Part shown: in pieces, positions 1 through 62,255 of the stretch
How positions within the stretch are numbered: position 1 is the stretch's first letter
Layout: each line of letters opens with the position of its first letter
From: Opitutus sp. GAS368
GTDB taxonomy: Bacteria; Verrucomicrobiota; Verrucomicrobiia; Opitutales; Opitutaceae
Direction of reading: 5' to 3'
Assembly: GCA_945859965.1 (NCBI GenBank)
Contig: CAMAPG010000001.1
Span: 1 to 62,255 of the forward strand
Length of the DNA stretch: 62,255 bases
Position numbers and translations under genes: made by a program
Notes under the pieces: model-generated
Told to the model about the DNA's origin: nothing
What the model saw: the letters and a program-made list of their open reading frames with translations, nothing else
The model's database searches: none

Positions 1-58
1 AATCCGAGGACTCTGGGTGGCGCTCAAGCGGCGATTACCGACCATACTAAACCGACGA

Positions 59-1560
59 CAGTCGCTCGCGCGGCTGCCAGCTGCAGGGCTTCGATCGGGT
101 AATCCACCGTTTGAAATGTTTTGCACGGGTTTGGGTGAAAAGGTTTGCGGGTTATGCGGCCATGTGCGGCTGGTTTGAGGTGGCTTCGAGGGTGGCTTCG
201 ATGGCGGCGATCGCGCCGTCCACCCGCGCGGGCCTGGGTTTGAGGCCGATGGCTTCGAGGGTGGTGCGCCCGGTGTTCAGCCGCCACAGATCAATGAAGA
301 GGAGCCGCACGCAGGCGATGCAGGCTTTCTTTTTACGCACGGAGCTGCCGCGTTTGTCGCGCAGGATGTCGCCGTGTTTTGCAAAGCCGCGCCACTGCGG
401 GTTCCAGCGCAGCATCCGCCAGATGGCTTCCACCAGTGCGCTGCGGATGCGGCGGTTGCCCTGCCGGTCTATGTTGCCGAGCACCTGGCCTTCGCCCGTG
501 CTGTGTTCGCTCGGGCTGCACCCGACGTAGCTGCCGGCTTGTTTGCGGTTTTTGAAGCGGTGCCAGTCCATCACTTCGCCGTCGAGCATCGCGACGGTGA
601 GCCCGCCCAAGCCGTGCGGCTGCTGCGCGGCGGGCTTGGGTGCGACGGCGGCGATTTGCTCGTCGAGCGCGAGGATTTGATCGTGAACAAACAGGGCGTG
701 CACGCGCATCTTTTCCAGCGCGTCGCGCAGCCATTCGTTCCCGCTCCGCGTGAGCACCTCCGCAAAGCGCGGCCACGTCTTCCTGCCCCACCAGCACTCC
801 GGCGCGGCTTCGATGCCGTGATCGTAAATGAGCCCGCGCCCCTGCCCTTCGATGCGCCCGCGATGCCCGATGAGTTGCGCGCGGTGCCGCGTGAGGAAGC
901 GCCGCTGCTGCTCCCCCGGCGAAGGCTCGCGCACGATGCGCCCGCTTTTTTCATCCCCATGCACCACGCGCCCGGCCACCAGCCGTGCAAGCGCCGCCGC
1001 GTCGCGTTGGTTGGTCTTTCGCTTTCCTGTCAGCGCCTCGGTCGCAAACGTGAACACCACCGCGCCCGCGTCGCGCAACTGCGCCTGGAACACCCACCCA
1101 AACCCGCACGCCTCCACGCCCGCCGCCACGCGCCACCCGCGCGCGAGGATCTCTTTGACCAGCACCACAACGTCCGCCCGGCAAAGCGTGATCGTCCCCG
1201 CCACACTCTCCGCGCCGATCTGGATGGCGAGGCACGCGCCCGCCTTTTCCAAGTCGCCGCCGATGCAGATCGGCGCGCGCTGCGCAGGATCGGGGTGGAG
1301 TTTTTCCAGCACGCCGAGCCGCCGCAAAAGCGAAGGCATCCGCTCGATGACGATGGCGTGTGGGGTTTGGGTGAATGGTTTGAGTTGGTATGTTTTCATG
1401 GTTGAAGTGCTTTCCTTTTTCTGTTCCCCTCCCGCACAGCAATGTTCTCTTCCCTTCCATTCATGCCTCTAACGGCTCCGGGCGTCACAGCCTGTGCTCC
1501 TGCCCGCAGACCTGCCCCCGCCGCCTTTCCGCACAGGCTGCGCCGCCCTCCGCAGTCGCT
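59..1560 (-). mobile_element. IS110-family insertion sequence (ends tentative)
   Basis: The transposase gene is flanked by ~90 nt (3' side) and ~160 nt (5' side) of non-coding DNA. An 8-nt direct repeat CAGTCGCT at 59-66 and 1553-1560 brackets a ~1.49-kb segment of typical IS110 size. IS110 elements lack classical terminal inverted repeats, so the ends cannot be fixed from one copy. Confidence 0.35.
152..1399 (-). CDS. IS110 family transposase (DEDD RuvC-like N-domain + Transposase_20 C-domain)
   Basis: 415-aa ORF. ICIGGDLEK, VEACGFGW and KTNQRDAAALARL match the DEDD_Tnp_IS110 domain. YVGCSPSEHSTGEGQVLGNIDRQGNRRIRSALVEAIW matches the Transposase_20 region. Recognised from memory; no search run. 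Confidence 0.9.
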   Translation of the reverse strand: MKTYQLKPFTQTPHAIVIERMPSLLRRLGVLEKLHPDPAQRAPICIGGDLEKAGACLAIQIGAESVAGTITLCRADVVVLVKEILARGWRVAAGVEACGFGWVFQAQLRDAGAVVFTFATEALTGKRKTNQRDAAALARLVAGRVVHGDEKSGRIVREPSPGEQQRRFLTRHRAQLIGHRGRIEGQGRGLIYDHGIEAAPECWWGRKTWPRFAEVLTRSGNEWLRDALEKMRVHALFVHDQILALDEQIAAVAPKPAAQQPHGLGGLTVAMLDGEVMDWHRFKNRKQAGSYVGCSPSEHSTGEGQVLGNIDRQGNRRIRSALVEAIWRMLRWNPQWRGFAKHGDILRDKRGSSVRKKKACIACVRLLFIDLWRLNTGRTTLEAIGLKPRPARVDGAIAAIEATLEATSNQPHMAA

Positions 1561-1594
1561 GAGCTTGGGGTCGTTAGGCGTTTCCTAGCGCCCC

Positions 1595-2281
1595 GTGCAA
1601 ACCACTCGTGAAATCTACCTCGATGCCTGCGCCCAAATCGGTTCGGCTCTCGCACCTCGCGGCTTCAAATACGCAAAGAGTGGCCCGCACGCCAAACGCC
1701 GTCACGACGACTTTAGTTTCGAGATTCATTTCCAGTCGAGCGTCTATAACTCCGCCGGCGCGAACGTCGAACTGTGGATTCACACTATCGTCCGCTCCAA
1801 GCGCCTTTCCGCGTGGCGTGCCGCTCAGCCGCATCACGTTCGCGCCGACGATTGGGTTGCGGGCGGCCAGATTGGCAACCTGCGAACACCGCACCACTGG
1901 CTCGACATCAACCTCGCTGACGCTGCTTCTCGTCCGGCCACCATTTCGAGCGCCATTGCAGCAGTTGAGGCTTTCGGTCTGCCATTCTTTGCGGCGTTCG
2001 AGGACGTGCCAGCACTCTGCGAGCGGTTGGTCACGACCGAGTTCCTCGGCATGGAGAGTGCGCTTGCCTTGGAGTTCCTTCTTTGTTTCGGCACTACATC
2101 AGCAGCCGAGGCAGCTCTCCACAGATTCTTTGCAGCTCGTCCTGATTTGCTGTCGCAGTATCACACCGACTTGGAGCGGTTCCGACGCGAGGGGCTACCT
2201 CAGAGACCGCGCAGCGGCTACGCTCCACAACTCGCCTTTGCTACCATCGCCTACAAACTCCAATCACCCGGAAACGCCTAA
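1595..2281 (+). CDS. hypothetical protein, DUF4304-like
   Basis: 228-aa ORF with a GTG start and GC-rich third codon positions like neighbouring genes. The N-terminal GFKYAKSGPHAKRRHDDFSFEIHFQSS pattern weakly resembles DUF4304 proteins (from memory). No catalytic motifs seen. Confidence 0.6.
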   Translation: MQTTREIYLDACAQIGSALAPRGFKYAKSGPHAKRRHDDFSFEIHFQSSVYNSAGANVELWIHTIVRSKRLSAWRAAQPHHVRADDWVAGGQIGNLRTPHHWLDINLADAASRPATISSAIAAVEAFGLPFFAAFEDVPALCERLVTTEFLGMESALALEFLLCFGTTSAAEAALHRFFAARPDLLSQYHTDLERFRREGLPQRPRSGYAPQLAFATIAYKLQSPGNA

Positions 2282-2661
2282 ACATTTCTGATGGCATCCG
2301 CGCGAAGCCGCGGTGTCATCACGGTTGAACCAGTCCGGTGATTCAGAGGGGAGGTGAGAGGCGGAGGGGGCTAGGGCGCTTGCGTCCGGGGGTGGCGGCG
2401 GTGCTGTAAATTGCTTTTGCCCGTTGTCTCACGGTGATGCTTTTGCGGGCTTGCGGGCGCTGGCGTTTGGCGGCGCATCGCCGCTCTGCGTGGTTGGATC
2501 GGCGGCGCGGTGATGGCTTTTCGGCGGCGGACGCGTTGTGGGGTGCTTCGCGGATGCCCTTGGGCGCTTGTTTTTTGGCCCGCGTGCAGGCGGAGGCGCG
2601 GCGCTGCATGGCGGCGGCGGCGGGTGGTGGCGGGCGGGTGGTTTGCGGCGCGCTGCATGGT

Positions 2662-2910
2662 TTATGGAGGCCGTTCCTCGAGCAGGTGTCCGACGCCGAA
2701 GTGCTCGATCAGGGCGCGAGGGACAGACAAATTATTCCCACTCGCAGTTCCGCCCGCCTTCTTGAGCTTCGCAGCGACCTTCTCCAACGCGTGCAGGTCG
2801 TTGGCGATCGTGCCGTAAAGGCGCGCTTCGCCACCCCCTCCCTCGGCGATGGCGGCGGTGATGTTTTCCGCGTGGACGTCGAGGCCCGCGAAGAGTAGCG
2901 GTTTTTTCAT
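2662..2910 (-). pseudogene. truncated IS110-family transposase (N-terminal ~55 aa of the DEDD domain only)
   Basis: MKKPLLFAGLDVHAENITAAIAEGGGGEARLYGTIANDLHALEKVAAKLKKAGG reproduces the start of IS110 transposases (GxDVH catalytic Asp). The frame ends after ~82 aa and no Transposase_20 part follows. It belongs to a different subfamily from the copy at 152-1399. Confidence 0.6.
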
Positions 2911-3132
2911 GGTGTGCTTGTTGTCTGTTGGTTTCATTCTTGGTGACACCGCTCCGGCGCTGACCCCACCATTGCGGCAAGGCACGGTTTATCCCGCGCA
3001 ACCCGCGACTTCGCCACTCCTTCAAGCACACCACTTTCCTTTTCAGAAAACGCTGCGCTCACGGGGAGGGAAGCCATAAAGGCTAGGCGCTTCTGAGCTT
3101 TTCCCCAAATCGGCAAGAGGTATTCTCCCTCC

Positions 3133-3366
3133 ATGATTCTCGAAACCATTCCGGACGTGAACCGAATGACGCCAGCCGAGAAGCTTCTTCTCGTCAGCGA
3201 GCTTTGGGACGATTTAGCCGCTCACCCGACCGAAGTTCCTGTGTCCCGCGAGCAGATTGCCGAGCTTGACCGCCGTATGGAGGCGTATCGCCGCGACCCG
3301 AGCCAGGTGACATCTTGGGAGGCCATTCAGCAGCGCATCCTTGGCAGGACTCTCAGCGGTGAGTGA
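3133..3366 (+). CDS. type II antitoxin, putative addiction module component (TIGR02574 / Unstab_antitox-like)
   Basis: 77-aa ORF. MTPAEKLLLVSELWDDL ... SWEAIQQRI is the characteristic pattern of this antitoxin family. Its stop overlaps the GTG of the downstream ParE-like frame by 8 nt. Confidence 0.8.
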   Translation: MILETIPDVNRMTPAEKLLLVSELWDDLAAHPTEVPVSREQIAELDRRMEAYRRDPSQVTSWEAIQQRILGRTLSGE

Positions 3367-3682
3367 GCTTGTTTTCCCATTCTCCGCCGATGCCGACATC
3401 CAGACCGCTTTCGAGTTTTACGAGGCGTATCAGGCCTGACGGGGCGAGGTTTTCATGCGCCACTTGGACGCGGGCTTCGGACGTCTCCGCACTTTTCCGG
3501 AGATTGCACCGATTTTCCATGAGACTCACCGGCGCTTGCTTGTTCACGGATTCCCATGCGGCATTTTTTACACGGTCGAGGGACGCCGCATCATCATCTC
3601 TGGCGTTATGGATCTCCGCCAAGACCCCGAGATTATCCGCCGAAGACTTGGCGGACGAAGCGCCTCTCAAATAACAGACTGA
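3359..3682 (+). pseudogene. ParE/RelE-family toxin interrupted by an in-frame TGA (3437-3439)
   Basis: A single frame reads VSELVFPFSADADIQTAFEFYEAYQA, then TGA, then RGEVFMRHLDAGFGRLRTFPEIAPIFHETHRRLLVHGFPCGIFYTVEGRRIIISGVMDLRQDP. This is a full-length ParE-like toxin with one nonsense codon where homologues read YE.Q.PGLG..F. Only 3455-3682 (75 aa) remains open. Confidence 0.75.
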
Positions 3683-4051
3683 GATCTGTTTCTCTGGGGA
3701 GCCAATTGAAAGTGGGAACACAAAAAGGCCGTCCCGCGTTTTCTTCAAAAAAACACGGCGGTCTTGGGGGAAGCTTCGCTTTGTAGTGGAAGCAGAAGCG
3801 CCCGGAGCGGCGAACAAGATGAGTCAATCTCTCAAACAGGGTCAGCGAGCACCTTTCGACACTCGGGCTTCGGAACTGTTTCCTTTCGTGTCGCTTCGTG
3901 TCTTTCGTGGATACATCATGCACGTTTTTTTGGGTAACGGTCGCGGTTTCGTGGGCAATCCTTTCCGCGTGGCGGTGACGCTAACAGTGCTGGCTTTCGT
4001 CTGTCTTCGGCTGGCCGCGTTACGGAGGTGCGGGCAGGGGAGGGGTGCTGG

Positions 4052-5173
4052 TCAGTTGAGCAACTGATACCAGTTGTTTCTCCGGCGGGGTTCGTAGCCG
4101 GCCTGGGTGATGAGGCGTTCGATCATTTCGCCGCTGAGCCGGAAGGTGGTGCCTGCGCTGGAGACGACGTTTTCCTCCATCATCACGCTGCCGAAGTCGT
4201 TTGCGCCGTATTCGAGGGCGATCTGGCCGATGCGCGGGCCCTGGGTGACCCAGGAGCTTTGGATGTTTTCGATGTTATCGAGAAAGATGCGGGAGAGCGC
4301 CTGCATGCGGAGGTATTCGCTGCTGCCGACGGGCTCGGCGCGGAGGCGCGTGTGGCCGGCGGCGGTGGCTTCGTTTTTGATGTCCTGGAACGTCCAGCAG
4401 ATGAATGCGGTGAAGCCGCCGGTCTCGTCCTGCAACTCGCGGAGGCGCTGGAGGTGCTCGATGCGGTCGTCAACAGTCTCGACGTGGCCGAACATCATGG
4501 TGCTGGTGGAGCGGAGGCCGAGGTCGTGGGCGACGCGCATGACTTCGAGCCATTGGCTGGTCTTGCACTTGAGCGGGGCGATGCGGTCGCGAACGGCGTC
4601 CACGAGGATCTCGCCGCCGCCGCCGGGGATGCTGCCGAGGCCGGCGGCGATGAATTTTTCGAGCACTTCGCGGAGCGGCATGCGGAAGGTGGCGGCGAAG
4701 TGCTGGAACTCGGGGGGGCTGAAGCCGTGGATGTTGATTTGGGGGTATTTCGCGCGGATGTGGGCGAGCATCGTGAGGTAGTGGTCAATGCCGAGGCCCG
4801 GATGGTGGCCGCCCTGGAGGAGGATTTGCACGCCGCCGATGGCGGTGAGTTCGTCGAGCTTTTGATCGAGCTGGTCGAGGCTGAGGACGTAGTGGTCGGC
4901 GTCTTTTTCGGTGCGGTAGAAAGCGCAGAATTTGCAATAGACGTTGCAGACGTTCGTGTAGTTGATGTTGCGGTCCACGATGTAGGTGACGATGTCGTTG
5001 CCGCGTCCGTCGAAGGCCGGGGCCTTGATGTGGCGGCGGCGGGCGCTGGCGAGTTCGCCGAGTTCCTGGAGGGGAAGGTGGTAGAGGGCGTGCGCGTCTG
5101 CGGCGCTGATGCGTTCCCCGGCGAGGACTTTTTCCGCTGCGCTTTCGGCGGTGGTGGCGGTGCTCATTGGCAT
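4052..5173 (-). CDS. mqnC: radical SAM enzyme of the futalosine menaquinone pathway (MqnC/MqnE family; probably cyclic dehypoxanthinyl futalosine synthase)
   Basis: 373 aa. CNVYCKFC (CxxxCxxC) sits in an IVDRNINYTNVC context. The blocks QGGHHP, PGGGGEIL, TSTMMFGHVET, TGGFTAFICW, SWVTQG and GANDFGSVMMEENVVSSAG are typical of this family. The choice of MqnC over MqnE is from memory and not verified. Confidence 0.8.
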   Translation of the reverse strand: MPMSTATTAESAAEKVLAGERISAADAHALYHLPLQELGELASARRRHIKAPAFDGRGNDIVTYIVDRNINYTNVCNVYCKFCAFYRTEKDADHYVLSLDQLDQKLDELTAIGGVQILLQGGHHPGLGIDHYLTMLAHIRAKYPQINIHGFSPPEFQHFAATFRMPLREVLEKFIAAGLGSIPGGGGEILVDAVRDRIAPLKCKTSQWLEVMRVAHDLGLRSTSTMMFGHVETVDDRIEHLQRLRELQDETGGFTAFICWTFQDIKNEATAAGHTRLRAEPVGSSEYLRMQALSRIFLDNIENIQSSWVTQGPRIGQIALEYGANDFGSVMMEENVVSSAGTTFRLSGEMIERLITQAGYEPRRRNNWYQLLN

Positions 5174-5212
5174 CGAGTTAAGCGGGGCGCATGGGGTGCG
5201 TCGAGCGATGCG

Positions 5213-6094
5213 TCAGTGTTTCGGGGCGCGGACGGTGCCCTCCTCGACGTCGCGCTGGCGGCGGGCGACGATACGGTCGGCGGTCTCGGCGACCATCTGC
5301 TCGATGAGGAGGCGGAGGTGGCTGCCGGCGCGGAAGTCAGCCGGGGCGATGTGGCGGACGCGGTCGGCGGCGCCGACGAGCTGGTAGCATTTGCGGAAGC
5401 TGTTTCGCGTGGGGTCGCCGGGATTGTACACCGCGATGGCATGGCCGCCGTACTGGCGCACGACGGTGAAGCACGGCACGTCGGTGGGGCCGTCGCCGAT
5501 GTAGATCATGTGATCGAACGGCACGGGGCGCAGTTCCGTGGGCATGTGGTCATTCACGTCCTGCGTGTAATCGAGGAGGCCCTTGTTGATGCGGAAAAGG
5601 AACTGCGTCTTCTGCGTGTGGCTGATGACGCGCTTTGGAAATGTGATCTGCCCGTTGCGATCCTCCGCGAATTCGCATCCGAAGACCGCCTTCACATGGG
5701 ATGCGAGCGCGGAGCCGTCAATGAGCGCCTTCAGCCCGGAGCTGATGATGTAGTGCTCCACGCGGACGCCGATGGCCTCATGCTCGGGACGCAGCAGGCA
5801 ACGGCGGAACTCGTCGAACATTTCCGGGAGGCCGGGGTAGAATTTCAAGCCGGCGCCAAGTTCGCGGAGACGCGCATTGGTGGGGCGATCCATGCCGAGA
5901 TAGTCGAGCAGCGCCTTGAGATAGGCGAGTTCGTTGTCGTAGCCATCCTCGCGGACGAGCGCCTGGCAGCGCTGCCAGAATTTTGCGGAATCAATCCCAA
6001 ACGCGGGGAAGAGGACCTCGTCCTGCATGTAGTTTGGCGAGAGGGTCTGATCGTAGTCATAGACGATCGCGATGGTGTTTTGCGGCACTGCCAT
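5213..6094 (-). CDS. HAD-superfamily hydrolase
   Basis: 293 aa. HAD motif I is VYDYDQTL (DxDxT) and the motif IV-like block is [11 protein letters not shown]. The substrate cannot be inferred. Confidence 0.75.
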
Positions 6095-6121
6095 GCGCGC
6101 GTGTCTAGCGGATCGGCGCGG

Positions 6122-7000
6122 TTACGCGAGCGTGTCTTTTAGAGCCGGCCCGAGCTCGGGAAAAAGAAACCCGAAGCCGTGCGCCGTGGCGGTCGCGGGC
6201 ACGATGCGTTTGCTGTCGAGAAGCTCGCGGGCAAATTTTCCGAACATCATGCGGAGCACGAAGGCCGGGATGCGCCACGGCGCCGGTCGGCGGACGGCGG
6301 AGGCGAGCGCACGCGTAAATGCGGCATTCTGTACCGGCCACGGGGCAACGGCGTTGAGCGGGCCGCGGATGTCCAGATTGCCGAGTGCGAAAAGCAGCAG
6401 CCTCGCAAGATCCGCGGCGTGAATCCACGGCATCCACTGGTTCCCATCGCCGAGCTGTGCGCCGAGGCAGCATCGAAATGCGCGGGCCATGAGCGGGAGC
6501 GCGCCGCCGCCGCTGCCGAGGACAAGGCCGATGCGCGGAAGCACGACGCGGCAGGGGAGGCCGGCGGTTTCGCCCTCCCAATCACGGCAGGTCTGCCCGA
6601 GAAAACCCGTGCCGCCGGGAAACGATTCGGTGATCTCGGAGTCGCCTCCATCGCCGTAAAAACCGGCGGCACTCGCGGAGATGAGCACTTCGGGAGGCGG
6701 GTCCATCGCGCGGATGGCCTCGGCGACACGGCGCGTTCCGAGGATTCGGCTGTCGCGGACGCGCTGCATTTTCCGGCGCGTCCAGAGCCCCGCCACATTC
6801 TCCCCGGCGAGATGGATGATGGCTGCGCAGCCGCTGAAATCCGGCGGTTCACCGAGCGCGAAGCGGCGCGTGGCGATGCAGCCGGGGACGATGCGCCCCG
6901 CATCGCGCGAGAAGGCGATGATCTCGTATCCGTGCCGGACGGCGGCGCTGATGAAATGACCGCCGATGAATCCCGTGGCACCGGTGAGAGCGAGTTGCAT
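6122..7000 (-). CDS. TIGR01777-family (YfcH-like) NAD-dependent epimerase/dehydratase with DUF1731 tail
   Basis: 292 aa. Rossmann GATGFIGG lies at residues 7-14. The C-terminal PAFVLRMMFGKFARELLDSKRIVPATATAHGFGFLFPEL matches the DUF1731 region. Confidence 0.85.
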   Translation of the reverse strand: MQLALTGATGFIGGHFISAAVRHGYEIIAFSRDAGRIVPGCIATRRFALGEPPDFSGCAAIIHLAGENVAGLWTRRKMQRVRDSRILGTRRVAEAIRAMDPPPEVLISASAAGFYGDGGDSEITESFPGGTGFLGQTCRDWEGETAGLPCRVVLPRIGLVLGSGGGALPLMARAFRCCLGAQLGDGNQWMPWIHAADLARLLLFALGNLDIRGPLNAVAPWPVQNAAFTRALASAVRRPAPWRIPAFVLRMMFGKFARELLDSKRIVPATATAHGFGFLFPELGPALKDTLA

Positions 7001-7027
7001 GGAACCAGGGACGCGCCTGCCGACGCG

Positions 7028-7933
7028 CTAAAAGCGGCGGAACCAACTGTACGGGAATTCGTCGCCGGGGCAGTCGGTCGGCCAGCGTGGAGGATTGATT
7101 TCCTTGTGCGGACGGACGACGGCGCGCTGTCCGCCAACGCGCCCCACTTTTCTCCGCAGGTAATCAACCAGCTCCGCCGCGGCGCCGAGCTGGGCCTTCG
7201 TGGGTTCGTTGCGGTTGAAATCCCCGACGAAGCAAATGCCGACGGCGATGTTGTTGAGGAAATCGCTGTGGACGTGGCCGCCCTGAAGCTGCGCGTGCCA
7301 GCGGTTGCCAATTTCGATCTGGCCGTTCTTCGTGGAGGTGCCGTTGCCGATCACGAAGTGATACGCCATGCCGTTCGGCATTTTGCGGACGTAGCGGTGA
7401 TAGTGCTCAAACGCGCTCGCGCTTCCCTGGCCGGTGCCGCTGTTGTGGACGACGATGTAGCGCCAGCGCCCGCGTGTGACGCGCGCCCGGTCAATCGCAC
7501 GGCGGACGGATGGGGTGAGGTAGGTGTAGTTCGTGTTGTCACCGCCGAAGACCCTCGACCAGAAACCGGGGCTCGGCTCGGGGGCATCCTTTTCCTCATC
7601 CGCGGTGCCGATGCCGCTCTCGCGAACAACGATCGGCGCTTTCGGCCCTGGCTCAGGCGTGCGCGGTGGTGGCGGCTGGACGGTCCTCGGCTCGGGTGTC
7701 GGCGCGGCTTTTGGCTTGGGAGTGGCCTTCGGGACTGGCGGCGGCGTGTAAGGGATCGTGGTCATTTCCTCGCGCGCTTTCAGGAAAAGGCGCTTCTTTT
7801 CCTCCTCGGTGAGTTGCTGCTGCGCGGGCATCCGGTAGCCGGAAACGAAAAGGATGAGCAGGAAAGTGATCGGTCGGCGCACGGGGATGTGTGATAAGGG
7901 ATTGCCTTCCCGGCGGCAAGCGGACGCTCGCAT
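7028..7933 (-). CDS. N-acetylmuramoyl-L-alanine amidase (Amidase_2 / PGRP fold) with N-terminal membrane anchor and Pro-rich linker
   Basis: 301 aa. The anchor is ITFLLILFVSGY, followed by the linker PPPVPKATPKPKAAPTPEPRTVQPPPPRTPEP. The C-terminal YIVVHNSGT ... MAYHFVIGNG ... GICFVGDF ... PTDCPG matches Amidase_2. Confidence 0.8.
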   Translation of the reverse strand: MRASACRREGNPLSHIPVRRPITFLLILFVSGYRMPAQQQLTEEEKKRLFLKAREEMTTIPYTPPPVPKATPKPKAAPTPEPRTVQPPPPRTPEPGPKAPIVVRESGIGTADEEKDAPEPSPGFWSRVFGGDNTNYTYLTPSVRRAIDRARVTRGRWRYIVVHNSGTGQGSASAFEHYHRYVRKMPNGMAYHFVIGNGTSTKNGQIEIGNRWHAQLQGGHVHSDFLNNIAVGICFVGDFNRNEPTKAQLGAAAELVDYLRRKVGRVGGQRAVVRPHKEINPPRWPTDCPGDEFPYSWFRRF

Positions 7934-8005
7934 TTCCGTGGAAAACTTTGCGGGGCACGCTGCGAAGTCTTGGATGCCGGCCGCCCGGCTGCGTAGGGTG
8001 CGCGC

Positions 8006-8656
8006 GTGAATCTATCGCTGCCCGACAACCGCATCGCTGTGAAAATCTGCGGCCTCACGAATCGTGAGGATGCGCTCGCGGCGATTGATGCGGGGGCGGA
8101 CTTGCTGGGATTCAACACGTGGACGGGGACGAAGCGTCACATTGATCTCGGAAAAAACGCCGATTGGATTTCAGCGCTGCCGGTCCTGCGCGTCGCGCTG
8201 CTCGTCAATGAGCCGCTCGGCGAGGCCGCCCGCGTGGCGGCGCTGCCGTACGTGGATGCGCTCCAATTTCACGGGGACGAAGACGCGGAGTACTGCGCGG
8301 CCGCCTGCGTTTTCGGCAAGCCGATCATCAAGGCGATCCGTGCCGGTGAGTCCGCGGCGTTTGCAAATGCGGATCGTTTTTCCACCCGCCACATCCTGCT
8401 GGATGCACTCGTGCCGGGCGCATTCGGCGGCACAGGCACGCGGGTGCGATCGAGCCTGACGGCGGAGTTCCAGCGGAAATTCCCCGGCCTCACCCTCTGG
8501 CTCGCCGGCGGGCTGACGCCGGACAACGTCGCCGAAGTAACGCGCGACCCGCGGCCTGCGGTGGTGGATGTCTCCAGCGGGGTCGAGCGCGAGGCGGGGC
8601 GGAAGGATTTTGCAAAAATGCGTGCTTTCGTGACGAACGCACGCAGGGGCGGCTGA
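8006..8656 (+). CDS. trpF: phosphoribosylanthranilate isomerase
   Basis: 216 aa with a GTG start. VKICGLT, GADLLGF, LQFHGDE, LLDA..PGAFGGTG and LAGGLTPDNV are the PRAI signature blocks. Confidence 0.85.
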   Translation: MNLSLPDNRIAVKICGLTNREDALAAIDAGADLLGFNTWTGTKRHIDLGKNADWISALPVLRVALLVNEPLGEAARVAALPYVDALQFHGDEDAEYCAAACVFGKPIIKAIRAGESAAFANADRFSTRHILLDALVPGAFGGTGTRVRSSLTAEFQRKFPGLTLWLAGGLTPDNVAEVTRDPRPAVVDVSSGVEREAGRKDFAKMRAFVTNARRGG

Positions 8657-8752
8657 ACAGAGGGGTTGTTACTGCGCGGTTACGGGGATTCGCAAAATTG
8701 GGAGGGTGCGGAGGCGCTGGCCCGTATCGTGCTCAAACGCCTGCCCGAGTCC

Positions 8753-10531
8753 ATGAAAACATCAGCCCTAGCTCACATGAAAATCCAACACACAATCAGC
8801 GTGCTCATCTTCGCGATGGGCAATGCCTTTGCACAGGCGCCTGCCGCTCCCGCGGCCATTGCGCCGCCGACCGCGCCAGCGCCTCCGGCTGCATTCCGGC
8901 CACCAACCGCGCCCGGCGCTGTTGACCCGGCTGCCGTTCCACCGGCGGCAGCGAAGCCCGCGGCCCCGGCTGCGATCGAACCTCCGATCCAGGATCCGGC
9001 GGCAGCGCCCGGCACTCCAGCTTCGGCACCCGGCACGGTTGACGTCGGTGCCATTCCAGCGGTTGATGCAAACGCACCAAAGGTCAGTGAATTCCAGGGT
9101 GACGAAATCGGCCTCGTGCTTCGCACGCTCGCCCGCCAGGCGAAGATGAATGTCGTCGTCAGCCCGCAGGTGGTGGGTGTGGTGAATATGCGAATCGAGA
9201 ACAAGACACCGCGCGAGGTCGTCACGATCATCTGTCAGGCAAACGCACTCATCATTGATGAGCTGAACGATGTCTCCTACATCAAGACTGCCGCGGAAAA
9301 GGCCAAGGAGCCGACGGAGGCGTACCGATACACGTTCAGCTACGCCAAGGCCGACATCGCCGCGCCGCTGCTCCAAAGCCAGCTTTCCAGCGGACTCGCT
9401 CCGCAGATTGATGCGCGGACAAACACGGTCTTCTATCGCGAAGGCAAAACGAATGCGGACAAGATCAAGGAATTTCTCGTCACGATTGATAAGCCCACCC
9501 AGCAGGTCATGATTGAGGCGCGTCTTGTGGAAGTGACTGCCAATCCAAAGCAAAGCTACGGCATCAACTGGGCCGGTGTCGTAGGCGGCTCCACCACTCC
9601 ACAGACTTTCAAGTACGGTGGATCAACCTCCGCCGCCGAGACCGGCGGCCCCGCCGACGCGATCATCCTGGATAAGAATAGTGGAAAGCCAAAACTCGCG
9701 GACTTCGTGATGGACGGCGCAACCAGGGGCGGATTCGGTGACGCGCTCGCCGGACAGTTCGCCATCCTGTCGCTGCCGCAGATGTCGGCGACACTCCGCC
9801 TTCTCAATGAGGACAGCGACGCCGAGTTTCTCGCCAATCCGCGCATCGTCACGGCGAACAACCAGAAGGCAAACATCAAGATCACCCGGTCGCAGCCGGT
9901 GCCGCAGCTCAACTTCAATGAGCAGACGGCGCAGGCGGTGTTCAGCGGGTTTCAGGACAAGGAATTCGGCAATTCGCTCGTCGTCACCCCGAGCATCAAC
10001 AAGGACAGCTTCGTGACCCTCGCGGTGAAGCCGGAGATCAGCAACAAGGTCGGCGATGCCACCTTCACGTTTGGCGGCGCAACGGTCGCGAGCCCGATCA
10101 TAGACAAGCGCGAGTTTGAATCCAACGTCCTCATCAAGAGTGGCGACACCCTCGCGATCGGCGGCCTGCTTCAGGATGAAACCTCGAAGGGGCGCACCAA
10201 GGTTCCGGTCATGGGCGACATCCCGCTCTTCGGCTACCTGTTCCAGGAGCGCTTGAACCAGCGCACCAAGCGCAACCTGCTCGTGTTCGTCACGCCGACA
10301 GTCATCAAGCAGGGCTACGGCACCGGCCTCGAATCGCAGGTCACCGGGCTCAAGGACAGTGGCGAGGAGTTCGCCGATCCGCAAGGCTGGCGGAACAACG
10401 CCCGCGGGACGATTCGGATCGTCCCCACATCGAATACGCAGAACGCCGCCGAGTACCCGATCCCCGGCCAGGCCGCCACGCCCCGCAAAGTGGGCTCGAA
10501 GTACAAGGTCAGCGCCTCCACGCGCAACTGA
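8753..10531 (+). CDS. secretin (type II/III secretion system protein family; PilQ/GspD-like)
   Basis: The C-terminal secretin domain reads NPRIVTANNQKANIKITRSQPVP ... SPIIDKREFESNVLIKSGDTLAIGGLLQDE ... VPVMGDIPLFGYLFQ ... NLLVFVTPTVIK. The signal peptide is MKIQHTISVLIFAMGNAFAQA, so ATG 8777 is an alternative start and the track start at 8666 is unlikely. A Pro/Ala-rich linker lies at ~8835-9060. Confidence 0.85.
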   Translation: MKTSALAHMKIQHTISVLIFAMGNAFAQAPAAPAAIAPPTAPAPPAAFRPPTAPGAVDPAAVPPAAAKPAAPAAIEPPIQDPAAAPGTPASAPGTVDVGAIPAVDANAPKVSEFQGDEIGLVLRTLARQAKMNVVVSPQVVGVVNMRIENKTPREVVTIICQANALIIDELNDVSYIKTAAEKAKEPTEAYRYTFSYAKADIAAPLLQSQLSSGLAPQIDARTNTVFYREGKTNADKIKEFLVTIDKPTQQVMIEARLVEVTANPKQSYGINWAGVVGGSTTPQTFKYGGSTSAAETGGPADAIILDKNSGKPKLADFVMDGATRGGFGDALAGQFAILSLPQMSATLRLLNEDSDAEFLANPRIVTANNQKANIKITRSQPVPQLNFNEQTAQAVFSGFQDKEFGNSLVVTPSINKDSFVTLAVKPEISNKVGDATFTFGGATVASPIIDKREFESNVLIKSGDTLAIGGLLQDETSKGRTKVPVMGDIPLFGYLFQERLNQRTKRNLLVFVTPTVIKQGYGTGLESQVTGLKDSGEEFADPQGWRNNARGTIRIVPTSNTQNAAEYPIPGQAATPRKVGSKYKVSASTRN

Positions 10532-10554
10532 GCGCGATTCCAATTCCAAAAAAG

Positions 10555-10584
10555 AACACCGGTCATCTGGCCGGTGTTTTTTTT
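10555..10584 (+). terminator. Rho-independent terminator downstream of the secretin gene
   Basis: Stem AACACCGG (10555-10562) pairs with CCGGTGTT (10571-10578) around an 8-nt loop. It runs directly into a T tract of 8 Ts (10577-10584), 24 nt after the stop codon. Confidence 0.6.
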
Positions 10585-10693
10585 GCCGATGCCGCCGGAT
10601 GATGCCTGCGCCCCGATCATCACCAAGTGGACGCCAAAGACTCACGCGCATCTCCTTTTGACTCCACCGCCCCGCCCCGCCTACGATTGCCGC

Positions 10694-11167
10694 ATGGATT
10701 CAGGCGTCCGCCAGCGCATCTACGCATTTCTCGATTCAAAAGGTCTCCGCAAGACTTCGCAGCGCGATGCCATCATCGAGGCGGCATTCAGCACGAAGGA
10801 GCACTACACCGCGGATGATCTCCTCGTGATGGCGAAGAAAGTGGACGGCTCCGTATCGCGCGCGACCGTTTACCGCACCCTGCCGCTGCTGGTGGACAGC
10901 GGCCTGCTGCACGAGATGGACTTCGGGCGCGACCAGAAATTTTACGATCCGAATTACGTGGATCACCCAAACCACAATCATCTCATCTGCATGGATTGCG
11001 GGGACATCGTGGAATTCGAGGATGTGCATATTGACACGCTGGAGGACTGCATCAGCCGCCGGCTCGGGTTCACGCCGACGGGCAAGACCGTCCAGATCAA
11101 GGCCCATTGCGACCAGTTCGTGGCGCTCGGAAAATGCGACCGCCAGAGCCGGCGGAAGCGTGCCTGA
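10694..11167 (+). CDS. Fur-family transcriptional regulator (Fur/Zur/PerR not resolved)
   Basis: 157 aa from ATG 10694. LRKTSQRDAIIEA, SRATVYRTL..L...GLL, HNHLICMDCGDIVEF and the HC...C tail are Fur-family blocks. Confidence 0.85.
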   Translation: MDSGVRQRIYAFLDSKGLRKTSQRDAIIEAAFSTKEHYTADDLLVMAKKVDGSVSRATVYRTLPLLVDSGLLHEMDFGRDQKFYDPNYVDHPNHNHLICMDCGDIVEFEDVHIDTLEDCISRRLGFTPTGKTVQIKAHCDQFVALGKCDRQSRRKRA

Positions 11168-11179
11168 CCGTCGCCGGCG

Positions 11180-12568
11180 CTATCCTTCGGGCAGCGGGCG
11201 GCCTTTTGTCTCTGGGAGGAATGGCAGCACGATGAGGCCGAGGAAGTAGATGCCGGCGAGCCAGCACGCCGCCTCGCGGAAGGCGGTGAGTTGCGCATCG
11301 GCCTTGGCCACGGCGTCGGCGGTCGCGGGCAGCGCGGCCACGGCCTTGTCACCGAGCGCCTTTTGCATCGAGCCCAGCGTGATCGGGCCGGTGGCGGCGA
11401 TGAAGCGGCCGACGTTGTAGCAGAAGCTGACACCTGTGCTGCGCAGTCGCGTCGGAAACAGCTCCGGCAGGTAAATCGCGAAGCCGGCGAAGATGCCGAG
11501 TTGGCAAAATCCCATGAGGCCGGTCATCCAGATGTCGGCCTTGGTCTGGAAATTTCTGTAGAAGTAGATCGTGACTGCGAAGGCCGCCAGGAAGCCGAAG
11601 GCGAAGATGGACCTGCGGCCGTAGATCGCGGCCAGCTTCGAGAACACGATCATGCCGAAGAACGCGCCGATGTTTTGCACGATCAGGTTGGCGGCTGTCC
11701 ACCACTGCTTGCCTGCCGTAATCTCCGCGGGCGAGAGGTTCTGCGCGCGCAGCGCCTTTTCGATAGCGGGGCCGATCAGCGCGCCGCTGAAGAAGCCGAC
11801 GCCCCACAGGCCGACGACGCCCGCGACGCAAAGGATCATGCCGAGGATGGCCGGCCGGCGCCACTGGGCCTCGCCGAAGAGGCTGGCGTAGCTGCCCATC
11901 GCCTTGCCGCCGACCTCCCGACTGGCCGCGCGCGCCGCGATCCACTTCGCTGGTTCCTTTAGACGCACCATGATGAAGATGCAGAGGAAGGCCGGTGCTG
12001 CGCCGATCCAGAAAAGATATTTCCATGAGACCATTGGGTCCGCCTCGGCCAGCGCCATCGCGCAGAGGCCGGCGGTGACGTTGCCCACGGCCGAGAGCGC
12101 CTGCAGGAGGCCGAGTGCCTTGGGCCGCGCCTGATCCGGCAGCGAATCGGCGACGAGCGCCACCGCCAGGCCGAACACGCCGCCGACGCCGAGGCCGGTG
12201 AGCGCCCGGAAGATCATGAACTGCGTGACGTCCTGCGCAAAGGCCGAGAGCCCCGTGCAGAGCGAATAGATGAGGACCGTGAGCGAGAGAGTCTTGGCCC
12301 TGCCAATGCGATCACCGACCGACCCGAAGATGAGGCCGCCCAGCGCCCAGCCCGCGACGAAGATGCTCTGCGCCCAGCCGCTGAGCTGTTTCAGAACCAG
12401 CGGGTCGGTGCCGGGCGCGGCGAGGGCCTTGATGGCGTTGTCGCGCGCCAGAATGAAGAGCTGCTGGTCCAGGCAGTCGAAGAGCCACGCCAACGAGGCG
12501 ATGGTGAAGACGAACCAGTGATTGCTCGAGAGCGTGCGATACCAAGGCAGGTTTTCTTGTTCGGTCAT
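11180..12568 (-). CDS. MFS transporter
   Basis: 462 aa from the internal ATG (MTEQENLPWY). About 12 hydrophobic segments. The MFS loop 2-3 signature is GSVGDRIGRAK. The upstream extension in the track (to 12844) is non-protein-like. Confidence 0.85.
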   Translation of the reverse strand: MTEQENLPWYRTLSSNHWFVFTIASLAWLFDCLDQQLFILARDNAIKALAAPGTDPLVLKQLSGWAQSIFVAGWALGGLIFGSVGDRIGRAKTLSLTVLIYSLCTGLSAFAQDVTQFMIFRALTGLGVGGVFGLAVALVADSLPDQARPKALGLLQALSAVGNVTAGLCAMALAEADPMVSWKYLFWIGAAPAFLCIFIMVRLKEPAKWIAARAASREVGGKAMGSYASLFGEAQWRRPAILGMILCVAGVVGLWGVGFFSGALIGPAIEKALRAQNLSPAEITAGKQWWTAANLIVQNIGAFFGMIVFSKLAAIYGRRSIFAFGFLAAFAVTIYFYRNFQTKADIWMTGLMGFCQLGIFAGFAIYLPELFPTRLRSTGVSFCYNVGRFIAATGPITLGSMQKALGDKAVAALPATADAVAKADAQLTAFREAACWLAGIYFLGLIVLPFLPETKGRPLPEG

Positions 12569-12703
12569 GGCGGGCGCGGACAGTGGCGAACATGCTTCCG
12601 CCGGTAAACAGGAAACATCGCCCGCACCGTGGAAAACCGCTTTCGCGCAGCAGACTGATTTTTTCCGTGGAATATTCGCAGGACAGTCCACTCTCATCAG
12701 CCA

Positions 12704-13249
12704 GTGAACGGGGATACCTTCCAAGTGCTCGTGGACCGGCATTACGCCGCGCTTTACCGTTTCGGGCTGAGCCTGAGCGGGAAGCCGGATGCAGCATCGG
12801 ATCTCGTGCAGCAGACATTTTACCTGTGGGCCGAGAAGGGCCATCAGCTCCGCGATGCTTCAAAGGCGAAGGGCTGGCTCTTCACGACGCTCTATCGCGA
12901 ATACCTCGCCACCTACCGGCGCAACGTGAAATTTCCGCACATCGAAATAGACGAAACCACTGGCGAGTTGCCTGTGATCGCGCCCGAAGTCCTGCGCGAT
13001 CTGGATGGCGCGACGGTCGTCGGAGCGCTGGCCGGGGTGGATGAGGTGTACCGCGCACCGCTCACGCTCTTTTACATTGATGACCTCCCATACAAGGAAA
13101 TCGCCGACGTGCTCGGTGTGCCGATCGGCACTGTGATGTCGCGCCTCTCGCGTGGAAAGGAGCAGCTTCGCAGGCTGCTGCTCGAATCGAAATCGCGCTC
13201 CCCGGAAAAGGTCCTCGAATTTCCATCAACGAAAGGAGCCGCGAAATGA
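12704..13249 (+). CDS. ECF-type RNA polymerase sigma factor (sigma-70 family, group 4)
   Basis: 181 aa. Region 2 reads YAALYRFGLSLSGKPDAASDLVQQTF. Region 4 reads YRAPLTLFYIDDLPYKEIADVLGVPIGTVMSRLSRGKEQLRR. Confidence 0.9.
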   Translation: MNGDTFQVLVDRHYAALYRFGLSLSGKPDAASDLVQQTFYLWAEKGHQLRDASKAKGWLFTTLYREYLATYRRNVKFPHIEIDETTGELPVIAPEVLRDLDGATVVGALAGVDEVYRAPLTLFYIDDLPYKEIADVLGVPIGTVMSRLSRGKEQLRRLLLESKSRSPEKVLEFPSTKGAAK

Positions 13250-14061
13250 ACGGGGATCCGCGACTGATTCTTTCCGCCCGCCGTCCTTCGGGACAGGATG
13301 ACGCCGACCCTGCGATCGCAGGGGCACTCGCCAGTGCGGAGAACGACCCGGCGCTCCGGGAATGGATTGAAAGCGAACGGCAAACCGACGCGGCGCTCGT
13401 GCAGAAGCTCCGCCAGGTGCAGCCGCCACCGGGACTTCGCGAGGCGATTCTCGCCGGGGCAAAAGTGAGCCGCCGCGGATGGCGGACGTGGTTCGAGAAG
13501 CCCGCGTGGAGGACCTTTCTGAACAGCGAACTGCTCGCGGTTGCCGCGCTGGTGCTGATCTTCGCTGTCGCGCTCGGCTCGCGCCTTTTCGTGGGCACGC
13601 CGGGCACATGGCAGCTTGCCGGTGCGATCGAGGTCGCAAAAATCGAGAACGAGCAACGCGCGATCGGGCATTTTTCCGGCGACATCCAGGACATCCGCAT
13701 GTGGCTCGCGGGGGAGGCATGCCCGGCTCCCGCAAGCCTCCCGCCGCAGGTGCGCGGACTTCCGATTCATGGCTGCTCGAAGCACAAGTGGCGCGGCCAG
13801 CCCATGAGCATCATCTGCTTCGACCTTGGCCGTGGAAAAGAGGTCCACCTCGTCACGATCTCGCGCGCTGAGATTCCCGCTGATCCGCCATTCGGGGCGC
13901 CGGAGTTTGCGGAGATCAACGACTACCAGACCGCGAGTTGGTCCGAAGGTGAATTTGCCATGATGCTGATCGGCAAAGTGCCGCGCGCCGACCTGGAGAA
14001 ATTATTCCAGCCCGTCGCGGCAGTCGCGCTTCGCACGGCTCATACACCACCATCCATCTGA
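13246..14061 (+). CDS. putative anti-sigma factor (single-pass membrane protein)
   Basis: The start overlaps the sigma gene stop (ATGA, 4-nt overlap). There is one TM segment (LLAVAALVLIFAVALG) about 110 aa from the N-terminus. No zinc-binding HxxxCxxC motif, so the assignment rests on context only. Confidence 0.55.
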   Translation: MNGDPRLILSARRPSGQDDADPAIAGALASAENDPALREWIESERQTDAALVQKLRQVQPPPGLREAILAGAKVSRRGWRTWFEKPAWRTFLNSELLAVAALVLIFAVALGSRLFVGTPGTWQLAGAIEVAKIENEQRAIGHFSGDIQDIRMWLAGEACPAPASLPPQVRGLPIHGCSKHKWRGQPMSIICFDLGRGKEVHLVTISRAEIPADPPFGAPEFAEINDYQTASWSEGEFAMMLIGKVPRADLEKLFQPVAAVALRTAHTPPSI

Positions 14062-14089
14062 CGGCCTCGCCGCACGAATCACTCACGCC

Positions 14090-16168
14090 ATGCTCCGCCA
14101 ATTCCTCGCCGCAATCCTCCTCACGCTCCCCGCCTTCGCACAGCAGGGGCCCGACGGCGCGCAACTCACCGTGCGCGCATTCGTGGCAGACACCACCGCA
14201 GTCGAGGCGGGCAGGCCATTTCACGCCGCCTTCCATTTTAAGATCGCCGACAAGTGGCACATGTACTGGCGGCATCCCGGCGGCGTCGGCACACCGCTGA
14301 ACGTCACCGAGTGGAAACTCCCGCCCGGCTGGAAAGTCGAGGAAGTCGGGTTCCCCCTGCCGATCCTCGCAAGGAACAACGAATACGAGCAGAACTTCTA
14401 CGCCTACGAGCACGAGGTCGCCTTCCCCGTGAAAATCACGCCGCCGGAAAAACTCGCCGGAGGCGAAGTCACGCTCGCCGCGAAAATCGAGTGGCAGGTC
14501 TGCGAAGCCACATGCATCGCTGGCACGGCGGAAATGAAACTCACGCTCCCCGTCGGCCCTGCGAAACCCGCGAACGCCCCGCTGTTCACAAAGTGGCTCG
14601 CGGAACTTCCGCAAACTGGGGAGCCACCAACGAAGGACATCGCGTTTGAATTTAAAAACAAAGTTCTCACCGTCCGGGCCTCCGGACTGCCGCCGGACAC
14701 CAAGGCGGAATTCTTCGCCATCCCGCCCGCAGGCTACAGCGGCGGCCTTGACTTCGGCCCCGCTCCAAAGTCCGAGACATCCGCCGACGGCAGCCGTGTG
14801 TTCACTTTCCGCTGGGACCAGGACATCGAGTGGAGCGGCCTGCTCGTCGTCACCGGTGCGGATGGAAAACGCAAAGGCTGGTACATCGGCGACGTGCCGC
14901 CGGTTCTGGCAAAAGGAAAGCCCGCCGCCGTGGAAGCTGCCGCGGACGATGGCGAGACGTGGGATCCATTCGCGGAGCTTTCCGCCGGAAAACCGGCCGG
15001 CGAAAGCCTGTGGGCGCTGCTCATCCAGGGCTTTCTTGGCGGACTGCTCCTGAATCTCATGCCCTGCGTGCTGCCCGTCATCAGCCTGAAAATTTTCGGT
15101 TTTGTGCAGCAGGCGGGCGAGTCGAAGGAGCGCGTGTTCAAGCTCGGCCTCGCATTTTGCGCGGGTGTCTTCGCGTTTTTCCTCGCGCTAGCGCTGCTGG
15201 TGCTCGGCCTCGCGTCGGCAAACAAGTCGCTTGGTTGGGGTGCCCAGTTTTCAAACCCCGTCGCGCTCACCGTGATGGTCGCGATCCTGTTTCTCTTCGG
15301 GCTCAGCCTGCTCGGCGTGTTCGAGATCACGCTCGGCGGCGCTTCGTCGAAGCTGAGCGAACTATCCGGCAAGGAAGGCGCCGGCGGCGCATTCGTGCAT
15401 GGATTTTTCACGACGCTGCTCGGCACCAGTTGCACCGCGCCATTCATCGGCCCCGTGCTCGGCACCGCGATCAACCAGCCCGGCGGGCGTATCTTCGCGC
15501 TCTTCGCGTCCATCGCCACCGGCCTCTCCCTGCCTTACTTCCTGCTCACGTGGAAACCTGCGTGGATGAAATTTCTGCCGAAGCCCGGCACGTGGATGGT
15601 TCGCTTCAAACAGTTGCTCGGCTTTGTGATGCTTGCCTTCACCGTCTGGCTGATCGGCTCACTCCCGACGCCCGCGATGATCGTTTCGGTTGCCGCGTTC
15701 CTGCTCGTCCTCGCATTTGGCGCGTGGATCTTCGGCACGTATCACGGCTCGCGATGGCCGCTCCCCGTCACGCTGCTGCTCGCCGGCGGCGGCTGGCTGG
15801 CCTTCATCCACGGCACGGTGGAAAAGCCCGCCAACCAAGGCTCATCCGGCCTCCATAGCGCAGTCCGCAAGGGTTTGAAGGACAACCGCCCCGTCTTCGT
15901 GGACTTCACCGCCGACTGGTGCCTGAACTGCAAGGCGTTTGAAAAACTCGTGATCAACACCGAGCCCATCCAGGCGGCATTCAAGAAAAAGAACGTCCTT
16001 TTTGTGAAAGCCGACTACACCGCCGAACCCCCCGACATCACCGCCGCCCTCAAGAAACTCAACCGTGTCGGAGTGCCGGTCTATGTCCTCTTCCGCAAGC
16101 GCGGTGACGCATGGATCGCCGACGGTCTCACGCAGGGCGGCCTGCTCCAGGAACTGGAAAAACTGTAG
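14090..16168 (+). CDS. dsbD: protein-disulfide reductase DsbD family (N-terminal DsbD-alpha-like domain, TM core, C-terminal thioredoxin)
   Basis: 692 aa with a signal peptide. IEWQVCEATC is the DsbC/DsbD N-domain. The TM core contains LLNLMPCVLPVISLK and TSCTAPFIGP. The C-terminal FVDFTADWCLNCK is a thioredoxin CxxC. Confidence 0.9.
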   Translation: MLRQFLAAILLTLPAFAQQGPDGAQLTVRAFVADTTAVEAGRPFHAAFHFKIADKWHMYWRHPGGVGTPLNVTEWKLPPGWKVEEVGFPLPILARNNEYEQNFYAYEHEVAFPVKITPPEKLAGGEVTLAAKIEWQVCEATCIAGTAEMKLTLPVGPAKPANAPLFTKWLAELPQTGEPPTKDIAFEFKNKVLTVRASGLPPDTKAEFFAIPPAGYSGGLDFGPAPKSETSADGSRVFTFRWDQDIEWSGLLVVTGADGKRKGWYIGDVPPVLAKGKPAAVEAAADDGETWDPFAELSAGKPAGESLWALLIQGFLGGLLLNLMPCVLPVISLKIFGFVQQAGESKERVFKLGLAFCAGVFAFFLALALLVLGLASANKSLGWGAQFSNPVALTVMVAILFLFGLSLLGVFEITLGGASSKLSELSGKEGAGGAFVHGFFTTLLGTSCTAPFIGPVLGTAINQPGGRIFALFASIATGLSLPYFLLTWKPAWMKFLPKPGTWMVRFKQLLGFVMLAFTVWLIGSLPTPAMIVSVAAFLLVLAFGAWIFGTYHGSRWPLPVTLLLAGGGWLAFIHGTVEKPANQGSSGLHSAVRKGLKDNRPVFVDFTADWCLNCKAFEKLVINTEPIQAAFKKKNVLFVKADYTAEPPDITAALKKLNRVGVPVYVLFRKRGDAWIADGLTQGGLLQELEKL

Positions 16169-16200
16169 CCGCCTCCGGTTTCCCTGCGTGCAGATAGCCC

Positions 16201-16520
16201 GCATTTCTCACACGCTGCGAACCCCGACAGGGGTTCTCCCATGAGTAGCCGGGGGTGACGTGAGGCACGAACGTTACCCCCGGTTCTCCGGGCACGGGAT
16301 CTGAACCCCGGAGGGGTTCTCCCATGACGGCGGGCGGGATGTGGTCACGGATGGGAGAACCCCTCCGGGGTTCAGAGGTTTTTCTGCTGCCAACCGGGGG
16401 TCTGGCGACCCCCGGCTACTCATGGATGACCCCTCCGGGGTCCATGAAACTGTCGTTCCCCCATGACCGTGTCATTCCCGTTACTGGCCGGTGCCGGTCA
16501 TACCGGGGTGTGAGAAATGC
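16201..16520. repeat. 320-bp compound palindromic (REP/BIME- or MITE-like) intergenic element
   Basis: Three concentric perfect inverted-repeat pairs are present. They are 13 bp (16201-16213 / 16508-16520), 17 bp (16239-16255 / 16409-16425) and 25 bp (16301-16325 / 16351-16375). The element is built from four copies (two forward, two reverse) of a ~22-nt motif CCCCGGAGGGGTTCTCCCATG. Confidence 0.85.
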
Positions 16521-16565
16521 AGGATAGGGCTTCCGCATGCGGCCAAACTGCGTTCCCATCCGCCC

Positions 16566-16964
16566 ATGAAAATCATCTGGACGGTTCTCTTCCTCGCCAT
16601 CGGCGCAGCCATTTTTTCGATCGCCGCCCTCCTCGTCCCGGCGGGTGCGCGCAACGACAAATTCTGGCTGAGCATCGGCGCCATCGCGGTCGCCCTCATC
16701 CTCGTCTATCTCGCATTCGCATTCGCGCCCGCTCCCCGCGGCGAGCAGGGAGGAAACATGATGCGCCTGCAGATGGCGGCGGGCGGCCTCCTTTACCTGC
16801 TGGCCACACTTGGCCTCGCAGGCGTGGCGATCACCGGCATCACATTCACATGGCTCGCCGTGCTCCACATCCTCGCGCTCCTCGCATGGGTGCTGATCGT
16901 CGCCGCCGGCGCGCTCGGTGCGACTTCACTGAAACGGTCTGACAACACCGCGAACGAAGAGTGA
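16566..16964 (+). CDS. small integral membrane protein (about 4 TM helices), unknown function
   Basis: 132 aa from ATG 16566 (MKIIWTVLFLAIGAAIFSIAALLV...). Four hydrophobic stretches with GC-rich third positions. No family recognised. Confidence 0.6.
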   Translation: MKIIWTVLFLAIGAAIFSIAALLVPAGARNDKFWLSIGAIAVALILVYLAFAFAPAPRGEQGGNMMRLQMAAGGLLYLLATLGLAGVAITGITFTWLAVLHILALLAWVLIVAAGALGATSLKRSDNTANEE

Positions 16965-17037
16965 GCACGAAAGATCTCTCTTTTGCCACACCCACCCCGC
17001 AAGCGCCGAATGCAGAATCTTCTGTCTGAGTGTGCAG

Positions 17038-18675
17038 TTACTTGCCCGGACGGTTCGGGGCCGCGGAGCCTTTGGCGACGTTCAGCGACTCGCCGAGCGG
17101 GTCGTTGTAGGCTTCGAAGGCGGTGAGGACGGCTTTGTCCTTGCTGTTGGCGATCACGCGCAGGCGGACTTTGGAGGTGGTGCGGGGGACGATGGCGGCG
17201 ACGAATTCCCCGCCGATGCCCATGCCGTTGAAGCAACTCATCCATCCCGGTTTTTTTTCGTCCCAATATTCGATGATGTAGCGGGAGATGCCGGAGGCGG
17301 CGTCTTCCTTGAGCTTGAATTCGTTGATCGCGACGGGGCGTCCGAAATCGAGCACGAAGGACTGGCCCTCGGTGGCGCTCGCGGGCACGGTGGTTTCCTT
17401 GGCGGGGTGCTTGGTGGAGCTGGCGGCGGCGCTGAGGTCTTTGATGTAGCATTCCACGAAAGTGGATCGCTTGTCCTTCTCGGGATCCATCACCGCCATG
17501 AGGCCTTCGCCTTTCGAGAGGTAAAAACGGCAGTTTTTCCAGGTGGCCTCCGTCCAGTCGGTGGTGTTGATGATGGCGGCGCGGACGCGTGGGCGGATGG
17601 GGCGCTTGGACTTGGCGTTGATGACGCAGTTTTCCATGACGATGCCTTTGTTCGGGTTGCCATCGGAGGCGTAGCAGCAGAGCAGGAAGCCGGGGCCGTC
17701 GGTGTCGTGGAAGTTGCAGTTGCGCATCGTCATGTTGTCGCAGTTGCCCTCGAAGTCGAAGGCCTCGCCGTCGCCGCTGCCCTGGCCGATGTCCACGAAG
17801 CCCCACTCGCTGTCCTCGAAGATCCAGTCTTTGCACCGGAAAAACATGGCGCCGGCCACGCCGTTGAACGCCATGAAGCCGCGCCCGATGTCGTGGGTGA
17901 CGCAGTTTTTGACGGAGCCGCCATCCACGCCGCGGATGCCGAGCTGCCACTGGTAGCCTTCCTCGAAGAGGCAGCTCTCGAAGTGGAGGTTGGCGAAGTT
18001 GTAAACGAAGGAGGCGTTCTTGTTGAAGTTGTCTGGGCTGTTCGTCCAGAAGCCCGAGGCGAGGCGGCGGAAGACGCAGTTTTTTACCGTGATGTCCTGC
18101 ATGACGACCCGCTTGCCGGTTTCCCACGAGAAAAGGCAGACGCCGAGGCCGATCTTGCGTTTCGGGTAGTCCTCGTAGTGCCCGTAGAGCAGTGAGTCGC
18201 GGAAGTAGCAGTCCTCGATCCAGAGGTATTTTTGGGTCGGGGCGCCCTTCGCGTATTCGGCGTAGATGCCGGTCATGCAGCGCGCGAATTCGAGGCCGAC
18301 GATTTTGTAGCCGCCTTTGTTGTCGAGACGGATGCCGGTGCGGTCCTGTTTGAAGTCTTCGCGGTCAATGACGGGCTTTTTTCCCTCGCCGTAGGAGCTG
18401 ATGAGGATGGGTTTCTCCGGGGTGCCGCTGCCTTTCGGGGTGAGTTCCTCGTTCCAAGTGTCACCCTTTTTAAGCAGGATGCTGTCGCCGGGCTGGTACT
18501 CGATGGAGGCTTTGGCGAGCGTTTTCCAGGCGGTGGCGGCGGTGGTGCCGGCGGCGGTGTCGTTGCCCGCGGACTGGCTGATGTAGTAGGTCTTGGCCCG
18601 GGCTGGTGTGGCGGTGAGCACGGCGGCCAGTGCGATCAGGAGAGCCGGCTTGGTGAGAAGGGTGTGGAGTTTCAT
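17038..18675 (-). CDS. secreted right-handed beta-helix protein with C-terminal F5/8 type C (discoidin) domain
   Basis: 545 aa from MKLHTLLTKPALLIALAAVLTATPARA (signal peptide). Repeated NC-containing turns (VKNCVF, FESCLF, VKNCVT, MRNCNF, MENCVI, WKNCRF) are typical of parallel beta-helix (pectate-lyase fold) proteins. The C-terminal FVLDFGRPVAINEFKL...YIIEYWD...KVRLRV...AFEAY matches discoidin. Confidence 0.75.
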   Translation of the reverse strand: MKLHTLLTKPALLIALAAVLTATPARAKTYYISQSAGNDTAAGTTAATAWKTLAKASIEYQPGDSILLKKGDTWNEELTPKGSGTPEKPILISSYGEGKKPVIDREDFKQDRTGIRLDNKGGYKIVGLEFARCMTGIYAEYAKGAPTQKYLWIEDCYFRDSLLYGHYEDYPKRKIGLGVCLFSWETGKRVVMQDITVKNCVFRRLASGFWTNSPDNFNKNASFVYNFANLHFESCLFEEGYQWQLGIRGVDGGSVKNCVTHDIGRGFMAFNGVAGAMFFRCKDWIFEDSEWGFVDIGQGSGDGEAFDFEGNCDNMTMRNCNFHDTDGPGFLLCCYASDGNPNKGIVMENCVINAKSKRPIRPRVRAAIINTTDWTEATWKNCRFYLSKGEGLMAVMDPEKDKRSTFVECYIKDLSAAASSTKHPAKETTVPASATEGQSFVLDFGRPVAINEFKLKEDAASGISRYIIEYWDEKKPGWMSCFNGMGIGGEFVAAIVPRTTSKVRLRVIANSKDKAVLTAFEAYNDPLGESLNVAKGSAAPNRPGK

Positions 18676-18829
18676 GATGGTGCTTGGTGTTGAAGAGAGG
18701 CGGTTTTTTTTGAAGGGGAGGGGATCAGGATGCGGGGCTGGGCTCTCACACAACCCCGCACCCTTGTGAATTTCCGAATGCCGATTTCCGGGCCGGGTTT
18801 CCCCGGCGGCGGTGATCGGTCATGCGCGG

Positions 18830-19705
18830 TTACTTCGATTCAGAGCCGCCGAGCGCGACGACGCGGAAGCCGTAGTGCGGCCATTTTGCGCTGAGGACAT
18901 CGTAGCGGGTGGCGGATTGCAGGTAGCTGTCGTTGTCGTTGATGAACCACGAGCCGCCGCGAAGGCCGACTTTCCCGTCCGCCTGGGTTTCATTGTACTC
19001 CCACACATTTCCGTTCTGGTCGAATGTGCCGTAGGCGCTGGCAGCCGTGGAAAAGCTTCCGGCATTGGTTGGATTATTGGAGCCGAGATTGGCTTCCGGC
19101 GCGCTGCCGCCCTTGGTCGCGTAGGTCCAGTAGCCCGCGCCGCCGGATTTGGCCGGATCGTAATACGCGGCTTTATACCACTCGTTTTCACTTGCGATGA
19201 CCCACTTGGTTTCCTTGCCGGCTGCGAGGGCTGCGTGATCGGTGGCTTTTACGCTCCCATTCTGGATGGTGTAAACGCCCTTTTCGGTGTCGCCCTTGCC
19301 GCCGCCGTTCGAGAGCCAGTTGCAGAAGCGCGCGCAGGATTCCCAGGTGACGTAGCCGACCGGCTGCTTGCCGCGGCCATCAATGACTGTGTACGTGTAG
19401 CTGCCGGGCGAGCCGTTCCGCGTGATGCCACCCCAGCCGCCGCCGTCTCCGCCATCGGCCATGCGGCCGTCGTAAAGTTCGTAGGTGTCCGTCTTGGCGG
19501 CGGCGTTGAGAAACTCGCAGTATTCTGCGTTGGTCACTTCAAATTTGCCGATCTTGTATGCGTAGGCGACCGCGCCGTAGCCGGTGCCGTCAGCGGGATT
19601 GCCGGGGTTGCCGACGGCGACCGTTTCCGGGACGCCCGCCAGCGCGAGGCCGGAAGTGAGTGCGAGGGATGCGGTGATGAGGGTTCGGATTGTTCGGGTT
19701 TTCAT
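18830..19705 (-). CDS. formylglycine-generating enzyme family protein (SUMF1/EgtB/PvdO-type)
   Basis: 291 aa with a signal peptide. KFEVTNAEYCEFL, PVGYVTWESCARFCNWL, GNVWEYNE, LRGGSW and YGFRVV are the FGE-sulfatase domain blocks. Confidence 0.85.
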   Translation of the reverse strand: MKTRTIRTLITASLALTSGLALAGVPETVAVGNPGNPADGTGYGAVAYAYKIGKFEVTNAEYCEFLNAAAKTDTYELYDGRMADGGDGGGWGGITRNGSPGSYTYTVIDGRGKQPVGYVTWESCARFCNWLSNGGGKGDTEKGVYTIQNGSVKATDHAALAAGKETKWVIASENEWYKAAYYDPAKSGGAGYWTYATKGGSAPEANLGSNNPTNAGSFSTAASAYGTFDQNGNVWEYNETQADGKVGLRGGSWFINDNDSYLQSATRYDVLSAKWPHYGFRVVALGGSESK

Positions 19706-19788
19706 ATTTGTGTGTTGAGAGCGGGTATTATTCGGGCGGGAGTATTACTTTAGGAAGTTTTTTTCCGGACCGACGGGCCGAATGCTTT

Positions 19789-20349
19789 TCAAATGGATCG
19801 CTCCCGTTGGGAGGCAATGGAGGGGAGGGATTGGAGAAGACCTTCGCGGGCGGCGGGGATGCGGTGGCAGGCGCGGGCGAGGGCCATGATCGGCGAGGTG
19901 TCGGGATTTTGGATGCCGAGCAGGCGGGCGAGCTCGCTTTCAAAATGAAGCAGCGCCCGCCGGGATGCGGGCTTTTCGCCGAGATGCGAGAGCGCGCGGC
20001 GGAGAAGATCGAAAAGATCCGCCGCGGGATGTTCAAGCTCGGTGAGGTCGTCCATCAATTCGACGAAGTAGGAGGCGAGTGCGAGGCGCGGGTATTCGCG
20101 GCGGAGGCCGTCGCGGGGATCGGTGAGGGCGCATTCGCGGAGGGAGTGGAGATCGGATTTCGCGCTGCGGGAAAAGCTGATTTCGCAGTCGAAAAAGAGA
20201 TCAAGTGTGCCGGCGAGGCGGCTTTTCGGGCGGAGGGCGCCTTTCGCGAGCGTCTTCAGTTTGCCGTGCGCGGCGGTGAACCACGTGACGATGAGGCTTG
20301 TGTCGCCGAAGCGGATTTTGCGGATGAGAATTGCGGGTGTGGTTTCCAC
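19789..20349 (-). CDS. recO: DNA repair protein RecO
   Basis: PAILIRKIRFGDTSLIVTWFTAAHGKLKTLAKGALRPKSR is the RecO N-terminal OB-fold signature. The GTG at 20349 sits right before it. ATG 20451 is an alternative start, and the longer track ORF (to 20520) is unlikely. Confidence 0.8.
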   Translation of the reverse strand: METTPAILIRKIRFGDTSLIVTWFTAAHGKLKTLAKGALRPKSRLAGTLDLFFDCEISFSRSAKSDLHSLRECALTDPRDGLRREYPRLALASYFVELMDDLTELEHPAADLFDLLRRALSHLGEKPASRRALLHFESELARLLGIQNPDTSPIMALARACHRIPAAREGLLQSLPSIASQRERSI

Positions 20350-20518
20350 GAAGCGCGGACGAGGATGCGCGGGGTGCGGCGGGCGTGAAAGGCGGAAGAT
20401 GGGGCCTGGCGGAGGACTGTGGAGACCCCGGAAATTTTCCCAAGAAACCATTTGCAAGGGTGCAGGTGCTCGGCTATCGGACGCGGCCCACAACCAAGTG
20501 AAACAAACCAAAAACAAC

Positions 20519-20857
20519 ATGAGCGATAAAAAAGAAGAACAAAAACAGGCCGAGCAGGCCCCACAAACTCCGGCACCAGCCCAGGCTCAGGTGCAGGTGG
20601 ATACCACCGGGATGAAGAGCGGTTACGCCAACGTGGTTGGCATCGCTGCGAACATCAACGAGGTGTATCTCACCTTTGGGGTGAACAGTGATCCTTACAA
20701 TCCGACCCCGAGCGAGCCCGTGAAGCTCGACAACCGGGTGATCATGACGCCAGATGCGGCGAAGCGCCTCTGCCTGAATCTCAATGCCACGCTTGCTGCT
20801 TTCGAGCAGCGGTTTGGCGTGATCGAACTCGACCTCCAGAAACGCATCCGCAGCTAG
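20519..20857 (+). CDS. DUF3467 domain-containing protein
   Basis: 112 aa from ATG 20519. GYANVVGIAANINEVYLTFG ... NRVIMTPDAAKRLCLNLNATLAAFEQRFGVI matches the DUF3467 pattern (YaN...h...Ef.ldF ... RiimtP.hAKrL...L......yE..fG.I). Confidence 0.75.
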   Translation: MSDKKEEQKQAEQAPQTPAPAQAQVQVDTTGMKSGYANVVGIAANINEVYLTFGVNSDPYNPTPSEPVKLDNRVIMTPDAAKRLCLNLNATLAAFEQRFGVIELDLQKRIRS

Positions 20858-20884
20858 TTGGCTGGGGAGTTTGCAGTTCATTTT

Positions 20885-20926
20885 CCGGCGGCGGAAGGCG
20901 TGCATGCCTTCCGCCGCCGGTCTTTT
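20885..20926 (+). terminator. Rho-independent terminator downstream of the DUF3467 gene
   Basis: A perfect 15-bp stem, CCGGCGGCGGAAGGC (20885-20899) pairing with GCCTTCCGCCGCCGG (20906-20920), has a 6-nt loop. It is followed by TCTTTT, 28 nt after the stop codon. Confidence 0.7.
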
Positions 20927-21491
20927 GTACCCCAATATTCCGGCAGACATTTTTCAAGATCGCGCTCTTGCAGCCTCTGCCTTCCTCTCCGCTGCCAGCA
21001 TGAGCGGGAGCCGAGGCGGGAAAGAGCGATCCGTGCGCGATTGATCCCGCGTTTCTCTCCACACATTTCTAAGAAAACTCTCCAGCAAGCCGTGCATCAA
21101 AGGATGTTTCACCACCCATCCAACGAATTCCCGCGGGATGCGATGGCAGCGCGCAATTTCATTCAGAGCACTCTTTACAGCATGGACGTTTGCGTTAAAC
21201 AGGCTGCACACTTTTATCCGGGCATTGTGCGGCGACCTGACTTTCGCCTATGCCCGTCCCACAGCGAATCACTCTTGAATCCTCTGCTCGCAATGAATCT
21301 TCCGCGAAAATGCGGGCGTACCGCCGCCGGTATCGCCTGCGGGCGTGTCACTCAAGCAACCGGACGTGGAGCCCGCTTCCTCCCGGTCTGCCAGCCAATT
21401 TCGCGGAAAAATCTTTACGCCGCGCCGGAGGGCGGCATTTCTCCGTCCGGTCATTTTACAACTCAACCCGCCTCTTCCGCCGCCTGATCTG

Positions 21492-24400
21492 ATGAATACC
21501 AAGTACAACCGTCCCTCCGTGGAGCCACTCGAGAGCCGCATTGCTCCAGCCCGTGTCATTGAAGTGGGGTTTCCAGGCGCGTCGAACGATACGGATTACT
21601 CCGAGGCAGCACCCTCCGGGGAAGTTTTACATTTCGTAAATCTGGAGACTGCATCCGGCGCGGATCTGATCGCTGCGGCCGTAGGCAAGGGGATCGGCGG
21701 TCTGGCGGATACATTTTATATCCGCATGTCGGCCGGGGATGTGATGGAGCTTTTCCGCGGGGGCGGAGGTGCGTCCACGGAGCCGTTATTGATCGTGAAT
21801 TCAGGCAACATCGTCGCGTTTTTCACCGACAAGAATCTCGATGACGAAGTGCAGGAGAGTGAGATTACGGGGATTTCGGCGGGGAAAAACGCGTCGTTCG
21901 AGCTGCGGGCCGCTTTGCCAGGTGATGTCGTGGTCAACCTCGATGAGAGGGGGACGAAAGACCAGGCGGATGACACGCTTTGGATGGGCGCCGGGCCGGT
22001 TCCCGCGGGACTTGGGATCAAGTCTGTGAAGATCGGCAGCTCCGTGGGCGGATCGGTGGACGAAGGGGTCTTGTTTCAAATCGCGGCGGAGACCATTGCC
22101 GGGGGAGTGGGAGTGCAGGAGGTGCAGGATTTCAGCATCAGTACGGCACAGGGGAGAATCGGGCAGACCTTCCGTATTTCCTACGGAGCATATACGACGG
22201 CCTCGCTTGTCGTCGTAACGTCGGCGGCGGAGATCGAGGCCGCAATCAATGGCTTGAAGGCGGTCAAGGATGCGGGCGAAGTCACGGTGACGAGCGCTGC
22301 GAATGGACAGTTCACCGCCACGTTCAAACTCACCGGGGCGCAGGCGGATCTTTTTGAGGTGCATGCCGACGCGGTGATAGATTTTACCGCCTCGGAAGTG
22401 ACGCCGGGAGGAGTGGCTGAACAAGAGGTGCAATCTGTGGACATCGGGTCGCTAGCAGGCGAGTCGGGCCAGTTGACTTTCTCGTTTGGGGTGGAGAGTT
22501 CGGCCCCTCTGAGGTTCGACGCGACTGCGGAGGAGATTGAGACGGCGTTGAATCTCCTAAACACAGTCAGCGGCGTGGGTGGAGTGACCGTTATAAGGCC
22601 GAGTGGCGGCCTCTTTTTGATCACTTTCAACGAACCCGGCGACCAGGCTGAATTGTTCGCTGCACATGCGGAGCAGTTTGTCGTCGGCAGCGTGGGTGGC
22701 AACATCCTCGCGAGTGGGAGCATCAGCAATATCAACGTGGCGGGCGGAGTTCAGCGGATCCTTGCGGGCTCGGCGGCCAACGGGCAGACGTTCGATTTCT
22801 TCCCGAAATATACCACCAGCTCGGGCGTCGTTGTGGACACTCCTGGCGGCGATGGGCTGTTTTCCTTCGCCCCTCTCACGGGCATGGCAGGTTCAGGGAT
22901 TTCAAATATCATCGTGGATCGCCTGGGTGCGGGCGGCGACAATGTGGGGATGATCCACGCGGGAGATGGCGGGGATGGCGCAAATGGCGGCTCGCTCAAT
23001 CTAATCGAAATCCGAAGAGATTCCGACGGTTTCAGCCTTCTAGCAGGTGACGGAGGCAACTCCGGTGGCCTGAAGAAGAATGGGGGGCATGGGGGAGGGG
23101 TCACCAAAGTGTATGCTCATGGGAACCCTGATGCCTCCGGAAACGACCTGATCACGGTCGCAGCGGGTGCTGGTGGAGATTCTGCGACAGCCTTGGGGGG
23201 GCGCGGTGGTTCCATTGCCGACCTCAACATTGGCTACGAGCTGGCGGGGAAAAATCTCATCCTCTCCGAGGGTGTCTTGCGTGACAATGTCATCGTTCTT
23301 TCGGGTGATGGCGGCGATGGAAAAGTTGGAGCGTCCGGTGGCTCGCTGACCAAAATCAACATCACGATCAGCGCTCCCGACCTGGCCGGGGACGAGGTGC
23401 AGGTCTTTGCGGGAGACGGTGGCGATGGGCAGTCGGTGAGGGGAGGACGTGGTGGCACTGGCGGAACGATCAGCCGGTCGTTTTTTCAAAACGTGGATAT
23501 CACCCCCTCGCATGAGATGACGATCATGGCCGGAGCCGGAGGGCTCGCTGGGACGAATGCGATCGGGGCTGCCGGTGGATCCGTTCTCGATCTGACTCTC
23601 ACGGGCCGGTGGTTCGACATCGGGGCCGGGGATGGCTCTGATGGCAAGAAGGGCGGATTGGGCGGTTCGATCAAGGCAATCACCTTTGTCACGGTGAACA
23701 GTGTCATCACGGACACCGCCATGATCAATGCGGGCCGCGGTGGGGACGGGCTTGGGGGCAACGCCGGCAACGGCGGCATGGTCGCAGGCGTGGACCTGCC
23801 CGACTCCGATTTGTTCAACTTCATCATCAACGATGAAATGCTCGGCAAGGGCGACGGAGGAACTGGTTCTGGCGGCAGGGGAGGAAACGGTGGAGGCATC
23901 AGCAACATTTCTGTCACAGACTCCGAATTCGGCGTCGCACGCAATGCCGCGAATCTCTACAGCGTTCGTGGAGGTGCGGGCGGTTCTGGTGACAAAGGGG
24001 GCGGAGCGGGCGGCTCACTTGCAGAATTGCTCTTCTCCGGCTCAGGAATCGAAGTGGAGGTCACTGCCGGTGACGGTGGCGACGCGGACATCAAGGGGCC
24101 CGGCGGGAAGGCAGGCAGCATAGCCAGGTCTTCGTTTTTTACTGAAGGCACCGTACTCAGGACGGTCTCGGGAGTCCCCGTGCAGGTGGCAGCAGATGGT
24201 TTTGTCCGCGCTGGTGCAGGCGGAGATGGCGCGGGAGCAGGTGGGGCTGGCGGTTTGGGCGGCGAGGTTTCAACAGTGGATCTCAACACTGAAGGAACAG
24301 CAGGCGTTTTTGGTGGAGACGGCGGCAATGGTTCCGGTGCCGGATCCGGTCGCGGTGGCAGTTTGAATCGCGTCGGACTTTTCGCAACGAACGGCGACGG

Positions 24401-27400
24401 TACTATGATCGCTGGCGATGCCGGAACCATTGGCACCAAGCCGGCCGCCGGCGGCAGCATCCGAGGCACCACGGATGAACAAGTGTCCGGTGCATTTGCC
24501 GCACTGAATGTTACTGTCCGCGCCGGGGAGGGTGCAAACGGCGGCGCAGGGGGAAGCATTGATCAGTTTGGCTATGGCAGCACTGGAGCCACGCTGGTGC
24601 CCACACCGCTTGGGAATATCATCATCATGGCTGGTGACGGCTCGGAATCTGGAGACGGCCGTAATGTGGGGGCTGGGGGATCCATCAAGAACATCAACGG
24701 TTCGGTGAGTTTTACCTCCGGAACCACCACGACCATCCAGGCAGGCGAGGGCGGTTCCACGCCCAAGAAAGGTGGAGCGGGCGGCGACATCAAAAATCTT
24801 TCCCTCCAGCGTGGTGGCAACCCCGGAGTCGAGGTCAGCATTGTGGCCGGAGATGCCGGGGATTCTCCCGCGGGAGCAAGGGGCGCCAAAGGAGGCAGTG
24901 TGGACGGAGTCACGGTGATCGAGATGGATCGGGCTGCAATTCTTCGACACATCACCGCCGGCAACGGAGGAGATGCGCTGAAAATGGGAGGCCCCGGGGG
25001 TAGCGTGACCAACGTCAACGTGGTGAATCACGATATCGGTCTTCGCTCCGGCGCGGCCTACGGTTACGACTCGATGGGAGGCATTTTTGCCGGCGCTGGT
25101 GGCAGCGGCGACACCAAAGGCCTCGCAGGGAACGTCATCAGTGTGTCTGCCGACGCGATCGGGTCCATCGTCGCAGGCCGGGGTGCGGCGCCGGAACTCG
25201 TCAACAAGGTTGAGAGCATTTATCTCAATGATTCGAATCTGCTCATTGAAAAGGACGGCGCTTTCACTGAAGACGGCATCCCAGGAGCCAAGGAGGAGCA
25301 GCAATTTACGCCGGCGAGCGGCTTCCAGTTCCAGATTACGTTTGGTGAATACACCACCGGGAACCTCCAGCCCAACAGCACCACGGCCCAGGTGGAGGCA
25401 GCCCTAAACTTACTTCTGTCCATCAGCAGCATAGGCGGGGTGACGGTCACCAAGCCTGTCGGCCCATCAGCATACAAGATCACATTCAACGAAGTCGGAG
25501 ACCGGCAGCCGCTCCAGATATCCAACCAGCTCAACGTGATCGAGGTCGCACGGGGCGACGATGAGCCTCCCATCATGGAGAAGCAAACGGTCCAACTTGA
25601 TCCGACATTGTTCAGCAGCATCACGGCAAAATTTGGTGGATCGAGTGCATTCTTCAGTGATGCGTCCCTGATCACAGCCGGTTCCCTGGAAACCGGCCTG
25701 AATGCCATGGCAAGCGTCATGGATCTCCTTGGCGTCACCGTTACCGACCTGCCGAACTCCAGTTTTGAAATCACTTTCAACGAGCCGGGTAATCAAGCCC
25801 CGTTCAATTTCGGGGCGCACAATTCCCCCTCCGGCTTTGCCACCGAGATCACCGATGGCACAAATAACACCCAGATCATCTACATCAACGGGGCTGAACG
25901 TACCATCCCGCTGAACAAGGATGCCGCACCAGTGGACGTGGCGAATGCGCTGAACGCGCTGCCTTCGATCATTGCGGCTGGTGGAGTTTCAGCGACTGCG
26001 CTGCTACCCAATGGATATCAGGTGGTCTTCCTGGCTCCCGGGGACAATCCGCAGATTACAGCGGAGGAATTTGTTGGCGTGAATGCTGCCGTGGAATTGA
26101 CTGGAGAGGCGAACACCCAACTCAAAGTTTTTGAATTGCTCCAAGGCAGCACAACGACTCAGGTGAAAGAGGTTCAAACCGTGCGGATTGATCCGTTGCT
26201 GCTTGGCCGGGTCAACGTGAACTTCGGACCAAGTGTGGCATCCTTTAGCAGCGCAGACCAGATCACCGCCGCGACCCTCAATTCGCGCCTGAATCTCCTC
26301 CCAACGATTATCACAGCCGGCGGGGTCACGGTTTTGGCGCAGGAGAACCACACTTTCCGAATCACGTTTGATCAGTTTGGCGACCAGATCCCGATCCATG
26401 TCGAGGGAGATGACTTTCTACTGGGGAGTGCGGCGGAGATTGTTGCCGGCGATTCTGTCACCCAGGAAATACAGAGGTTCACGCCGATTGCAGGCGGGAG
26501 CTTCCAGGTTAACTTCGGTGCGGACACGACCAACCTCATCGTCTCCACGAGCACAGCCATCCAGGTGCAGTCCTTGCTCAACGCGCTTCCATCCATCAGC
26601 AGCATCGGCGGCGTTACGGTCACTCAGGACATCGGGACAGAAGGATACGCGGTGACCTTCAATCAGAATGGAGATCGCGCGCCACTCTCCGTGACCAATC
26701 GCACGGGAATTGCGGGCTCTTTGCTGACTCAGGCGTCTGCGGCGACCCTCACGCTCGGTGACCCTGTCACCAATGAGGTTCAGCGCATTTCGCTTCCGAG
26801 CACCGGATTTATCGCACTTTCCTTTACGGGCCTGGAGACCTCGCAGACCAGCTTCATGCCCCTTAATTCCAGCGCTTCATTTGTCGAGGCTTCACTCAAT
26901 GCGTTACCCTCCGTCATCGCGGCAGGCGGCGTGACGCTCACTGTTTCTCCCGGCGGAGATTTTTACGAGATCGCTTTCAACGAACCCGGTTCGCGAAACC
27001 AATTTAACGGCACTGCCATCGAGGTGGAACAAACGGTCACTGAACTCTTCCATGGAATGAATCGTCTCGCGGCATTCGAAGTCCAGAGTATTGAGTATGA
27101 CTTGAATGGCGAGTTCACGGTGACGTTCCCGGTTGCCTTGACGGCGGTTGAAAACCTTCAAGGGTTCTCCGGCGGCCGCGAGGGGCAGCTACTGGATCTC
27201 AGCTCAGTTCAGGCAATAGGCGCGGCCACGTTCACGTTAAGCTTTGGCGATGACACAACGAATCCACCATTGAGTGCGAATGCGGATGCTGCTGCGATCC
27301 AAGCTGACCTCAACCTCCTCCCCTCGATCATTAGTGCCGGCGGCGTAACGGTTGATCTTGTGAGCCCGGGGTTGTTTTCGATTACTTTTGGGAACCTTGG

Positions 27401-28472
27401 AGATCAACCTGGCGTCATTACTGGTGCCGTGACAGGAAGCGAAGTCACTGGTCCGATCAACGGTAATGACACGCCGGATAACGTCCGGATGGCTTTGGAG
27501 GATGCGCTCAATCAGTTGCCATCCGTGATCGCGTCCGGCGGTGTGAGCGTCGCGCTCCCCAGCGAGAAGAATTCGCTGAACGTGATATTCAATACCATCG
27601 GCAACAAGCCGTCCCTCACCGCGGTGAACAACTCATACGAAGTCCAGACAATCGCCCTGTTCTCCACCGGGGAATATGAACTCTCATACGGTGCCGCCAC
27701 AACCCTGCGTCTGCCCGCGGGATCAACGACCGGAGAAATCGAATCTGCACTCAACAGCCTGGCTGGTTTCCCTGCCGGGGGTGTTGTTGTTACCAACGGG
27801 TTCGGCGAGGATTTCACGATTACCTTCAACGATGCCGGGGATTTCAATCTCATCACCGCCCGGCAGTTCTTCCCCACTGACGCCATCACAGTGCAGGAGG
27901 GCACCTCGGGACCCGCAGGTTTGCAGGAAAAACAGGAAATTAGACAGCCGATCGGACACCTGTTCGATCAGGAGAACTTTGCAACAGCCAACTTGGTCGG
28001 CGGCTTCAACGACGCCACCGAATTCGATGCGTTTAAATTCAAATGGCAGGATGCCAACAACAACGAGCTTTACGATCTTGGGGAAATTCCAATTGACGGC
28101 CTCATCGTTGCGAGGACTTACAACTCGGCGCTTATCAACTTGATCCCCGAGGCGCGATATACGGGAGGCGAATTCACTTTTGTATCAATCACCGAAGGTG
28201 GACCTGCCATTGCGGAGGTGCAGGAGCTCACGATAAAGGCGGACAAGTTCACACTTGTGTTCGGTGATGATGAGACTGGCTCACTCTCTGGGAAAGCGAA
28301 GCCCAGCGCAGTGGCTGCGGCATTGAATGCGCTTCCGGCCATCATCGCGGCCGGCGGTGTCACCGTCACTTCCAGCGCGGTGGATACCTACAGGATCACA
28401 TTCAACGTCGCCGGGGCGCGAGACCCGGTTCTGGCCCCGTTCTTCTACGACTTTAACAACATCCTCCAATAA
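21492..28472 (+). CDS. giant repetitive surface/secreted protein (2326 aa): LEPR-XLL-like N-terminus, head domain, ~740-aa Gly-rich solenoid-like region, at least 12 copies of an unassigned ~95-aa module
   Basis: Uninterrupted 7-kb frame. The first ATG (21492) gives MNTKYNRPSVEPLESRIAPA with no hydrophobic signal peptide. The Gly-rich AGDGGDG..GG.GGS units span ~22926-25150. The modules (EVQ...F.L.FG..TT......A..IE.ALN.LPSI...GGVTVT.....F.ITFN..GD) lie at ~22113-22658 and ~25292-28472. Confidence 0.85.
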   Translation: MNTKYNRPSVEPLESRIAPARVIEVGFPGASNDTDYSEAAPSGEVLHFVNLETASGADLIAAAVGKGIGGLADTFYIRMSAGDVMELFRGGGGASTEPLLIVNSGNIVAFFTDKNLDDEVQESEITGISAGKNASFELRAALPGDVVVNLDERGTKDQADDTLWMGAGPVPAGLGIKSVKIGSSVGGSVDEGVLFQIAAETIAGGVGVQEVQDFSISTAQGRIGQTFRISYGAYTTASLVVVTSAAEIEAAINGLKAVKDAGEVTVTSAANGQFTATFKLTGAQADLFEVHADAVIDFTASEVTPGGVAEQEVQSVDIGSLAGESGQLTFSFGVESSAPLRFDATAEEIETALNLLNTVSGVGGVTVIRPSGGLFLITFNEPGDQAELFAAHAEQFVVGSVGGNILASGSISNINVAGGVQRILAGSAANGQTFDFFPKYTTSSGVVVDTPGGDGLFSFAPLTGMAGSGISNIIVDRLGAGGDNVGMIHAGDGGDGANGGSLNLIEIRRDSDGFSLLAGDGGNSGGLKKNGGHGGGVTKVYAHGNPDASGNDLITVAAGAGGDSATALGGRGGSIADLNIGYELAGKNLILSEGVLRDNVIVLSGDGGDGKVGASGGSLTKINITISAPDLAGDEVQVFAGDGGDGQSVRGGRGGTGGTISRSFFQNVDITPSHEMTIMAGAGGLAGTNAIGAAGGSVLDLTLTGRWFDIGAGDGSDGKKGGLGGSIKAITFVTVNSVITDTAMINAGRGGDGLGGNAGNGGMVAGVDLPDSDLFNFIINDEMLGKGDGGTGSGGRGGNGGGISNISVTDSEFGVARNAANLYSVRGGAGGSGDKGGGAGGSLAELLFSGSGIEVEVTAGDGGDADIKGPGGKAGSIARSSFFTEGTVLRTVSGVPVQVAADGFVRAGAGGDGAGAGGAGGLGGEVSTVDLNTEGTAGVFGGDGGNGSGAGSGRGGSLNRVGLFATNGDGTMIAGDAGTIGTKPAAGGSIRGTTDEQVSGAFAALNVTVRAGEGANGGAGGSIDQFGYGSTGATLVPTPLGNIIIMAGDGSESGDGRNVGAGGSIKNINGSVSFTSGTTTTIQAGEGGSTPKKGGAGGDIKNLSLQRGGNPGVEVSIVAGDAGDSPAGARGAKGGSVDGVTVIEMDRAAILRHITAGNGGDALKMGGPGGSVTNVNVVNHDIGLRSGAAYGYDSMGGIFAGAGGSGDTKGLAGNVISVSADAIGSIVAGRGAAPELVNKVESIYLNDSNLLIEKDGAFTEDGIPGAKEEQQFTPASGFQFQITFGEYTTGNLQPNSTTAQVEAALNLLLSISSIGGVTVTKPVGPSAYKITFNEVGDRQPLQISNQLNVIEVARGDDEPPIMEKQTVQLDPTLFSSITAKFGGSSAFFSDASLITAGSLETGLNAMASVMDLLGVTVTDLPNSSFEITFNEPGNQAPFNFGAHNSPSGFATEITDGTNNTQIIYINGAERTIPLNKDAAPVDVANALNALPSIIAAGGVSATALLPNGYQVVFLAPGDNPQITAEEFVGVNAAVELTGEANTQLKVFELLQGSTTTQVKEVQTVRIDPLLLGRVNVNFGPSVASFSSADQITAATLNSRLNLLPTIITAGGVTVLAQENHTFRITFDQFGDQIPIHVEGDDFLLGSAAEIVAGDSVTQEIQRFTPIAGGSFQVNFGADTTNLIVSTSTAIQVQSLLNALPSISSIGGVTVTQDIGTEGYAVTFNQNGDRAPLSVTNRTGIAGSLLTQASAATLTLGDPVTNEVQRISLPSTGFIALSFTGLETSQTSFMPLNSSASFVEASLNALPSVIAAGGVTLTVSPGGDFYEIAFNEPGSRNQFNGTAIEVEQTVTELFHGMNRLAAFEVQSIEYDLNGEFTVTFPVALTAVENLQGFSGGREGQLLDLSSVQAIGAATFTLSFGDDTTNPPLSANADAAAIQADLNLLPSIISAGGVTVDLVSPGLFSITFGNLGDQPGVITGAVTGSEVTGPINGNDTPDNVRMALEDALNQLPSVIASGGVSVALPSEKNSLNVIFNTIGNKPSLTAVNNSYEVQTIALFSTGEYELSYGAATTLRLPAGSTTGEIESALNSLAGFPAGGVVVTNGFGEDFTITFNDAGDFNLITARQFFPTDAITVQEGTSGPAGLQEKQEIRQPIGHLFDQENFATANLVGGFNDATEFDAFKFKWQDANNNELYDLGEIPIDGLIVARTYNSALINLIPEARYTGGEFTFVSITEGGPAIAEVQELTIKADKFTLVFGDDETGSLSGKAKPSAVAAALNALPAIIAAGGVTVTSSAVDTYRITFNVAGARDPVLAPFFYDFNNILQ
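21522..21551 (+). other. N-terminal EPLESRIAPA motif (LEPR-XLL-like putative sorting signal) of giant protein 1
   Basis: These are residues 11-20 of the 21492 CDS. A near-identical EPLEARIAPA sits at residues 12-21 of the next CDS. Confidence 0.5.
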
Positions 28473-28508
28473 ATCGCGGAAGCCAAAAGACACGAATATC
28501 TCAATCAT

Positions 28509-31500
28509 ATGTCCCGGACCAAAACCCAACTTTCCCGCATCGAACCACTCGAGGCCCGCATCGCACCCGCGGCGGTATTTGCCAATCCAATCGATGCCAA
28601 ATGGCGGGCCGCGACTGTAGGCTCGCCGGTTGTACTTCACGCCGGAGAGGGTCTCAGCACCCTGGGTGACAAGGCAGGCAGCTACCTCCTTTTCGTGGAA
28701 CAGGGGAACGTCATGGTTTTCACCACTGATTTCAACAACAACAACCTCGTTGATACGAATGAGATCACCGGCCTTGCCGCTGGAGACGGCCTCCGGCTGA
28801 TTTCGTTCGTGGACATTCACGGAGACATCGTCACAAATCTGGTCGAGAAAACCATCGGAGGCGGCACCTTCCTGACCCTGAGTGACTCCGATCGGAATCC
28901 CACTAACGACGACCCCCGGCTTCAGGGGGACGGACGCGTGATCCTGCCCAAGACCATTGAAAAAATCGAATTCCGCCCATTGGCGATTACCGACATACCT
29001 GACCAGGATGGTGTGGGGCCGGATGACGATGGCGATGGGGTGATTGATAGTCCGGATGCTGTTGACCTCGCATTCCGAACAGTGCCTTGGAGCTCCTACT
29101 CGATTTTTGGGAGTATCATCGCTGGCGGAGGATTTGGTGCAGATGACGGAGGGCTGCTGCTTAATCCTCCGGAGGACGACCGTTATATCCCCACAGTGGA
29201 TGCAATCTACACAGGCAGCGCAACCTCCGGCAAATTTTTCAGCTTCGGTGTTTCCAGTGAATATGTCGTGAGCGGCTTCAAATTCGGTGATGATGTCAAC
29301 GGGGTGACCGGCTCATTTATCCCGACCCGTGGTCAGGCGGGCGCGAGCATTAACACGGTCAAGGGCAGCAGTCCGTACAACATCGGAACGCTCCAGGCAG
29401 GGAACGGTGGAAGCGGTGCGCCGGGCGGCAGCATCTTGAATGTCACAATCAACGGCGACAATGCTGGCGGGTATAACATCATCGCTGGCGATGGCGGAGA
29501 CGGACCCAATGGCGGGAACGGTGGTTCGATCACCAATTTCAGCGACCTGGGATCCGTCACGGGGTTCACCTACATTAGCACTGGCAGTGGTGGCTTTGGA
29601 GCCACCGGCCGTGGCGGGAGCGGTGGCGATGCGGAGTTTGGACCTATGAGCATACGCGGTGATGTTCACATTGATCTCGGCGATGGAGCCACCGGTTTCT
29701 CCGCCGGTGGCAACGGGGCCAGTCTTTCCAAGGTGATTTTCTCCGATCCTCCCGGAGTTGTGGATCCGATAACCGGCGCCATAACGGACGTTCCAGTGAG
29801 AGGCACCAATGGCTTTGGCACGACTCACTATCCTGATTCCTCGATACCGGGTGCTTATAACGCGAACAATATCGGCACCCACATGGCGCTTGATTTCGAC
29901 GGGGATGGGATCGGCGACTTTGTCTATATCACTGGTGCGGACCCAACCAACGTGGAGGCTGGCTCAAACTCTGCGCTGGTTGTGCTTCTCGGCGCACCAC
30001 CAACGGATCCGGCCTTCCCGGGATATCGCACTTTAACTGCGCCCGACGGAAGTGTGTCATCCGGAATTTCCCTCAATGGTCCGCGCAACCCGAAGGCACT
30101 GGCGACTGGTGATCTCAACGGTGATGGCCATCCGGACATCGTGGTCGGTTCCACCGACCCAGGAGGAAGCGGAGACCTGATGGTATTCCTGGCCAAGTTC
30201 GAGGATGTGAACAATGACGGGGTGCTGGTTGCCACGGAGGACTTGAATCGCAATGGGACGGACGATTTTATCGGCTTCTGGGAGGCGCGCCATAGCACAT
30301 TGCCGATCGTCGGCAGCAACAGCATGTCCATGGAGGATCTCACTATTGGTGACTTCGATGGGAACGGACGTCCTGAGATCGTCGTAGCAACCAATTCCAA
30401 CCTGGTGTTCCTCACTGCGGACATGGAGAAAGAGCCCGTGAACCAGCGGTTTGAATACACTGGGCAATTTTTCGCAGACTTCGGCACCAAGGCGGTTCGC
30501 GCCTCCATCGGCGGGAGGGACATTAGCGTTCCCGCAGTGAACTACACTCCTTATGTTCCATCTCCTGGATCAGGAGCTGTGCTGGAAGCCAGCCCTCTCT
30601 CGAGCATAGATTCGACCCATGATGTGGTGTTTGCCACCTCTGAGGGAGGTCAGGATGTCCTCGTCATCGAGTGGACGGAACACAGTGCGGAAAATCCAGT
30701 GCCAACCGTGAACGAAAACGGCCCTTTTGGCGTCGGCATTCCGATCCATGACTTCACAGTTGCCGACATAGACAATGACGGAGATGCCGATCTCTACGCC
30801 ATTAGCAACCGCAGAGACACCGCATTCGGGCCATTCTGGAGCCTGGAATTTTCCAGGGGCAACGGTCTTGGCCTTGGTATAAGTGGCTTTTCCTTTGGCG
30901 GTTTCTCTCTTCCCCTGCATTCCATCCGCAGCATGGATGTGGACGGCGATGGGAACCCAGGTGAAGCGCTGGTTCTCGACCAGGTTAATGGCTTGAGCTA
31001 TGGTATATTGGTTTTTGACGAATTCTTCCCCGAGTTCGCCGAGGTCGTGGTGACCGGGATCCTCCCAACGGGGATACCGGGCATGGTTCTGGGGCAGGCG
31101 GCAGAAGGTGCCCCTCATCCTACCGGGTTCGTGGACTCGCGCCCCATCTTTGTGGGGCGCTCCACAGCAACGATCACGGCGGCCGATTCGATTTCGCAGA
31201 ACCTGTATTCGTTCTATGTGGAGGATGGGGAGGAGATTGACAGGCAGCCCTTGGTGGACTACAGCCTCAGCCTGCACACAGGTGCGGGAGGAAATTCGCT
31301 GCACGGCCGTGGCGGTGCGAGCGGATTTCTTGGAGGAAAGGCCATCCTTGTTGACGTCGTGGATCCAGTCACCGGGGAACCAGTGATTGATCCGGCAACG
31401 GGGAAAGCATTCAAGAACCTTGTGGGTGCTGTCCAGCTCACCGCCCTCGGCCCAATCAGTCTGGTTGCGGAAGACGGTGGTGAAGGGTTTTCAAGTGGCG

Positions 31501-33230
31501 GGGTCGGCGGTTTTATTGCTGGTGTAACCATCACAGGAGGCTCCGCGCATTCACTGATTGCCGGAAACGGCGGACGCGGTGTCTCTGGTGCAGGCGGTGC
31601 GGGCGGCAGCCTGCTCTCCAATTCGATCGAATCACTCGGTGCCCCAGTCACGTTCCGGGCAGGGGACGGTGGAGTTGGTCGGATCGGCGGCACTGGCGGT
31701 TCTGTGGTCGGGAATGGAACTGGCATATTCGATACCTTAGCTCCTGCTGTGGACGTCTTCTCCGGTGCTGGCGGGCTTGGTACAAGAGGGGGAGGGAACG
31801 CTGGAACGATCTCCGGCTTTTCTGCCAAAATTGTGAACCCGGGTTTGGGGGCGCCGAGCTATCTCAATTATGTCGGCGCCAATGGGGGTGATACTGTCTT
31901 CGGCAAAGGGGGAGACGGGGGAAGTATTGTGAACAGCAGTCCGCAAGGTGGTACCCAACTGGGAGGCGACATCAACATCAAAGGCGGTGATGGTGGCAAG
32001 GGTGCTACAGGCGGTGCCGGTGGTTCCATTACGGCATTCGTCAATCGCCCGGACGGCAGCAGCACTATTTTCAATCCCGGCTACGGCAGCTTCCTTGGAG
32101 GTACAGGAGGCAATGGCACTTCAGCCAGCGGAGGCAGGGGGGGAAGCGTCAGCGGGATCGAGACACCCACTCTTGGAGATCCAGCTGGAAGCCCAAGCTT
32201 TTACCGGTTCGTATTCTCGCGAATCATCGCAGGTGCCGGCGGTACCAGTTCGAGCGCAAAGGGAGGCGATGGAGGTGATGTCGCCAATGTGATCACGAGT
32301 TCCCAGCTCGGTTCATGGGTGCTCGTCGGGGGCGCCGGCGGCCAGGGTCTTTTCCTTGGCGGGAAAGGTGGTTCGGTGACCAATGCAAGCCTCACCATCG
32401 GCGGCGCATCCACCTTCTCGAAAGGTCTGTTTGTCGGAGGTGCAGGAGGCAATGCGGGCGCATTCATCCCAAACATTGACGACGCCACGCCCAAGCAATT
32501 CCGCAATCAATTCGGCGGACGTATTGGACGCGGCGGTGATGGAGGGAACGTCGTTGGGATCGTGCAGGAGAATGGAATCGCCGCGCACATTGACCTCATC
32601 GCGGGTGATGGGGGAGACACGATCCATTATGGGACGCCCTTTGACAAACCGAAAGTCAGCTACGTCGGGAAAGGCGGTTCCATCCGGGACATCCGGCTCG
32701 CCGGCGAAGCAGGGAACATGGATCCTGCAATCGGCATCAAGAGCTATAACAATATTTTTGCCGGCGAATCTGTTGACGACTTTGTTCGCAACGAGCTGGT
32801 GAACCCGGCAGGTTTGCCCGCCTTTCTTACAGACTCGGTCGGGAACGTCGGCGTCATCGTCGGTGCCGCGGGTCGCAACAAGTCCGTCATCCTTGATCCC
32901 GTTGACGCGCCGACCACCTACCGCAGTCTTCCCGCACGATTTGCGACGAATGGCTCGCTGGAAAATTTCACAGCCCGCAATCTCATGTCCGCCGTTGCTG
33001 GAAGCGTGGATCGCATTGCCTCCATCCAACTTGTCAAAGGCCTCAATGTCGCCCAGCAGGTTGGCGTGGACAAGCTGGGTGGCGACTTTCTGGATGAAGA
33101 CCTGGCTCCGACCGTCAGCGGTGAGCCGGTTATCGGTGGACGCAACATCAATGGGGCGATTATCGCGAAGCAGTATGTCAACCTGCTCGGCGCATCGGTC
33201 CCACCGCCGCAGAACGGCTTCATCCGTTAA
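28509..33230 (+). CDS. giant repetitive surface/secreted protein (1573 aa): LEPR-XLL-like N-terminus, head domain, Gly-rich blocks flanking an FG-GAP/VCBS beta-propeller region
   Basis: Starts 36 nt after the previous stop with MSRTKTQLSRIEPLEARIAPA and no signal peptide. FG-GAP-type repeats (DFDGDGIGDFVYI, GDLNGDGHPDIVVGS, GDFDGNGRPEIVVAT, ADIDNDGDADLYAIS, MDVDGDGNPGEALVL) lie at ~29871-30996. Gly-rich units lie at ~29390-29740 and ~31266-32700. Confidence 0.85.
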   Translation: MSRTKTQLSRIEPLEARIAPAAVFANPIDAKWRAATVGSPVVLHAGEGLSTLGDKAGSYLLFVEQGNVMVFTTDFNNNNLVDTNEITGLAAGDGLRLISFVDIHGDIVTNLVEKTIGGGTFLTLSDSDRNPTNDDPRLQGDGRVILPKTIEKIEFRPLAITDIPDQDGVGPDDDGDGVIDSPDAVDLAFRTVPWSSYSIFGSIIAGGGFGADDGGLLLNPPEDDRYIPTVDAIYTGSATSGKFFSFGVSSEYVVSGFKFGDDVNGVTGSFIPTRGQAGASINTVKGSSPYNIGTLQAGNGGSGAPGGSILNVTINGDNAGGYNIIAGDGGDGPNGGNGGSITNFSDLGSVTGFTYISTGSGGFGATGRGGSGGDAEFGPMSIRGDVHIDLGDGATGFSAGGNGASLSKVIFSDPPGVVDPITGAITDVPVRGTNGFGTTHYPDSSIPGAYNANNIGTHMALDFDGDGIGDFVYITGADPTNVEAGSNSALVVLLGAPPTDPAFPGYRTLTAPDGSVSSGISLNGPRNPKALATGDLNGDGHPDIVVGSTDPGGSGDLMVFLAKFEDVNNDGVLVATEDLNRNGTDDFIGFWEARHSTLPIVGSNSMSMEDLTIGDFDGNGRPEIVVATNSNLVFLTADMEKEPVNQRFEYTGQFFADFGTKAVRASIGGRDISVPAVNYTPYVPSPGSGAVLEASPLSSIDSTHDVVFATSEGGQDVLVIEWTEHSAENPVPTVNENGPFGVGIPIHDFTVADIDNDGDADLYAISNRRDTAFGPFWSLEFSRGNGLGLGISGFSFGGFSLPLHSIRSMDVDGDGNPGEALVLDQVNGLSYGILVFDEFFPEFAEVVVTGILPTGIPGMVLGQAAEGAPHPTGFVDSRPIFVGRSTATITAADSISQNLYSFYVEDGEEIDRQPLVDYSLSLHTGAGGNSLHGRGGASGFLGGKAILVDVVDPVTGEPVIDPATGKAFKNLVGAVQLTALGPISLVAEDGGEGFSSGGVGGFIAGVTITGGSAHSLIAGNGGRGVSGAGGAGGSLLSNSIESLGAPVTFRAGDGGVGRIGGTGGSVVGNGTGIFDTLAPAVDVFSGAGGLGTRGGGNAGTISGFSAKIVNPGLGAPSYLNYVGANGGDTVFGKGGDGGSIVNSSPQGGTQLGGDINIKGGDGGKGATGGAGGSITAFVNRPDGSSTIFNPGYGSFLGGTGGNGTSASGGRGGSVSGIETPTLGDPAGSPSFYRFVFSRIIAGAGGTSSSAKGGDGGDVANVITSSQLGSWVLVGGAGGQGLFLGGKGGSVTNASLTIGGASTFSKGLFVGGAGGNAGAFIPNIDDATPKQFRNQFGGRIGRGGDGGNVVGIVQENGIAAHIDLIAGDGGDTIHYGTPFDKPKVSYVGKGGSIRDIRLAGEAGNMDPAIGIKSYNNIFAGESVDDFVRNELVNPAGLPAFLTDSVGNVGVIVGAAGRNKSVILDPVDAPTTYRSLPARFATNGSLENFTARNLMSAVAGSVDRIASIQLVKGLNVAQQVGVDKLGGDFLDEDLAPTVSGEPVIGGRNINGAIIAKQYVNLLGASVPPPQNGFIR
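28542..28571 (+). other. N-terminal EPLEARIAPA motif (LEPR-XLL-like putative sorting signal) of giant protein 2
   Basis: Residues 12-21 of the 28509 CDS; see the paired motif at 21522-21551. Confidence 0.5.
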
Positions 33231-33397
33231 TTTTCAAAACCGTAGCGCAAGCCCCCACCTGGAGCTCCGGACTGGGAGGAAGTCGCTGTCGCGCCAAAAT
33301 CATCGCCGCCTCCCTCCTGGGCTTCTCTCTCGCGTTGCTTGGGAATTGCTTCTGGAATGTCGCACTTTTTCCGCTTAGCATCTCCAACACCCGAGTC

Positions 33398-36343
33398 ATG
33401 AAAGCACACATCCTGTTCGCAAGTCTCATCTCTTTGCCGGGCGTCGCCGCAGATCTGCCGAAGGAGCAGGCGGAGTTTTACCTCAATACAATCCTGCCGA
33501 TTTTTTCGGAGAATTGCTACCGCTGCCACAGCGCGGAGGGCGGCAAGGACAAGGGAGGGCTGACGCTCGATACCAGGGAGGCGATGCTCAAGGGCGGCGA
33601 CACGGGGCCCGCGGTATCGCCGGGTGATCCGGGAAAATCGCTCATCCTCAAGGCAGTGTCTTACAAGGATCCCGATTTGCAGATGCCGCCCAAGGGCGAA
33701 AAACTCACGGCAAAGCAAATCACGGATCTCACCGAGTGGGTGAAAATGGGTGCGCCTGTCTCGTCCGATGCGAAGGCCGTGAAGTCCAAGCTCAGCGGCC
33801 TCACCGACAAGGCGCGCGCGCACTGGGCGTTTCAGCCGGTGAAGAAGCCAGCGGTGCCAATCAACAAAAACCAGCAATGGTGCAGGACGCGGGTGGACTG
33901 CTTCATTCTGCAGAAGCTCGAGCAGCAGGGGATGTTTCCATCCCCCGACGCCGAGCGGGCGACGCTGCTGCGGCGCGCGTATTACGATCTGATCGGAATT
34001 CCGCCGACGCCGGCGGAGATCCAGGCGTTTCTCGCGGACAAGGCGCCGAATGCGTGGCAGAAAATGGTCGAGCGGCTGCTCGCCTCCCCACACTACGGCG
34101 AGCGATGGGGGCGGCACTGGCTGGACACTGCGCGCTACAGCGACACGGTCGGCTCGAATGCAAACGGGGTTGACTACCGTTTTCCGCATGCATGGACGTA
34201 TCGCGACTGGGTGATCAAGGCGATGAATGACGACATGCCGTACGACCAGTTCATCATGCATCAACTCGCCGCGGACTACCTGCCGAAGGAAATGCAGGGG
34301 AGGAATAGCGAAAACCTCGCGGCGCTTGGATTCATCACGGTTGGCGAGCGATTTGGAAATGGGAACGACACGATCAACGAGCGGATTGACACGACGACCA
34401 AGGCATTTCAGGCGATGACCGTGTCGTGTGCGCGGTGTCACGACCACATGTTCGATCCCATCTCCCAGAAGGATTACTACGCGCTGCACGGGGTGTTCTC
34501 GAGCATCACGGAACCCGCGGTGAAACCGCAGGTGGGCCTGCTTCCGCCGCAGAAGGAATTGACCGAGTTCTACAAACTCGAAGCGGAGGCCATGAAGGAG
34601 GTCCGCGACGGATATTTCAACACGGTGGGAAAGATCAACGAGGGCTTCCGGCTGAAGGCGCCGCTTTATCTGGAGGCCCTGGCGCAATCGCGCGTGACGC
34701 CGCCGCCGGTCGCGGGTGCCCCGGCCGGGACGCAGCGGCAGCCGTCGCCTTACGCTGCTTTCCTCCGCGCAAACAGTCTCGAGGACGACACTGCTCGCGA
34801 GGTCGAGCGGCGTGCCAATCGCCGGGATGACCCGATCCTCGGCCCTTACGCAAGGTTCGTCGAGGTGCAGGGTGATTGGGAGAAAAAGGCGCCTGGAATC
34901 CTCGCGGATATTCAAGCGGGCTCGATGGGGAGTGGCAAAAAACGGATCAACCCGATCGTGGTTGCTGTGTTCAAGGACGCGAAGCCCACAAACATCCGCG
35001 ATGTGCGCAAGCTCTACGACAAAGTCTTTGCGGCGGCAGCGGCAAAATCGGCGTTTTGGCTGGGCGAAATGAAATCCAGCAGCAGCGGCAACATTGCCGG
35101 TGTGGATGAGGCAACGGCCGAGCTTCTGCAGGTGCCGCTGTCGGTCAGGCCGGGGGGCGGGATGGCGATGGCGGATTACCGCGCGGCAGTGGATCGCCTG
35201 CCGAACCGCAGCCGGGGCAATCTGCAGGGTGCGCTCGTCCGCTACAACGAACTCCAGCTCACGCACCCGGGCGCACCGGCCCATGCGATGATCGTGAAGG
35301 ATCAGGAAAAGCCAAAGGACTCGCCCGTCTTCATCCGCGGCCAGGCAAACAACCGTGGCGATGTCGTCCCCCGCCGCTTCCTCGAAATCCTCTCGCCGAA
35401 CCGCCATCCGGAGCCGTTCACCGTGGGCAGCGGGCGGTTCGAACTGGCGAAGGCGATCGCGGACAAGAAAAACCCGCTCACGGCCCGGGTGCTGGTGAAC
35501 CGGGTGTGGATGCACCATTTTGGCGAGGGCTTCGTCCCCACCCCCGAGGATCTCGGCACCATGAGCGAGAAGCCGACGCACCCCGAACTGCTCGATTACC
35601 TCGCTGATTACGTGATGGAGAACGGATGGAGCATCAAGAGCCTCCACCGGCTCATCATGAATTCCCGCGTCTATCAGGAAAGCAGCCACGCCATCCCCGA
35701 GTACGTGGAGAAGGATCCCCACAACAAGACACTCTGGCGCGCGAACATCCGGCGGCTCGATTTCGAGGCGGTGCGCGACACGTTGCTGGCATTCAGCGGG
35801 AATCTCGACAGGCAGCTCGGCGGCAAGCCGATCAATCTGACGCAGGAGCCTTATAGTTTCCGCCGCTCCGTGTATGGATATGTGGATCGCGGGAATCTGC
35901 CGGAGCTGATGGCGCACTTCGATTTTGCGAAGCCGGAGATGAGCAATTCAAAACGGACCAACACGCTCGTCCCACAGCAGGCGCTCTTCCTCATGAACAG
36001 CCCGATGGCCGTGGACATCGTGCGCCGGATGCTGGCGCGCCCGGAATTTGAAAGATCGAGGACCGACCTCGAAAGGATCCGCCTCCTGTACGAGATCATC
36101 TTCCAGCGCTATCCGACCAAGCAGGAGTTTGCGCTCGCGCTGGAGTTCGTGAAAAGCGAGGCGGCCGATGTCGAGGCGAACACCTTCAGCTACGACCGCA
36201 AGGTCCGCGAGGGCGGGGATCGCAACAACGGCCGGGCCGCGATCAAGAATGACGGGCTTCGCGTTGCCCGCCGTCCGCTGAATGCTTGGGAGACGTTCGC
36301 CCAAGTGCTGCTCTTCTCGAACGAGTCCGCTTACGTGAACTGA
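33398..36343 (+). CDS. PSD1-type protein: Planctomycete cytochrome c (PSCyt) + DUF1549 + DUF1553 domains
   Basis: 981 aa from MKAHILFASLISLPGVAA (signal peptide). ENCYRCH heme motif with LILKAVSYKDPDLQMPP is the PSCyt domain. WAFQPVKKP...RLLASPHYGERWGRHWLD matches DUF1549. CARCHDHMFDPISQKDYY and PTHPELLDYLA match DUF1553. Confidence 0.9.
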   Translation: MKAHILFASLISLPGVAADLPKEQAEFYLNTILPIFSENCYRCHSAEGGKDKGGLTLDTREAMLKGGDTGPAVSPGDPGKSLILKAVSYKDPDLQMPPKGEKLTAKQITDLTEWVKMGAPVSSDAKAVKSKLSGLTDKARAHWAFQPVKKPAVPINKNQQWCRTRVDCFILQKLEQQGMFPSPDAERATLLRRAYYDLIGIPPTPAEIQAFLADKAPNAWQKMVERLLASPHYGERWGRHWLDTARYSDTVGSNANGVDYRFPHAWTYRDWVIKAMNDDMPYDQFIMHQLAADYLPKEMQGRNSENLAALGFITVGERFGNGNDTINERIDTTTKAFQAMTVSCARCHDHMFDPISQKDYYALHGVFSSITEPAVKPQVGLLPPQKELTEFYKLEAEAMKEVRDGYFNTVGKINEGFRLKAPLYLEALAQSRVTPPPVAGAPAGTQRQPSPYAAFLRANSLEDDTAREVERRANRRDDPILGPYARFVEVQGDWEKKAPGILADIQAGSMGSGKKRINPIVVAVFKDAKPTNIRDVRKLYDKVFAAAAAKSAFWLGEMKSSSSGNIAGVDEATAELLQVPLSVRPGGGMAMADYRAAVDRLPNRSRGNLQGALVRYNELQLTHPGAPAHAMIVKDQEKPKDSPVFIRGQANNRGDVVPRRFLEILSPNRHPEPFTVGSGRFELAKAIADKKNPLTARVLVNRVWMHHFGEGFVPTPEDLGTMSEKPTHPELLDYLADYVMENGWSIKSLHRLIMNSRVYQESSHAIPEYVEKDPHNKTLWRANIRRLDFEAVRDTLLAFSGNLDRQLGGKPINLTQEPYSFRRSVYGYVDRGNLPELMAHFDFAKPEMSNSKRTNTLVPQQALFLMNSPMAVDIVRRMLARPEFERSRTDLERIRLLYEIIFQRYPTKQEFALALEFVKSEAADVEANTFSYDRKVREGGDRNNGRAAIKNDGLRVARRPLNAWETFAQVLLFSNESAYVN

Positions 36344-36350
36344 CCGGGCG

Positions 36351-36986
36351 CTATTCCTTGTCCGCCGTGCTGAGCGCCTTGAATGCAACCGCAGCGAGCG
36401 CGCCGCCGGCGAGGTTCGCGGCAATGTGAACCCAGATGTCCGCGAACTTCAGGATGCCCAGCATCGCGGCACCGAGGGCCACGGCGGGGTTGAATGCGCC
36501 CCCGGAGATCGAGCCGACGGAGAACGCGCAGGCGGCGACGGTGAATCCGATGGCGAGCCCGTAGTTCGAGTTGCCCGCGGTGTCCTTCGAGGTGGCGACA
36601 TTCAAGACCACCCACGCGAGCGCGAAGGTGCAGAGCAGCTCGGCGAGAAACACCGGGGCTATTTTTCCCGAGAGATCCATCGTCGCGAACACTTCGGCCT
36701 TGTGGGAGAAAAGGAGCCGCACTGCGACGGTCGCGCACGCGGCGCCGAGGAGCTGGCCGATCACGTACGGAACCGCGTCGGACGGCGTGCATTTCCCGCG
36801 AAGCGTCACGGCGAGCGTGACCGCTGGATTATAGTGGGCGCCGGAAATGTGGCCGCCTGCGTAAACCATGACCATCAGGACCGCGCCAATCGCGAGCGGT
36901 GCGACGGAGTTTCCGCCGAGGACGTTGCAGCCGATGGTGAAGACGAGGAAGAAGGTGCCGATGAATTCAGTGAGGTATTTGTTCAT
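36351..36986 (-). CDS. aquaporin / MIP-family channel
   Basis: 211 aa from MNKYLTEFIGTFFLVF. Two NPA boxes (HYNPAVTLA, AFNPAVALG) and six hydrophobic segments. Confidence 0.9.
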   Translation of the reverse strand: MNKYLTEFIGTFFLVFTIGCNVLGGNSVAPLAIGAVLMVMVYAGGHISGAHYNPAVTLAVTLRGKCTPSDAVPYVIGQLLGAACATVAVRLLFSHKAEVFATMDLSGKIAPVFLAELLCTFALAWVVLNVATSKDTAGNSNYGLAIGFTVAACAFSVGSISGGAFNPAVALGAAMLGILKFADIWVHIAANLAGGALAAVAFKALSTADKE

Positions 36987-37094
36987 GTTGGGTGTTGGTT
37001 GATGCGCATGAGAAAGCAGGCCGTCGCCCTTCGGACAACTCATCATTTTCCTGTGGGAGCGACAAAATCTTTGCTCTTTCCGGCGGCATTCGTG

Positions 37095-37586
37095 ATGAGA
37101 GGCGGCGCCTTGAGAAGTTTGATCCTCGCAATTTTACTCTCTGTCTCCGCGCATGCAGAGAACGTGCATCCCTCCATCGTTCCGCTGAGGGAGGGCTACG
37201 AGCAGGAGATTGCGGCGCTTGCCAATGCACGCGGGACGAGGATTTCAGAGCTTACCGCATCTTACGTGAAGTTGCTGGATGATGCCGCCGCGAGTGCGAC
37301 CGATGCGGTGGTTGCCGGGGCGGTGCGCAAGGAGCGCGAGGGCATCGCGACGGGGTTTCTCGCTCCGGGGCGCATTCCCGGCCTGCCACCGGAAATCGAG
37401 GCCGCGCACAGGAAGTTTTTTGGCGCGGTGTCGCAGGCCTCGGTGGATTTCGAGACGGCGAAGAAAAAGGTGGATGCCGCTTATTTGAAGGTGCTCACGG
37501 CGCTCACGGCGAAGGGCCGGCGCGATGCCGCGCTCGCGCGCGATGCGGCGGCAGAGAAGCGCCGGGTGATAAACGGTGCGCCGTGA
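37095..37586 (+). CDS. hypothetical secreted protein
   Basis: 163 aa from ATG 37095, with signal peptide MRGGALRSLILAILLSVSAHA followed by an Ala/Glu/Lys-rich helical sequence. The remainder of the long track ORF (36426-37094) is antisense to the aquaporin gene. Confidence 0.5.
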   Translation: MRGGALRSLILAILLSVSAHAENVHPSIVPLREGYEQEIAALANARGTRISELTASYVKLLDDAAASATDAVVAGAVRKEREGIATGFLAPGRIPGLPPEIEAAHRKFFGAVSQASVDFETAKKKVDAAYLKVLTALTAKGRRDAALARDAAAEKRRVINGAP

Positions 37587-37649
37587 TCGCGGAAAAGAAT
37601 CCGCCCGCATGGTCTCCCCGGGCCTGCCGGATGCTTTGCCAGAGGACGG

Positions 37650-38537
37650 ATGCCAGCGCCGCGCCTTCCAATGAGTAGTCTTGACGAAGCTCAGGTCAGT
37701 TTTTTCCGCGAACACGGATATCTGCCCATGGAAGCGATCACGTCCGCTGACGAAGTGGCTGAATTGCGGGGGATTTTCGACGGCTTGTTTGCGAGCCGGG
37801 CGGGATGGGAGCAGGGGCGCGCATTCGATCTGGCCGGGGCGGATGAGGCGGGAAAGGAGCCGGTGCTGCCGCAGATCATCAACCCCGTGGAATTCGCGCC
37901 GGCACTCGCCAGCACCCGCTTCCGCGTCAACGCGCTGGCCATCGCGAGACAGCTCATCGGGCCTGGCGCGGAGCCTTGGTTCGAGCACGCCATCAACAAA
38001 CCCGCGCGGATCGGTGCGGCGACGCCGTGGCACCAGGACGAGGCGCATCGCTACGATCCCGGCGTGGACTACGAGCAGATCAGCATTTGGATGCCGCTCC
38101 AGCCCGCGACGCTGGAGAACGGCTGCATGCAGTACATCCCCGGCAGCCATCGCGGGCCGGTGCTCGAGCATCATTCGCTCAACGACGACCCGCGCATCTC
38201 CGCGCTCGAATGCTGCGCCACGTTCGACGCCACAAAGGCCGTCGCATGCCCGCTGCCAGCCGGCGGCGCCGCCATCCACCACTGCCGCACGCTTCATTGC
38301 GCGTCCGCGAATGTGACCGGCCAGCCGCGCCGCGCCTACATCCTTGCCTTCCGCGGCGCGCCGGTCCCCGCGCCGGCGCGGGAGATGTTTCCGTGGCTTC
38401 GCGGAAAGCAGACGCCCGCGGCCCAGCGCGCCGCCTCGTGGGAAAACCGCGGCGGAGCCGTGGGCCGGGCGGGCCGTGCGGCGGCGGGCGTTGCTCGCCG
38501 CGCTGCGCGGAAGATTTCGCGCATGTTCCGGAAGTAG
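37650..38537 (+). CDS. phytanoyl-CoA dioxygenase (PhyH) family Fe(II)/2-oxoglutarate oxygenase
   Basis: 295 aa. FFREHGYL, the PWHQDEA (HxD) block, IWMPLQPATLENGCMQYIPGSH and the distal His in IHHCRTLH are PhyH-family blocks. Confidence 0.8.
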   Translation: MPAPRLPMSSLDEAQVSFFREHGYLPMEAITSADEVAELRGIFDGLFASRAGWEQGRAFDLAGADEAGKEPVLPQIINPVEFAPALASTRFRVNALAIARQLIGPGAEPWFEHAINKPARIGAATPWHQDEAHRYDPGVDYEQISIWMPLQPATLENGCMQYIPGSHRGPVLEHHSLNDDPRISALECCATFDATKAVACPLPAGGAAIHHCRTLHCASANVTGQPRRAYILAFRGAPVPAPAREMFPWLRGKQTPAAQRAASWENRGGAVGRAGRAAAGVARRAARKISRMFRK

Positions 38538-38560
38538 CGCAGCCACGGGGGTGCGCGCGG

Positions 38561-39937
38561 CTACACGTAGTATTCCAGCCAGTCGTTGCCGCGCTTCACA
38601 CCGGGATTCGGCACGGGGTAGTTGCCATCGGCGGTTTCCCTCAGCGGGGCGGGGCCGTCGAGCGTGAGCTTGTCCACGTCCGGCGCGAACGACCCCTTGC
38701 TATTGAGATAATCGTCGAACGAGATGACCTGGCCCGTGTGGGCTGACCACCGGCCCATCGCGGTGACGAGACTCGCCTTCGTGCCGCGCTCCACTTCGTT
38801 GTAAGGCTTGTCGTTGCGGATCGCATCGAGGAGGTCGTCCCATTCGAGCTGGTAGGGGTTTGCCTCCGCCTTCGGGCCCTGCCAGAGCACGCTGTCGCTC
38901 TTCTCGTTCTGGCCCTTGAAAATCTTGCTCCTCGCTGGCGAATGGCCCGCCTTCGACACGAGCGCAAGGCCCTTCGTCCCGTGCGCGTAGGTCGCGAACT
39001 CCTGCCGGCAGCCATCCATATTCCGGCCCTCGAAAAAGAACTTCGCCCCGTCGGCGAACGTGTACTCGACCGAGTAGGAGTCGAAGTTCTGGTCAATCCA
39101 GTCCTCCCGGTAATTGCGCCCGCCGTTCGCGCGAACCTCCACCGGCCAGTCGTTTTTCATCCAGCATGCCTCGTCAATGTTGTGGATGTAGAAATCGCTG
39201 AAGCACCCGCCGCTCGCCCACAGGAAACTGTGGAAGCGCTGGATCTGGTAGTGCAGTTCCTTCGTGCCCGCCGGGCGCCGCTTGCTGCGGAACGACGCCG
39301 CCGGCGGGTGCATCCGGTAGGCGCGCAGCAAGAGGATGTCCCCCGCCTCGCCCTGGCGGATGCGGTCGTAAAGCTCCTGCCGCACCCGGCAGTGGCGGCA
39401 CATGAGGCCCACGCCGACCTTCAGCCCGCGCTTGTCCGCCTCCACGCCGAGCGCGAGCATCTTGCGGGCGCTCGGGCCGTCCACGCACACGGGCTTCTCC
39501 ATGAAAACATTCACGCCCTTCTCGATCGCATGCTGGAAGTGGACCCAGCGGAACGCCGGCGGCGTGGCGAAGATCGCGATGTCCCCCTTCTTCAGCGAAT
39601 CAATCGCCTCCTTGTACGCATCGAACCCGATGAACTTCCTCGCCCCCACATCCACCTTGGCCGTGTGCCGCGCCTTCAGCCCGTTGAGGCTGCCATTGAG
39701 CCGGTCCTCGAAGACATCCGCCACCGCCGTGAGCTTCACCGGGCCGTTCTTGACGCTGAGCGCATTGTCCGCCGCGCCCGTGCCGCGCCCGCCCGCGCCG
39801 ATCAGCGCGATGCCCACGGTGTCGGTGCCCGCAGCATGCACGTGGGGAAGGGTGACGCCGGCAAGCGCGGAAACCGCGGTGACTTTGCCCGCGGTCTTGA
39901 GAAATTCGCGGCGCGTAGAAGTAATGTGAGTGTTCAT
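38561..39937 (-). CDS. Gfo/Idh/MocA-family oxidoreductase with twin-arginine signal
   Basis: 458 aa from MNTHITSTRREFLKTAGKVTAVSALAG (Tat motif). The Rossmann motif is VGIALIGAGGRG. EKPVCVD is the typical family block. The upstream extension in the track is Arg/Pro-rich junk. Confidence 0.85.
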   Translation of the reverse strand: MNTHITSTRREFLKTAGKVTAVSALAGVTLPHVHAAGTDTVGIALIGAGGRGTGAADNALSVKNGPVKLTAVADVFEDRLNGSLNGLKARHTAKVDVGARKFIGFDAYKEAIDSLKKGDIAIFATPPAFRWVHFQHAIEKGVNVFMEKPVCVDGPSARKMLALGVEADKRGLKVGVGLMCRHCRVRQELYDRIRQGEAGDILLLRAYRMHPPAASFRSKRRPAGTKELHYQIQRFHSFLWASGGCFSDFYIHNIDEACWMKNDWPVEVRANGGRNYREDWIDQNFDSYSVEYTFADGAKFFFEGRNMDGCRQEFATYAHGTKGLALVSKAGHSPARSKIFKGQNEKSDSVLWQGPKAEANPYQLEWDDLLDAIRNDKPYNEVERGTKASLVTAMGRWSAHTGQVISFDDYLNSKGSFAPDVDKLTLDGPAPLRETADGNYPVPNPGVKRGNDWLEYYV

Positions 39938-39991
39938 CGGTTCCGAGATGTGAAAGGTGATGCCGCCCTTGTCAATTTCCGAGCCGTGCCA

Positions 39992-40206
39992 CCGTGGCTG
40001 CGACGCCCCGTCGTCCCGATACATCGGGATTCCGCGGCGCCTCGCCGCGGGCCTGCTGGCGTGGCACACTCTCGCAAGCCGGCGGCTTGCGCCACTGTAG
40101 CGGCGCCTCGCCGCAGGAGTGGGGCGCGCCATTTGGTCCGCCTTCCCGCGGGGAGCCGCGGCGGGGCGCCGCGGAAACGGACGGCGACGGGGCGTCGCAG
40201 CCACGG
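39992..40206. repeat. 215-bp GC-rich palindromic intergenic element
   Basis: A perfect 22-bp inverted repeat, CCGTGGCTGCGACGCCCCGTCG (39992-40013) / CGACGGGGCGTCGCAGCCACGG (40185-40206). The inner pair is TTCCGCGGCGCC (40030-40041) / GGCGCCGCGGAA (40166-40177). Local hairpins are TCCCGAT-AC-ATCGGGA and GCAAGCCGGCGGCTTGC. Confidence 0.8.
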
Positions 40207-40285
40207 ACGCGCGGCGCCGCAGCTACGTCGTGCGCTCGCGCCGGGAGGCCTTCGCCTCCGCTGTGCCTTCGCCTCCGCTGCTGAC

Positions 40286-41284
40286 ATGGCGCGTGTGTTC
40301 ATGGCAGAAGCACGCGTGCTCGCAGCCTGGCTTCATGATCTCGATCCATTCGTTTTTCAAATCAACGGCTTTGGCCCGCGCTGGTATGGCGTCTCTTATG
40401 TGCTGTCGGCGCTGCTCGGCTACTGGCTTTTCAAGGGGCTCGCGGTGCGCGGCTACACGGATCTCAAGGTGGAGAGAGTCGCCGATTTCATCACGTGGAT
40501 TGGCCTGTTTGGCGTGCTGCTCGGCGGGCGGCTGGGGTGGCTGGTTTTCTATGGGTTCCGCGAGAAGCATGCACAGGGTGATTGGTGGTGGTGGCTGCGT
40601 GTGTGGGAGGGGGGCATGGCGAGCCACGGGGGAATCCTCGGCATTGTCGTCGTCACCTACATCCTCTCGCGGAGGTGGCGGGTGTCGTGGACGAGCATCG
40701 GCGATTCGCTGTGCGTGGTTGCGCCGCTGGGGCTGTTCATCGTGCGCTGTGCGAATTTCGTGAACGGCGAGCTGTACGGTCACGAGACGAATGCGGCATG
40801 GGCGGTGAAGTTCCCGCAGGAGATCATGGCGGTGCAGCCGGTGGCGGAAAAAGTGTACGCCGCCGTGGAGCCGCACCGGGACTTGCTCGCGAAGTATCCG
40901 AACGACCGCGAGGATTACGCGGAGCAGGTGATCACCGCCGCCCGGCACGAGCCGCGCATCGCTGCTGCGATCGAGCCGGTGCTCACTCCGCGGCATCCCT
41001 CCCAGCTTTACGAGGCGCTGCTCGAGGGCGCGCTGCTTTTCGCCATGCTCTGGATCGCGCGGACGCGGTTCCGCACGCCGCGCGGGGTGATCACGGGGCT
41101 GTTTTTCATCCTGTACGCCGTGCTCCGGATCATCGGGGAAATCTTCCGTGTGCCGGATGCCGCGTGGCATGCCGGGCCGTTCTCGGCGGGGCAGTTCCTG
41201 TCGCTTTTCATGGTCGGCATCGGCGCGGCGTTCCTCGGCTGGGGCGTCCGCGCCCGGCAATACGAGCAGGCGGACAAATCGTAA
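40286..41284 (+). CDS. lgt: prolipoprotein diacylglyceryl transferase
   Basis: 332 aa. FGPRWYGVSYVLSALLGYWL, GGRLGWLVFYG, VWEGGMASHGGILG, RCANFVNGELYG and HPSQLYEALLEG are Lgt signature blocks. There is a ~60-aa insertion between the last two blocks. Confidence 0.9.
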   Translation: MARVFMAEARVLAAWLHDLDPFVFQINGFGPRWYGVSYVLSALLGYWLFKGLAVRGYTDLKVERVADFITWIGLFGVLLGGRLGWLVFYGFREKHAQGDWWWWLRVWEGGMASHGGILGIVVVTYILSRRWRVSWTSIGDSLCVVAPLGLFIVRCANFVNGELYGHETNAAWAVKFPQEIMAVQPVAEKVYAAVEPHRDLLAKYPNDREDYAEQVITAARHEPRIAAAIEPVLTPRHPSQLYEALLEGALLFAMLWIARTRFRTPRGVITGLFFILYAVLRIIGEIFRVPDAAWHAGPFSAGQFLSLFMVGIGAAFLGWGVRARQYEQADKS

Positions 41285-41423
41285 CGATCCCGGCGATTGA
41301 CGCTCTCCCGCGGCGGTGGCAGTGCATCCGGCATGAAAGCCATCCTCTCCATCTGTCTCGCAACCGCCGCCCGGCAAGGAATGCCTCGGTGATGGCGGGG
41401 AGCAGCAGCCGGCGGGAGGCGTC

Positions 41424-42023
41424 GTGGCGATAGCGCGCGAGATTCAGTGGCTCACGCCGGCGCTCGCGTTCTGGGAGGCGTATGAGCCTTCCGTGAAATG
41501 CGACCTCACGAGCAGCGCACTCGTGACCGCGGAGGGACTCGTCCTCGTGGATCCCATCGCGCTTCCGGCCCCGGCGCTCGCGGAGCTTGCCGCCGCCGCG
41601 CCGCCCGCTGCCATCCTTCTCACGAATGGCAATCACTCCCGCACCGCCGCGGCGTTTCGCGAGAAATGGGGCATCCGCATTTGCGCGACAGCCGGTGCGG
41701 CGGCGGAACTGGATCTCGCGCCGGATGTGATCCTGGCCGACGGCGATCTCACCGTGGGCGGGTTGCGCGTCGTGGCGCTGCCGGCGGCGGGGCCGGGGGA
41801 GGCTGCATTCATCGGTGCCGGCGTGGCATTCATCGGCGACGCGCTCATTCACCTCGGTTCCCACGGCTTCGCGCTCCTGCCGGAAAAATACCGGGCGAAC
41901 GCCGCGGCTCTGCCGAACGAACTCAGAAAACTGTTGTCATACGACTTCCACATCCTGACGTTCGCGCACGGCACGCCGCTCACGCTGCACGCGCGCCAGC
42001 GTCTCGAAAACCTACTCGCATGA
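41424..42023 (+). CDS. MBL-fold protein with degenerate metal-binding motif
   Basis: 199 aa with a GTG start. It has the MBL-fold pattern (GLVLVDP ... ILLTNGNHSR ... DGDL..GGLRVVALP ... FIGDAL ... FAHG). The canonical THxHxDH is replaced by TNGNHSR (41622-41642). Confidence 0.6.
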   Translation: MAIAREIQWLTPALAFWEAYEPSVKCDLTSSALVTAEGLVLVDPIALPAPALAELAAAAPPAAILLTNGNHSRTAAAFREKWGIRICATAGAAAELDLAPDVILADGDLTVGGLRVVALPAAGPGEAAFIGAGVAFIGDALIHLGSHGFALLPEKYRANAAALPNELRKLLSYDFHILTFAHGTPLTLHARQRLENLLA

Positions 42024-42532
42024 AAACCGCCATCATCCTCATCGCCGCGATCTGCCTGGCGTCATCCGCCCAAGGGCAGGCCACCAAGGGCGGCAAGCCC
42101 GCCGCCCCCGCGGTGCCCGCCGCACCCGCCGCGCCCGACCCGGCTCCCGTGGTCGAGGCGGAGACGCCGGAGAAGATCATCGCGCGGTTTTTCTCATTCG
42201 TGCAGCGCAAGGAAGTGGACGCCGCATACGATCAGCTCACCAAGGGCACGAAGATCGCCGAGCGCGCCGAGGACGTGAAGACGCTGAAATCCAAGACGAA
42301 GGAGGCGATCTCCGTCTTCGGCCCGGTGATCGGCTACGACTTTGTCGGGAAAAAGCACGTCGGCGAAAGGCTCGTCAGCTACACATGCGTCTCGCTCGGC
42401 AAGGAGTTCCCGTTGCGCTGGCGCTTCTATTTCTACAAGCCCGCCGACACGTGGAAGCTCATTGACCTCCGCGTGGATGACCGCCTCGCCGCGATGTTCG
42501 ACGAACCCGAGGAACCGCGTGCCGGGCAGTGA
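42020..42532 (+). CDS. hypothetical secreted protein
   Basis: 170 aa. The ATG overlaps the upstream stop (ATGA). It has signal peptide MKTAIILIAAICLASSAQG, a Pro/Ala linker, then a ~110-aa globular part. No family recognised. Confidence 0.6.
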   Translation: MKTAIILIAAICLASSAQGQATKGGKPAAPAVPAAPAAPDPAPVVEAETPEKIIARFFSFVQRKEVDAAYDQLTKGTKIAERAEDVKTLKSKTKEAISVFGPVIGYDFVGKKHVGERLVSYTCVSLGKEFPLRWRFYFYKPADTWKLIDLRVDDRLAAMFDEPEEPRAGQ

Positions 42533-43399
42533 GTGGCGAGCAGGCAGCGCCCACTGATCACTGTGCTGACCCGCGCTCTCCGCTTCATCCGCTTTTCCCA
42601 CACGATCTTCGCGATGCCGTTCGCGCTTGGCGCGATGCTCGTGGCGGCGGGCGGGCTGCCTTCGGCGAAAACGATCGCACTCATCGTCCTCGCGATGGTC
42701 TGCGCGCGCACGGCGGCGATGGCGTTCAACCGCGTGGTGGATTGGGAACTCGACAAGCGCAACCCGCGCACGGCGCAGCGGCACACGCTGCTGCCACGCC
42801 CAGCGGCCATCACCCTCGTCGTCGTGAGCGCGGCGGCGTTTGTGGCGGTGACGTGGTTCATCAACTGGCTGTGCTTCGCTCTCTCGCCCCTCGCGCTGGC
42901 CATCGTGTTTTTCTACTCGCTGACGAAACGCTTCACTCACGCGAGCCAGTTCTTCCTCGGCCTCGCGCTCGCCGTGTCGCCGATGGGCGCATGGTTTGCC
43001 GTCACGGGTGCATGGGCATGGACGCCGTGCATCCTCGCCGCCGCCGTGCTCGCATGGGTGGCAGGGTTCGACTTGATCTACGCGACGCAGGACTACGAGC
43101 ACGACTGCGCCGCGGGCCTGCACTCGATGGTCGTGAAGCTCGGCATCCCGCGCGCGCTCAGCCTGGCGAAGATCCTGCACGCCGCCGCCATTGCGCTGCT
43201 CGGTGGATTCGGAGCCGCCGCGGGACTCGGCGCGCCGTACTGGTGCGCCCTTGTCATCATCGCAGGCGCGCTCGTGTATGAGCACCGCAGCGCCATGCGG
43301 CTCGATCTTGCGGGGATCAATCGCGCCTTCTTTTTGAGCAATGCAGTCGTCGGTGTTGTTTTTGTCGCCGGCGTTGCGGCGGATGTGCTGAGGCGCTGA
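42533..43399 (+). CDS. UbiA-family aromatic polyprenyltransferase (MqnP-like / 4-hydroxybenzoate polyprenyltransferase-related)
   Basis: 288 aa, with a GTG start immediately after the upstream stop. NRVVDWELDKRNPRT (NxxxDxxxD) and the second Asp-rich block GFDLIYATQDYEHD are present. About 8-9 TM segments. Confidence 0.85.
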   Translation: MASRQRPLITVLTRALRFIRFSHTIFAMPFALGAMLVAAGGLPSAKTIALIVLAMVCARTAAMAFNRVVDWELDKRNPRTAQRHTLLPRPAAITLVVVSAAAFVAVTWFINWLCFALSPLALAIVFFYSLTKRFTHASQFFLGLALAVSPMGAWFAVTGAWAWTPCILAAAVLAWVAGFDLIYATQDYEHDCAAGLHSMVVKLGIPRALSLAKILHAAAIALLGGFGAAAGLGAPYWCALVIIAGALVYEHRSAMRLDLAGINRAFFLSNAVVGVVFVAGVAADVLRR

Positions 43400-43403
43400 T
43401 CCG

Positions 43404-44249
43404 ATGAATGTGAAATTCCCAAGGCTGACACGCCGCCGTTTCTGCGCGGGCATGCTCGCAGGGATGCTCGGCACGGGCGGCTGGATGCGCTTCGTCGAGC
43501 CGTGGTGGTTCAAGACGACCCGCCGCGAGATTCCGCTCGGGCTTGGAGGCGGCCGGTTGAAGCTGCTGCACTTGTCCGATTTTCACGCGGACCCGATGCC
43601 GCTCGATCACCTCGCGAAGTGCATCCGTGCCGGTATCGCGGAGAAGCCGGATCTCATCTGCCTCACGGGCGATTTCATCACTTGGAAATACGAGCAGTGG
43701 GATGCCTACGCCGCGTTGCTGGGCGAAGCGGCCATGGCGGCACCTACGTTTGCGGTCCTCGGAAATCACGATGGAGGTCGCTGGGCGCGCTGGAGCGGGT
43801 ATGCGGACACGACGGCTGTGCGCGCTTTGCTGGAGAAGTCGGGGGTGCGGATGCTGCACAATGACGCAACGCGATTCGAGAACGCGAACGGGAAGATCAC
43901 GCTCGCCGGGCTCGGCGACTTGTGGGCAGGGGAGATGGAACCTGAGCCGCTGCTCGCGAGCCGGAAGCGGGATCGCGACCTGCCGCTGGTTTTGATGTCA
44001 CACAATCCGGACACAAAGGATGAACTACGCTCATTCGAGTGGGATCTCATGCTGAGCGGCCACACGCACGGTGGGCAGCTCCTGCTGCCGATGGTCGGGA
44101 CACCGTTCGCGCCGGTTTTGGACAAGCGCTACGTGCGCGATTTGCACCGCATCGGAGATCGCTGGCTCTACATCACGGCGGGGGTGGGCTGCCTTCACAC
44201 GGCCCGGTTCAATTGCAGGCCGGAGATCTCGCTGCTGACGCTGGTCTGA
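43404..44249 (+). CDS. metallophosphoesterase (calcineurin-like) with Tat-type signal
   Basis: 281 aa. The Tat motif is LTRRRFCAGMLAG. LLHLSDFHAD, LTGDF, LGNHD, MSHNP and SGHTHGGQ are the metallophosphoesterase motifs. Confidence 0.85.
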   Translation: MNVKFPRLTRRRFCAGMLAGMLGTGGWMRFVEPWWFKTTRREIPLGLGGGRLKLLHLSDFHADPMPLDHLAKCIRAGIAEKPDLICLTGDFITWKYEQWDAYAALLGEAAMAAPTFAVLGNHDGGRWARWSGYADTTAVRALLEKSGVRMLHNDATRFENANGKITLAGLGDLWAGEMEPEPLLASRKRDRDLPLVLMSHNPDTKDELRSFEWDLMLSGHTHGGQLLLPMVGTPFAPVLDKRYVRDLHRIGDRWLYITAGVGCLHTARFNCRPEISLLTLV

Positions 44250-44394
44250 GCCGGAACGATGCAGTTGGTGCGGCGCGATCCGTCCGGAACACAGGCTTCC
44301 AGCCTGTGCGGTGGGCAGGCATCATGCCTGCGGCGTCCGCACAGGCTGGAAGCCTGTGTTCCCGCCGCGCTCCCGCAACTGCATCGTTCCGGCT
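44249..44394. repeat. 146-bp long-hairpin palindromic intergenic element
   Basis: A perfect 19-bp outer inverted repeat, AGCCGGAACGATGCAGTTG (44249-44267) / CAACTGCATCGTTCCGGCT (44376-44394). A perfect 26-bp inner inverted repeat spans 44286-44311 / 44337-44362. The central palindrome is GCAGGCATCATGCCTGC (44315-44331). The element starts within the stop codon of the upstream gene. Confidence 0.85.
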
Positions 44395-44461
44395 GAGTGG
44401 TTCAAGGATGGAGGTGAAAATCCTGCTTCTTAACCTGGGGCCGCCCGGTCATTGATCGGGC

Positions 44462-46576
44462 ATGCGCCCGCTTCTTCTCGCAGCCATTTTTTTGCGGACC
44501 TTTTTGCTGTCCGCCGCCGACATCGTTTATCCGCAGACGCGAAAGGACGAGGTTGTGGAGGAGCATTTCGGCGTGAAGGTGAGCGACCCGTATCGCTGGC
44601 TGGAGGACGATAATGCCGCCGAGACAAAGGCATGGGTGAAGGCGCAGAACAAGGTCACGTTCGGCTTCCTCGAAGGCATCCCGCAGCGCGTGAAAATCCG
44701 GGAGCGCCTTCGGAATCTTTGGAATTACGAACGCTTCGGGGCGCCCATCGAGCGCGGCGGGCGCTACTTTTACACGCACAACTCCGGCTTGCAGAACCAG
44801 CGGGTGCTTTATGTCACCGACGCCCTCGACCAGCGGGGCCGCGTCCTGCTCGATGCGAACACGCTCAGCAAGGACGGCACGACTTCGCTCACCGAAATCG
44901 AGCCGAGTGACGACGGCAGATTGCTCGTCTATGGCGTGAGCAAGGCGGGGAGCGACTGGCAGGAGTTCCGCGTGCGCGATGTGGCGACGGGCGAGGATCG
45001 CGCGGACTTGATTTCGTGGGTGAAGTTCAGCGGGGCGTCGTGGGCGAAGGACGGGGGCGGCTTTTTCTACTCGCGCTACGATGCGCCGAAGGAGGGCGAT
45101 GCGCTGAAGGGGAAGAACGAATTTCAGAAGCTGTATTTTCACAAGCTCGGCACGAAACAGGACGAGGATGTGCTGGTGTATGAGCGGAAGGATCACGCGG
45201 ACTGGGGCATCCACGGCGGCGTGACGGACGACGGAAAGTATCTCGTGATGACGATCACGCAGGGTACGGACCCGAAGAACCGCGTGTTTTACAAAGACCT
45301 GTCCGCGCCGGATGCAAAGGTCGTCGAGCTGCTCAACGACTTCGATGCGGACTACGGCTTCCTCGACAACGATGGGCCGGTGTTCCTTTTCCGCACGGAT
45401 CTCGATGCGCCGCGCTACCGCGTGATCGCGATTGATACGCGCGAGCCGGAGCGCGCGAAGTGGAAGGAGATCATCCAGCAGACCGGCGACAAGCTGGACA
45501 GCGTGAGCAGCGTGGGCGGGCAGCTCATTTGCGAATACTTGCAGGACGCGAAGAGCGCGCTGAAGTGCTTCGACATGGCGGGCAAGCCGGTGCGCGACAT
45601 CGCGCTGCCGGGGATCGGGAGCGCGGGTGGCTTCGGCGGGCGGCGAGGGGACAGGGAGACGTTCTATTCGTTCACGAGTTTCACGGTGCCGGGCGCGATC
45701 CACCGCTACGACATTGCGACTGGGAGGAGCACGGTGTGGCGGGAGCCGAAGGTGGATTTCGACGGCGCGGGCTATGAGACGAAGCAGGTGTTTATTCAAA
45801 GCAAGGACGGGACGAAGGTGCCGATGTTCATCACGCACAAGCGCGGCCTGAAGCTCGACGGCACTGCGCCCACGCTGCTCTACGGCTACGGCGGCTTTAA
45901 TATTTCGCTGACGCCCGGCTTCAGCGTTGGCCGCGCGGTCTGGCTGGAAATGGGAGGCGTCTATGCCGTGGCGAACCTCCGCGGCGGCGGCGAGTACGGC
46001 GCCGAGTGGCACCAGGCCGGGACGAAGTTGCGGAAGCAAAACGTGTTCGACGACTTCATTGCGGCAGCGGAGTTTTTGATCGCGGAGAAATACACGTCGC
46101 CCGCGAAGCTTGCGATCCAGGGCGGCAGCAACGGTGGCCTGCTCGTGGGCGCGTGCATGACGCAGCGGCCCGATCTTTTCGCGGCAGCGCTGCCGGGCGT
46201 GGGAGTGATGGACATGCTGCGGTTCCACAAGTTCACCATCGGCTGGGCGTGGAAAAGCGATTACGGCAGCAGCGAAAACGCCGGGGAATTCTCCGCGCTC
46301 CGCGCGTATTCGCCATACCACAATCTCAAGCCTGGCACGCGCTATCCGGCGACGATGGTCACGACGGCGGATCATGACGATCGCGTGGTGCCCGCGCACA
46401 GTTTCAAGTTCGCCGCGCGGTTGCAGGAGTGTCAGGCGAAGGACGGGCCGCCGGTGCTGATCCGGATCGAAACAAGCGCCGGACACGGCGGCGGCACCGC
46501 GCTGAACAAAGTGATCGAGGAGACCGCGGACGAGTGGGCCTTCCTCGCGAAGGTGCTGGGGATGGGGCGTGATTAG
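44462..46576 (+). CDS. prolyl oligopeptidase (S9A family prolyl endopeptidase)
   Basis: 704 aa with a signal peptide. DPYRWLED is the N-terminal signature, followed by a beta-propeller region. The catalytic domain has LAIQGGSNGGLLVGA (GxSxGG nucleophile), DDRV and SAGHGGG. Confidence 0.9.
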   Translation: MRPLLLAAIFLRTFLLSAADIVYPQTRKDEVVEEHFGVKVSDPYRWLEDDNAAETKAWVKAQNKVTFGFLEGIPQRVKIRERLRNLWNYERFGAPIERGGRYFYTHNSGLQNQRVLYVTDALDQRGRVLLDANTLSKDGTTSLTEIEPSDDGRLLVYGVSKAGSDWQEFRVRDVATGEDRADLISWVKFSGASWAKDGGGFFYSRYDAPKEGDALKGKNEFQKLYFHKLGTKQDEDVLVYERKDHADWGIHGGVTDDGKYLVMTITQGTDPKNRVFYKDLSAPDAKVVELLNDFDADYGFLDNDGPVFLFRTDLDAPRYRVIAIDTREPERAKWKEIIQQTGDKLDSVSSVGGQLICEYLQDAKSALKCFDMAGKPVRDIALPGIGSAGGFGGRRGDRETFYSFTSFTVPGAIHRYDIATGRSTVWREPKVDFDGAGYETKQVFIQSKDGTKVPMFITHKRGLKLDGTAPTLLYGYGGFNISLTPGFSVGRAVWLEMGGVYAVANLRGGGEYGAEWHQAGTKLRKQNVFDDFIAAAEFLIAEKYTSPAKLAIQGGSNGGLLVGACMTQRPDLFAAALPGVGVMDMLRFHKFTIGWAWKSDYGSSENAGEFSALRAYSPYHNLKPGTRYPATMVTTADHDDRVVPAHSFKFAARLQECQAKDGPPVLIRIETSAGHGGGTALNKVIEETADEWAFLAKVLGMGRD

Positions 46577-46835
46577 AATCAGATCCAGCGAGGGGAGCGG
46601 ACGCGGCTCGCCGATGAAGGCGGGCGGCGTTAAAAATCGGCACCGGTAGGCGCAAGCAACTTTCTTGCGGCAATTCCGGCTGGGACTTATATGGTTTGGC
46701 ATGCCGCTTCCCACTCGCTCCAGTGCCGAGCCCCCTTCGCTTCCCAGCTCCGCTCGAAAACGCGACTTCCGGTTCACTGGAGACGGGATCAAGTTTCCAT
46801 CAGGATGCGACAGCATCGGTATCCGGGTGACGATC

Positions 46836-49800
46836 ATGCGAGCGTTCGCGGCGATCTTTTCAGTCTGCTTTCTCGCCGCTCTGATTCCACCATCCGTCGA
46901 AGCCCAGACAGCCGGCGGCGCGGCCAGGCCAGGGGGTGCGGAAAAACTGCGGGTGCCGGCGGGGTTCACGGTGGAGGTTGTCGCCGCAGCCCCGATCACG
47001 GGGTATCCGATGATGGGTTGTCTCGATGATCGGGGGCGGCTTTTTCTCGCCGAAAGTGACGGACGCAACATGCAGAAGGACGAACTGACCGCAGCCAAGT
47101 CGCGGCTCATCCGGCTGCTGGAAGACACGGACGGCGACGGGGTTTTCGACAAGAGCACCATCTTCGCGGATGGCATGATCATGCCGGAAGGAGCCTTGTG
47201 GTTTAACAATGCGCTCTACGTGGTGTCCTCGCCTGACCTCTGGAGGCTGGAGGATACCGATGGCGACGGCAAGGCGGACAAACGCGAGAAGATCATCGGC
47301 ACGTTTCAATTCGATGGCCGCCCGAACCAGCATGGACCGTATGTTGATCCGTGTGGCCGCCTGTATATGTCCGGCGGTGTGTTCGGCTATGATCTCGTGG
47401 GCAAGGACGGCACGCGCACCGGGGTCGGGAGCTGCGCCGGTGTTTTCTCCTGCTGGCCCGACGGCACAGGGGTGGAAATCGTCGGCCACGCGGGCATCAA
47501 TCCCGTCGAAGTGGCCTTCTCACCGGAAGGCGAGATGTTCGGCACCTGCGCAATTTTTGACAATGACGGTGGCCGTCATGATGCGCTGATCCATTGGATT
47601 CAAGGCGGCATTGGCCGCCAGCTTTGGGGTGCGCCGCTTTTGAAACAGACCCGGCAGCGATTGCCGGCGCTGAGCCGATGGGGGCAGGTGGCGCCCGCCG
47701 GTCTGGCGCGGTACCGGTCGCCGGTTTTTGGCGCGGATTTCACCGGCAGTTATTTCAGTTGCCATTTCAACACGCACAAAGTCGTCCAGACGAAAATCGT
47801 CCGCCAAGGCGCCACTTTCACGTCGCAAGACAGCGACTTTCTTGTCTCGGACGACATTGATTTTCACCCGACGGATGTCATCGAGGACGCGGACGGCAGC
47901 CTTCTGATCATCAACACGGGAGGGTGGCTGAGCTGGGGCTGTCCGACGTCGAAGATCGCCAAGCCGAACATCCTCGGGGCCGTTTACCGTGTCCGCAAGA
48001 ACGGTGCGGCAGGCCCCGCGGATCCCCGTGGCAACAAGATTGACTGGGCCGCCATTGCGCCTGAGCAACTCGTGGCGTTGCTGGAAGACCCGCGACCCGC
48101 TGTGGAGGACCGCGCCACGGAGACGATGGTGCAACGCGGGGATGCCTCGGTCCCCGTCCTGAAAAAAGAACTCGCCACTTCATCGCGGGAACAAATCCGT
48201 CGCAACGCGGTCTGGGTTTGTTCGCGAATCCGCAGCGCCAAGGCCATGGAATGTATTCGCGCCGCCTTTCAAGATGCGGAGGCCAGCGTCCGGCATGCGG
48301 CGGCCTACAGCGCGGGAACGCTTGGCGACAAGATGGCCGTGGATGCGCTGATCCGGCTGCTGGCCGATCCGGACCCGTCGTTACGCCGCGGGGCAGCGAC
48401 CGCGCTGGGACGCATCGGAGACCGGCGTGCCGCCCCTGCGTTGCTGGGGCTGCTCCCGACCGCTGCTGACACCTACCTGCGTCACGCGGTCATTTATGCG
48501 CTGATCGAGATCAACGACCCGGATTCGGCGTCGCAACAATTGACCAGTCAGAATCCGCACATCCGCGAGGGCGCGCTGATTGCGTTGGACCAGATGAAGG
48601 ATGGAAAGCTGCAAGCGGGGCAGGTTCTCGCCTTGCTGAACACCGACCAGCCGACGCTGAGGCAGTCTGCGCTGGAGATTGTCGCGCGACGTCCGGACTG
48701 GAAGGCGGAAATCGAAAACAAATTTCACAGCACGTTGCAGAATCACACGCGCACCGCGCAGGATGATGAACTCGTGCAGGTCATCCTGTCGTCGTTTGCC
48801 CGCAGCGAGCCGATCCAGAAAGAGGTCGAGTCCGCGCTCCTGTCTGACAAAACGCCGCGCGAGACGCGGATCGCGATTCTAAAGGCGCTGGCGGAGAGTG
48901 ACCTCCAGGCTCTGCCCGATCGGTTCGTGAAGCCGCTGGGCTCGCTTCTGCGCGGCAGCGACGAGGCATTGCTCGAAAACGCGGTGGATGTCATCCGGCA
49001 GAAGGACACTGCCGGGCTTGATGATTCCCTGCTCGAAATCGGAGTTCAGTCATCCCACGGCCTTTCCGTCAGACTCACGGCGCTGATGATCGTGGCGCGG
49101 CACTGCGGGGAGCTGAATGACAAGGCATTTCAGTTTCTGACCGGGACGATGAGGGGAGACAATTTGCCAGTTGACCGGATGCTGGCGGCCAATGCCCTGG
49201 CCACCGCCTCGTTGACCAGCCAGCAGCTTCTCGAACTCACGGATCTGCTGCGCAATGCGGGGCCTTTGGAATTGCCGGTGCTGATCAGTCGTTTCGAGCG
49301 CAATGCCTGGCCGGCCTTCGTCAATGTGGACGTGCAGCCTGGCGGGGGAAGGGTTCATGTCGGGTCCGCCGGCCTTGTGGATGAAAGGCAGGGCCCGACC
49401 GCGATCTGGAACGCATGGGATCCGATCGCCACCGCGGGTCGTGTGTCCCTGGTGGCGTCCGATGGCGCACCGACCAGGCTTTCGCTGAGCCCTGTTCGTG
49501 GCGCGAAGCTGCTTCCTCACACCAGCGGCCAGTTCGACCGGTTGATGGGGAATTTCGTTTACAACGGACTCCCGGATGGCGGCGGGCCCCATCAATCCTT
49601 CATCAACACATTTACGCTGGCCGGACTGCCCGCCGCGGGTCGCTGCGACGTGTGCGTTTATGGTTCGGCGCCTCCGAAAAAACCGAAGCGAGGGGCCGCC
49701 GTCACCCTGACCGATGCGCGCGGCAGCCAGACCCGCCAGATCAGCGGACTCGAACCCGAGGATACGCGGTACGAAGTAGGAAAAAGCCACGCCATGTTTA

Positions 49801-50549
49801 CGAACGTGGCACCCCGGGCAGATGGGACGATCGAATTAAACTGGACGGCGCCTCTCCACGACGAAAAGGGAAATTTCGGCATCTTCAACGGGCTGAGCAT
49901 TGTCATCCCCGAGCCCGATCATGGTCGTGACGCTCCGACAGGTCTTCGCCTCGTCCGATCGCTGGCCGCTTCCAAGGCTCTTGAGAGTCTCTCACCGGAT
50001 CGCATCGAGCGGCTCATTCATCGCTATCCACCCGAGGTCGCAAAATCTTCCGCAACCTTGCTCGATCGCATGCGTGCCCTGCGACAGGACGAGGCGACAC
50101 GCCTGGCGGAACTCCTCAAGCAAACGTCCGGCGGTGATGCCGGGCGGGGCAGGTCCGTTTTCTTTGGCAATCGCGCGGTCTGCTCCAATTGCCACACAGC
50201 CGAGGGACGGGGCGGAAATGTCGGGCCGGATCTTTCACGAATTGGGAAGATCCGCACTGAGCGCGATCTACTGGAATCCATCATCTATCCGAGCGCCACC
50301 GTCGTGAACGGGTACGAGCCGTATTCGATCACCACGAAGGCGGGCAAAGTCCTTACGGCCATGATTGGCCGGCAAAACTCACGCACCATCTATCTCCGGC
50401 AGCCGGACACGCCCGACATCCGCATGGATCGCAGCGAAATCGAGGGCATGAATCGAGTCCCGATCAGCCTCATGCCTCAAGGGCTGGAAAAAGTGATCAG
50501 TAGCGAAGAGTTGCGTGACCTGATCGCGTATCTCAAGTCGTTGGAGTGA
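46836..50549 (+). CDS. PVC-type heme-binding CxxCH protein: membrane-bound dehydrogenase-like domain + HEAT repeats + C-terminal cytochrome c domain
   Basis: 1237 aa from MRAFAAIFSVCFLAALIPPSVEA. GFTVEVVAAAPITGYPMMGCLDDRGRLFLAES matches the TIGR02604-type domain. HEAT-like repeats include DPDPSLRRGAATALGRIGDRRAAPALL. The C-terminal CSNCH...GPDLS...ESIIYPS...MPQGL matches the TIGR02603-type heme domain. Confidence 0.85.
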   Translation: MRAFAAIFSVCFLAALIPPSVEAQTAGGAARPGGAEKLRVPAGFTVEVVAAAPITGYPMMGCLDDRGRLFLAESDGRNMQKDELTAAKSRLIRLLEDTDGDGVFDKSTIFADGMIMPEGALWFNNALYVVSSPDLWRLEDTDGDGKADKREKIIGTFQFDGRPNQHGPYVDPCGRLYMSGGVFGYDLVGKDGTRTGVGSCAGVFSCWPDGTGVEIVGHAGINPVEVAFSPEGEMFGTCAIFDNDGGRHDALIHWIQGGIGRQLWGAPLLKQTRQRLPALSRWGQVAPAGLARYRSPVFGADFTGSYFSCHFNTHKVVQTKIVRQGATFTSQDSDFLVSDDIDFHPTDVIEDADGSLLIINTGGWLSWGCPTSKIAKPNILGAVYRVRKNGAAGPADPRGNKIDWAAIAPEQLVALLEDPRPAVEDRATETMVQRGDASVPVLKKELATSSREQIRRNAVWVCSRIRSAKAMECIRAAFQDAEASVRHAAAYSAGTLGDKMAVDALIRLLADPDPSLRRGAATALGRIGDRRAAPALLGLLPTAADTYLRHAVIYALIEINDPDSASQQLTSQNPHIREGALIALDQMKDGKLQAGQVLALLNTDQPTLRQSALEIVARRPDWKAEIENKFHSTLQNHTRTAQDDELVQVILSSFARSEPIQKEVESALLSDKTPRETRIAILKALAESDLQALPDRFVKPLGSLLRGSDEALLENAVDVIRQKDTAGLDDSLLEIGVQSSHGLSVRLTALMIVARHCGELNDKAFQFLTGTMRGDNLPVDRMLAANALATASLTSQQLLELTDLLRNAGPLELPVLISRFERNAWPAFVNVDVQPGGGRVHVGSAGLVDERQGPTAIWNAWDPIATAGRVSLVASDGAPTRLSLSPVRGAKLLPHTSGQFDRLMGNFVYNGLPDGGGPHQSFINTFTLAGLPAAGRCDVCVYGSAPPKKPKRGAAVTLTDARGSQTRQISGLEPEDTRYEVGKSHAMFTNVAPRADGTIELNWTAPLHDEKGNFGIFNGLSIVIPEPDHGRDAPTGLRLVRSLAASKALESLSPDRIERLIHRYPPEVAKSSATLLDRMRALRQDEATRLAELLKQTSGGDAGRGRSVFFGNRAVCSNCHTAEGRGGNVGPDLSRIGKIRTERDLLESIIYPSATVVNGYEPYSITTKAGKVLTAMIGRQNSRTIYLRQPDTPDIRMDRSEIEGMNRVPISLMPQGLEKVISSEELRDLIAYLKSLE

Positions 50550-50716
50550 GCAGTGCGCCCAACCCAAAAAACGGCAACTGAGCGGGAGAGGGGGCGGCGC
50601 GGTCGGTGGATCGCGTGGCGCGCAACTCGGGATGGCGGCGTTTTCTAAAACGCGAGGGCTGATTTTTGCGGGGAAGCGGATCCGTGCGCGCACACAGGCC
50701 GACCCCGCTCGCCATA

Positions 50717-52105
50717 CTACTTCTTCTTCGCGTCTTCCCTCTTTTTGCGCTCGGCCTCTTCGTTTTTCTTTCTTTCAGCCTCCTGCCTCTTCTTCTCAGC
50801 CTCCTGCCTCGCCCCTTCGGCCTTTTCCTTCTCGGCTTTTTCCCTAGCCTCGCGAGCTGCTTTTTCACTGGCTTCGCGCGCGGCCTTGGCCCTTGCCTCC
50901 TGATCGGCCCTTTCCTTTGCTTCGCGAGCATGTTGCTCGGACTTTAACCTGGCGGCGAGGTCTGCCTTTTCCTTCTCAGACTTGGCCCGCGCCTCCTGGT
51001 CGGCCTTCTCCTTTGCTTCGCGGGCTGCTTTTTCACTGGCTTCGCGCGCGGCTTTGGCCCGCGCTTCCTGATCGGCCCTCTCCTTTGCTTCGCGAGCCTG
51101 TTGCTCGGACTTTAACCGGGCGGCGAGGTCTGCCTTTTCCCTCTCAGACTTGGCCCGCGCCTCCTGGTCGGCCTTCTCCTTTGCTTCGCGAGCTGCTTTT
51201 TCACTGGCTTCGCGCGCGGCCTTGGCCCTCGCCTCTTGATCGGCCCTTTCCTTTACTTCGCGAGCCTGTTGCTCGGACTTTAACCTGGCGGCGAGGTCTG
51301 CCTTTTCCTTCTCAGACTTGGCCCTCGCTTCCTGGTCGGCCTTCTCCTTTGCTTCGCGGGCTGCTTTTTCACTGGCTTCGCGCGCGGCCTTGGCCCTCGC
51401 CTCCTGATCGGCCCTTTCCTTTGCTTCGCGAGCCTGTTGCTCGGACTTCAATCTGGCGGCGAGGTCTGTTTTTTCACGGGCCTCCCGGTCAAGCTGCTCT
51501 CTTGCAGCGCGGCGATCCTGCTCGTCGCGCTGTCGCTGATCCTGCGCGGCTTGCTCGCGCGCCCGCTTCTGCCGCCACTCCAACTCTAACCGCTCCTTTT
51601 CAATCAGCGCCAGACGTGCATTCAGCAAAGCGGTTTGTTGCGCTTGCTCTTGTTCGAGTTTCGTCAGCCGCCCGCGCTCCGCCCGCAATTGCTGTTCGAA
51701 GGCCGTGCGTTCCTGCTCCGATTGCTGCCGCTCTTGCTGGGCATCAATCTCGGCCAGTCGCGCCCTCTGCTGCGCCAACATGCGGTCACGTTCCGCCAAC
51801 TGCCGCTGCATTTCCGCCTGACGCACCATCTCTTCAGCCTGCAATCGCCCCTGTTCTGGATTGGAAACGACAGGGTCCCTGGGATTGACAACGATCCTGC
51901 CATCATTGCCGGGCGTTTCCCGCTGCGGCGTCTTGACCGGTGGCACGTTGAGCACCGGGGGCTTGGAAACTTTTTTCTCCGACGCTGAAGTCGGTCTGCC
52001 CGCGAGACCCTCCTTGTCGGCATCATTGGCAGGAGCGGTGGATGACGGTTTGTCGCAACCGGCAAAAAGCAAACAGACCGCGACTGCCAGGAATTTGGTT
52101 TTCAT
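50717..52105 (-). CDS. coiled-coil lipoprotein with 56-aa tandem repeats (TolA-like low-complexity E/A/K/R region)
   Basis: 462 aa. The lipobox is LLFAGC (Cys17). The rest is almost entirely charged helical sequence, including 3.75 tandem copies of DLAARLKSEQQAREAKERADQEARAKAAREASEKAAREAKEKADQEARAKSEKEKA. Confidence 0.8.
   Translation of the reverse strand: MKTKFLAVAVCLLFAGCDKPSSTAPANDADKEGLAGRPTSASEKKVSKPPVLNVPPVKTPQRETPGNDGRIVVNPRDPVVSNPEQGRLQAEEMVRQAEMQRQLAERDRMLAQQRARLAEIDAQQERQQSEQERTAFEQQLRAERGRLTKLEQEQAQQTALLNARLALIEKERLELEWRQKRAREQAAQDQRQRDEQDRRAAREQLDREAREKTDLAARLKSEQQAREAKERADQEARAKAAREASEKAAREAKEKADQEARAKSEKEKADLAARLKSEQQAREVKERADQEARAKAAREASEKAAREAKEKADQEARAKSEREKADLAARLKSEQQAREAKERADQEARAKAAREASEKAAREAKEKADQEARAKSEKEKADLAARLKSEQHAREAKERADQEARAKAAREASEKAAREAREKAEKEKAEGARQEAEKKRQEAERKKNEEAERKKREDAKKK
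50834..51466. repeat. 168-bp tandem repeat, ~3.75 copies, in-frame inside the lipoprotein gene
   Basis: The anchor CTCGGACTTTAACC(T/G)GGCGGCGAGGTCTGCC recurs at 50936, 51104 and 51272, and in diverged form at 51440. This gives an exact period of 168 nt with few substitutions between copies. Confidence 0.9.
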
Positions 52106-52590
52106 CGGTTTGGTTGTTCAGGGCATCCGACCGGAGTTGCGGCGCGATTATTCAACGCGGACATGGCCGGGAAAAAATCGTTGGATCCCAGCAGCTCGAC
52201 TCCCAGGAATTTACTTTCGCGCCCGCCGCACCGGAAACGGTCAGAACCGCGACGGGCGTCGAGAAAGGGGGATTCCGATGGGGGAGACTCGTTTGTGGTG
52301 AGATTCATCCGTTGCGGTGACGGTGGCGAGTGTGGACCTCCGTTCCGCATTGCCAAGCTGTTTTCGGCAGCGGTTTTGAAGGGAGCAGGAAACTTCAGGC
52401 TGTAGGTGAGGGCACAGGCGTGGCACCAATCGCTTCACTCGCCATCAAGGACCAGGATGGAGCCGTCTTCGCGGGAATCTCGACCGGTTGGCCTGAGGCG
52501 TGGCGTTGGTCATCCTCGCGAAGGTGCTGGGGATGCAGGGCTGGTAGCGGTGCTCGACTAAATGGGGCGCGCCGTTACAAAGCGCGCGAC

Positions 52591-53280
52591 ATGCTTTCTG
52601 TCGTCATCCCGCTTTTTAACGAGGAGGAAAATATCGCGCCTTTGCAGGAGGAACTCGCCGCCGCGCTTGCGGGCAGGGATTACGAACTGGTGCTCGTGGA
52701 TGATTGCTCGACGGACAAGACGCTGGAGCGCATCAAGCGCGGGCCGGGGGTGAGGGTGATCGCGTTTGAGAAAAATACAGGGCAGAGCGCGGCGATGTAT
52801 GCCGGGATCAACGCGGCGAAGGGCGACACAATCGTGCTGCTCGATGGCGACCGGCAGAATGATCCCGCGGACATTCCGCGGATGCTTGCGAAGCTGGACG
52901 AAGGTTTCGATCTTGTGTGCGGCTGGCGCGTGAAGCGGCAGGATAATTTCTCGAAGCGCATCAGCAGCAGGATCGCGAATTTCGTGCGCAGCCGGTTCAC
53001 GAAGGACGGTGTGCATGACACGGGTTGCTCGCTGAAGGTGATGAGGACGCAGTGCCGGGAGGCGCTGTTCCTGTTTCGCGGGATGCACCGGTTCATCCCT
53101 GCGCTGGTGAAAGGGCTGGGCTATCGCGTGACGGAGATGCCGACGAATCACCGCCCTCGCGTGGCGGGCGTGAGCAAATACGGATTCGGCAGCCGCGCCT
53201 GGAAGGCAACGTGCGACATGTTCGCGGTGCGCTGGTTCCTGTCGCGGCAATTGCAGGTGCGAGTGCGGCGGGAGGGCTGA
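52591..53280 (+). CDS. family 2 glycosyltransferase (polyprenyl-phosphate sugar transferase type, DPM1/ArnC-like)
   Basis: 229 aa from MLSVVIPLFNEEENI. YELVLVDDCSTD, the LLDGDRQNDP (DxD) block and GMHRFIPALV are typical blocks. The upstream part of the track ORF (52330-52590) is not protein-like. Confidence 0.85.
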   Translation: MLSVVIPLFNEEENIAPLQEELAAALAGRDYELVLVDDCSTDKTLERIKRGPGVRVIAFEKNTGQSAAMYAGINAAKGDTIVLLDGDRQNDPADIPRMLAKLDEGFDLVCGWRVKRQDNFSKRISSRIANFVRSRFTKDGVHDTGCSLKVMRTQCREALFLFRGMHRFIPALVKGLGYRVTEMPTNHRPRVAGVSKYGFGSRAWKATCDMFAVRWFLSRQLQVRVRREG

Positions 53281-53282
53281 TC

Positions 53283-56200
53283 CTACGGGACGACCGTGAC
53301 CTCGATGCGGTAGAAACGCTTTGTGCTGTCATTCGGCAGCGTGCCGGTGACGGTGCCATCGTCGGTCCACATCATCGCTGCACCCGTGCCGGTGGCGGCT
53401 GCGGAACCTGCCTGCCACGAGAGCAGATCGTGGCTGTACATCACGCGATAGCTGCGGCCGATGCTCGTGGGGAATGTCACGGTGGCTGTTCCCGCGGGGC
53501 TATTATATGTCGTGCTGAAAGCGTAGCGATCCGGGATGCCGGGGGTTGTCGCGAAGATGAATTCCCTGAGGTTCGAGTCGCCGTCGCCGTCACTGTCCAG
53601 CGCGGCATCGGCGGCGTTGTGGCGGTTGAGGCCGTTGGCGATTTCGTAATCGTCCGGGATGCCGTCGGAGTCGCTGTCGGCGGCGCCCTGCTTGATGATG
53701 GTGAAGGTGTCCGGGGTGCTGCTGTTTTCGCGGAGAAAGGTGGCATCGAGTCGCGTGCCGTTCACATCGAGGACGAGGGATCCGAGATTATTCAGGGAAA
53801 AGTAGTGTGCAGGGTGGTTGAGGGATGTGCAGGTGACCTGCCCCGCGGAGCCGGCCACGGCATACACTGCGCCGAAATGATCGCGCGGGCCGGTGAGCGG
53901 TTTGATGTAGGCGCCGTTGCCTGCCGGACGCCCATCGCCCGCGTTCTTTTTCATCGCCGGGACGAGTGTCGTGGAGAGGCCGTAGTGGCCGTCGAGCAGG
54001 TAGGATCGCTCATAGCAATGGCTGTGGCCGCTGAGCACGAGATCCACGCCGCCAGCTTCGAGGATGGGCAGGAAGTTCTGCCGCATCTGGATCAGGGAAC
54101 CCAGGCTGTCGGTGGAGCTGTCGGAATCGTGGTCGCGTTTGGAGTACGGCGGGTGATGAAAAAAGCAGATGATCCATGTCGCAGTGGTGCTGGCGAGATC
54201 GGTTCGCAGCCAGGCCGCCATGGAGCCATCCTCGTTGATGCCAGCGGTGGCCGGATTGTCCACCGCGCGGCTGGAAGTCATCGAATCGAGGGCGATGAAG
54301 TGGATATTTCCGTAGTCAAACGAGTAGTAATGCTCGGTTCCTGATGCCACGCCGCCGCACTCCCCGGCCGTGGGCAAGGAGTAGATGTCGAAGTAGGGAT
54401 AAGCCGGGGAATTGATGATGGCACTTTCGGTTTCATGGTTTCCGATGCAGGACCAGAAGGGCGTCCTGCTCAGCATGGTGGGATAGATGTCGAACACGGC
54501 TGCTTGATACTCGCTGTCCGTGCCCGAATTGTAGGCGTTGTCGCCGAGTTGAAGGACGAGGCTCGGCGTGTTCGCCTGTGTCCAGTTGTAGAAGGCATCG
54601 CGCACTGCGCGCTGATCGTCGTTTGCCTTGCCCGCATCGCCCAGTACCCAGATCCGGGTGTTCACCGAAGTCCCGGTCGCTGGTGGTGTCTTGAAAGTGT
54701 AATTCGCACCGCTCGCGAGCGTGTCCGTCGCGGAGCCTGCGCTGTAATAGTAGGTCGTGTTGGGCGTGAGGCCTGTGAGCGTGACGACATGATCGAATGG
54801 CGAGACCGGGATCACACTTTCATCCGCGGTCTGGTTCAAGTCCGCGATGTCTGTCCCGAACCGGACCCGCCCCAGCGTGCTCCGCGTGCTGCGCCAACGG
54901 ACCGTCATCGTCGTTGGTGTGGCCTTTTGCAGATAGGGGCCCCGCGTCAATGTCCCGGAGCCGGGTGCCACCGTGACATCAATCGCCGATGACGTGGCGG
55001 TGCCGTTAGCCACCGCCGTGAGGGTGTGGCTCCCCGCCGCCGCCGCATTCCAAGTGTAACTGTACGGGCTGGTGTTGTCGGTCCCCAGCAAGGCAGGTCC
55101 GTCGTAAAATGACACGCTGCTGATTGTCCCGCTGCCTGTGGCTGCGATGGCGTTGATCGTAAAGTCGCTACCGATCGTTGCCCCATTCGCCGGACTTGTG
55201 ATGCTGACAACCGGACCCGCAAATGGGGTGAAGCTGACGTTGTCAATCGTGTAGTCGCCGTCGGGGCTCGTGCCGTTGTCATCCGCCCATACGAGGTAGA
55301 GGCTTCCCCCGTCCGCCCAATTCAGCGCCGTCAAGTAGATGCTGATGCCTGCCGTGCTTCCGGCAGTGCTGAGCAGGTAGTCCCCCGCGGCTGTCCAACT
55401 GCCCGCCGAGCCCGTCTTGCTCCAGTACACCCGGTGCCCCTTGATCCACTCTGCCGGCGTGACCGACGCCAGGCCGAGCGTGTAAGAAACGGCGAGCGTG
55501 TCCAGAGTCCCGCTTGAGGTATTCCGCAACGGTGCCATCAGCAGCGTCACCTTGTTTCCGTTCGGCTGAGTCCCGAGTTTTTTGTCGCCCGAGCGCCAGT
55601 ATGCATTCGCTGCCGTCCCGCTGCCAGCCTGCGAACTGATTGCCGTGTTGATGTTGCCAGCGGCAATGCCGTTCATGACGGAGTCAATGCCCGCGGCATC
55701 CACCACCTCCGTCGTCCCCCCGGCTACACTCAGCGTCGCCCACTGCCTCGCGGCTGCGAGCGTTTCAAAAGTCAGCGTCCCGCTGCCGGTCGGCCCGACG
55801 GAAATGGGGGACTGCACGGTGACAGTCACTGCCGCGGACGTGACCGATGCAGCGGCGGAATCCCGAGCCACAGCCGAAAGCGTGTGGTTGCCCAGCGTGC
55901 CGGGACTCCAGGAGAACTGGAATGGCGAAGCCGTGTCGCTGCCGAGCAAGATGGCGCCGTCGTAAAAGTCCACCTGGGTGACCGGTCCCTCGGCATCGGT
56001 CGCACTGGCGACGATCAAGGCGGGAAAACCCTGTGTGGCCTGACTCCCATTGGCGGGGCTTGTAATCGAAACTGTCGGAGGAAGGTCGGCAGCGGTGACA
56101 TTGATGATCGCCGATGTGGTCGTGTTCGCGTTGTTGTCGGTCGCCACCGCAGTCAATTGATGAGGCCCTGCCACGGCTCCGGGCCTGATAAAGCTGTAGG

Positions 56201-57203
56201 GACTCGTCACATCCTCACCCAGAAGGATTCCGTCCTCGAAAAATCGCACCTTGCTCACCGAACCCTCGTCCACTGCAACCGCGGTGATGGTGTAATTCGC
56301 GATACTCACCATCGCACTGGCGGCAGGGCTTGAGATGTAAATCTCCGGCGGGCCCGGTATCGCCGGCGCAAACGCCGCGATGGACTGGGCCTTCCGGCTT
56401 GTGCCCGTGGTGGTCCATGTGTCCGTGGTCAATCCGGCGACAGCCACCTCGCGAGTGGCGCACGCTGCCATCATATTCACGCTTCCTCCTTGCTCCCACC
56501 GCTCCACCATGCCGCTTGCTGTTGGGGTGAAAGTAACGGCGCCATCTCCATTATTGACGACATCCACCAGCCACGCGCCGTTGGTCAGCGTCGTAATCCC
56601 CAGGGAATACGTCCCGCCAGAACCGGCGGCATCGGCAATCGCCACCGCCTCGGGGGCGGATTGGGCGACACCGAACAGCGACACGGATCCGCACGCGGCC
56701 CCGCTCCCACTGCTGACAGCCGGGCTGAGCGTCACGGTGATCATTCCTGCCCCCACTCTGGGCGCGGCCAGGAACCACAACTCGGTGGTGTTGAATGGTG
56801 TTCCTTGCACGGCACGGCTGCCCGTCACCTTCGTGAACACCTGCGTACCGAAGGTTACGCCGGTTGCGGCTGAATCCGTGGTGCTTTCCGTCGTAACGCC
56901 CACCACCAGCATGCGATTGGCGCCAAGTCCCACCGTGTGCGACCATGCAACACTCGTAACCCCGGCCCCGCCCGTCACACCGCCCGATGCCGCCGCGTCA
57001 AACGTGATCGCCGCCGGGGACGTGAAGGCGCCGAACGCAAGTATCGTTGCGAGGAGAGGCAGCAAACGCAGTGGCGCGATCAAACCTCCAATGCCGGGGA
57101 GATGGCGCATCCAGCGGATGGTTCCGGCGGCGATGTGCTGGATGCTCGTTCTCATGATGGCGTGCTGAAATTCGGCATGGATTCTATTCGCGGGGCGGGG
57201 CAT
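53283..57203 (-). CDS. multidomain secreted purple-acid-phosphatase-like metallophosphoesterase, copy A (jelly-roll-like N-domain, Ig-like domains, PAP N-domain + catalytic domain, Asp-rich TSP3-like repeats, C-terminal beta domain)
   Basis: 1306 aa. The PAP region (~53733-54953) has RGPYLQ...MTVRW...TYYY, then VLGDAG, LGDNAY, GNHE, FFHHPPY and SGHSHCYER. Three Ig-like repeats are of the type VSFYDG..LLG.D...PY...W......G.H.LTAVA. The Asp-rich stretch is DSDSDGIPDDYE...DSDGDGDSN. Alternative starts are M17 (57155) or M32 (57110), just before the signal peptide. Confidence 0.85.
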   Translation of the reverse strand: MPRPANRIHAEFQHAIMRTSIQHIAAGTIRWMRHLPGIGGLIAPLRLLPLLATILAFGAFTSPAAITFDAAASGGVTGGAGVTSVAWSHTVGLGANRMLVVGVTTESTTDSAATGVTFGTQVFTKVTGSRAVQGTPFNTTELWFLAAPRVGAGMITVTLSPAVSSGSGAACGSVSLFGVAQSAPEAVAIADAAGSGGTYSLGITTLTNGAWLVDVVNNGDGAVTFTPTASGMVERWEQGGSVNMMAACATREVAVAGLTTDTWTTTGTSRKAQSIAAFAPAIPGPPEIYISSPAASAMVSIANYTITAVAVDEGSVSKVRFFEDGILLGEDVTSPYSFIRPGAVAGPHQLTAVATDNNANTTTSAIINVTAADLPPTVSITSPANGSQATQGFPALIVASATDAEGPVTQVDFYDGAILLGSDTASPFQFSWSPGTLGNHTLSAVARDSAAASVTSAAVTVTVQSPISVGPTGSGTLTFETLAAARQWATLSVAGGTTEVVDAAGIDSVMNGIAAGNINTAISSQAGSGTAANAYWRSGDKKLGTQPNGNKVTLLMAPLRNTSSGTLDTLAVSYTLGLASVTPAEWIKGHRVYWSKTGSAGSWTAAGDYLLSTAGSTAGISIYLTALNWADGGSLYLVWADDNGTSPDGDYTIDNVSFTPFAGPVVSITSPANGATIGSDFTINAIAATGSGTISSVSFYDGPALLGTDNTSPYSYTWNAAAAGSHTLTAVANGTATSSAIDVTVAPGSGTLTRGPYLQKATPTTMTVRWRSTRSTLGRVRFGTDIADLNQTADESVIPVSPFDHVVTLTGLTPNTTYYYSAGSATDTLASGANYTFKTPPATGTSVNTRIWVLGDAGKANDDQRAVRDAFYNWTQANTPSLVLQLGDNAYNSGTDSEYQAAVFDIYPTMLSRTPFWSCIGNHETESAIINSPAYPYFDIYSLPTAGECGGVASGTEHYYSFDYGNIHFIALDSMTSSRAVDNPATAGINEDGSMAAWLRTDLASTTATWIICFFHHPPYSKRDHDSDSSTDSLGSLIQMRQNFLPILEAGGVDLVLSGHSHCYERSYLLDGHYGLSTTLVPAMKKNAGDGRPAGNGAYIKPLTGPRDHFGAVYAVAGSAGQVTCTSLNHPAHYFSLNNLGSLVLDVNGTRLDATFLRENSSTPDTFTIIKQGAADSDSDGIPDDYEIANGLNRHNAADAALDSDGDGDSNLREFIFATTPGIPDRYAFSTTYNSPAGTATVTFPTSIGRSYRVMYSHDLLSWQAGSAAATGTGAAMMWTDDGTVTGTLPNDSTKRFYRIEVTVVP

Positions 57204-58158
57204 TCGGGATGGGAGCGGCCTGCGTGGTCAGCTCGGATTTGAGTGTGCCATTTGCACTGTCGAGGGCGGCGAGTGCGCGCCGCGAGTCCTCCATGATTTT
57301 GATCATCGCGTGCGAACCGCGCGCGGGGAAGGGGAGGGCGTTCAAGTGATCGAGGAGCGCCTGCCACGCGGCGCGCGAATCCGCGATCCGGCCCGCTTGC
57401 GCGAGGACGGATGCCCGGCGGGCCATCCACGGCTCCGGGCGCGGCGCGGACTTCTGCATGACTTCCACCCGGCGCAGCGCGGCGTCGTAGTCCTTGCCTG
57501 CGATCTCCAACTCCACGAGACGCAGGACGAGGGAAGGCAAGTGTCCCAATTTCTCAATGCCCATCTCCAGCACCTGCACGGCTTGCTTTGCAGAGCCCTC
57601 CGCAGCCAGGGCCCCGGCTGTCTCGCAGAGAAGATCGGGCTCCAGCGTGGGCGCGCGTCCCAGCGCCTCGCGGAACCCTGCTGCCGCATCGGCAGCGCGG
57701 TTCAATTTCGACAAGGCCCGGGCGCGATAGAGGCTTGCCTGGAAGTGTTCAGGCTGGCGGCTGAGAAACCGCTCCAGCACCGGCAGTGCAGCCTTTGCAT
57801 TTCCGGATTCCAGCAGGATGCGCCCATGCAAAAAGTCGGTGTCAATGGACGGATCCAGTTGCTTCGCCCTGTCGCAATCCGAGAGCGCAGCCGGCCAGTC
57901 GGCGTGCTGGCGGCAGAGTTCGGCACGTTGCAGGTGCAGGCCCGCGTTGTGGGGCTGCGCTGCGATTTGCAGGGTGATCCCGGCGATCCGCTCATGCAGA
58001 TCCCCGTGCCCAAAGGCCCACCCGCCCGCAAACAACCATGCTGCAAGGCAGGTCTGGCGTATGGAAATGCGGATGGTTTTCACAGGTGAAGCTGCACAGG
58101 TTGACATGCCCGGGATCAGCACGAGGGCTGCGTTGATCGCCGGCGGTCGTAATACCAA
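57184..58158 (-). CDS. TPR-repeat protein
   Basis: 324 aa (start possibly at M18, 58107). It has a signal-like CLAAWLFAGGWAFG segment, then about 6-7 TPR-like helical pairs (e.g. AGLHLQRAELCRQHADWPAALSDCDRAKQLDP). Its stop overlaps the longest reading of the downstream PAP-like gene by 20 nt. Confidence 0.75.
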   Translation of the reverse strand: MVLRPPAINAALVLIPGMSTCAASPVKTIRISIRQTCLAAWLFAGGWAFGHGDLHERIAGITLQIAAQPHNAGLHLQRAELCRQHADWPAALSDCDRAKQLDPSIDTDFLHGRILLESGNAKAALPVLERFLSRQPEHFQASLYRARALSKLNRAADAAAGFREALGRAPTLEPDLLCETAGALAAEGSAKQAVQVLEMGIEKLGHLPSLVLRLVELEIAGKDYDAALRRVEVMQKSAPRPEPWMARRASVLAQAGRIADSRAAWQALLDHLNALPFPARGSHAMIKIMEDSRRALAALDSANGTLKSELTTQAAPIPNAPPRE

Positions 58159-58292
58159 GCAGGCCCACGACTAAGGCTGATATTCCATCAAGCGCAAGGC
58201 CCCAAATCACAATGGCCGTCCCGCATTCCGGTGTTCGTGCTGGCATCGCGCTTCTGCGCCTGCTGGTCCCGCGCGTGGCGGGAGGGCTGATC

Positions 58293-61200
58293 CTACGGGA
58301 TGACCGTGACTTCGATGCGGTAGAAACGCTTCGTACTCCCCGTCAGCAGAGAGCCGGTGACGGTGCCGTCGTCGGTCCACATCATCGCTGCACCGGTGCC
58401 GGCGACGGCTGTGGAACCTGCCTGCCACGAGAGCAAATCGTGGCTGTACATCACGCGATAGCTGCGGCCGATGCTCGTGGGGAATGTCACGGTGGCTGTT
58501 CCCGCGGCGTTATTATATGTCGTGCTGAAAGCGTAGCGGTCCGGGATGCCGGGGGTTGTCGCGAAGATGAATTCCCTGAGATTGGACTCGCCGTCAAAAT
58601 CGCTGTCGAGCGCGGCATCGGCGGCGTTGAGGCGGTTGAGGCCGTTGGCGATTTCGTAATCGTCCGGGATGCCGTCGGAGTCGCTGTCGGAGTCGCCCTG
58701 CTTGATGATGGTGAAGGTGTCCGGGGTGGCTCCGGTGCTCCTCACGAACGTGGCATCGAGCCGCGTGCCGTTCACATCGAGGACGAGGGATCCGAGGTTA
58801 TTCAGGGAAATGTAGTGTGCGGGGTGGTTGAGGGTTCCACCGGTGGCGTGTCCCGCGGAGCCGGCCACGGCATACACCGCACCGAAATGATCACGCGGGC
58901 CGGTGAGCGGTTTGATGTAGGCGCCGTTGCCTGCCGGTCGCCCATCGCCCGCGTTCTTTTTCATCGCCGGGACGAGTGTCGTGGAGAGGCCGTAGTGGCC
59001 GTCGAGCAGAAAGGAGCGCTCGTAGCAATGGCTGTGGCCGTTGAGCACGAGATCCACGCCGCCCGCCTCGAGGATGGGCAGGAAGTTCTGCCGCATCTGG
59101 ACCATGGCACCCGCGCTGTCGGTGGAACTGTCGGAATTGTGCGAGCCTTTGGTGTACGGCGGGTGATGGAAAAAGCAGATGATCCATGTCGCGGTGGTGC
59201 TGGCGAGATCGGTCCGCAGCCATGCGGCCATAGCGCCATCCTCATTGGTGCCAGCAGTGGCCGGATTGTCCACCGCGCGGCTGGAGGTCATCGAATCGAG
59301 GGCGATGAAGTGGATATTTCCGTGGTCGAACGAGTAGTAATGCTCGGTCCCTGATGCCACGCCGCCGCTCTCCCCGGCCGTGGGCAAGGAGTAGATGTCG
59401 AAGTAGGGATAGGCCGGGGCATTGATGACGGCCTGATCGGTTTCATGGTTTCCGAGGCAGGACCAGAAGGGCGTTTTTCTCAACATCGTCGGGTACTCAT
59501 CGAATACTGCCACTTGGTATTCGCTGTCAGTGCCCGAATCGTAGGCGTTGTCGCCGAGTTGGAGGACGAGATTGGGTGTGCGTGCTCCGGTCCATGTGTA
59601 GAAAGCATCGCGCACAGCGTCCTGGTTTGCATCGCCTTTCCTGCCTGCATCGCCCAGCACCCAGATCCGCGTGTTCAACACGGCCCCGGGCACTGGCGGG
59701 GTTGTGAAGGTGTAGTCTGCGCCGCTTGCGAGCGTGTCGGCTGCGGACCCGATGCTGTAAAAGTAGGTCGTGTTGGGCGTGAGGCCGGTGAGGGTGACGA
59801 CATGATCGAATGGCGAGACAGGGATCACACTTTCATCCACGGTCTGGTTCAAGTCCGCGATGTCTGTTCCGAACCGAACCCGCCCCAGCGTGCTCAGCGT
59901 GCTGCGCCAACGGATCGTCATCGTCGTCGGCGCGGCCTTTTGCAGATAGGGGCCCCGCGTCAATGTCCCGGAGCCGGATGCCACCGTGACATCAATCGCC
60001 GATGACGTGGCGGTGGCGTTGTTGCTGTCCGTAGCCACCGCCGTGAGGGTGTGGCTGCCCGCAGACGCCGCATTCCAAGTGTAGCTGTACGGGCTGGTAT
60101 TGTCGGTCCCGAGCAAATCAACTCCGTCGTAAAATGACACGCTGCTGATTGTCCCGCCGCCCGACGCTGCGATGGCGTTGATCGTGAAGTCGGTGCCGAT
60201 GGTTGCCGCATTCGCCGGACTTGTGATGCTGACGACCGGGCCCGCAAAGGGGGTGAAGCTGATGTCGTCAATCGTGTAGTCGCCGTCGGGACTCAGGCCG
60301 TTGTCATCCGCCCATACGACGTAGAGGCTTCCCCCGTCCGCCCAATTCAACGCCGTCAAATAGATGCTGATGCTTGCCGTGCTTCCGGCAGTGCTGAGCA
60401 GGTAGTCCCCCACGGTCGTCCAACTGCCAGCCTCGCCCGTCTTGCTCCAGTACACCCGGTGCCCCTTGATCCACTCAGCCGGCGTGACCGACGCCAGGCC
60501 GAGCGTGTAGGAAACGGCGAGGGTGTCCAGATTGCCTCCTGAGGCATTTTGCAACGGAGCCATCAGCAGCGTCACCTTGTTCCCGGTCGGCTGAGTCCCG
60601 ATTTTCTTATCCCCGGAGCGCCAGTAGGCGTTTCCCGAGGTCCCGCTGCCAGTTTTCGAGCCGAGCACCCGGTTGATGTTGCCAGCGGAAATGCCGGTCA
60701 TCACGGAGTCAATGCCCACAGCATCCACCACATCCGTCGAATCTCCGGCGACACTCAGCGTGGACCATTGATTCGCGGCCGACAGCGTTTCAAGAGTCAG
60801 CGTCCCGCTGCCAGTCGGCCCGACGGCAATGGGGGACTGCACGGTGACAGTCACTGCCGCGGACGTGACCGATGCACCGGCGGAATCCCAAGCCACAGCC
60901 GCCAGCGTGTGGTCGCCCAGCGTCCCCGGAATCCAGGAGAACTGAAATGGCGAATCTGTATCGCTGCCGAGCAAGATGGCACCGTCGTAAAAGTCCACAC
61001 GGGTGACCGGCCCCTCGGCATCGGTCGCACTGGCGACGATCAAGGCGGGAAAACCCAGTGCGGTCTGGCTCCCACTGGCGTGGCTTGTAATCGAAACTGT
61101 CGGCGGAAGGTCGGCAGCAGTGATTTCGACAGTCGCCGATGTGCTCGTGTTCGCGTTGTTGTCCGTCGCCACCGCAGTCAATTGATGAGGCCCTGGCGCG

Positions 61201-62240
61201 GCTCCGAACCTGATAAAGCTGTAGGGACTCGTCACATCCTCTCCCAGGAGGATCCCGTCCTCGAAAAATTCCACCTTGCTTACCGAACCTTCGTCCACTG
61301 CAACCGCGGTGATGGTGTAATTCGCGATACTCACCATCGCACTGGCGGCAGGGCTTGAGATGTAAATCTCCGGCGGGCCCGGGGTCGCCGGCGCGAACAC
61401 CGCGATGGACTGGGCCTTCCGGCTTGTGCCCGTGGTGGTCCATGTGTCCGTGGCCAGTCCGGCGACAGCCACCTCACGAGTGGCGCACGCTGCCATCATA
61501 TTCCCGCCGCCGCCTTGCTCCCACCGCTCCACCATGTCGGTTGCTGTCGGGGTGAACGTGGTAGAAGTAGTGCTTCCGGTTCCATTGTTGACGACATCCA
61601 CCAGCCACGCGCCGGCGGTCAGGGTCGTGATCCCCAACGAATACGTCCCGCCAGAACCTGCGGCATTGGCAATCGCCACCGCCTCGGGGGCGGATTGGGC
61701 GACACCGAACAGCGATACAGATCCGCACGCGGCCCCGTTCCCACTGCTGACAGCCGGGCTGAGCGTCACGGTGATTGTTCCAGCCCCCACACTGGGCGCA
61801 GCCAGGAACCACAGTTCGGTGGCATTGAAGGAAGTTGTTCCTTCAACCGCGCGGCTGCCCGTCACCTTCGTGAACGCCTGCGTGCCGAACGTCACGCCGG
61901 TTGCGAACGAATCCGTGGTGCTTTCCGTCGTAACGCCCACCACCAGCATGCGATTGGCGCCAAGTCCCACCGTGTGCTGCCATGCAACACTCGCAACCCC
62001 GGTCCCGCCCGCCACGCCGCCCGATGCCGCCGCGTCAAACATGATCGCCGCCGGGGACGTGAAGGCGCCGAATGCGAACATCGTTGCGAGGAGAGGCAGC
62101 AGACGCAGTGGCGCGATCAAACCTCCAATGCCGGGGAGAAGGCGCATCCAGTGGATGGTTCCGGCGGCGATGTGCTGGATGCTCGTTCTCATGATGGCGT
62201 GCTGAAATTCGGCATGGATTCTATTCGCGGGGCGGGGCAT
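58293..62240 (-). CDS. multidomain secreted purple-acid-phosphatase-like metallophosphoesterase, copy B (paralogue of 53283-57203)
   Basis: 1315 aa, collinear with copy A over the full length and carrying the same catalytic motifs (VLGDAG, LGDNAY, GNHE, FFHHPPY, NGHSHCYER). It differs by scattered substitutions and small indels. Confidence 0.85.
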   Translation of the reverse strand: MPRPANRIHAEFQHAIMRTSIQHIAAGTIHWMRLLPGIGGLIAPLRLLPLLATMFAFGAFTSPAAIMFDAAASGGVAGGTGVASVAWQHTVGLGANRMLVVGVTTESTTDSFATGVTFGTQAFTKVTGSRAVEGTTSFNATELWFLAAPSVGAGTITVTLSPAVSSGNGAACGSVSLFGVAQSAPEAVAIANAAGSGGTYSLGITTLTAGAWLVDVVNNGTGSTTSTTFTPTATDMVERWEQGGGGNMMAACATREVAVAGLATDTWTTTGTSRKAQSIAVFAPATPGPPEIYISSPAASAMVSIANYTITAVAVDEGSVSKVEFFEDGILLGEDVTSPYSFIRFGAAPGPHQLTAVATDNNANTSTSATVEITAADLPPTVSITSHASGSQTALGFPALIVASATDAEGPVTRVDFYDGAILLGSDTDSPFQFSWIPGTLGDHTLAAVAWDSAGASVTSAAVTVTVQSPIAVGPTGSGTLTLETLSAANQWSTLSVAGDSTDVVDAVGIDSVMTGISAGNINRVLGSKTGSGTSGNAYWRSGDKKIGTQPTGNKVTLLMAPLQNASGGNLDTLAVSYTLGLASVTPAEWIKGHRVYWSKTGEAGSWTTVGDYLLSTAGSTASISIYLTALNWADGGSLYVVWADDNGLSPDGDYTIDDISFTPFAGPVVSITSPANAATIGTDFTINAIAASGGGTISSVSFYDGVDLLGTDNTSPYSYTWNAASAGSHTLTAVATDSNNATATSSAIDVTVASGSGTLTRGPYLQKAAPTTMTIRWRSTLSTLGRVRFGTDIADLNQTVDESVIPVSPFDHVVTLTGLTPNTTYFYSIGSAADTLASGADYTFTTPPVPGAVLNTRIWVLGDAGRKGDANQDAVRDAFYTWTGARTPNLVLQLGDNAYDSGTDSEYQVAVFDEYPTMLRKTPFWSCLGNHETDQAVINAPAYPYFDIYSLPTAGESGGVASGTEHYYSFDHGNIHFIALDSMTSSRAVDNPATAGTNEDGAMAAWLRTDLASTTATWIICFFHHPPYTKGSHNSDSSTDSAGAMVQMRQNFLPILEAGGVDLVLNGHSHCYERSFLLDGHYGLSTTLVPAMKKNAGDGRPAGNGAYIKPLTGPRDHFGAVYAVAGSAGHATGGTLNHPAHYISLNNLGSLVLDVNGTRLDATFVRSTGATPDTFTIIKQGDSDSDSDGIPDDYEIANGLNRLNAADAALDSDFDGESNLREFIFATTPGIPDRYAFSTTYNNAAGTATVTFPTSIGRSYRVMYSHDLLSWQAGSTAVAGTGAAMMWTDDGTVTGSLLTGSTKRFYRIEVTVIP

Positions 62241-62255
62241 TCGGGATGGGAGCGG
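62221..62255 (-). CDS. 3' end of a second TPR-protein gene (partial, runs off the window)
   Basis: 62221-62255 is identical to 57184-57218, the last 11 codons plus stop (..PIPNAPPRE*) of the TPR gene. This implies the duplicated cassette continues beyond the window. Confidence 0.45.
   Translation of the reverse strand, partial: APIPNAPPRE

Follow-up and report, generated by a model that had tools for sequence, protein, structure and literature searches.

An N-terminal RIAPA tag on a conserved pair of giant, probably exported proteins in a Verrucomicrobiota-type bacterium

Bacteria of the PVC group encode proteins that rank among the largest in bacteria, and for many of these no secretion signal is recognised. 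Since 2004 the group has had a candidate N-terminal export motif, and we know of no mechanism established for it. The question is raised in compact form by a 62,255-nucleotide stretch of DNA (the window) from a Verrucomicrobiota-type bacterium, in which two neighbouring genes, here A and B, encode giant proteins that begin with nearly the same ten residues: are these proteins sent out of the cell and, if so, by what signal? On balance we favour the reading that A and B are co-transcribed exported giant proteins, probably of the cell surface or extracellular space, each with a modular N-terminal tag. An earlier note on this DNA, made from the letters alone, had proposed a surface or extracellular fibre or adhesin pair with a non-classical N-terminal signal; a conserved PVC-type motif, the lack of a Sec signal and an exported-type make-up all spoke for this proposal, and export itself is what we infer.

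Two adjacent giant genes share an N-terminal tag

Both open reading frames were confirmed in the window, with gene A (2,326 amino acids, length variable among orthologues) running from an ATG at 21492 to a stop at 28472 and gene B (1,573 amino acids, of conserved length) from an ATG at 28509 to a stop at 33230. All features described here lie on the forward (+) strand. The 36-nt spacer between the genes (28473–28508) has no terminator-like site. A opens with the leader MNTKYNRPSV (21492–21521), which is kept in orthologues P0001 and L128, followed by the tag EPLESRIAPA (21522–21551) from residue 11; in B, the leader MSRTKTQLSRI (28509–28541) precedes the tag EPLEARIAPA (28542–28571), which begins at residue 12. 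The sizes, spacer and coordinates given in the earlier note were all recovered, as was its short polar leader followed by a near-identical decapeptide. No other LExR[I]AP-type motif occurs in the real reading frames of the whole window.

Behind the tag of A comes a type 1 head domain (21552–22133), located by BLASTP against the B head, with type 1 heads found by profile search and alignment; it contains an EF-hand-like loop, DKNLDDEVQESE (21828–21863). Copies 1–2 of an approximately 85-residue repeat domain follow (22134–22688), then a zone of h-x-AGxGGxG..GGxGGS-h glycine-rich repeats (22809–25196; placed by motif positions, and putatively beta-helix-like) and repeat copies 3–12 (25293–28463; like copies 1–2, from jackhmmer on A and alignment). 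The conserved extreme C-terminus, APFFYDFNNILQ (28434–28469), carries the motif F[FY]D.[DNT]N... In B, a head domain predicted by AlphaFold to be mostly beta (residues 31–330; 28599–29498) includes the EF-hand-like loop DFNNNNLVDTNE (28728–28763). The best FG-GAP repeat matches in Pfam (residues 517–551; 30057–30161) sit in a wider propeller-like region, and a second glycine-rich repeat zone (31206–32708, from motif positions) leads into a conserved C-terminal domain (residues 1357–1514; 32577–33050) that tblastn also found in other loci.

Neither N-terminus has a Sec-type hydrophobic region

By hydropathy, the one criterion used (a basic n-region followed by an h-region at least about 10 residues long), no Sec-type h-region was found in A or B: the longest run without charged or amide residues within the first 60 amino acids was 7 in A and 10 in B, whereas exported neighbours (PSCyt, DsbD, beta-helix and FGE-sulfatase proteins) had uncharged runs of 13–19. 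No upstream start can give B a signal peptide, because an in-frame stop lies 12 codons before its ATG. The frame of A stays open for 49 codons further upstream, and its orthologues begin at the same MNxK(S/Y)NRPSVEPLE, so that an alternative start supplying a signal peptide is ruled out for B and unsupported for A. The earlier statement that neither product has a hydrophobic signal peptide therefore stood, also against the upstream-start objection raised with it. That A and B lack a Sec signal while genes close by have clear ones supports the export reading, in which the tag would, more probably than otherwise, take the place of a Sec signal peptide.

The tag might instead be an atypical Sec signal, in which the basic leader would be the n-region, IAPAxhh a very short h-region and A-P-A the signal peptidase I (AxA) site. 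In its favour, the leader carries +2 net charge, small or hydrophobic residues predominate over the 3–8 positions that follow RIAPA, and APA fits the −3/−1 rule of signal peptidase I. The uncharged stretch is just 4–10 residues long, however, compared with the 13–19 of genuine Sec signals in the same window, and Arg or Glu frequently interrupts it in A orthologues (IAPARVIE, IAPARILI). Moreover, the acidic ExLE sits between the n-region and the supposed h-region, and classical RxLL variants of the motif have no AxA site. We regard an atypical Sec signal as unlikely.

A and B have a probable fibre- or adhesin-like build

The homologous head segment that had been proposed for the two proteins proved real though modest: the heads aligned by BLASTP at 45 bits (E = 9e-8; 154 columns, of which 31% are identical and 30% have gaps), with the tag inside the alignment, and a profile built from both recovered both head types in metagenomes (68 matches). 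Secondary BLASTP HSPs showed that the glycine-rich repeat zone is also common to A and B, and it was seen in all A orthologues. The approximately 85-residue repeat, for which Pfam has no model, belongs to a family of 3,813 representative clusters at E ≤ 1e-3; for gene A, no family was found in Pfam or NCBIfam. B scored above the Pfam gathering cut-offs for FG-GAP repeats (PF13517, 28.4 bits, cut-off 26.9; PF01839, 27.7 bits, cut-off 22.1), which are also annotated on most of its orthologues, and weak EF-hand matches occurred in 9 of 70 relatives. Both proteins have no Cys at all, 16–18% Gly, Ca-loop-like DxNxN..E segments and beta-helix-like glycine-rich repeats and, with FG-GAP, this make-up is typical of exported proteins.

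The AlphaFold model of the B head was confident (pLDDT 86, pTM 0.84), and Foldseek matched it to nothing in PDB or BFVD (best E 0.5–1, TM ≤ 0.15); sequence searches of A, B and the neighbouring DUF3467 protein against PDB also found none. In this model the tag region falls below pLDDT 50, that is, it is disordered, and disorder of the tag in an otherwise confident head model supports the export reading: the tag is probably a flexible leader that a common cellular apparatus reads, and not a structural part of each protein. The remainder of each protein would be fibre- or adhesin-like, a Ca-loop-bearing head with glycine-rich beta-helix-like repeats, to which B would add an FG-GAP propeller and A between 0 and 14 of the approximately 85-residue repeats as a stalk.

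Giant adhesins of the LapA/RTX type, comparable in manner of working only, are likewise very large, Cys-poor, Ca-binding, repeat-built surface fibres with variable repeat numbers, but A and B have no RTX repeats, no T1SS genes in their module and no match to any adhesin family. Pfam gave no match in either protein to RTX nonapeptide repeats (GGxGxDxUx, HemolysinCabind), and there are no ABC, MFP or OMP genes around the pair in the window. As the earlier note had it, neither C-terminus bears a recognised sorting signal: PEP-CTERM, LPXTG, T9SS CTD and GlyGly-CTERM had no Pfam or NCBIfam model match, and there is no TM-like segment at the C-terminus. RTX/T1SS, PEP-CTERM, LPXTG and T9SS signals were accordingly rejected. 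A LapG-type processing site, (T/A/P)AA(G/V), was also dropped: B conforms to it (PAAV), whereas A (PARV) and the family do not.

The pair belongs to a conserved module with DUF3467

Upstream of A lies a gene for a 112-residue DUF3467 protein (20519–20857; Pfam PF11950, E 1.8e-14), with a strong terminator-like hairpin after its stop (20885–20920; 16-bp stem with 13 GC, then a T-run); a hairpin of similar kind also follows DUF3467 in locus L126. The position of the hairpin between them suggests that DUF3467 and A–B are separate transcripts. The order DUF3467, A (1,122–2,694 amino acids), B (about 1,600 amino acids) was found in nine of nine loci examined, and A–B adjacency in three more, with A–B spacers of 18–36 nt across seven loci. 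The A orthologues of six other loci, which span that whole range of lengths, are all tagged. F[FY]D.[DNT]N.. stands at the C-terminal end of all seven A orthologues. B had 305 homologues at E ≤ 1e-5, and 113 of the best 120 were 1,500–1,710 amino acids long.

DUF3467 was 70–90% identical to most of its 78 homologues. Its AlphaFold model, of moderate confidence, had no PDB fold match in Foldseek, and the idea of a SecB-like chaperone found no support there. Rfam found no family anywhere in the window, and the only conserved element between DUF3467 and A was a weak A-rich box in some loci, absent from the window.

The term 'paralogous pair' used earlier undersells two separate families of ancient pairing whose order is fixed throughout Verrucomicrobiota; one of them, B, has more than 120 orthologues of near-constant length. 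Similarly, the remark that no dedicated genes flank the pair is right in that no secretion genes are tied to it in the window; it missed that DUF3467 is adjacent in every locus examined and that a triad of HlyD-family and site-2-protease genes, described below, flanks A–B elsewhere. B is the constant and A the length-variable partner, and from the fixed gene order we take it that the two probably work together.

Could the tag be an anchoring or assembly peptide, for instance docking in an outer-membrane or cell-wall partner or contributing a strand to a neighbouring subunit, while the conserved C-termini or some other element directed export, in T1SS-like fashion with the C-terminus first as in LapA-type adhesins? 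A orthologues do share their extreme C-terminus and B orthologues a C-terminal domain, HlyD-family adaptors flank A–B in some genomes, and the composition is Cys-free and rich in Gly, Asp and Asn. Against this, the conserved module has neither RTX nonapeptide repeats nor T1SS ABC or OMP genes, small peptides and proteins whose C-termini are unrelated bear the tag too, and the tag is predicted to be disordered, not docked. Anchoring thus seems to us an improbable account.

The tag is conserved and modular

The tag consists of about 10 basic or polar residues and then [ILV]-E-x-L-E-x-R-I-A-P-A, with E, L, E, R, I, A, P and A each at least 90% conserved in an alignment of 70 family N-termini. RIAPA was invariant in 116 of 116 full-length B orthologues (35–88% identity), whose leaders had a median length of 10 amino acids and a net charge of +2. 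Among the matches listed in a pattern scan of GTDB reference genomes, ExLExRIAPA stood at ORF starts in 71 of 74 cases in Verrucomicrobiota, there 2–40 residues after the start of long ORFs, and in 9 of 14 in Planctomycetota. The median offset among these listed matches was 9 residues after the ATG, in ORFs of 212 to more than 2,400 amino acids, with at least four unrelated domain types downstream. Many further tagged proteins occur in related genomes, and in all, at least 80 other proteins from two phyla begin with the tag, their downstream domains being unrelated. This recurrence at the N-terminus ahead of unrelated domains makes the tag modular. All synonymous codons are used at its Ala, Pro, Arg and Leu positions, so selection acts on the peptide, and a DNA- or RNA-level explanation of the motif was rejected.

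The RIAPA form is probably a variant of the planctomycete export motif

The motif RRLxxExLExRxLLA has been described as a putative export signal, with Studholme 2004 cited for the planctomycete extracellular motif (PMC8567305). In Tuwongella immobilis, a variant, LxLExLExRxxP, is found on 52 proteins, including 8 of the 10 longest; 20 of the tagged proteins were detected by proteomics, 8 of these solely in the SDS-soluble envelope fraction, so that envelope association holds for just part of the tagged set (PMC8567305). The earlier note had called the function and export route of the LEPR-XLL domain, as far as it knew, experimentally uncharacterised; the motif class is known to this literature, envelope proteomics included. 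Our literature search on motif strings and DUF3467 found nothing relevant beyond that one source.

Compared with the consensus, A and B have ExLExR with IAPA in place of the LLA tail and without the RRL leader. Homologous proteins show intermediate forms: of 149 giant proteins that have the repeat of A, 40 had RIAPA-type tags, 8 other RxxP forms and 5 RxLL. EPLESRIAP and EPLEARIAP fit the Tuwongella-type core ExLExRxxP at every position, with the upstream LxL only partly kept ([ILV] at −1). Compared with the variant of Tuwongella, a Gemmataceae planctomycete, the verrucomicrobial leader is shorter (about 10 residues median) and not Arg-rich, and IAPA is fixed; Pfam and NCBIfam hold no HMM for the LxLExLExRxxP variant.

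Neither curated model matched. NCBIfam LEPR-XLL (LEPR-8K; NF012209, cut-off 17 bits), to which a resemblance had been suggested, gave no match for full-length A and B, nor at E ≤ 10 for their 50-residue N-termini, and matched only 2 of 70 relatives (best E 0.12), so the suggestion failed as a test by HMM. Like LEPR-XLL, A and B have a short LE-x-R at the extreme N-terminus of very large proteins (residue 11 in A and 12 in B, and likewise in the 116 B orthologues), but P-R-x-L-L is replaced by [SA]-R-I-A-P. Pfam PF07595 (Planc_extracel; gathering threshold 25.5 bits) had no match in A, B or 70 relatives, while a synthetic consensus peptide, the positive control, scored 34.3 bits and a Gemmataceae RIAPA N-terminus 12.9 bits over positions 3–13 only. 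Membership in either family by HMM was therefore rejected. The PF07595 motif resembles the tag of A and B in heading very large PVC proteins of secreted type that have no normal signal peptide, and in its core, ExLExR and then a short run of hydrophobic or small residues; it differs in having RxLLA for RIAPA and an Arg-rich RRL leader. Since the curated models do not match, class membership rests on consensus resemblance and the intermediates, from which we hold the tag to be, with fair probability, a verrucomicrobial/Gemmata-type (RxxP) variant of the planctomycete N-terminal export motif (Planc_extracel/LEPR-XLL class).

The motif class is thus known (PMC8567305), and the RIAPA form, as far as model searches tell, is outside existing models. 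Our comparison shows that this sharply defined tag is the norm in Verrucomicrobiota, where it is modular and heads a deeply conserved two-protein module. About 200 N-termini were collected in this analysis, and with an HMM for the tag, giant proteins now labelled 'hypothetical' would be re-annotated as probably exported, in numbers from hundreds to thousands. Invariance of the tag across divergent proteins, its modularity, the continuity of the motif, the literature, the composition of the proteins and the fixed gene order support the export reading; the failure of both curated models to match, the lack in the window of secretion genes that could be tied to the pair and the partial envelope association in Tuwongella count against it.

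PVC bacteria have complex endomembranes and A and B carry no recognised secretion signal, so the tag might alternatively direct internal compartment targeting, regulated degradation or translation control of proteins that are not exported. We judge this very unlikely: the FG-GAP repeats, Ca-loops, beta-helix repeats and lack of Cys are content of an extracellular type, synonymous variation counts against an RNA-level signal, and tagged Tuwongella proteins were found in the envelope fraction (PMC8567305). That the decapeptide is a functionless relic of gene duplication, as the homologous heads might suggest, is already contradicted by its recurrence before unrelated domains in two phyla and its invariance in B orthologues only 35% identical overall, and deserves hardly any credence.

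A candidate machine with a daptide-like protease

Gene neighbourhoods link the tag peptide to a gene triad and to the leader motif of daptides. The triad consists of a GAF-HlyD protein, an HlyD protein and an RRE/site-2-protease-HlyD fusion (M50, HExxH...LDG), whose gene in L060 lies at 4266–6482. It adjoins A–B in at least five loci in three arrangements (L060/L010, L129, L132, L133, L151), for which our own rough estimate of the chance expectation is about 0.3 among 80 loci; it also adjoins other tagged genes in three PVC loci and small ...EELEERIAPA-x(4-10) peptides in five of five Gemmatimonadota loci. The RRE-fused M50 protease was absent from the window and, within 10 kb, from eight other A–B loci. 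Across all M50-HlyD fusions there was no general association with LExR..P or LE...AP motifs, matches equalling those of a reversed-sequence control; by gene neighbourhood, the tag–triad link is confined to certain lineages.

The protease fusion scored 166 bits against NF041824, the daptide protease family, below the family cut-off of 300 bits. Daptides have the leader ELExMEAP and an RRE-fused intramembrane site-2 protease, MpaP, with cleavage reported after ELExxxxx (bioRxiv 10.1101/2023.03.08.531785; PMC12338566). PLE[SA]RIAP of A and B shares the register x-L-E-x-x-x-A-P with this leader, L(−7), E(−6), A(−2) and P(−1) being identical, and a daptide-protease homologue stands beside A–B or RIAPA small peptides in several genomes. 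Daptide substrates, however, are of about 40–60 amino acids, come from Actinomycetota and Bacillota and undergo C-terminal Thr modification, whereas here the substrates would be proteins of 120–280 kDa, the protease carries a fused HlyD adaptor domain and daptide tailoring enzymes are absent, the link being by gene neighbourhood only.

The adjacency of the triad to A–B, tagged genes, Gemmatimonadota peptides and, in five loci, DUF3467-like genes, together with a protease that is the closest relative of the daptide leader peptidase, led us to a tentative further proposal, one that we think has a minority chance of being right: the ExLExRIAP(A) tag could be a RiPP-style leader, and the same could then hold for the entire PVC 'LExR' class. 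The tag would be bound by the RRE-like domain of the intramembrane site-2 protease-HlyD fusion and cut after RIAP; the two further HlyD-family proteins, one with GAF domains, would pass the substrate across the envelope, with DUF3467 as a possible accessory factor. If true, proteins of 100–1,000 kDa would be exported on a leader-peptide principle familiar from peptides of about 5 kDa. By tblastn we detected the C-terminal domain of B in ORFs ending just upstream of the GAF-HlyD genes of L132, L133 and L151.

A pair of giant genes with a shared N-terminal tag

Genes A (ATG 21492 to stop 28472, + strand, 2326 aa) and B (ATG 28509 to stop 33230, + strand, 1573 aa) are separated by 36 nt, and in both products a polar, basic leader of 10–11 residues precedes a tag, EPLESRIAPA in A (nt 21522–21551) and EPLEARIAPA in B (nt 28542–28571); layout, spacer and decapeptides are exactly as an earlier note on this DNA had described them. 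A six-frame scan showed A and B to be the only real ORFs in the window with this motif. The N-terminal segments proposed there to be homologous did align (first ~150 residues, E=9e-8, 31% identity, gap-rich alignment), around a central EF-hand-like loop (DKNLDDEVQESE in A, DFNNNNLVDTNE in B) with which weak EF-hand matches in 9 of 70 relatives agree. Both proteins are free of cysteine, contain 16–18% glycine and have no TM-like segment. GC falls to 0.56–0.60 across the pair (window ~20000–34000; flanks 0.62–0.67) and GC3 is 0.62–0.66 in A and B (about 0.8 in neighbouring genes), which may stem from biased codon usage or amino-acid composition in the giant genes, or from a differing evolutionary history.

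Behind its tag, A consists of a type-1 head domain, two copies of an ~85-aa repeat (22134–22688), an ~800-aa Gly-rich zone of h-AGxGGxG..GGxGGS-h units, ten more repeats (25293–28463) and a conserved extreme C-terminus, APFFYDFNNILQ. Orthologues range from 1122 to 2694 aa with 0–14 repeats, and always keep the tag, the Gly-rich zone and a C-terminal F[FY]D.[DNT]N.. motif. The repeat (consensus EVQ..h......F.L.FG...T..L....TA..hE.ALN.LPSI...GGVTVT......F.ITFN..GD) is covered by no Pfam or NCBIfam model; searched for exhaustively, it turned up in 3813 representative protein clusters at E≤1e-3, 1116 of them at ≤1e-10, with carriers of up to 7591 aa and up to 39 copies. Some carriers have eukaryote-looking N-termini, for example a TSP1-like Cys-rich start.

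In B, tag and head (~300 aa) are followed by Gly-rich repeats, then by an FG-GAP region, another Gly-rich zone and lastly a C-terminal domain that is conserved. We found 305 homologues at E≤1e-5; among the best 120, 113 measure 1500–1710 aa and 116 carry the tag, the remaining four being N-terminally truncated. AlphaFold modelled residues 31–330 confidently (pLDDT 86, pTM 0.84, 49 sequences in the alignment), and Foldseek found no similar structure in PDB or BFVD. Residues 1–30, tag included, have a pLDDT of about 50, consistent with a flexible leader in the model.

The tag as a modular element

The earlier note had likened the tag to the LEPR-XLL domain; the kind of motif is indeed known, but the LEPR-XLL model itself (NCBIfam NF012209) did not match A, B or their isolated N-termini (E≤10), and of 70 relatives it matched just two, at E≥0.12. 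Nor did Pfam PF07595 (Planc_extracel) match A or B; it scored 34.3 bits on the positive control, a synthetic consensus peptide, and 12.9 bits, over model positions 3–13 only, on a Gemmataceae RIAPA N-terminus. By these profile searches, the tag lies outside both families as their HMMs now define them.

A related motif, RRLxxExLExRxLLA, has been put forward as a new N-terminal export signal in Rhodopirellula (Studholme 2004, as cited in PMC8567305). In Tuwongella, the variant LxLExLExRxxP occurs on 52 proteins, including 8 of the 10 longest; 20 of the tagged proteins were seen by proteomics, 8 of them solely in the SDS-soluble envelope fraction (PMC8567305). EPLE[SA]RIAP fits the core of this variant, ExLExRxxP. 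Among the best 149 giant proteins with the repeat domain of A, 40 have RIAPA-type tags, 8 have other RxxP tags (LEDRRTPT, LESRVTPT, LEGRFAPA and others) and 5 have classical RxLL tags. Given the fit to the published core and these intermediates, we place the tag in a known class, as a variant that no model yet covers, despite the lack of an HMM match.

With a profile built from the A and B heads, 68 N-terminal fragments were recovered from Verrucomicrobiota metagenomes; in this set, conservation is at least 90% at each of the tag positions E, L, E, R, I, A, P and A. Scanning GTDB species genomes with a degenerate DNA pattern for ExLExRIAPA gave at least 120 loci. Among the matches listed, the motif stood a few residues past an ATG at the start of a long ORF in 71 of 74 from Verrucomicrobiota, 9 of 14 from Planctomycetota and 8 of 39 from all other taxa (nearest upstream ATG, median 9 residues); 47 complete tagged ORFs had a median of 655 aa (range 212–2039), and 41 more extended past the 8-kb locus. 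The sequences after the tag are of mutually unrelated types (FTVTxxxDSGxGSLRxA, SYTDxDGDxVTV, FAAVxxLxxLDGxxGF and the two head types of A and B). Synonymous codons vary freely at all tag positions, which places the selection at the level of the peptide. As an N-terminal element, the tag is both modular and widespread.

One 8-kb locus of a Chthoniobacteraceae MAG (L089; L-numbers denote loci from other genomes or metagenomes) shows a local expansion of tagged genes: it has four RIAPA-type motifs, three of which head tandem paralogous ORFs of ~570–650 aa (IIVDSLLD.../FTVLNLNDAGVGSLRQA type).

A conserved DUF3467–A–B module

In the window and eight related contigs, a DUF3467 gene (here 20519–20857, +, 112 aa) is followed by an A-type gene and, after 18–36 nt, a B-type gene; recO lies 5' and divergent in 7 of the 9 loci, and the genes 3' differ among them. 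A followed by B also occurs in three GTDB loci. DUF3467 shares 70–90% identity with the majority of its 78 homologues, including cases in which B shares only 37–66%. Its model (pLDDT 65) has four strands and one helix and no PDB match, and a literature search found no paper describing its function. A strong terminator-like hairpin 3' of DUF3467 (20885–20920) suggests that A–B is probably transcribed separately.

The DUF3467–A intergenic region spans 634 nt in the window and 270–500 nt elsewhere. A 209-aa ORF that fills it (20858–21487, +) is probably non-coding, having no coding-type GC pattern, no Pfam match and no gene called there in related loci. Four loci in L123–L127 share an A-rich box (TGATAAAAAAAT-like) about 60–80 nt 5' of the A-type start; this possible promoter element is absent from the window. 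Directly 3' of the B-type gene in L126, alone among the related loci, is a slightly overlapping gene for a 1670-aa subtilisin (S8)/P-domain/Calx-beta/Big_7 protein (15015–20027).

A candidate leader peptidase and HlyD triad

The GTDB scan also found ~50-aa tandem ORFs in Gemmatimonadota (L044:5274–5435 and 5525–5680; also L068, L076, L104 and L117) of the form LTxEQKxQV+xATGKDAEAVELSVEELEERIAPA, ending ...ELSVEELEERIAPA plus a tail of 4–10 residues. They resemble precursors of secreted short peptides in which the same octapeptide ends the leader. They lie beside a SARP/BTAD-AAA regulator and 50–250 nt 5' of a GAF-GAF-HlyD gene, which is directly next in 5/5 loci and is followed, where the contig allows, by another HlyD gene and then a fusion of ~740 aa. 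The N-terminal region of the fusion matches the RiPP protease family YydH/LiaK and, at 166 bits (cut-off 300 bits), NCBIfam NF041824, 'daptide biosynthesis intramembrane metalloprotease'. The protein has conserved HExxH and NPLLKLDGYY site-2-protease motifs, shows a weak RRE-type match to PaaA and ends in an HlyD/MacA/EmrA-like adaptor domain.

This triad of GAF-HlyD, HlyD (~330 aa) and RRE-like/M50 site-2 protease-HlyD (~740 aa) is widespread in metagenomes, with at least 417 confirmed relatives (L060:1204–6482; L129:4758–10056; at least 34 of L129–L208), and none of its proteins exceeds an NCBIfam equivalog cut-off. It adjoins A–B genes in three different arrangements: DUF3467-like gene, triad, A and B in a Chthoniobacter flavus MAG (L060/L010); triad with convergent B and A in a metagenome (L129); and a B-type C-terminus stopping about 130 nt 5' of GAF-HlyD (L132, L133 and L151). 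By our own rough calculation, which allots one B gene to each ~5-Mb genome, chance would give ~0.3 such adjacencies in 80 loci. Parts of the triad adjoin other tagged genes in L021, L055 and L073; DUF3467-like genes adjoin the triad in L060, L129, L130, L153 and L178, and one lies 5' of another tagged gene in L115. No triad occurs within 10 kb of A–B in the window or the other eight A–B loci, LExR..P and LE...AP motifs are not enriched at the remaining M50-HlyD loci (hits equal those of a reversed-sequence control), and no energising transporter was seen in the triad.

Daptide precursors have a leader motif, ELExMEAP, that is recognized by an RRE domain fused to an intramembrane site-2 protease and is cleaved after ELExxxxx (bioRxiv 10.1101/2023.03.08.531785; PMC12338566). 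The L, E, A and P of PLE[SA]RIAP in A and B are in register with those of the daptide motif, from which a cut after RIAP is predicted. By analogy, the triad would be a candidate machine for such a leader-peptidase cut. That it handles the tag is a tentative and, in our judgement, rather doubtful proposal; to our knowledge, a site-2 protease acting on 250-kDa substrates is without precedent. We offer this link as a new, testable hypothesis. Newly described here are the RIAPA tag variant, the conserved DUF3467–A–B module, a head fold without a structural match and a family of 85-aa repeats that no model covers; the interpretation in the earlier note is partly right.

Other readings of the tag

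The tag could possibly serve in anchoring or assembly, in which case the C-terminus would drive export. It is unlikely to act as an atypical Sec signal, since its uncharged stretch is not long enough and is broken by Arg or Glu in A orthologues. The absence of a Sec signal, as claimed in the earlier note, is supported by hydropathy and by the start sites. The longest run free of charged and amide residues in the first 60 positions is 7 in A and 10 in B, compared with 9–19 in five neighbouring exported proteins; an in-frame stop 12 codons 5' of the B ATG makes a hidden signal peptide impossible for B, and A orthologues begin at the same Met as A. The signals of these neighbours show that the organism uses ordinary signal peptides elsewhere, ending in an AxA-type site in four of the five (PSCyt1/2-PSD1 cytochrome, DsbD, beta-helix protein and FGE-sulfatase). 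An intracellular role is also unlikely, as the domain content of A and B speaks against it, and mere paralogy as the source of the shared tag is ruled out by its presence on unrelated proteins.

The fifth neighbour, an S9 prolyl oligopeptidase with a signal peptide (44462–46576, +), lies 11 kb 3' of the pair; as a post-proline endopeptidase it could in principle cleave between RIAP and A, although nothing ties it to A–B. The window also encodes tandem paralogues of 1306 and 1315 aa (53283–57203 and 58293–62240, both −), with Big_7 Ig domains and a purple-acid-phosphatase/metallophosphoesterase domain, whose first 60 residues are almost identical and include an unusually long pre-signal extension (MPRPANRIHAEFQHAIMRTSIQHIAAGTI...).

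Follow-up and report, generated by a model that had tools for sequence, protein, structure and literature searches.

Tandem duplication of a TPR and purple-acid-phosphatase-type gene pair, with one decayed TPR copy and mosaic divergence between the phosphatase genes

The right-hand end of the window, by which we mean the whole 62,255-nt stretch of DNA analysed, carries two long and similar genes in succession. The locus raises the question of whether these genes are a genuine tandem duplication, how many copies it holds, and whether both copies are still functional. The initial annotation had read 53261-58270 and 58271-62255 as collinear tandem copies. When the window is searched by blastn with 58271-62255, the sole non-self match joins 58277-62255 to 53267-57218, with 89.6% nucleotide identity over 3986 alignment columns, 372 mismatches and 25 gap openings (E=0). 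The two segments are adjacent, collinear, in the same orientation and similar far beyond chance, that is, a tandem duplication. The repeat unit measures 4984 nt (53267-58250), holds a TPR gene and a gene for a multidomain enzyme resembling purple acid phosphatases (PAPs), and is arranged head-to-tail. Offsets of 5010 nt between the stop codons and of 5037 nt between the starts had been reported, as had the identity of the window's final 35 nt to 57184-57218; the ORF ends bear out the former and blastn the latter. By tblastn, the window has no further PAP or TPR copy besides PAP copies A and B and one TPR gene; the PAP query likewise failed to match the small Metallophos gene at 43404-44249.

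The boundaries of the unit are well defined. Its right-hand end is a 16-nt 3' flank common to both copies, lying past the stop codon at 53267..53282 (minus strand), equal to 58277-58292 and overlapping the last codons of a convergent GT2 gene (ORF 52330..53280, plus strand; called gene 229 aa). At the other end, a 167-nt region upstream of the TPR gene (58084..58250, minus strand) belongs to the unit, is also present 5' of a TPR pseudogene past the window, and presumably comprises the promoter and leader of the TPR gene. Homology to a related locus, L033, on a contig from SRR24472945, stops at 58233, 17 nt inside the 5' boundary of the unit. The 3' flank of copy B is separated from the TPR upstream region by a 26-nt duplication junction (58251..58276, minus strand), which shows no clear match to either outer flank. 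The present gene order is therefore TPR pseudogene, PAP copy B, TPR gene and PAP copy A.

Both PAP genes are intact. Copy A (53283..57203, minus strand) encodes 1306 aa from the first ATG, and copy B (58293..62240, minus strand) encodes 1315 aa with the same domain order and all PAP motifs. As the initial annotation had it, small in-frame indels separate the two products; there are four of them, amounting to 9 residues in total, the protein identity is 87.4%, and the peptide differences quoted there are present. Because copy B lies wholly within the window, both reading frames are visibly intact, and neither contains a frameshift. Gene callers start copy A at M17 (57155), giving 1290 aa (P0001), and copy B from M17 is 1299 aa (P0002); exact-sequence database look-ups with the longest ORFs, starting at M1, returned no match, the database entries beginning at M17.

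In copy A, a signal peptide (signal peptides were assigned by eye only) is followed by an N-terminal beta-sandwich domain without a family (aa ~67-286), two Big_7 domains (aa 287-468), a middle beta domain likewise without a family (aa 469-667), a third Big_7 domain (aa 668-752), Pur_ac_phosph_N (aa 753-848), Metallophos (aa 849-~1170), TSP3-like DxDxDG repeats (aa ~1181-1230), and a C-terminal domain of ~80 aa that ends in KRFYRIEVTVVP. Metallophos scores 60.6 bits in copy A and 61.6 bits in copy B (cut-off 21.5), and Pur_ac_phosph_N 48.2 and 46.5 bits (cut-off 30). The five PAP motifs VLGDAG, LGDNAY, GNHE, FFHHPPY and GHSHCYER are identical in A and B and nearly invariant among 14 family members, and all seven metal ligands (D, D, Y, N, H, H, H) are kept in both copies, in agreement with the earlier reading that the metallophosphoesterase motifs (GDAG, GDNAY, GNHE, FFHH and GHSH) are conserved. 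A sequence search places 6git (E 4.3e-16), then 4dhl and 1kbp (E ~5e-10), as the closest solved structures, over query residues ~801-1083. On domains, motifs and relationship to solved structures, A and B are predicted to be purple-acid-phosphatase-type enzymes. Outside the catalytic part, residues 290-463 of copy A match 3PDD (E 5e-19), and the predicted model matches 3pdd as well (E 3e-14). An AlphaFold model of residues 60-680 (pLDDT 80.6) consists of beta-sandwich modules throughout; a fold search with it returned generic Ig/Fn3 chains only, because the model is multi-domain. Pfam at E<=10 gave sub-threshold noise only (DUF7868, Cadherin_5) for the N-terminal domain, the middle domain and the C-terminal part, and NCBIfam gave a weak TSP3-repeat match, to MtsD, as its only result on the PAP protein.

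Both 6GIT and 4DHL, a wheat PAP phytase and the red kidney bean Fe(III)-Zn(II) PAP, respectively, are titled 'Purple acid phosphatase' in the PDB. Like such enzymes, A and B have an N-terminal PAP beta-domain followed by the metallophosphoesterase domain, the motifs GDxG, GDxxY, GNH[ED], xxxH and GHxH, and an export signal. They differ from the solved PAPs in that they resemble these only distantly in sequence (E 4e-16 to 5e-10), in that the catalytic part sits inside a ~1300-aa protein with three Big_7 domains, two unassigned beta domains, TSP3-like Ca-binding repeats and a C-terminal domain, and in that the gene is paired with a dedicated TPR gene. PhoD, PhoX and PhoA are secreted bacterial phosphate-scavenging phosphatases and functional analogues; PhoX and PhoA belong to folds and families other than PAP, and PhoD is a related metallophosphoesterase with a PhoD_N domain and Fe/Ca chemistry. 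By analogy with these three, A and B would be exported metallo-phosphoesterases that presumably free phosphate from organic phosphorus. In addition, the tandem Big_7/Fn3-like modules resemble the Ig-like modules that serve as spacers or in binding in extracellular enzymes such as Clostridium thermocellum CbhA (3PDD), except that here they are attached to a phosphatase and not to a glycoside hydrolase.

The TPR partner gene (57184..58083, minus strand) is intact and encodes 299 aa from a GTG. The ORF itself is open as far as a TTG at 58158, and the final 20 nt of the gene run over the first ATG of copy A. The protein has a signal peptide and continues directly with HGDLHE. Across the family, H26-G27-x-x-H30 stands right behind the signal peptide, the mature N-terminus reading H-G-x-x-H-[EQ] and lying on a helix, together with an invariant APRPEPWMARRA-type motif. 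Fold matches of the predicted model (pLDDT 92.8) are generic TPR superhelices only. The initial annotation had concluded that copy B, too, is preceded by a TPR gene, which holds for its history but not for its present state. Within the window, a 3' remnant of this upstream TPR copy (62221..62255, minus strand) matches the last 35 nt of the TPR gene, and the window stops exactly at a 722-nt deletion junction. The remainder lies past the window at L031:9623-9939. In contigs L031 and L032, and in L030 from a MAG, the 5' part survives over 317 nt at 92.4% identity, and the gene has suffered a frameshifting 5-nt insertion and the 722-nt deletion (net -717 nt), the latter fusing the 5' part to the last ~40 nt of the gene. 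A remnant ORF of 73 aa runs out of the TPR reading frame after codon 8, and the deletion falls between short direct repeats (ACGCrGGCC).

How many copies there are past the window had been left open. Beyond the TPR pseudogene of copy B, the contigs that extend past the window next carry a divergently oriented S41 peptidase gene, so the locus holds exactly two PAP copies. That these two come from strain haplotypes of a single-copy locus chained in tandem, or from a mis-expanded repeat, has to be considered, since all supporting contigs are short-read metagenome assemblies (k141 contig names), with the window and L035 breaking exactly at the repeat boundary and L030 ending 100 nt inside the repeat. 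However, four contigs from three samples, namely the window, L031 (ERZ27265268), L032 (ERZ27265269) and L035 (ERZ27280287), are 100% identical over 53267-62255, which makes an assembly artefact unlikely. L031 and L032, from different samples, span pseudogene, B, TPR gene and A with unique flanks on each side and are 100% identical across 9 kb; L035 and the window cover the TPR gene, A and B; over the pseudogene junction L030 and L031 agree at 100% identity, which confirms the left junction; and the junction at 58251-58276 is reproduced in every contig. Moreover, the copies differ by 10%, far above the strain variation seen here (0 mismatches among contigs from three samples), and haplotype chaining is not expected to yield the 722-nt deletion, the 5-nt insertion and the unique left flank of the upstream unit. 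Collapse or expansion during assembly is thus an unlikely source of the duplication, and the artefact is in our judgement scarcely credible. A separate concern is that one PAP copy is non-functional or becoming a pseudogene, its apparent constraint reflecting a short time since duplication and homogenisation by conversion: the TPR copy has already decayed, a sign that redundancy is being purged at this locus, and gene conversion is able to keep a dead copy looking healthy. Against this stand ~400 substitutions between A and B at a dN/dS of 0.30, reading frames of 1306 and 1315 codons free of stops and frameshifts, with indels all in frame, the full set of metal ligands in both copies, and a dN/dS of 0.10-0.31 even in the most diverged island. 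We regard a dying copy as quite improbable. Both paralogues are intact and under purifying selection, with dN/dS at 0.18-0.47 when profiled per domain, as had been proposed, which is in keeping with the suggestion that both are functional.

The initial annotation had further described the copies as clearly diverged, with a conserved 3' end of ~450 nt. The 10% difference and the conserved 3' end stand, but simple divergence does not describe the genes, whose mosaic includes segments that are nearly identical, others of intermediate divergence and others strongly diverged. Divergence at four-fold sites is 0.164 overall and 0.03-0.05 over codons 1172-1296 at the 3' end; the 5' end is as conserved at silent sites, and a peak of ~0.5 lies at codons 807-930. 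In windows of 40 four-fold sites it ranges from 0.03 to 0.53, and both variance and maximum exceeded all of 5000 permutations (p<0.0002). The gene at L033 (C), which is related over the central 700 aa only and differs altogether in its N- and C-terminal parts, changes its closest copy from segment to segment: site patterns number 108 (AB), 133 (AC) and 84 (BC) and are spatially heterogeneous (chi-square p=0.0009 in 50-codon bins, p=0.009 in 100-codon bins). For A-B, B-C and A-C, dS is 0.45, 0.42 and 0.18 at codons 469-570 and 0.64, 0.67 and 0.38 at codons 806-945, leaving B the outlier in both tracts, and a neighbour-joining tree of the catalytic domains groups A with L033 and not with B. This heterogeneous silent divergence, together with the phylogenetic incongruence, indicates that gene conversion or recombination has shaped the PAP copies. 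The same figures would account equally well for a recent duplication (baseline silent divergence ~0.15-0.2) after which B took up the tracts at ~469-570 and ~806-945 from a distant paralogue or foreign allele, the diverged islands then being recombined tracts and not un-homogenised remnants of an older duplication. The outlier position of B, the pairing of A with L033 and the modular make-up of the family all speak for such import. However, a donor sequence was not found, and three levels of divergence suit repeated conversion at least as well. Furthermore, gene ends at 0.03-0.05 and a perfect A/B run of 109 nt in L031 (identical to the window here; equal to window 57116-57224) mean that homogenisation between A and B does occur. 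We therefore keep import into B as a possible explanation, though not the one we favour.

The pairing of the two genes extends well beyond this locus. Of 25 related loci with a visible flank, mostly from Verrucomicrobiota, 24 have a TPR homologue adjoining the PAP gene (the exception being L017), often with overlapping TPR stop and PAP start codons, so TPR and PAP are a conserved two-gene module across lineages. The same arrangement, a TPR protein with signal peptide and HGxxH adjoining a PAP, is found in the Chthoniobacter MAG L001, the Prosthecobacter MAGs L004 and L005, and the short-form loci L015-L028. Comparing copy number among relatives, as had been suggested, shows that most loci have one PAP gene, often only a ~420-aa catalytic core; the present locus differs in carrying the long form twice along with a decayed second TPR gene. 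Two Chthoniobacteraceae MAGs, L002 and L008, resemble it in having one TPR gene followed by two tandem PAP genes in the same orientation. Their PAPs, unlike those at the present locus, fall in two separate, older clades, measure ~1500 aa and 908 aa with different architectures, and have no TPR remnant between them; that pair is an independent, older duplication. Our search for literature on bacterial or verrucomicrobial PAPs with TPR partners and on Prosthecobacter phosphatase duplications returned nothing relevant, and an accessory TPR-type factor for bacterial PAPs was not found there; an mBio match was set aside as it concerns a PAP2-family enzyme and not a purple acid phosphatase.

Taken as a whole, the following account is in our view the probable one. 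The 4984-nt unit, made up of ~170 nt of upstream region, the TPR gene, the PAP gene and 16 nt of 3' flank, would have been duplicated head-to-tail in an ancestor of this Prosthecobacter-like freshwater population. The upstream TPR copy has since been inactivated by the 5-nt insertion and the 722-nt deletion between direct repeats. Repeated partial A/B gene conversion, possibly with exchange involving further family members, would have produced the mosaic, in which the island of greatest divergence appears to lie around motifs I-III and to take up the N-terminal half of the catalytic domain. Each PAP is predicted to be exported via its Sec signal peptide, to act outside the cytoplasm, and to be a binuclear-metal, Tyr-ligated acid phosphoesterase freeing phosphate from organic esters. 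The Ig-like/beta-sandwich modules, the Ca-binding TSP3 repeats and the C-terminal domain may tether it to the cell surface or to a polymeric substrate. Having two enzymes might raise the dosage and/or allow substrate or metal preferences to differ slightly. The lone TPR protein may serve both enzymes as an assembly, metal-loading or localisation partner, a role suggested by gene adjacency and a conserved motif. More specifically, but rather doubtfully, it could act in the periplasm solely to mature exported PAP-type phosphatases, either as a metallochaperone for the Fe/Zn(Mn) centre or as an export/anchoring adaptor. If one TPR protein is enough for several PAPs, this would explain both why the duplicated TPR gene decayed with both enzymes kept and why L002 and L008 have a single TPR gene for two PAPs.

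The duplication is real but ordinary, a tandem copy of a conserved TPR and phosphatase pair. A course of events in which a tandem duplication is followed by loss of a redundant partner gene and by mosaic homogenisation is a textbook route of gene-family evolution in bacteria and comes as no surprise. It does provide a clean, well-bounded example in which repeat unit, junction, deletion microhomology and conversion tracts are all visible. It also highlights a module widespread in Verrucomicrobiota, in which an HGxxH TPR protein is paired with a secreted phosphatase of the PAP type; members of this phylum are numerous in lakes and soils, habitats in which the turnover of organic phosphorus is important. 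Of the points left over, the TPR partner, as yet uncharacterised, is the one of greatest interest. Were it a maturation factor or metallochaperone, it would add something new to phosphatase biology and would also help in producing bacterial PAPs or phytases heterologously.

Regulatory signals were also sought. Scanning the cassette and the pseudogene region for promoter consensus sequences turned up no more than is expected from shuffled sequence, a scan between B and the TPR gene found no minus-strand terminator, and an Rfam scan of the whole window returned no match. A phosphate-starvation regulon context was rejected, as there are no pst or pho (Pho-regulon) genes among the neighbours. Those neighbours encode a GT2 protein, a repeat protein, a DUF7133/HEAT/cytochrome c dehydrogenase-like protein, S9 and S41 peptidases, and hybrid histidine kinases.

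The initial annotation had described a tandem cassette, and its sequence-level account proved accurate; the feature is real. Two purple acid phosphatase (PAP) genes lie on the minus strand, copy A at 53283..57203 (1306 aa) and copy B at 58293..62240 (1315 aa), with a TPR gene of 299 aa between them at 57184..58083. When 58271-62255 was compared with the window by blastn, the sole non-self match aligned 58277-62255 with 53267-57218 at 89.6% identity over 3986 columns (E=0). The repeat unit measures 4984 nt (53267-58250). The collinear offsets of 5010 nt at the stops and 5037 nt at the starts were reproduced by blastn and the ORFs, as was, by blastn, the 35-nt identity at the window end. The two proteins share 87.4% identity with four in-frame indels, and the peptide differences cited earlier are present in their alignment. 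Copy B is contained entirely in the window, and both frames are intact, with no frameshift in either copy. The database versions begin at M17, giving 1290 aa for copy A (P0001) and 1299 aa for copy B (P0002). Biologically, such a tandem duplication of an exported-enzyme gene is nothing out of the ordinary.

Contigs reaching past the window settle the copy number, which had been left open. P0001 is carried by five metagenome contigs and P0002 by three; L031 (ERZ27265268, 120.6 kb) and L032 (ERZ27265269, 25.6 kb) span both copies, and L035 (ERZ27280287, 45.6 kb) starts exactly at the window end. A contig of a MAG labelled Prosthecobacter debontii, L030 (CAMAUI010000160.1), matches L031:4305-10031 at 100% identity and stops 100 nt inside the repeat. 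The earlier expectation that copy B is also preceded by a TPR gene did not hold: no intact TPR gene was found upstream of copy B in these contigs, only a pseudogene (psi-TPR). L031:9623-9939 matches the TPR upstream region and first ~48 codons at 92.4% identity with a 5-nt insertion (CATAC), and this 5' part is joined straight to the TPR gene's final ~40 nt; 722 nt are gone, and the deletion junction coincides with an imperfect direct repeat of 9 nt (ACGCrGGCC). Beyond codon 8 the remnant has lost the reading frame. Since the remnant is followed by a divergently oriented S41 peptidase gene, there are exactly two copies, in the gene order psi-TPR, PAP-B, TPR, PAP-A, and the upstream one measures 4294 nt (4984 - 722 + 5 + 27). 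At the deletion junction, the start of a 109-nt perfect repeat, both the window and L035 end, apparently because assembly broke off at the edge of a repeat. A palindromic element also adjoins the S41 peptidase, at L031:8303-8467 (59 nt at 100%, 70 nt at 91%). It is the second of its kind; the first, a nested intergenic element of ~150 nt at ~44250-44400 of the window (GGAACACAGGCTTCCAGCCTGTGCGG...CCGCACAGGCTGGAAGCCTGTGTTCC within an outer inverted repeat), sits between a small Metallophos gene and an S9 peptidase gene, had no Rfam match, and is REP/MITE-like.

Both copies contain three Big_7 Ig-like modules, Pur_ac_phosph_N and Metallophos in Pfam, and retain the five PAP motifs with all seven metal ligands (GDAG, GDNAY, GNHE, FFHH, GHSH), confirming the conservation of the metallophosphoesterase motifs. 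The top matches among solved structures carry the PDB name 'Purple acid phosphatase': 6git (E 4e-16), a wheat PAP phytase, and the 4dhl/1kbp group (E ~5e-10), kidney bean PAP. The N-terminus, judged by eye, looks like a Sec signal peptide; residues 67-286 and 469-667 matched no Pfam family and are predicted to form beta-sandwich modules. Putative TSP3-like DxDxDG Ca-binding repeats occupy residues ~1181-1230, and a domain common to the closest homologues makes up the last ~80. Judging from family membership, the product is most likely an exported acid phosphoesterase, surface- or substrate-tethered, for organic-phosphorus acquisition. A separate small calcineurin-like metallophosphoesterase gene (43404-44249, plus strand, 281 aa) was not matched when the PAP query was searched by tblastn.

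Could the duplication be an assembly artefact, or one PAP copy be on its way to a pseudogene? An artefact is very unlikely, as the same structure recurs in independent samples, with zero mismatches among the window, L031, L032 and L035 over 53267-62255; the copies differ by 10% and the strains by 0%, and the upstream unit has its own specific deletion and insertion. Incipient pseudogenisation of a PAP copy is unlikely given a dN/dS of 0.30 across ~400 substitutions (dS 0.235, dN 0.072; Nei-Gojobori). The per-domain profile suggested by the initial annotation gave 0.18-0.47 in every domain; together with the lack of stops and frameshifts and the retention of all PAP motifs, these values indicate purifying selection on both copies.

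The copies had been called clearly diverged, and the peptide differences quoted in support are real, but the divergence is mosaic rather than uniform. The difference averaged 0.164 over 688 four-fold sites; in 40-site windows it fell to 0.03 (codons 2-74 and 1227-1296) and rose to 0.53 (codons 838-930), and both variance and maximum exceeded all 5000 permutations. A third gene, encoding P0003 on L033 (Logan SRR24472945), has only the central ~700 residues in common with A and B. In this region its synonymous distances, 0.25 to A and 0.34 to B, are similar to the 0.29 between A and B, and A is nearer to it than to B at codons 469-570 and 806-945. Site patterns shared by A and B, A and the L033 gene, and B and the L033 gene numbered 108, 133 and 84, and were spatially heterogeneous (p=0.0009); a catalytic-domain NJ tree groups A with the L033 gene, B being their sister. 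The L033 TPR gene is 90.7% identical to that of the window (ungapped, 1048 nt), and in the 5' TPR segment the window gene is nearer to its own pseudogene copy than to the L033 gene. These patterns point to a recombination mosaic. Repeated partial gene conversion between A and B is the favoured source, since divergence falls into three levels and the copies hardly differ at either end of the gene; uptake of foreign tracts by B could also have produced the mosaic. L033 itself is a 7347-nt contig with a LysR-TPR-PAP locus, whose PAP has ~85% nucleotide identity to the window PAP over the central ~700 aa, its N-terminal (~380 aa) and C-terminal portions being unrelated, which shows domain shuffling within the PAP family. 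The locus may be either the orthologue in a sister species or a third cassette of this lineage.

The more interesting by-product is a widespread, uncharacterised TPR(HGxxH)-PAP module. We surveyed 29 related loci from species-representative genomes by tblastn, and of the 25 with visible flank, 24 have a TPR homologue directly adjoining the PAP gene, mostly in Verrucomicrobiota; in many related loci the PAP is a ~420-aa catalytic core only. The one exception, L017:9743-12326, has a split PAP reading frame (9743..11866 and 11688..12326), perhaps through a frameshift, or an error in the sequencing of that MAG. In 23 of 24 TPR proteins the signal peptide is followed at once by H-G-x-x-H-[EQ]; across 37 aligned members G27 and a APRPEPWMARRA-type motif are invariant, and H26 and H30 are each kept in at least 90%. 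The model predicts a generic TPR superhelix (pLDDT 92.8). In the sources the family has no name beyond 'tetratricopeptide repeat protein' or hypothetical, and we found no description of the pair in the literature. From its adjacency and motif conservation, the partner could be a maturation factor. In the Chthoniobacteraceae MAG loci L002:4854-12939 and L008:381-8503, two tandem PAP genes (~1500 and ~908 aa) of different, older clades follow a single TPR gene; unlike the window duplication, theirs is older, independent and without a second TPR. One TPR for several PAPs therefore recurs, in line with the second TPR having decayed here.

Elsewhere in the window, a 168-nt (56-codon) tandem repeat at 50832-51475 (3.8 copies, 93% matches) lies inside a minus-strand ORF of 462 aa (50717..52105) with no Pfam or NCBIfam match. 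Differences among the window, L031, L032 and L035 are confined to this array, every mismatch of the window to L031/L032 included: the otherwise identical L032 has 336 nt (two units) less, and L031 terminates inside it. The array is a coding VNTR, variable between samples. Two giant tandem ORFs occupy the plus strand, one of 2375 aa (21345-28472) with no Pfam match at E<=1e-5, the other of 1573 aa (28509-33230) matching only FG-GAP repeats. They are followed by a PSCyt1/PSCyt2/PSD1 (DUF1549/DUF1553) protein at 33335-36343, gene content typical of the PVC superphylum.
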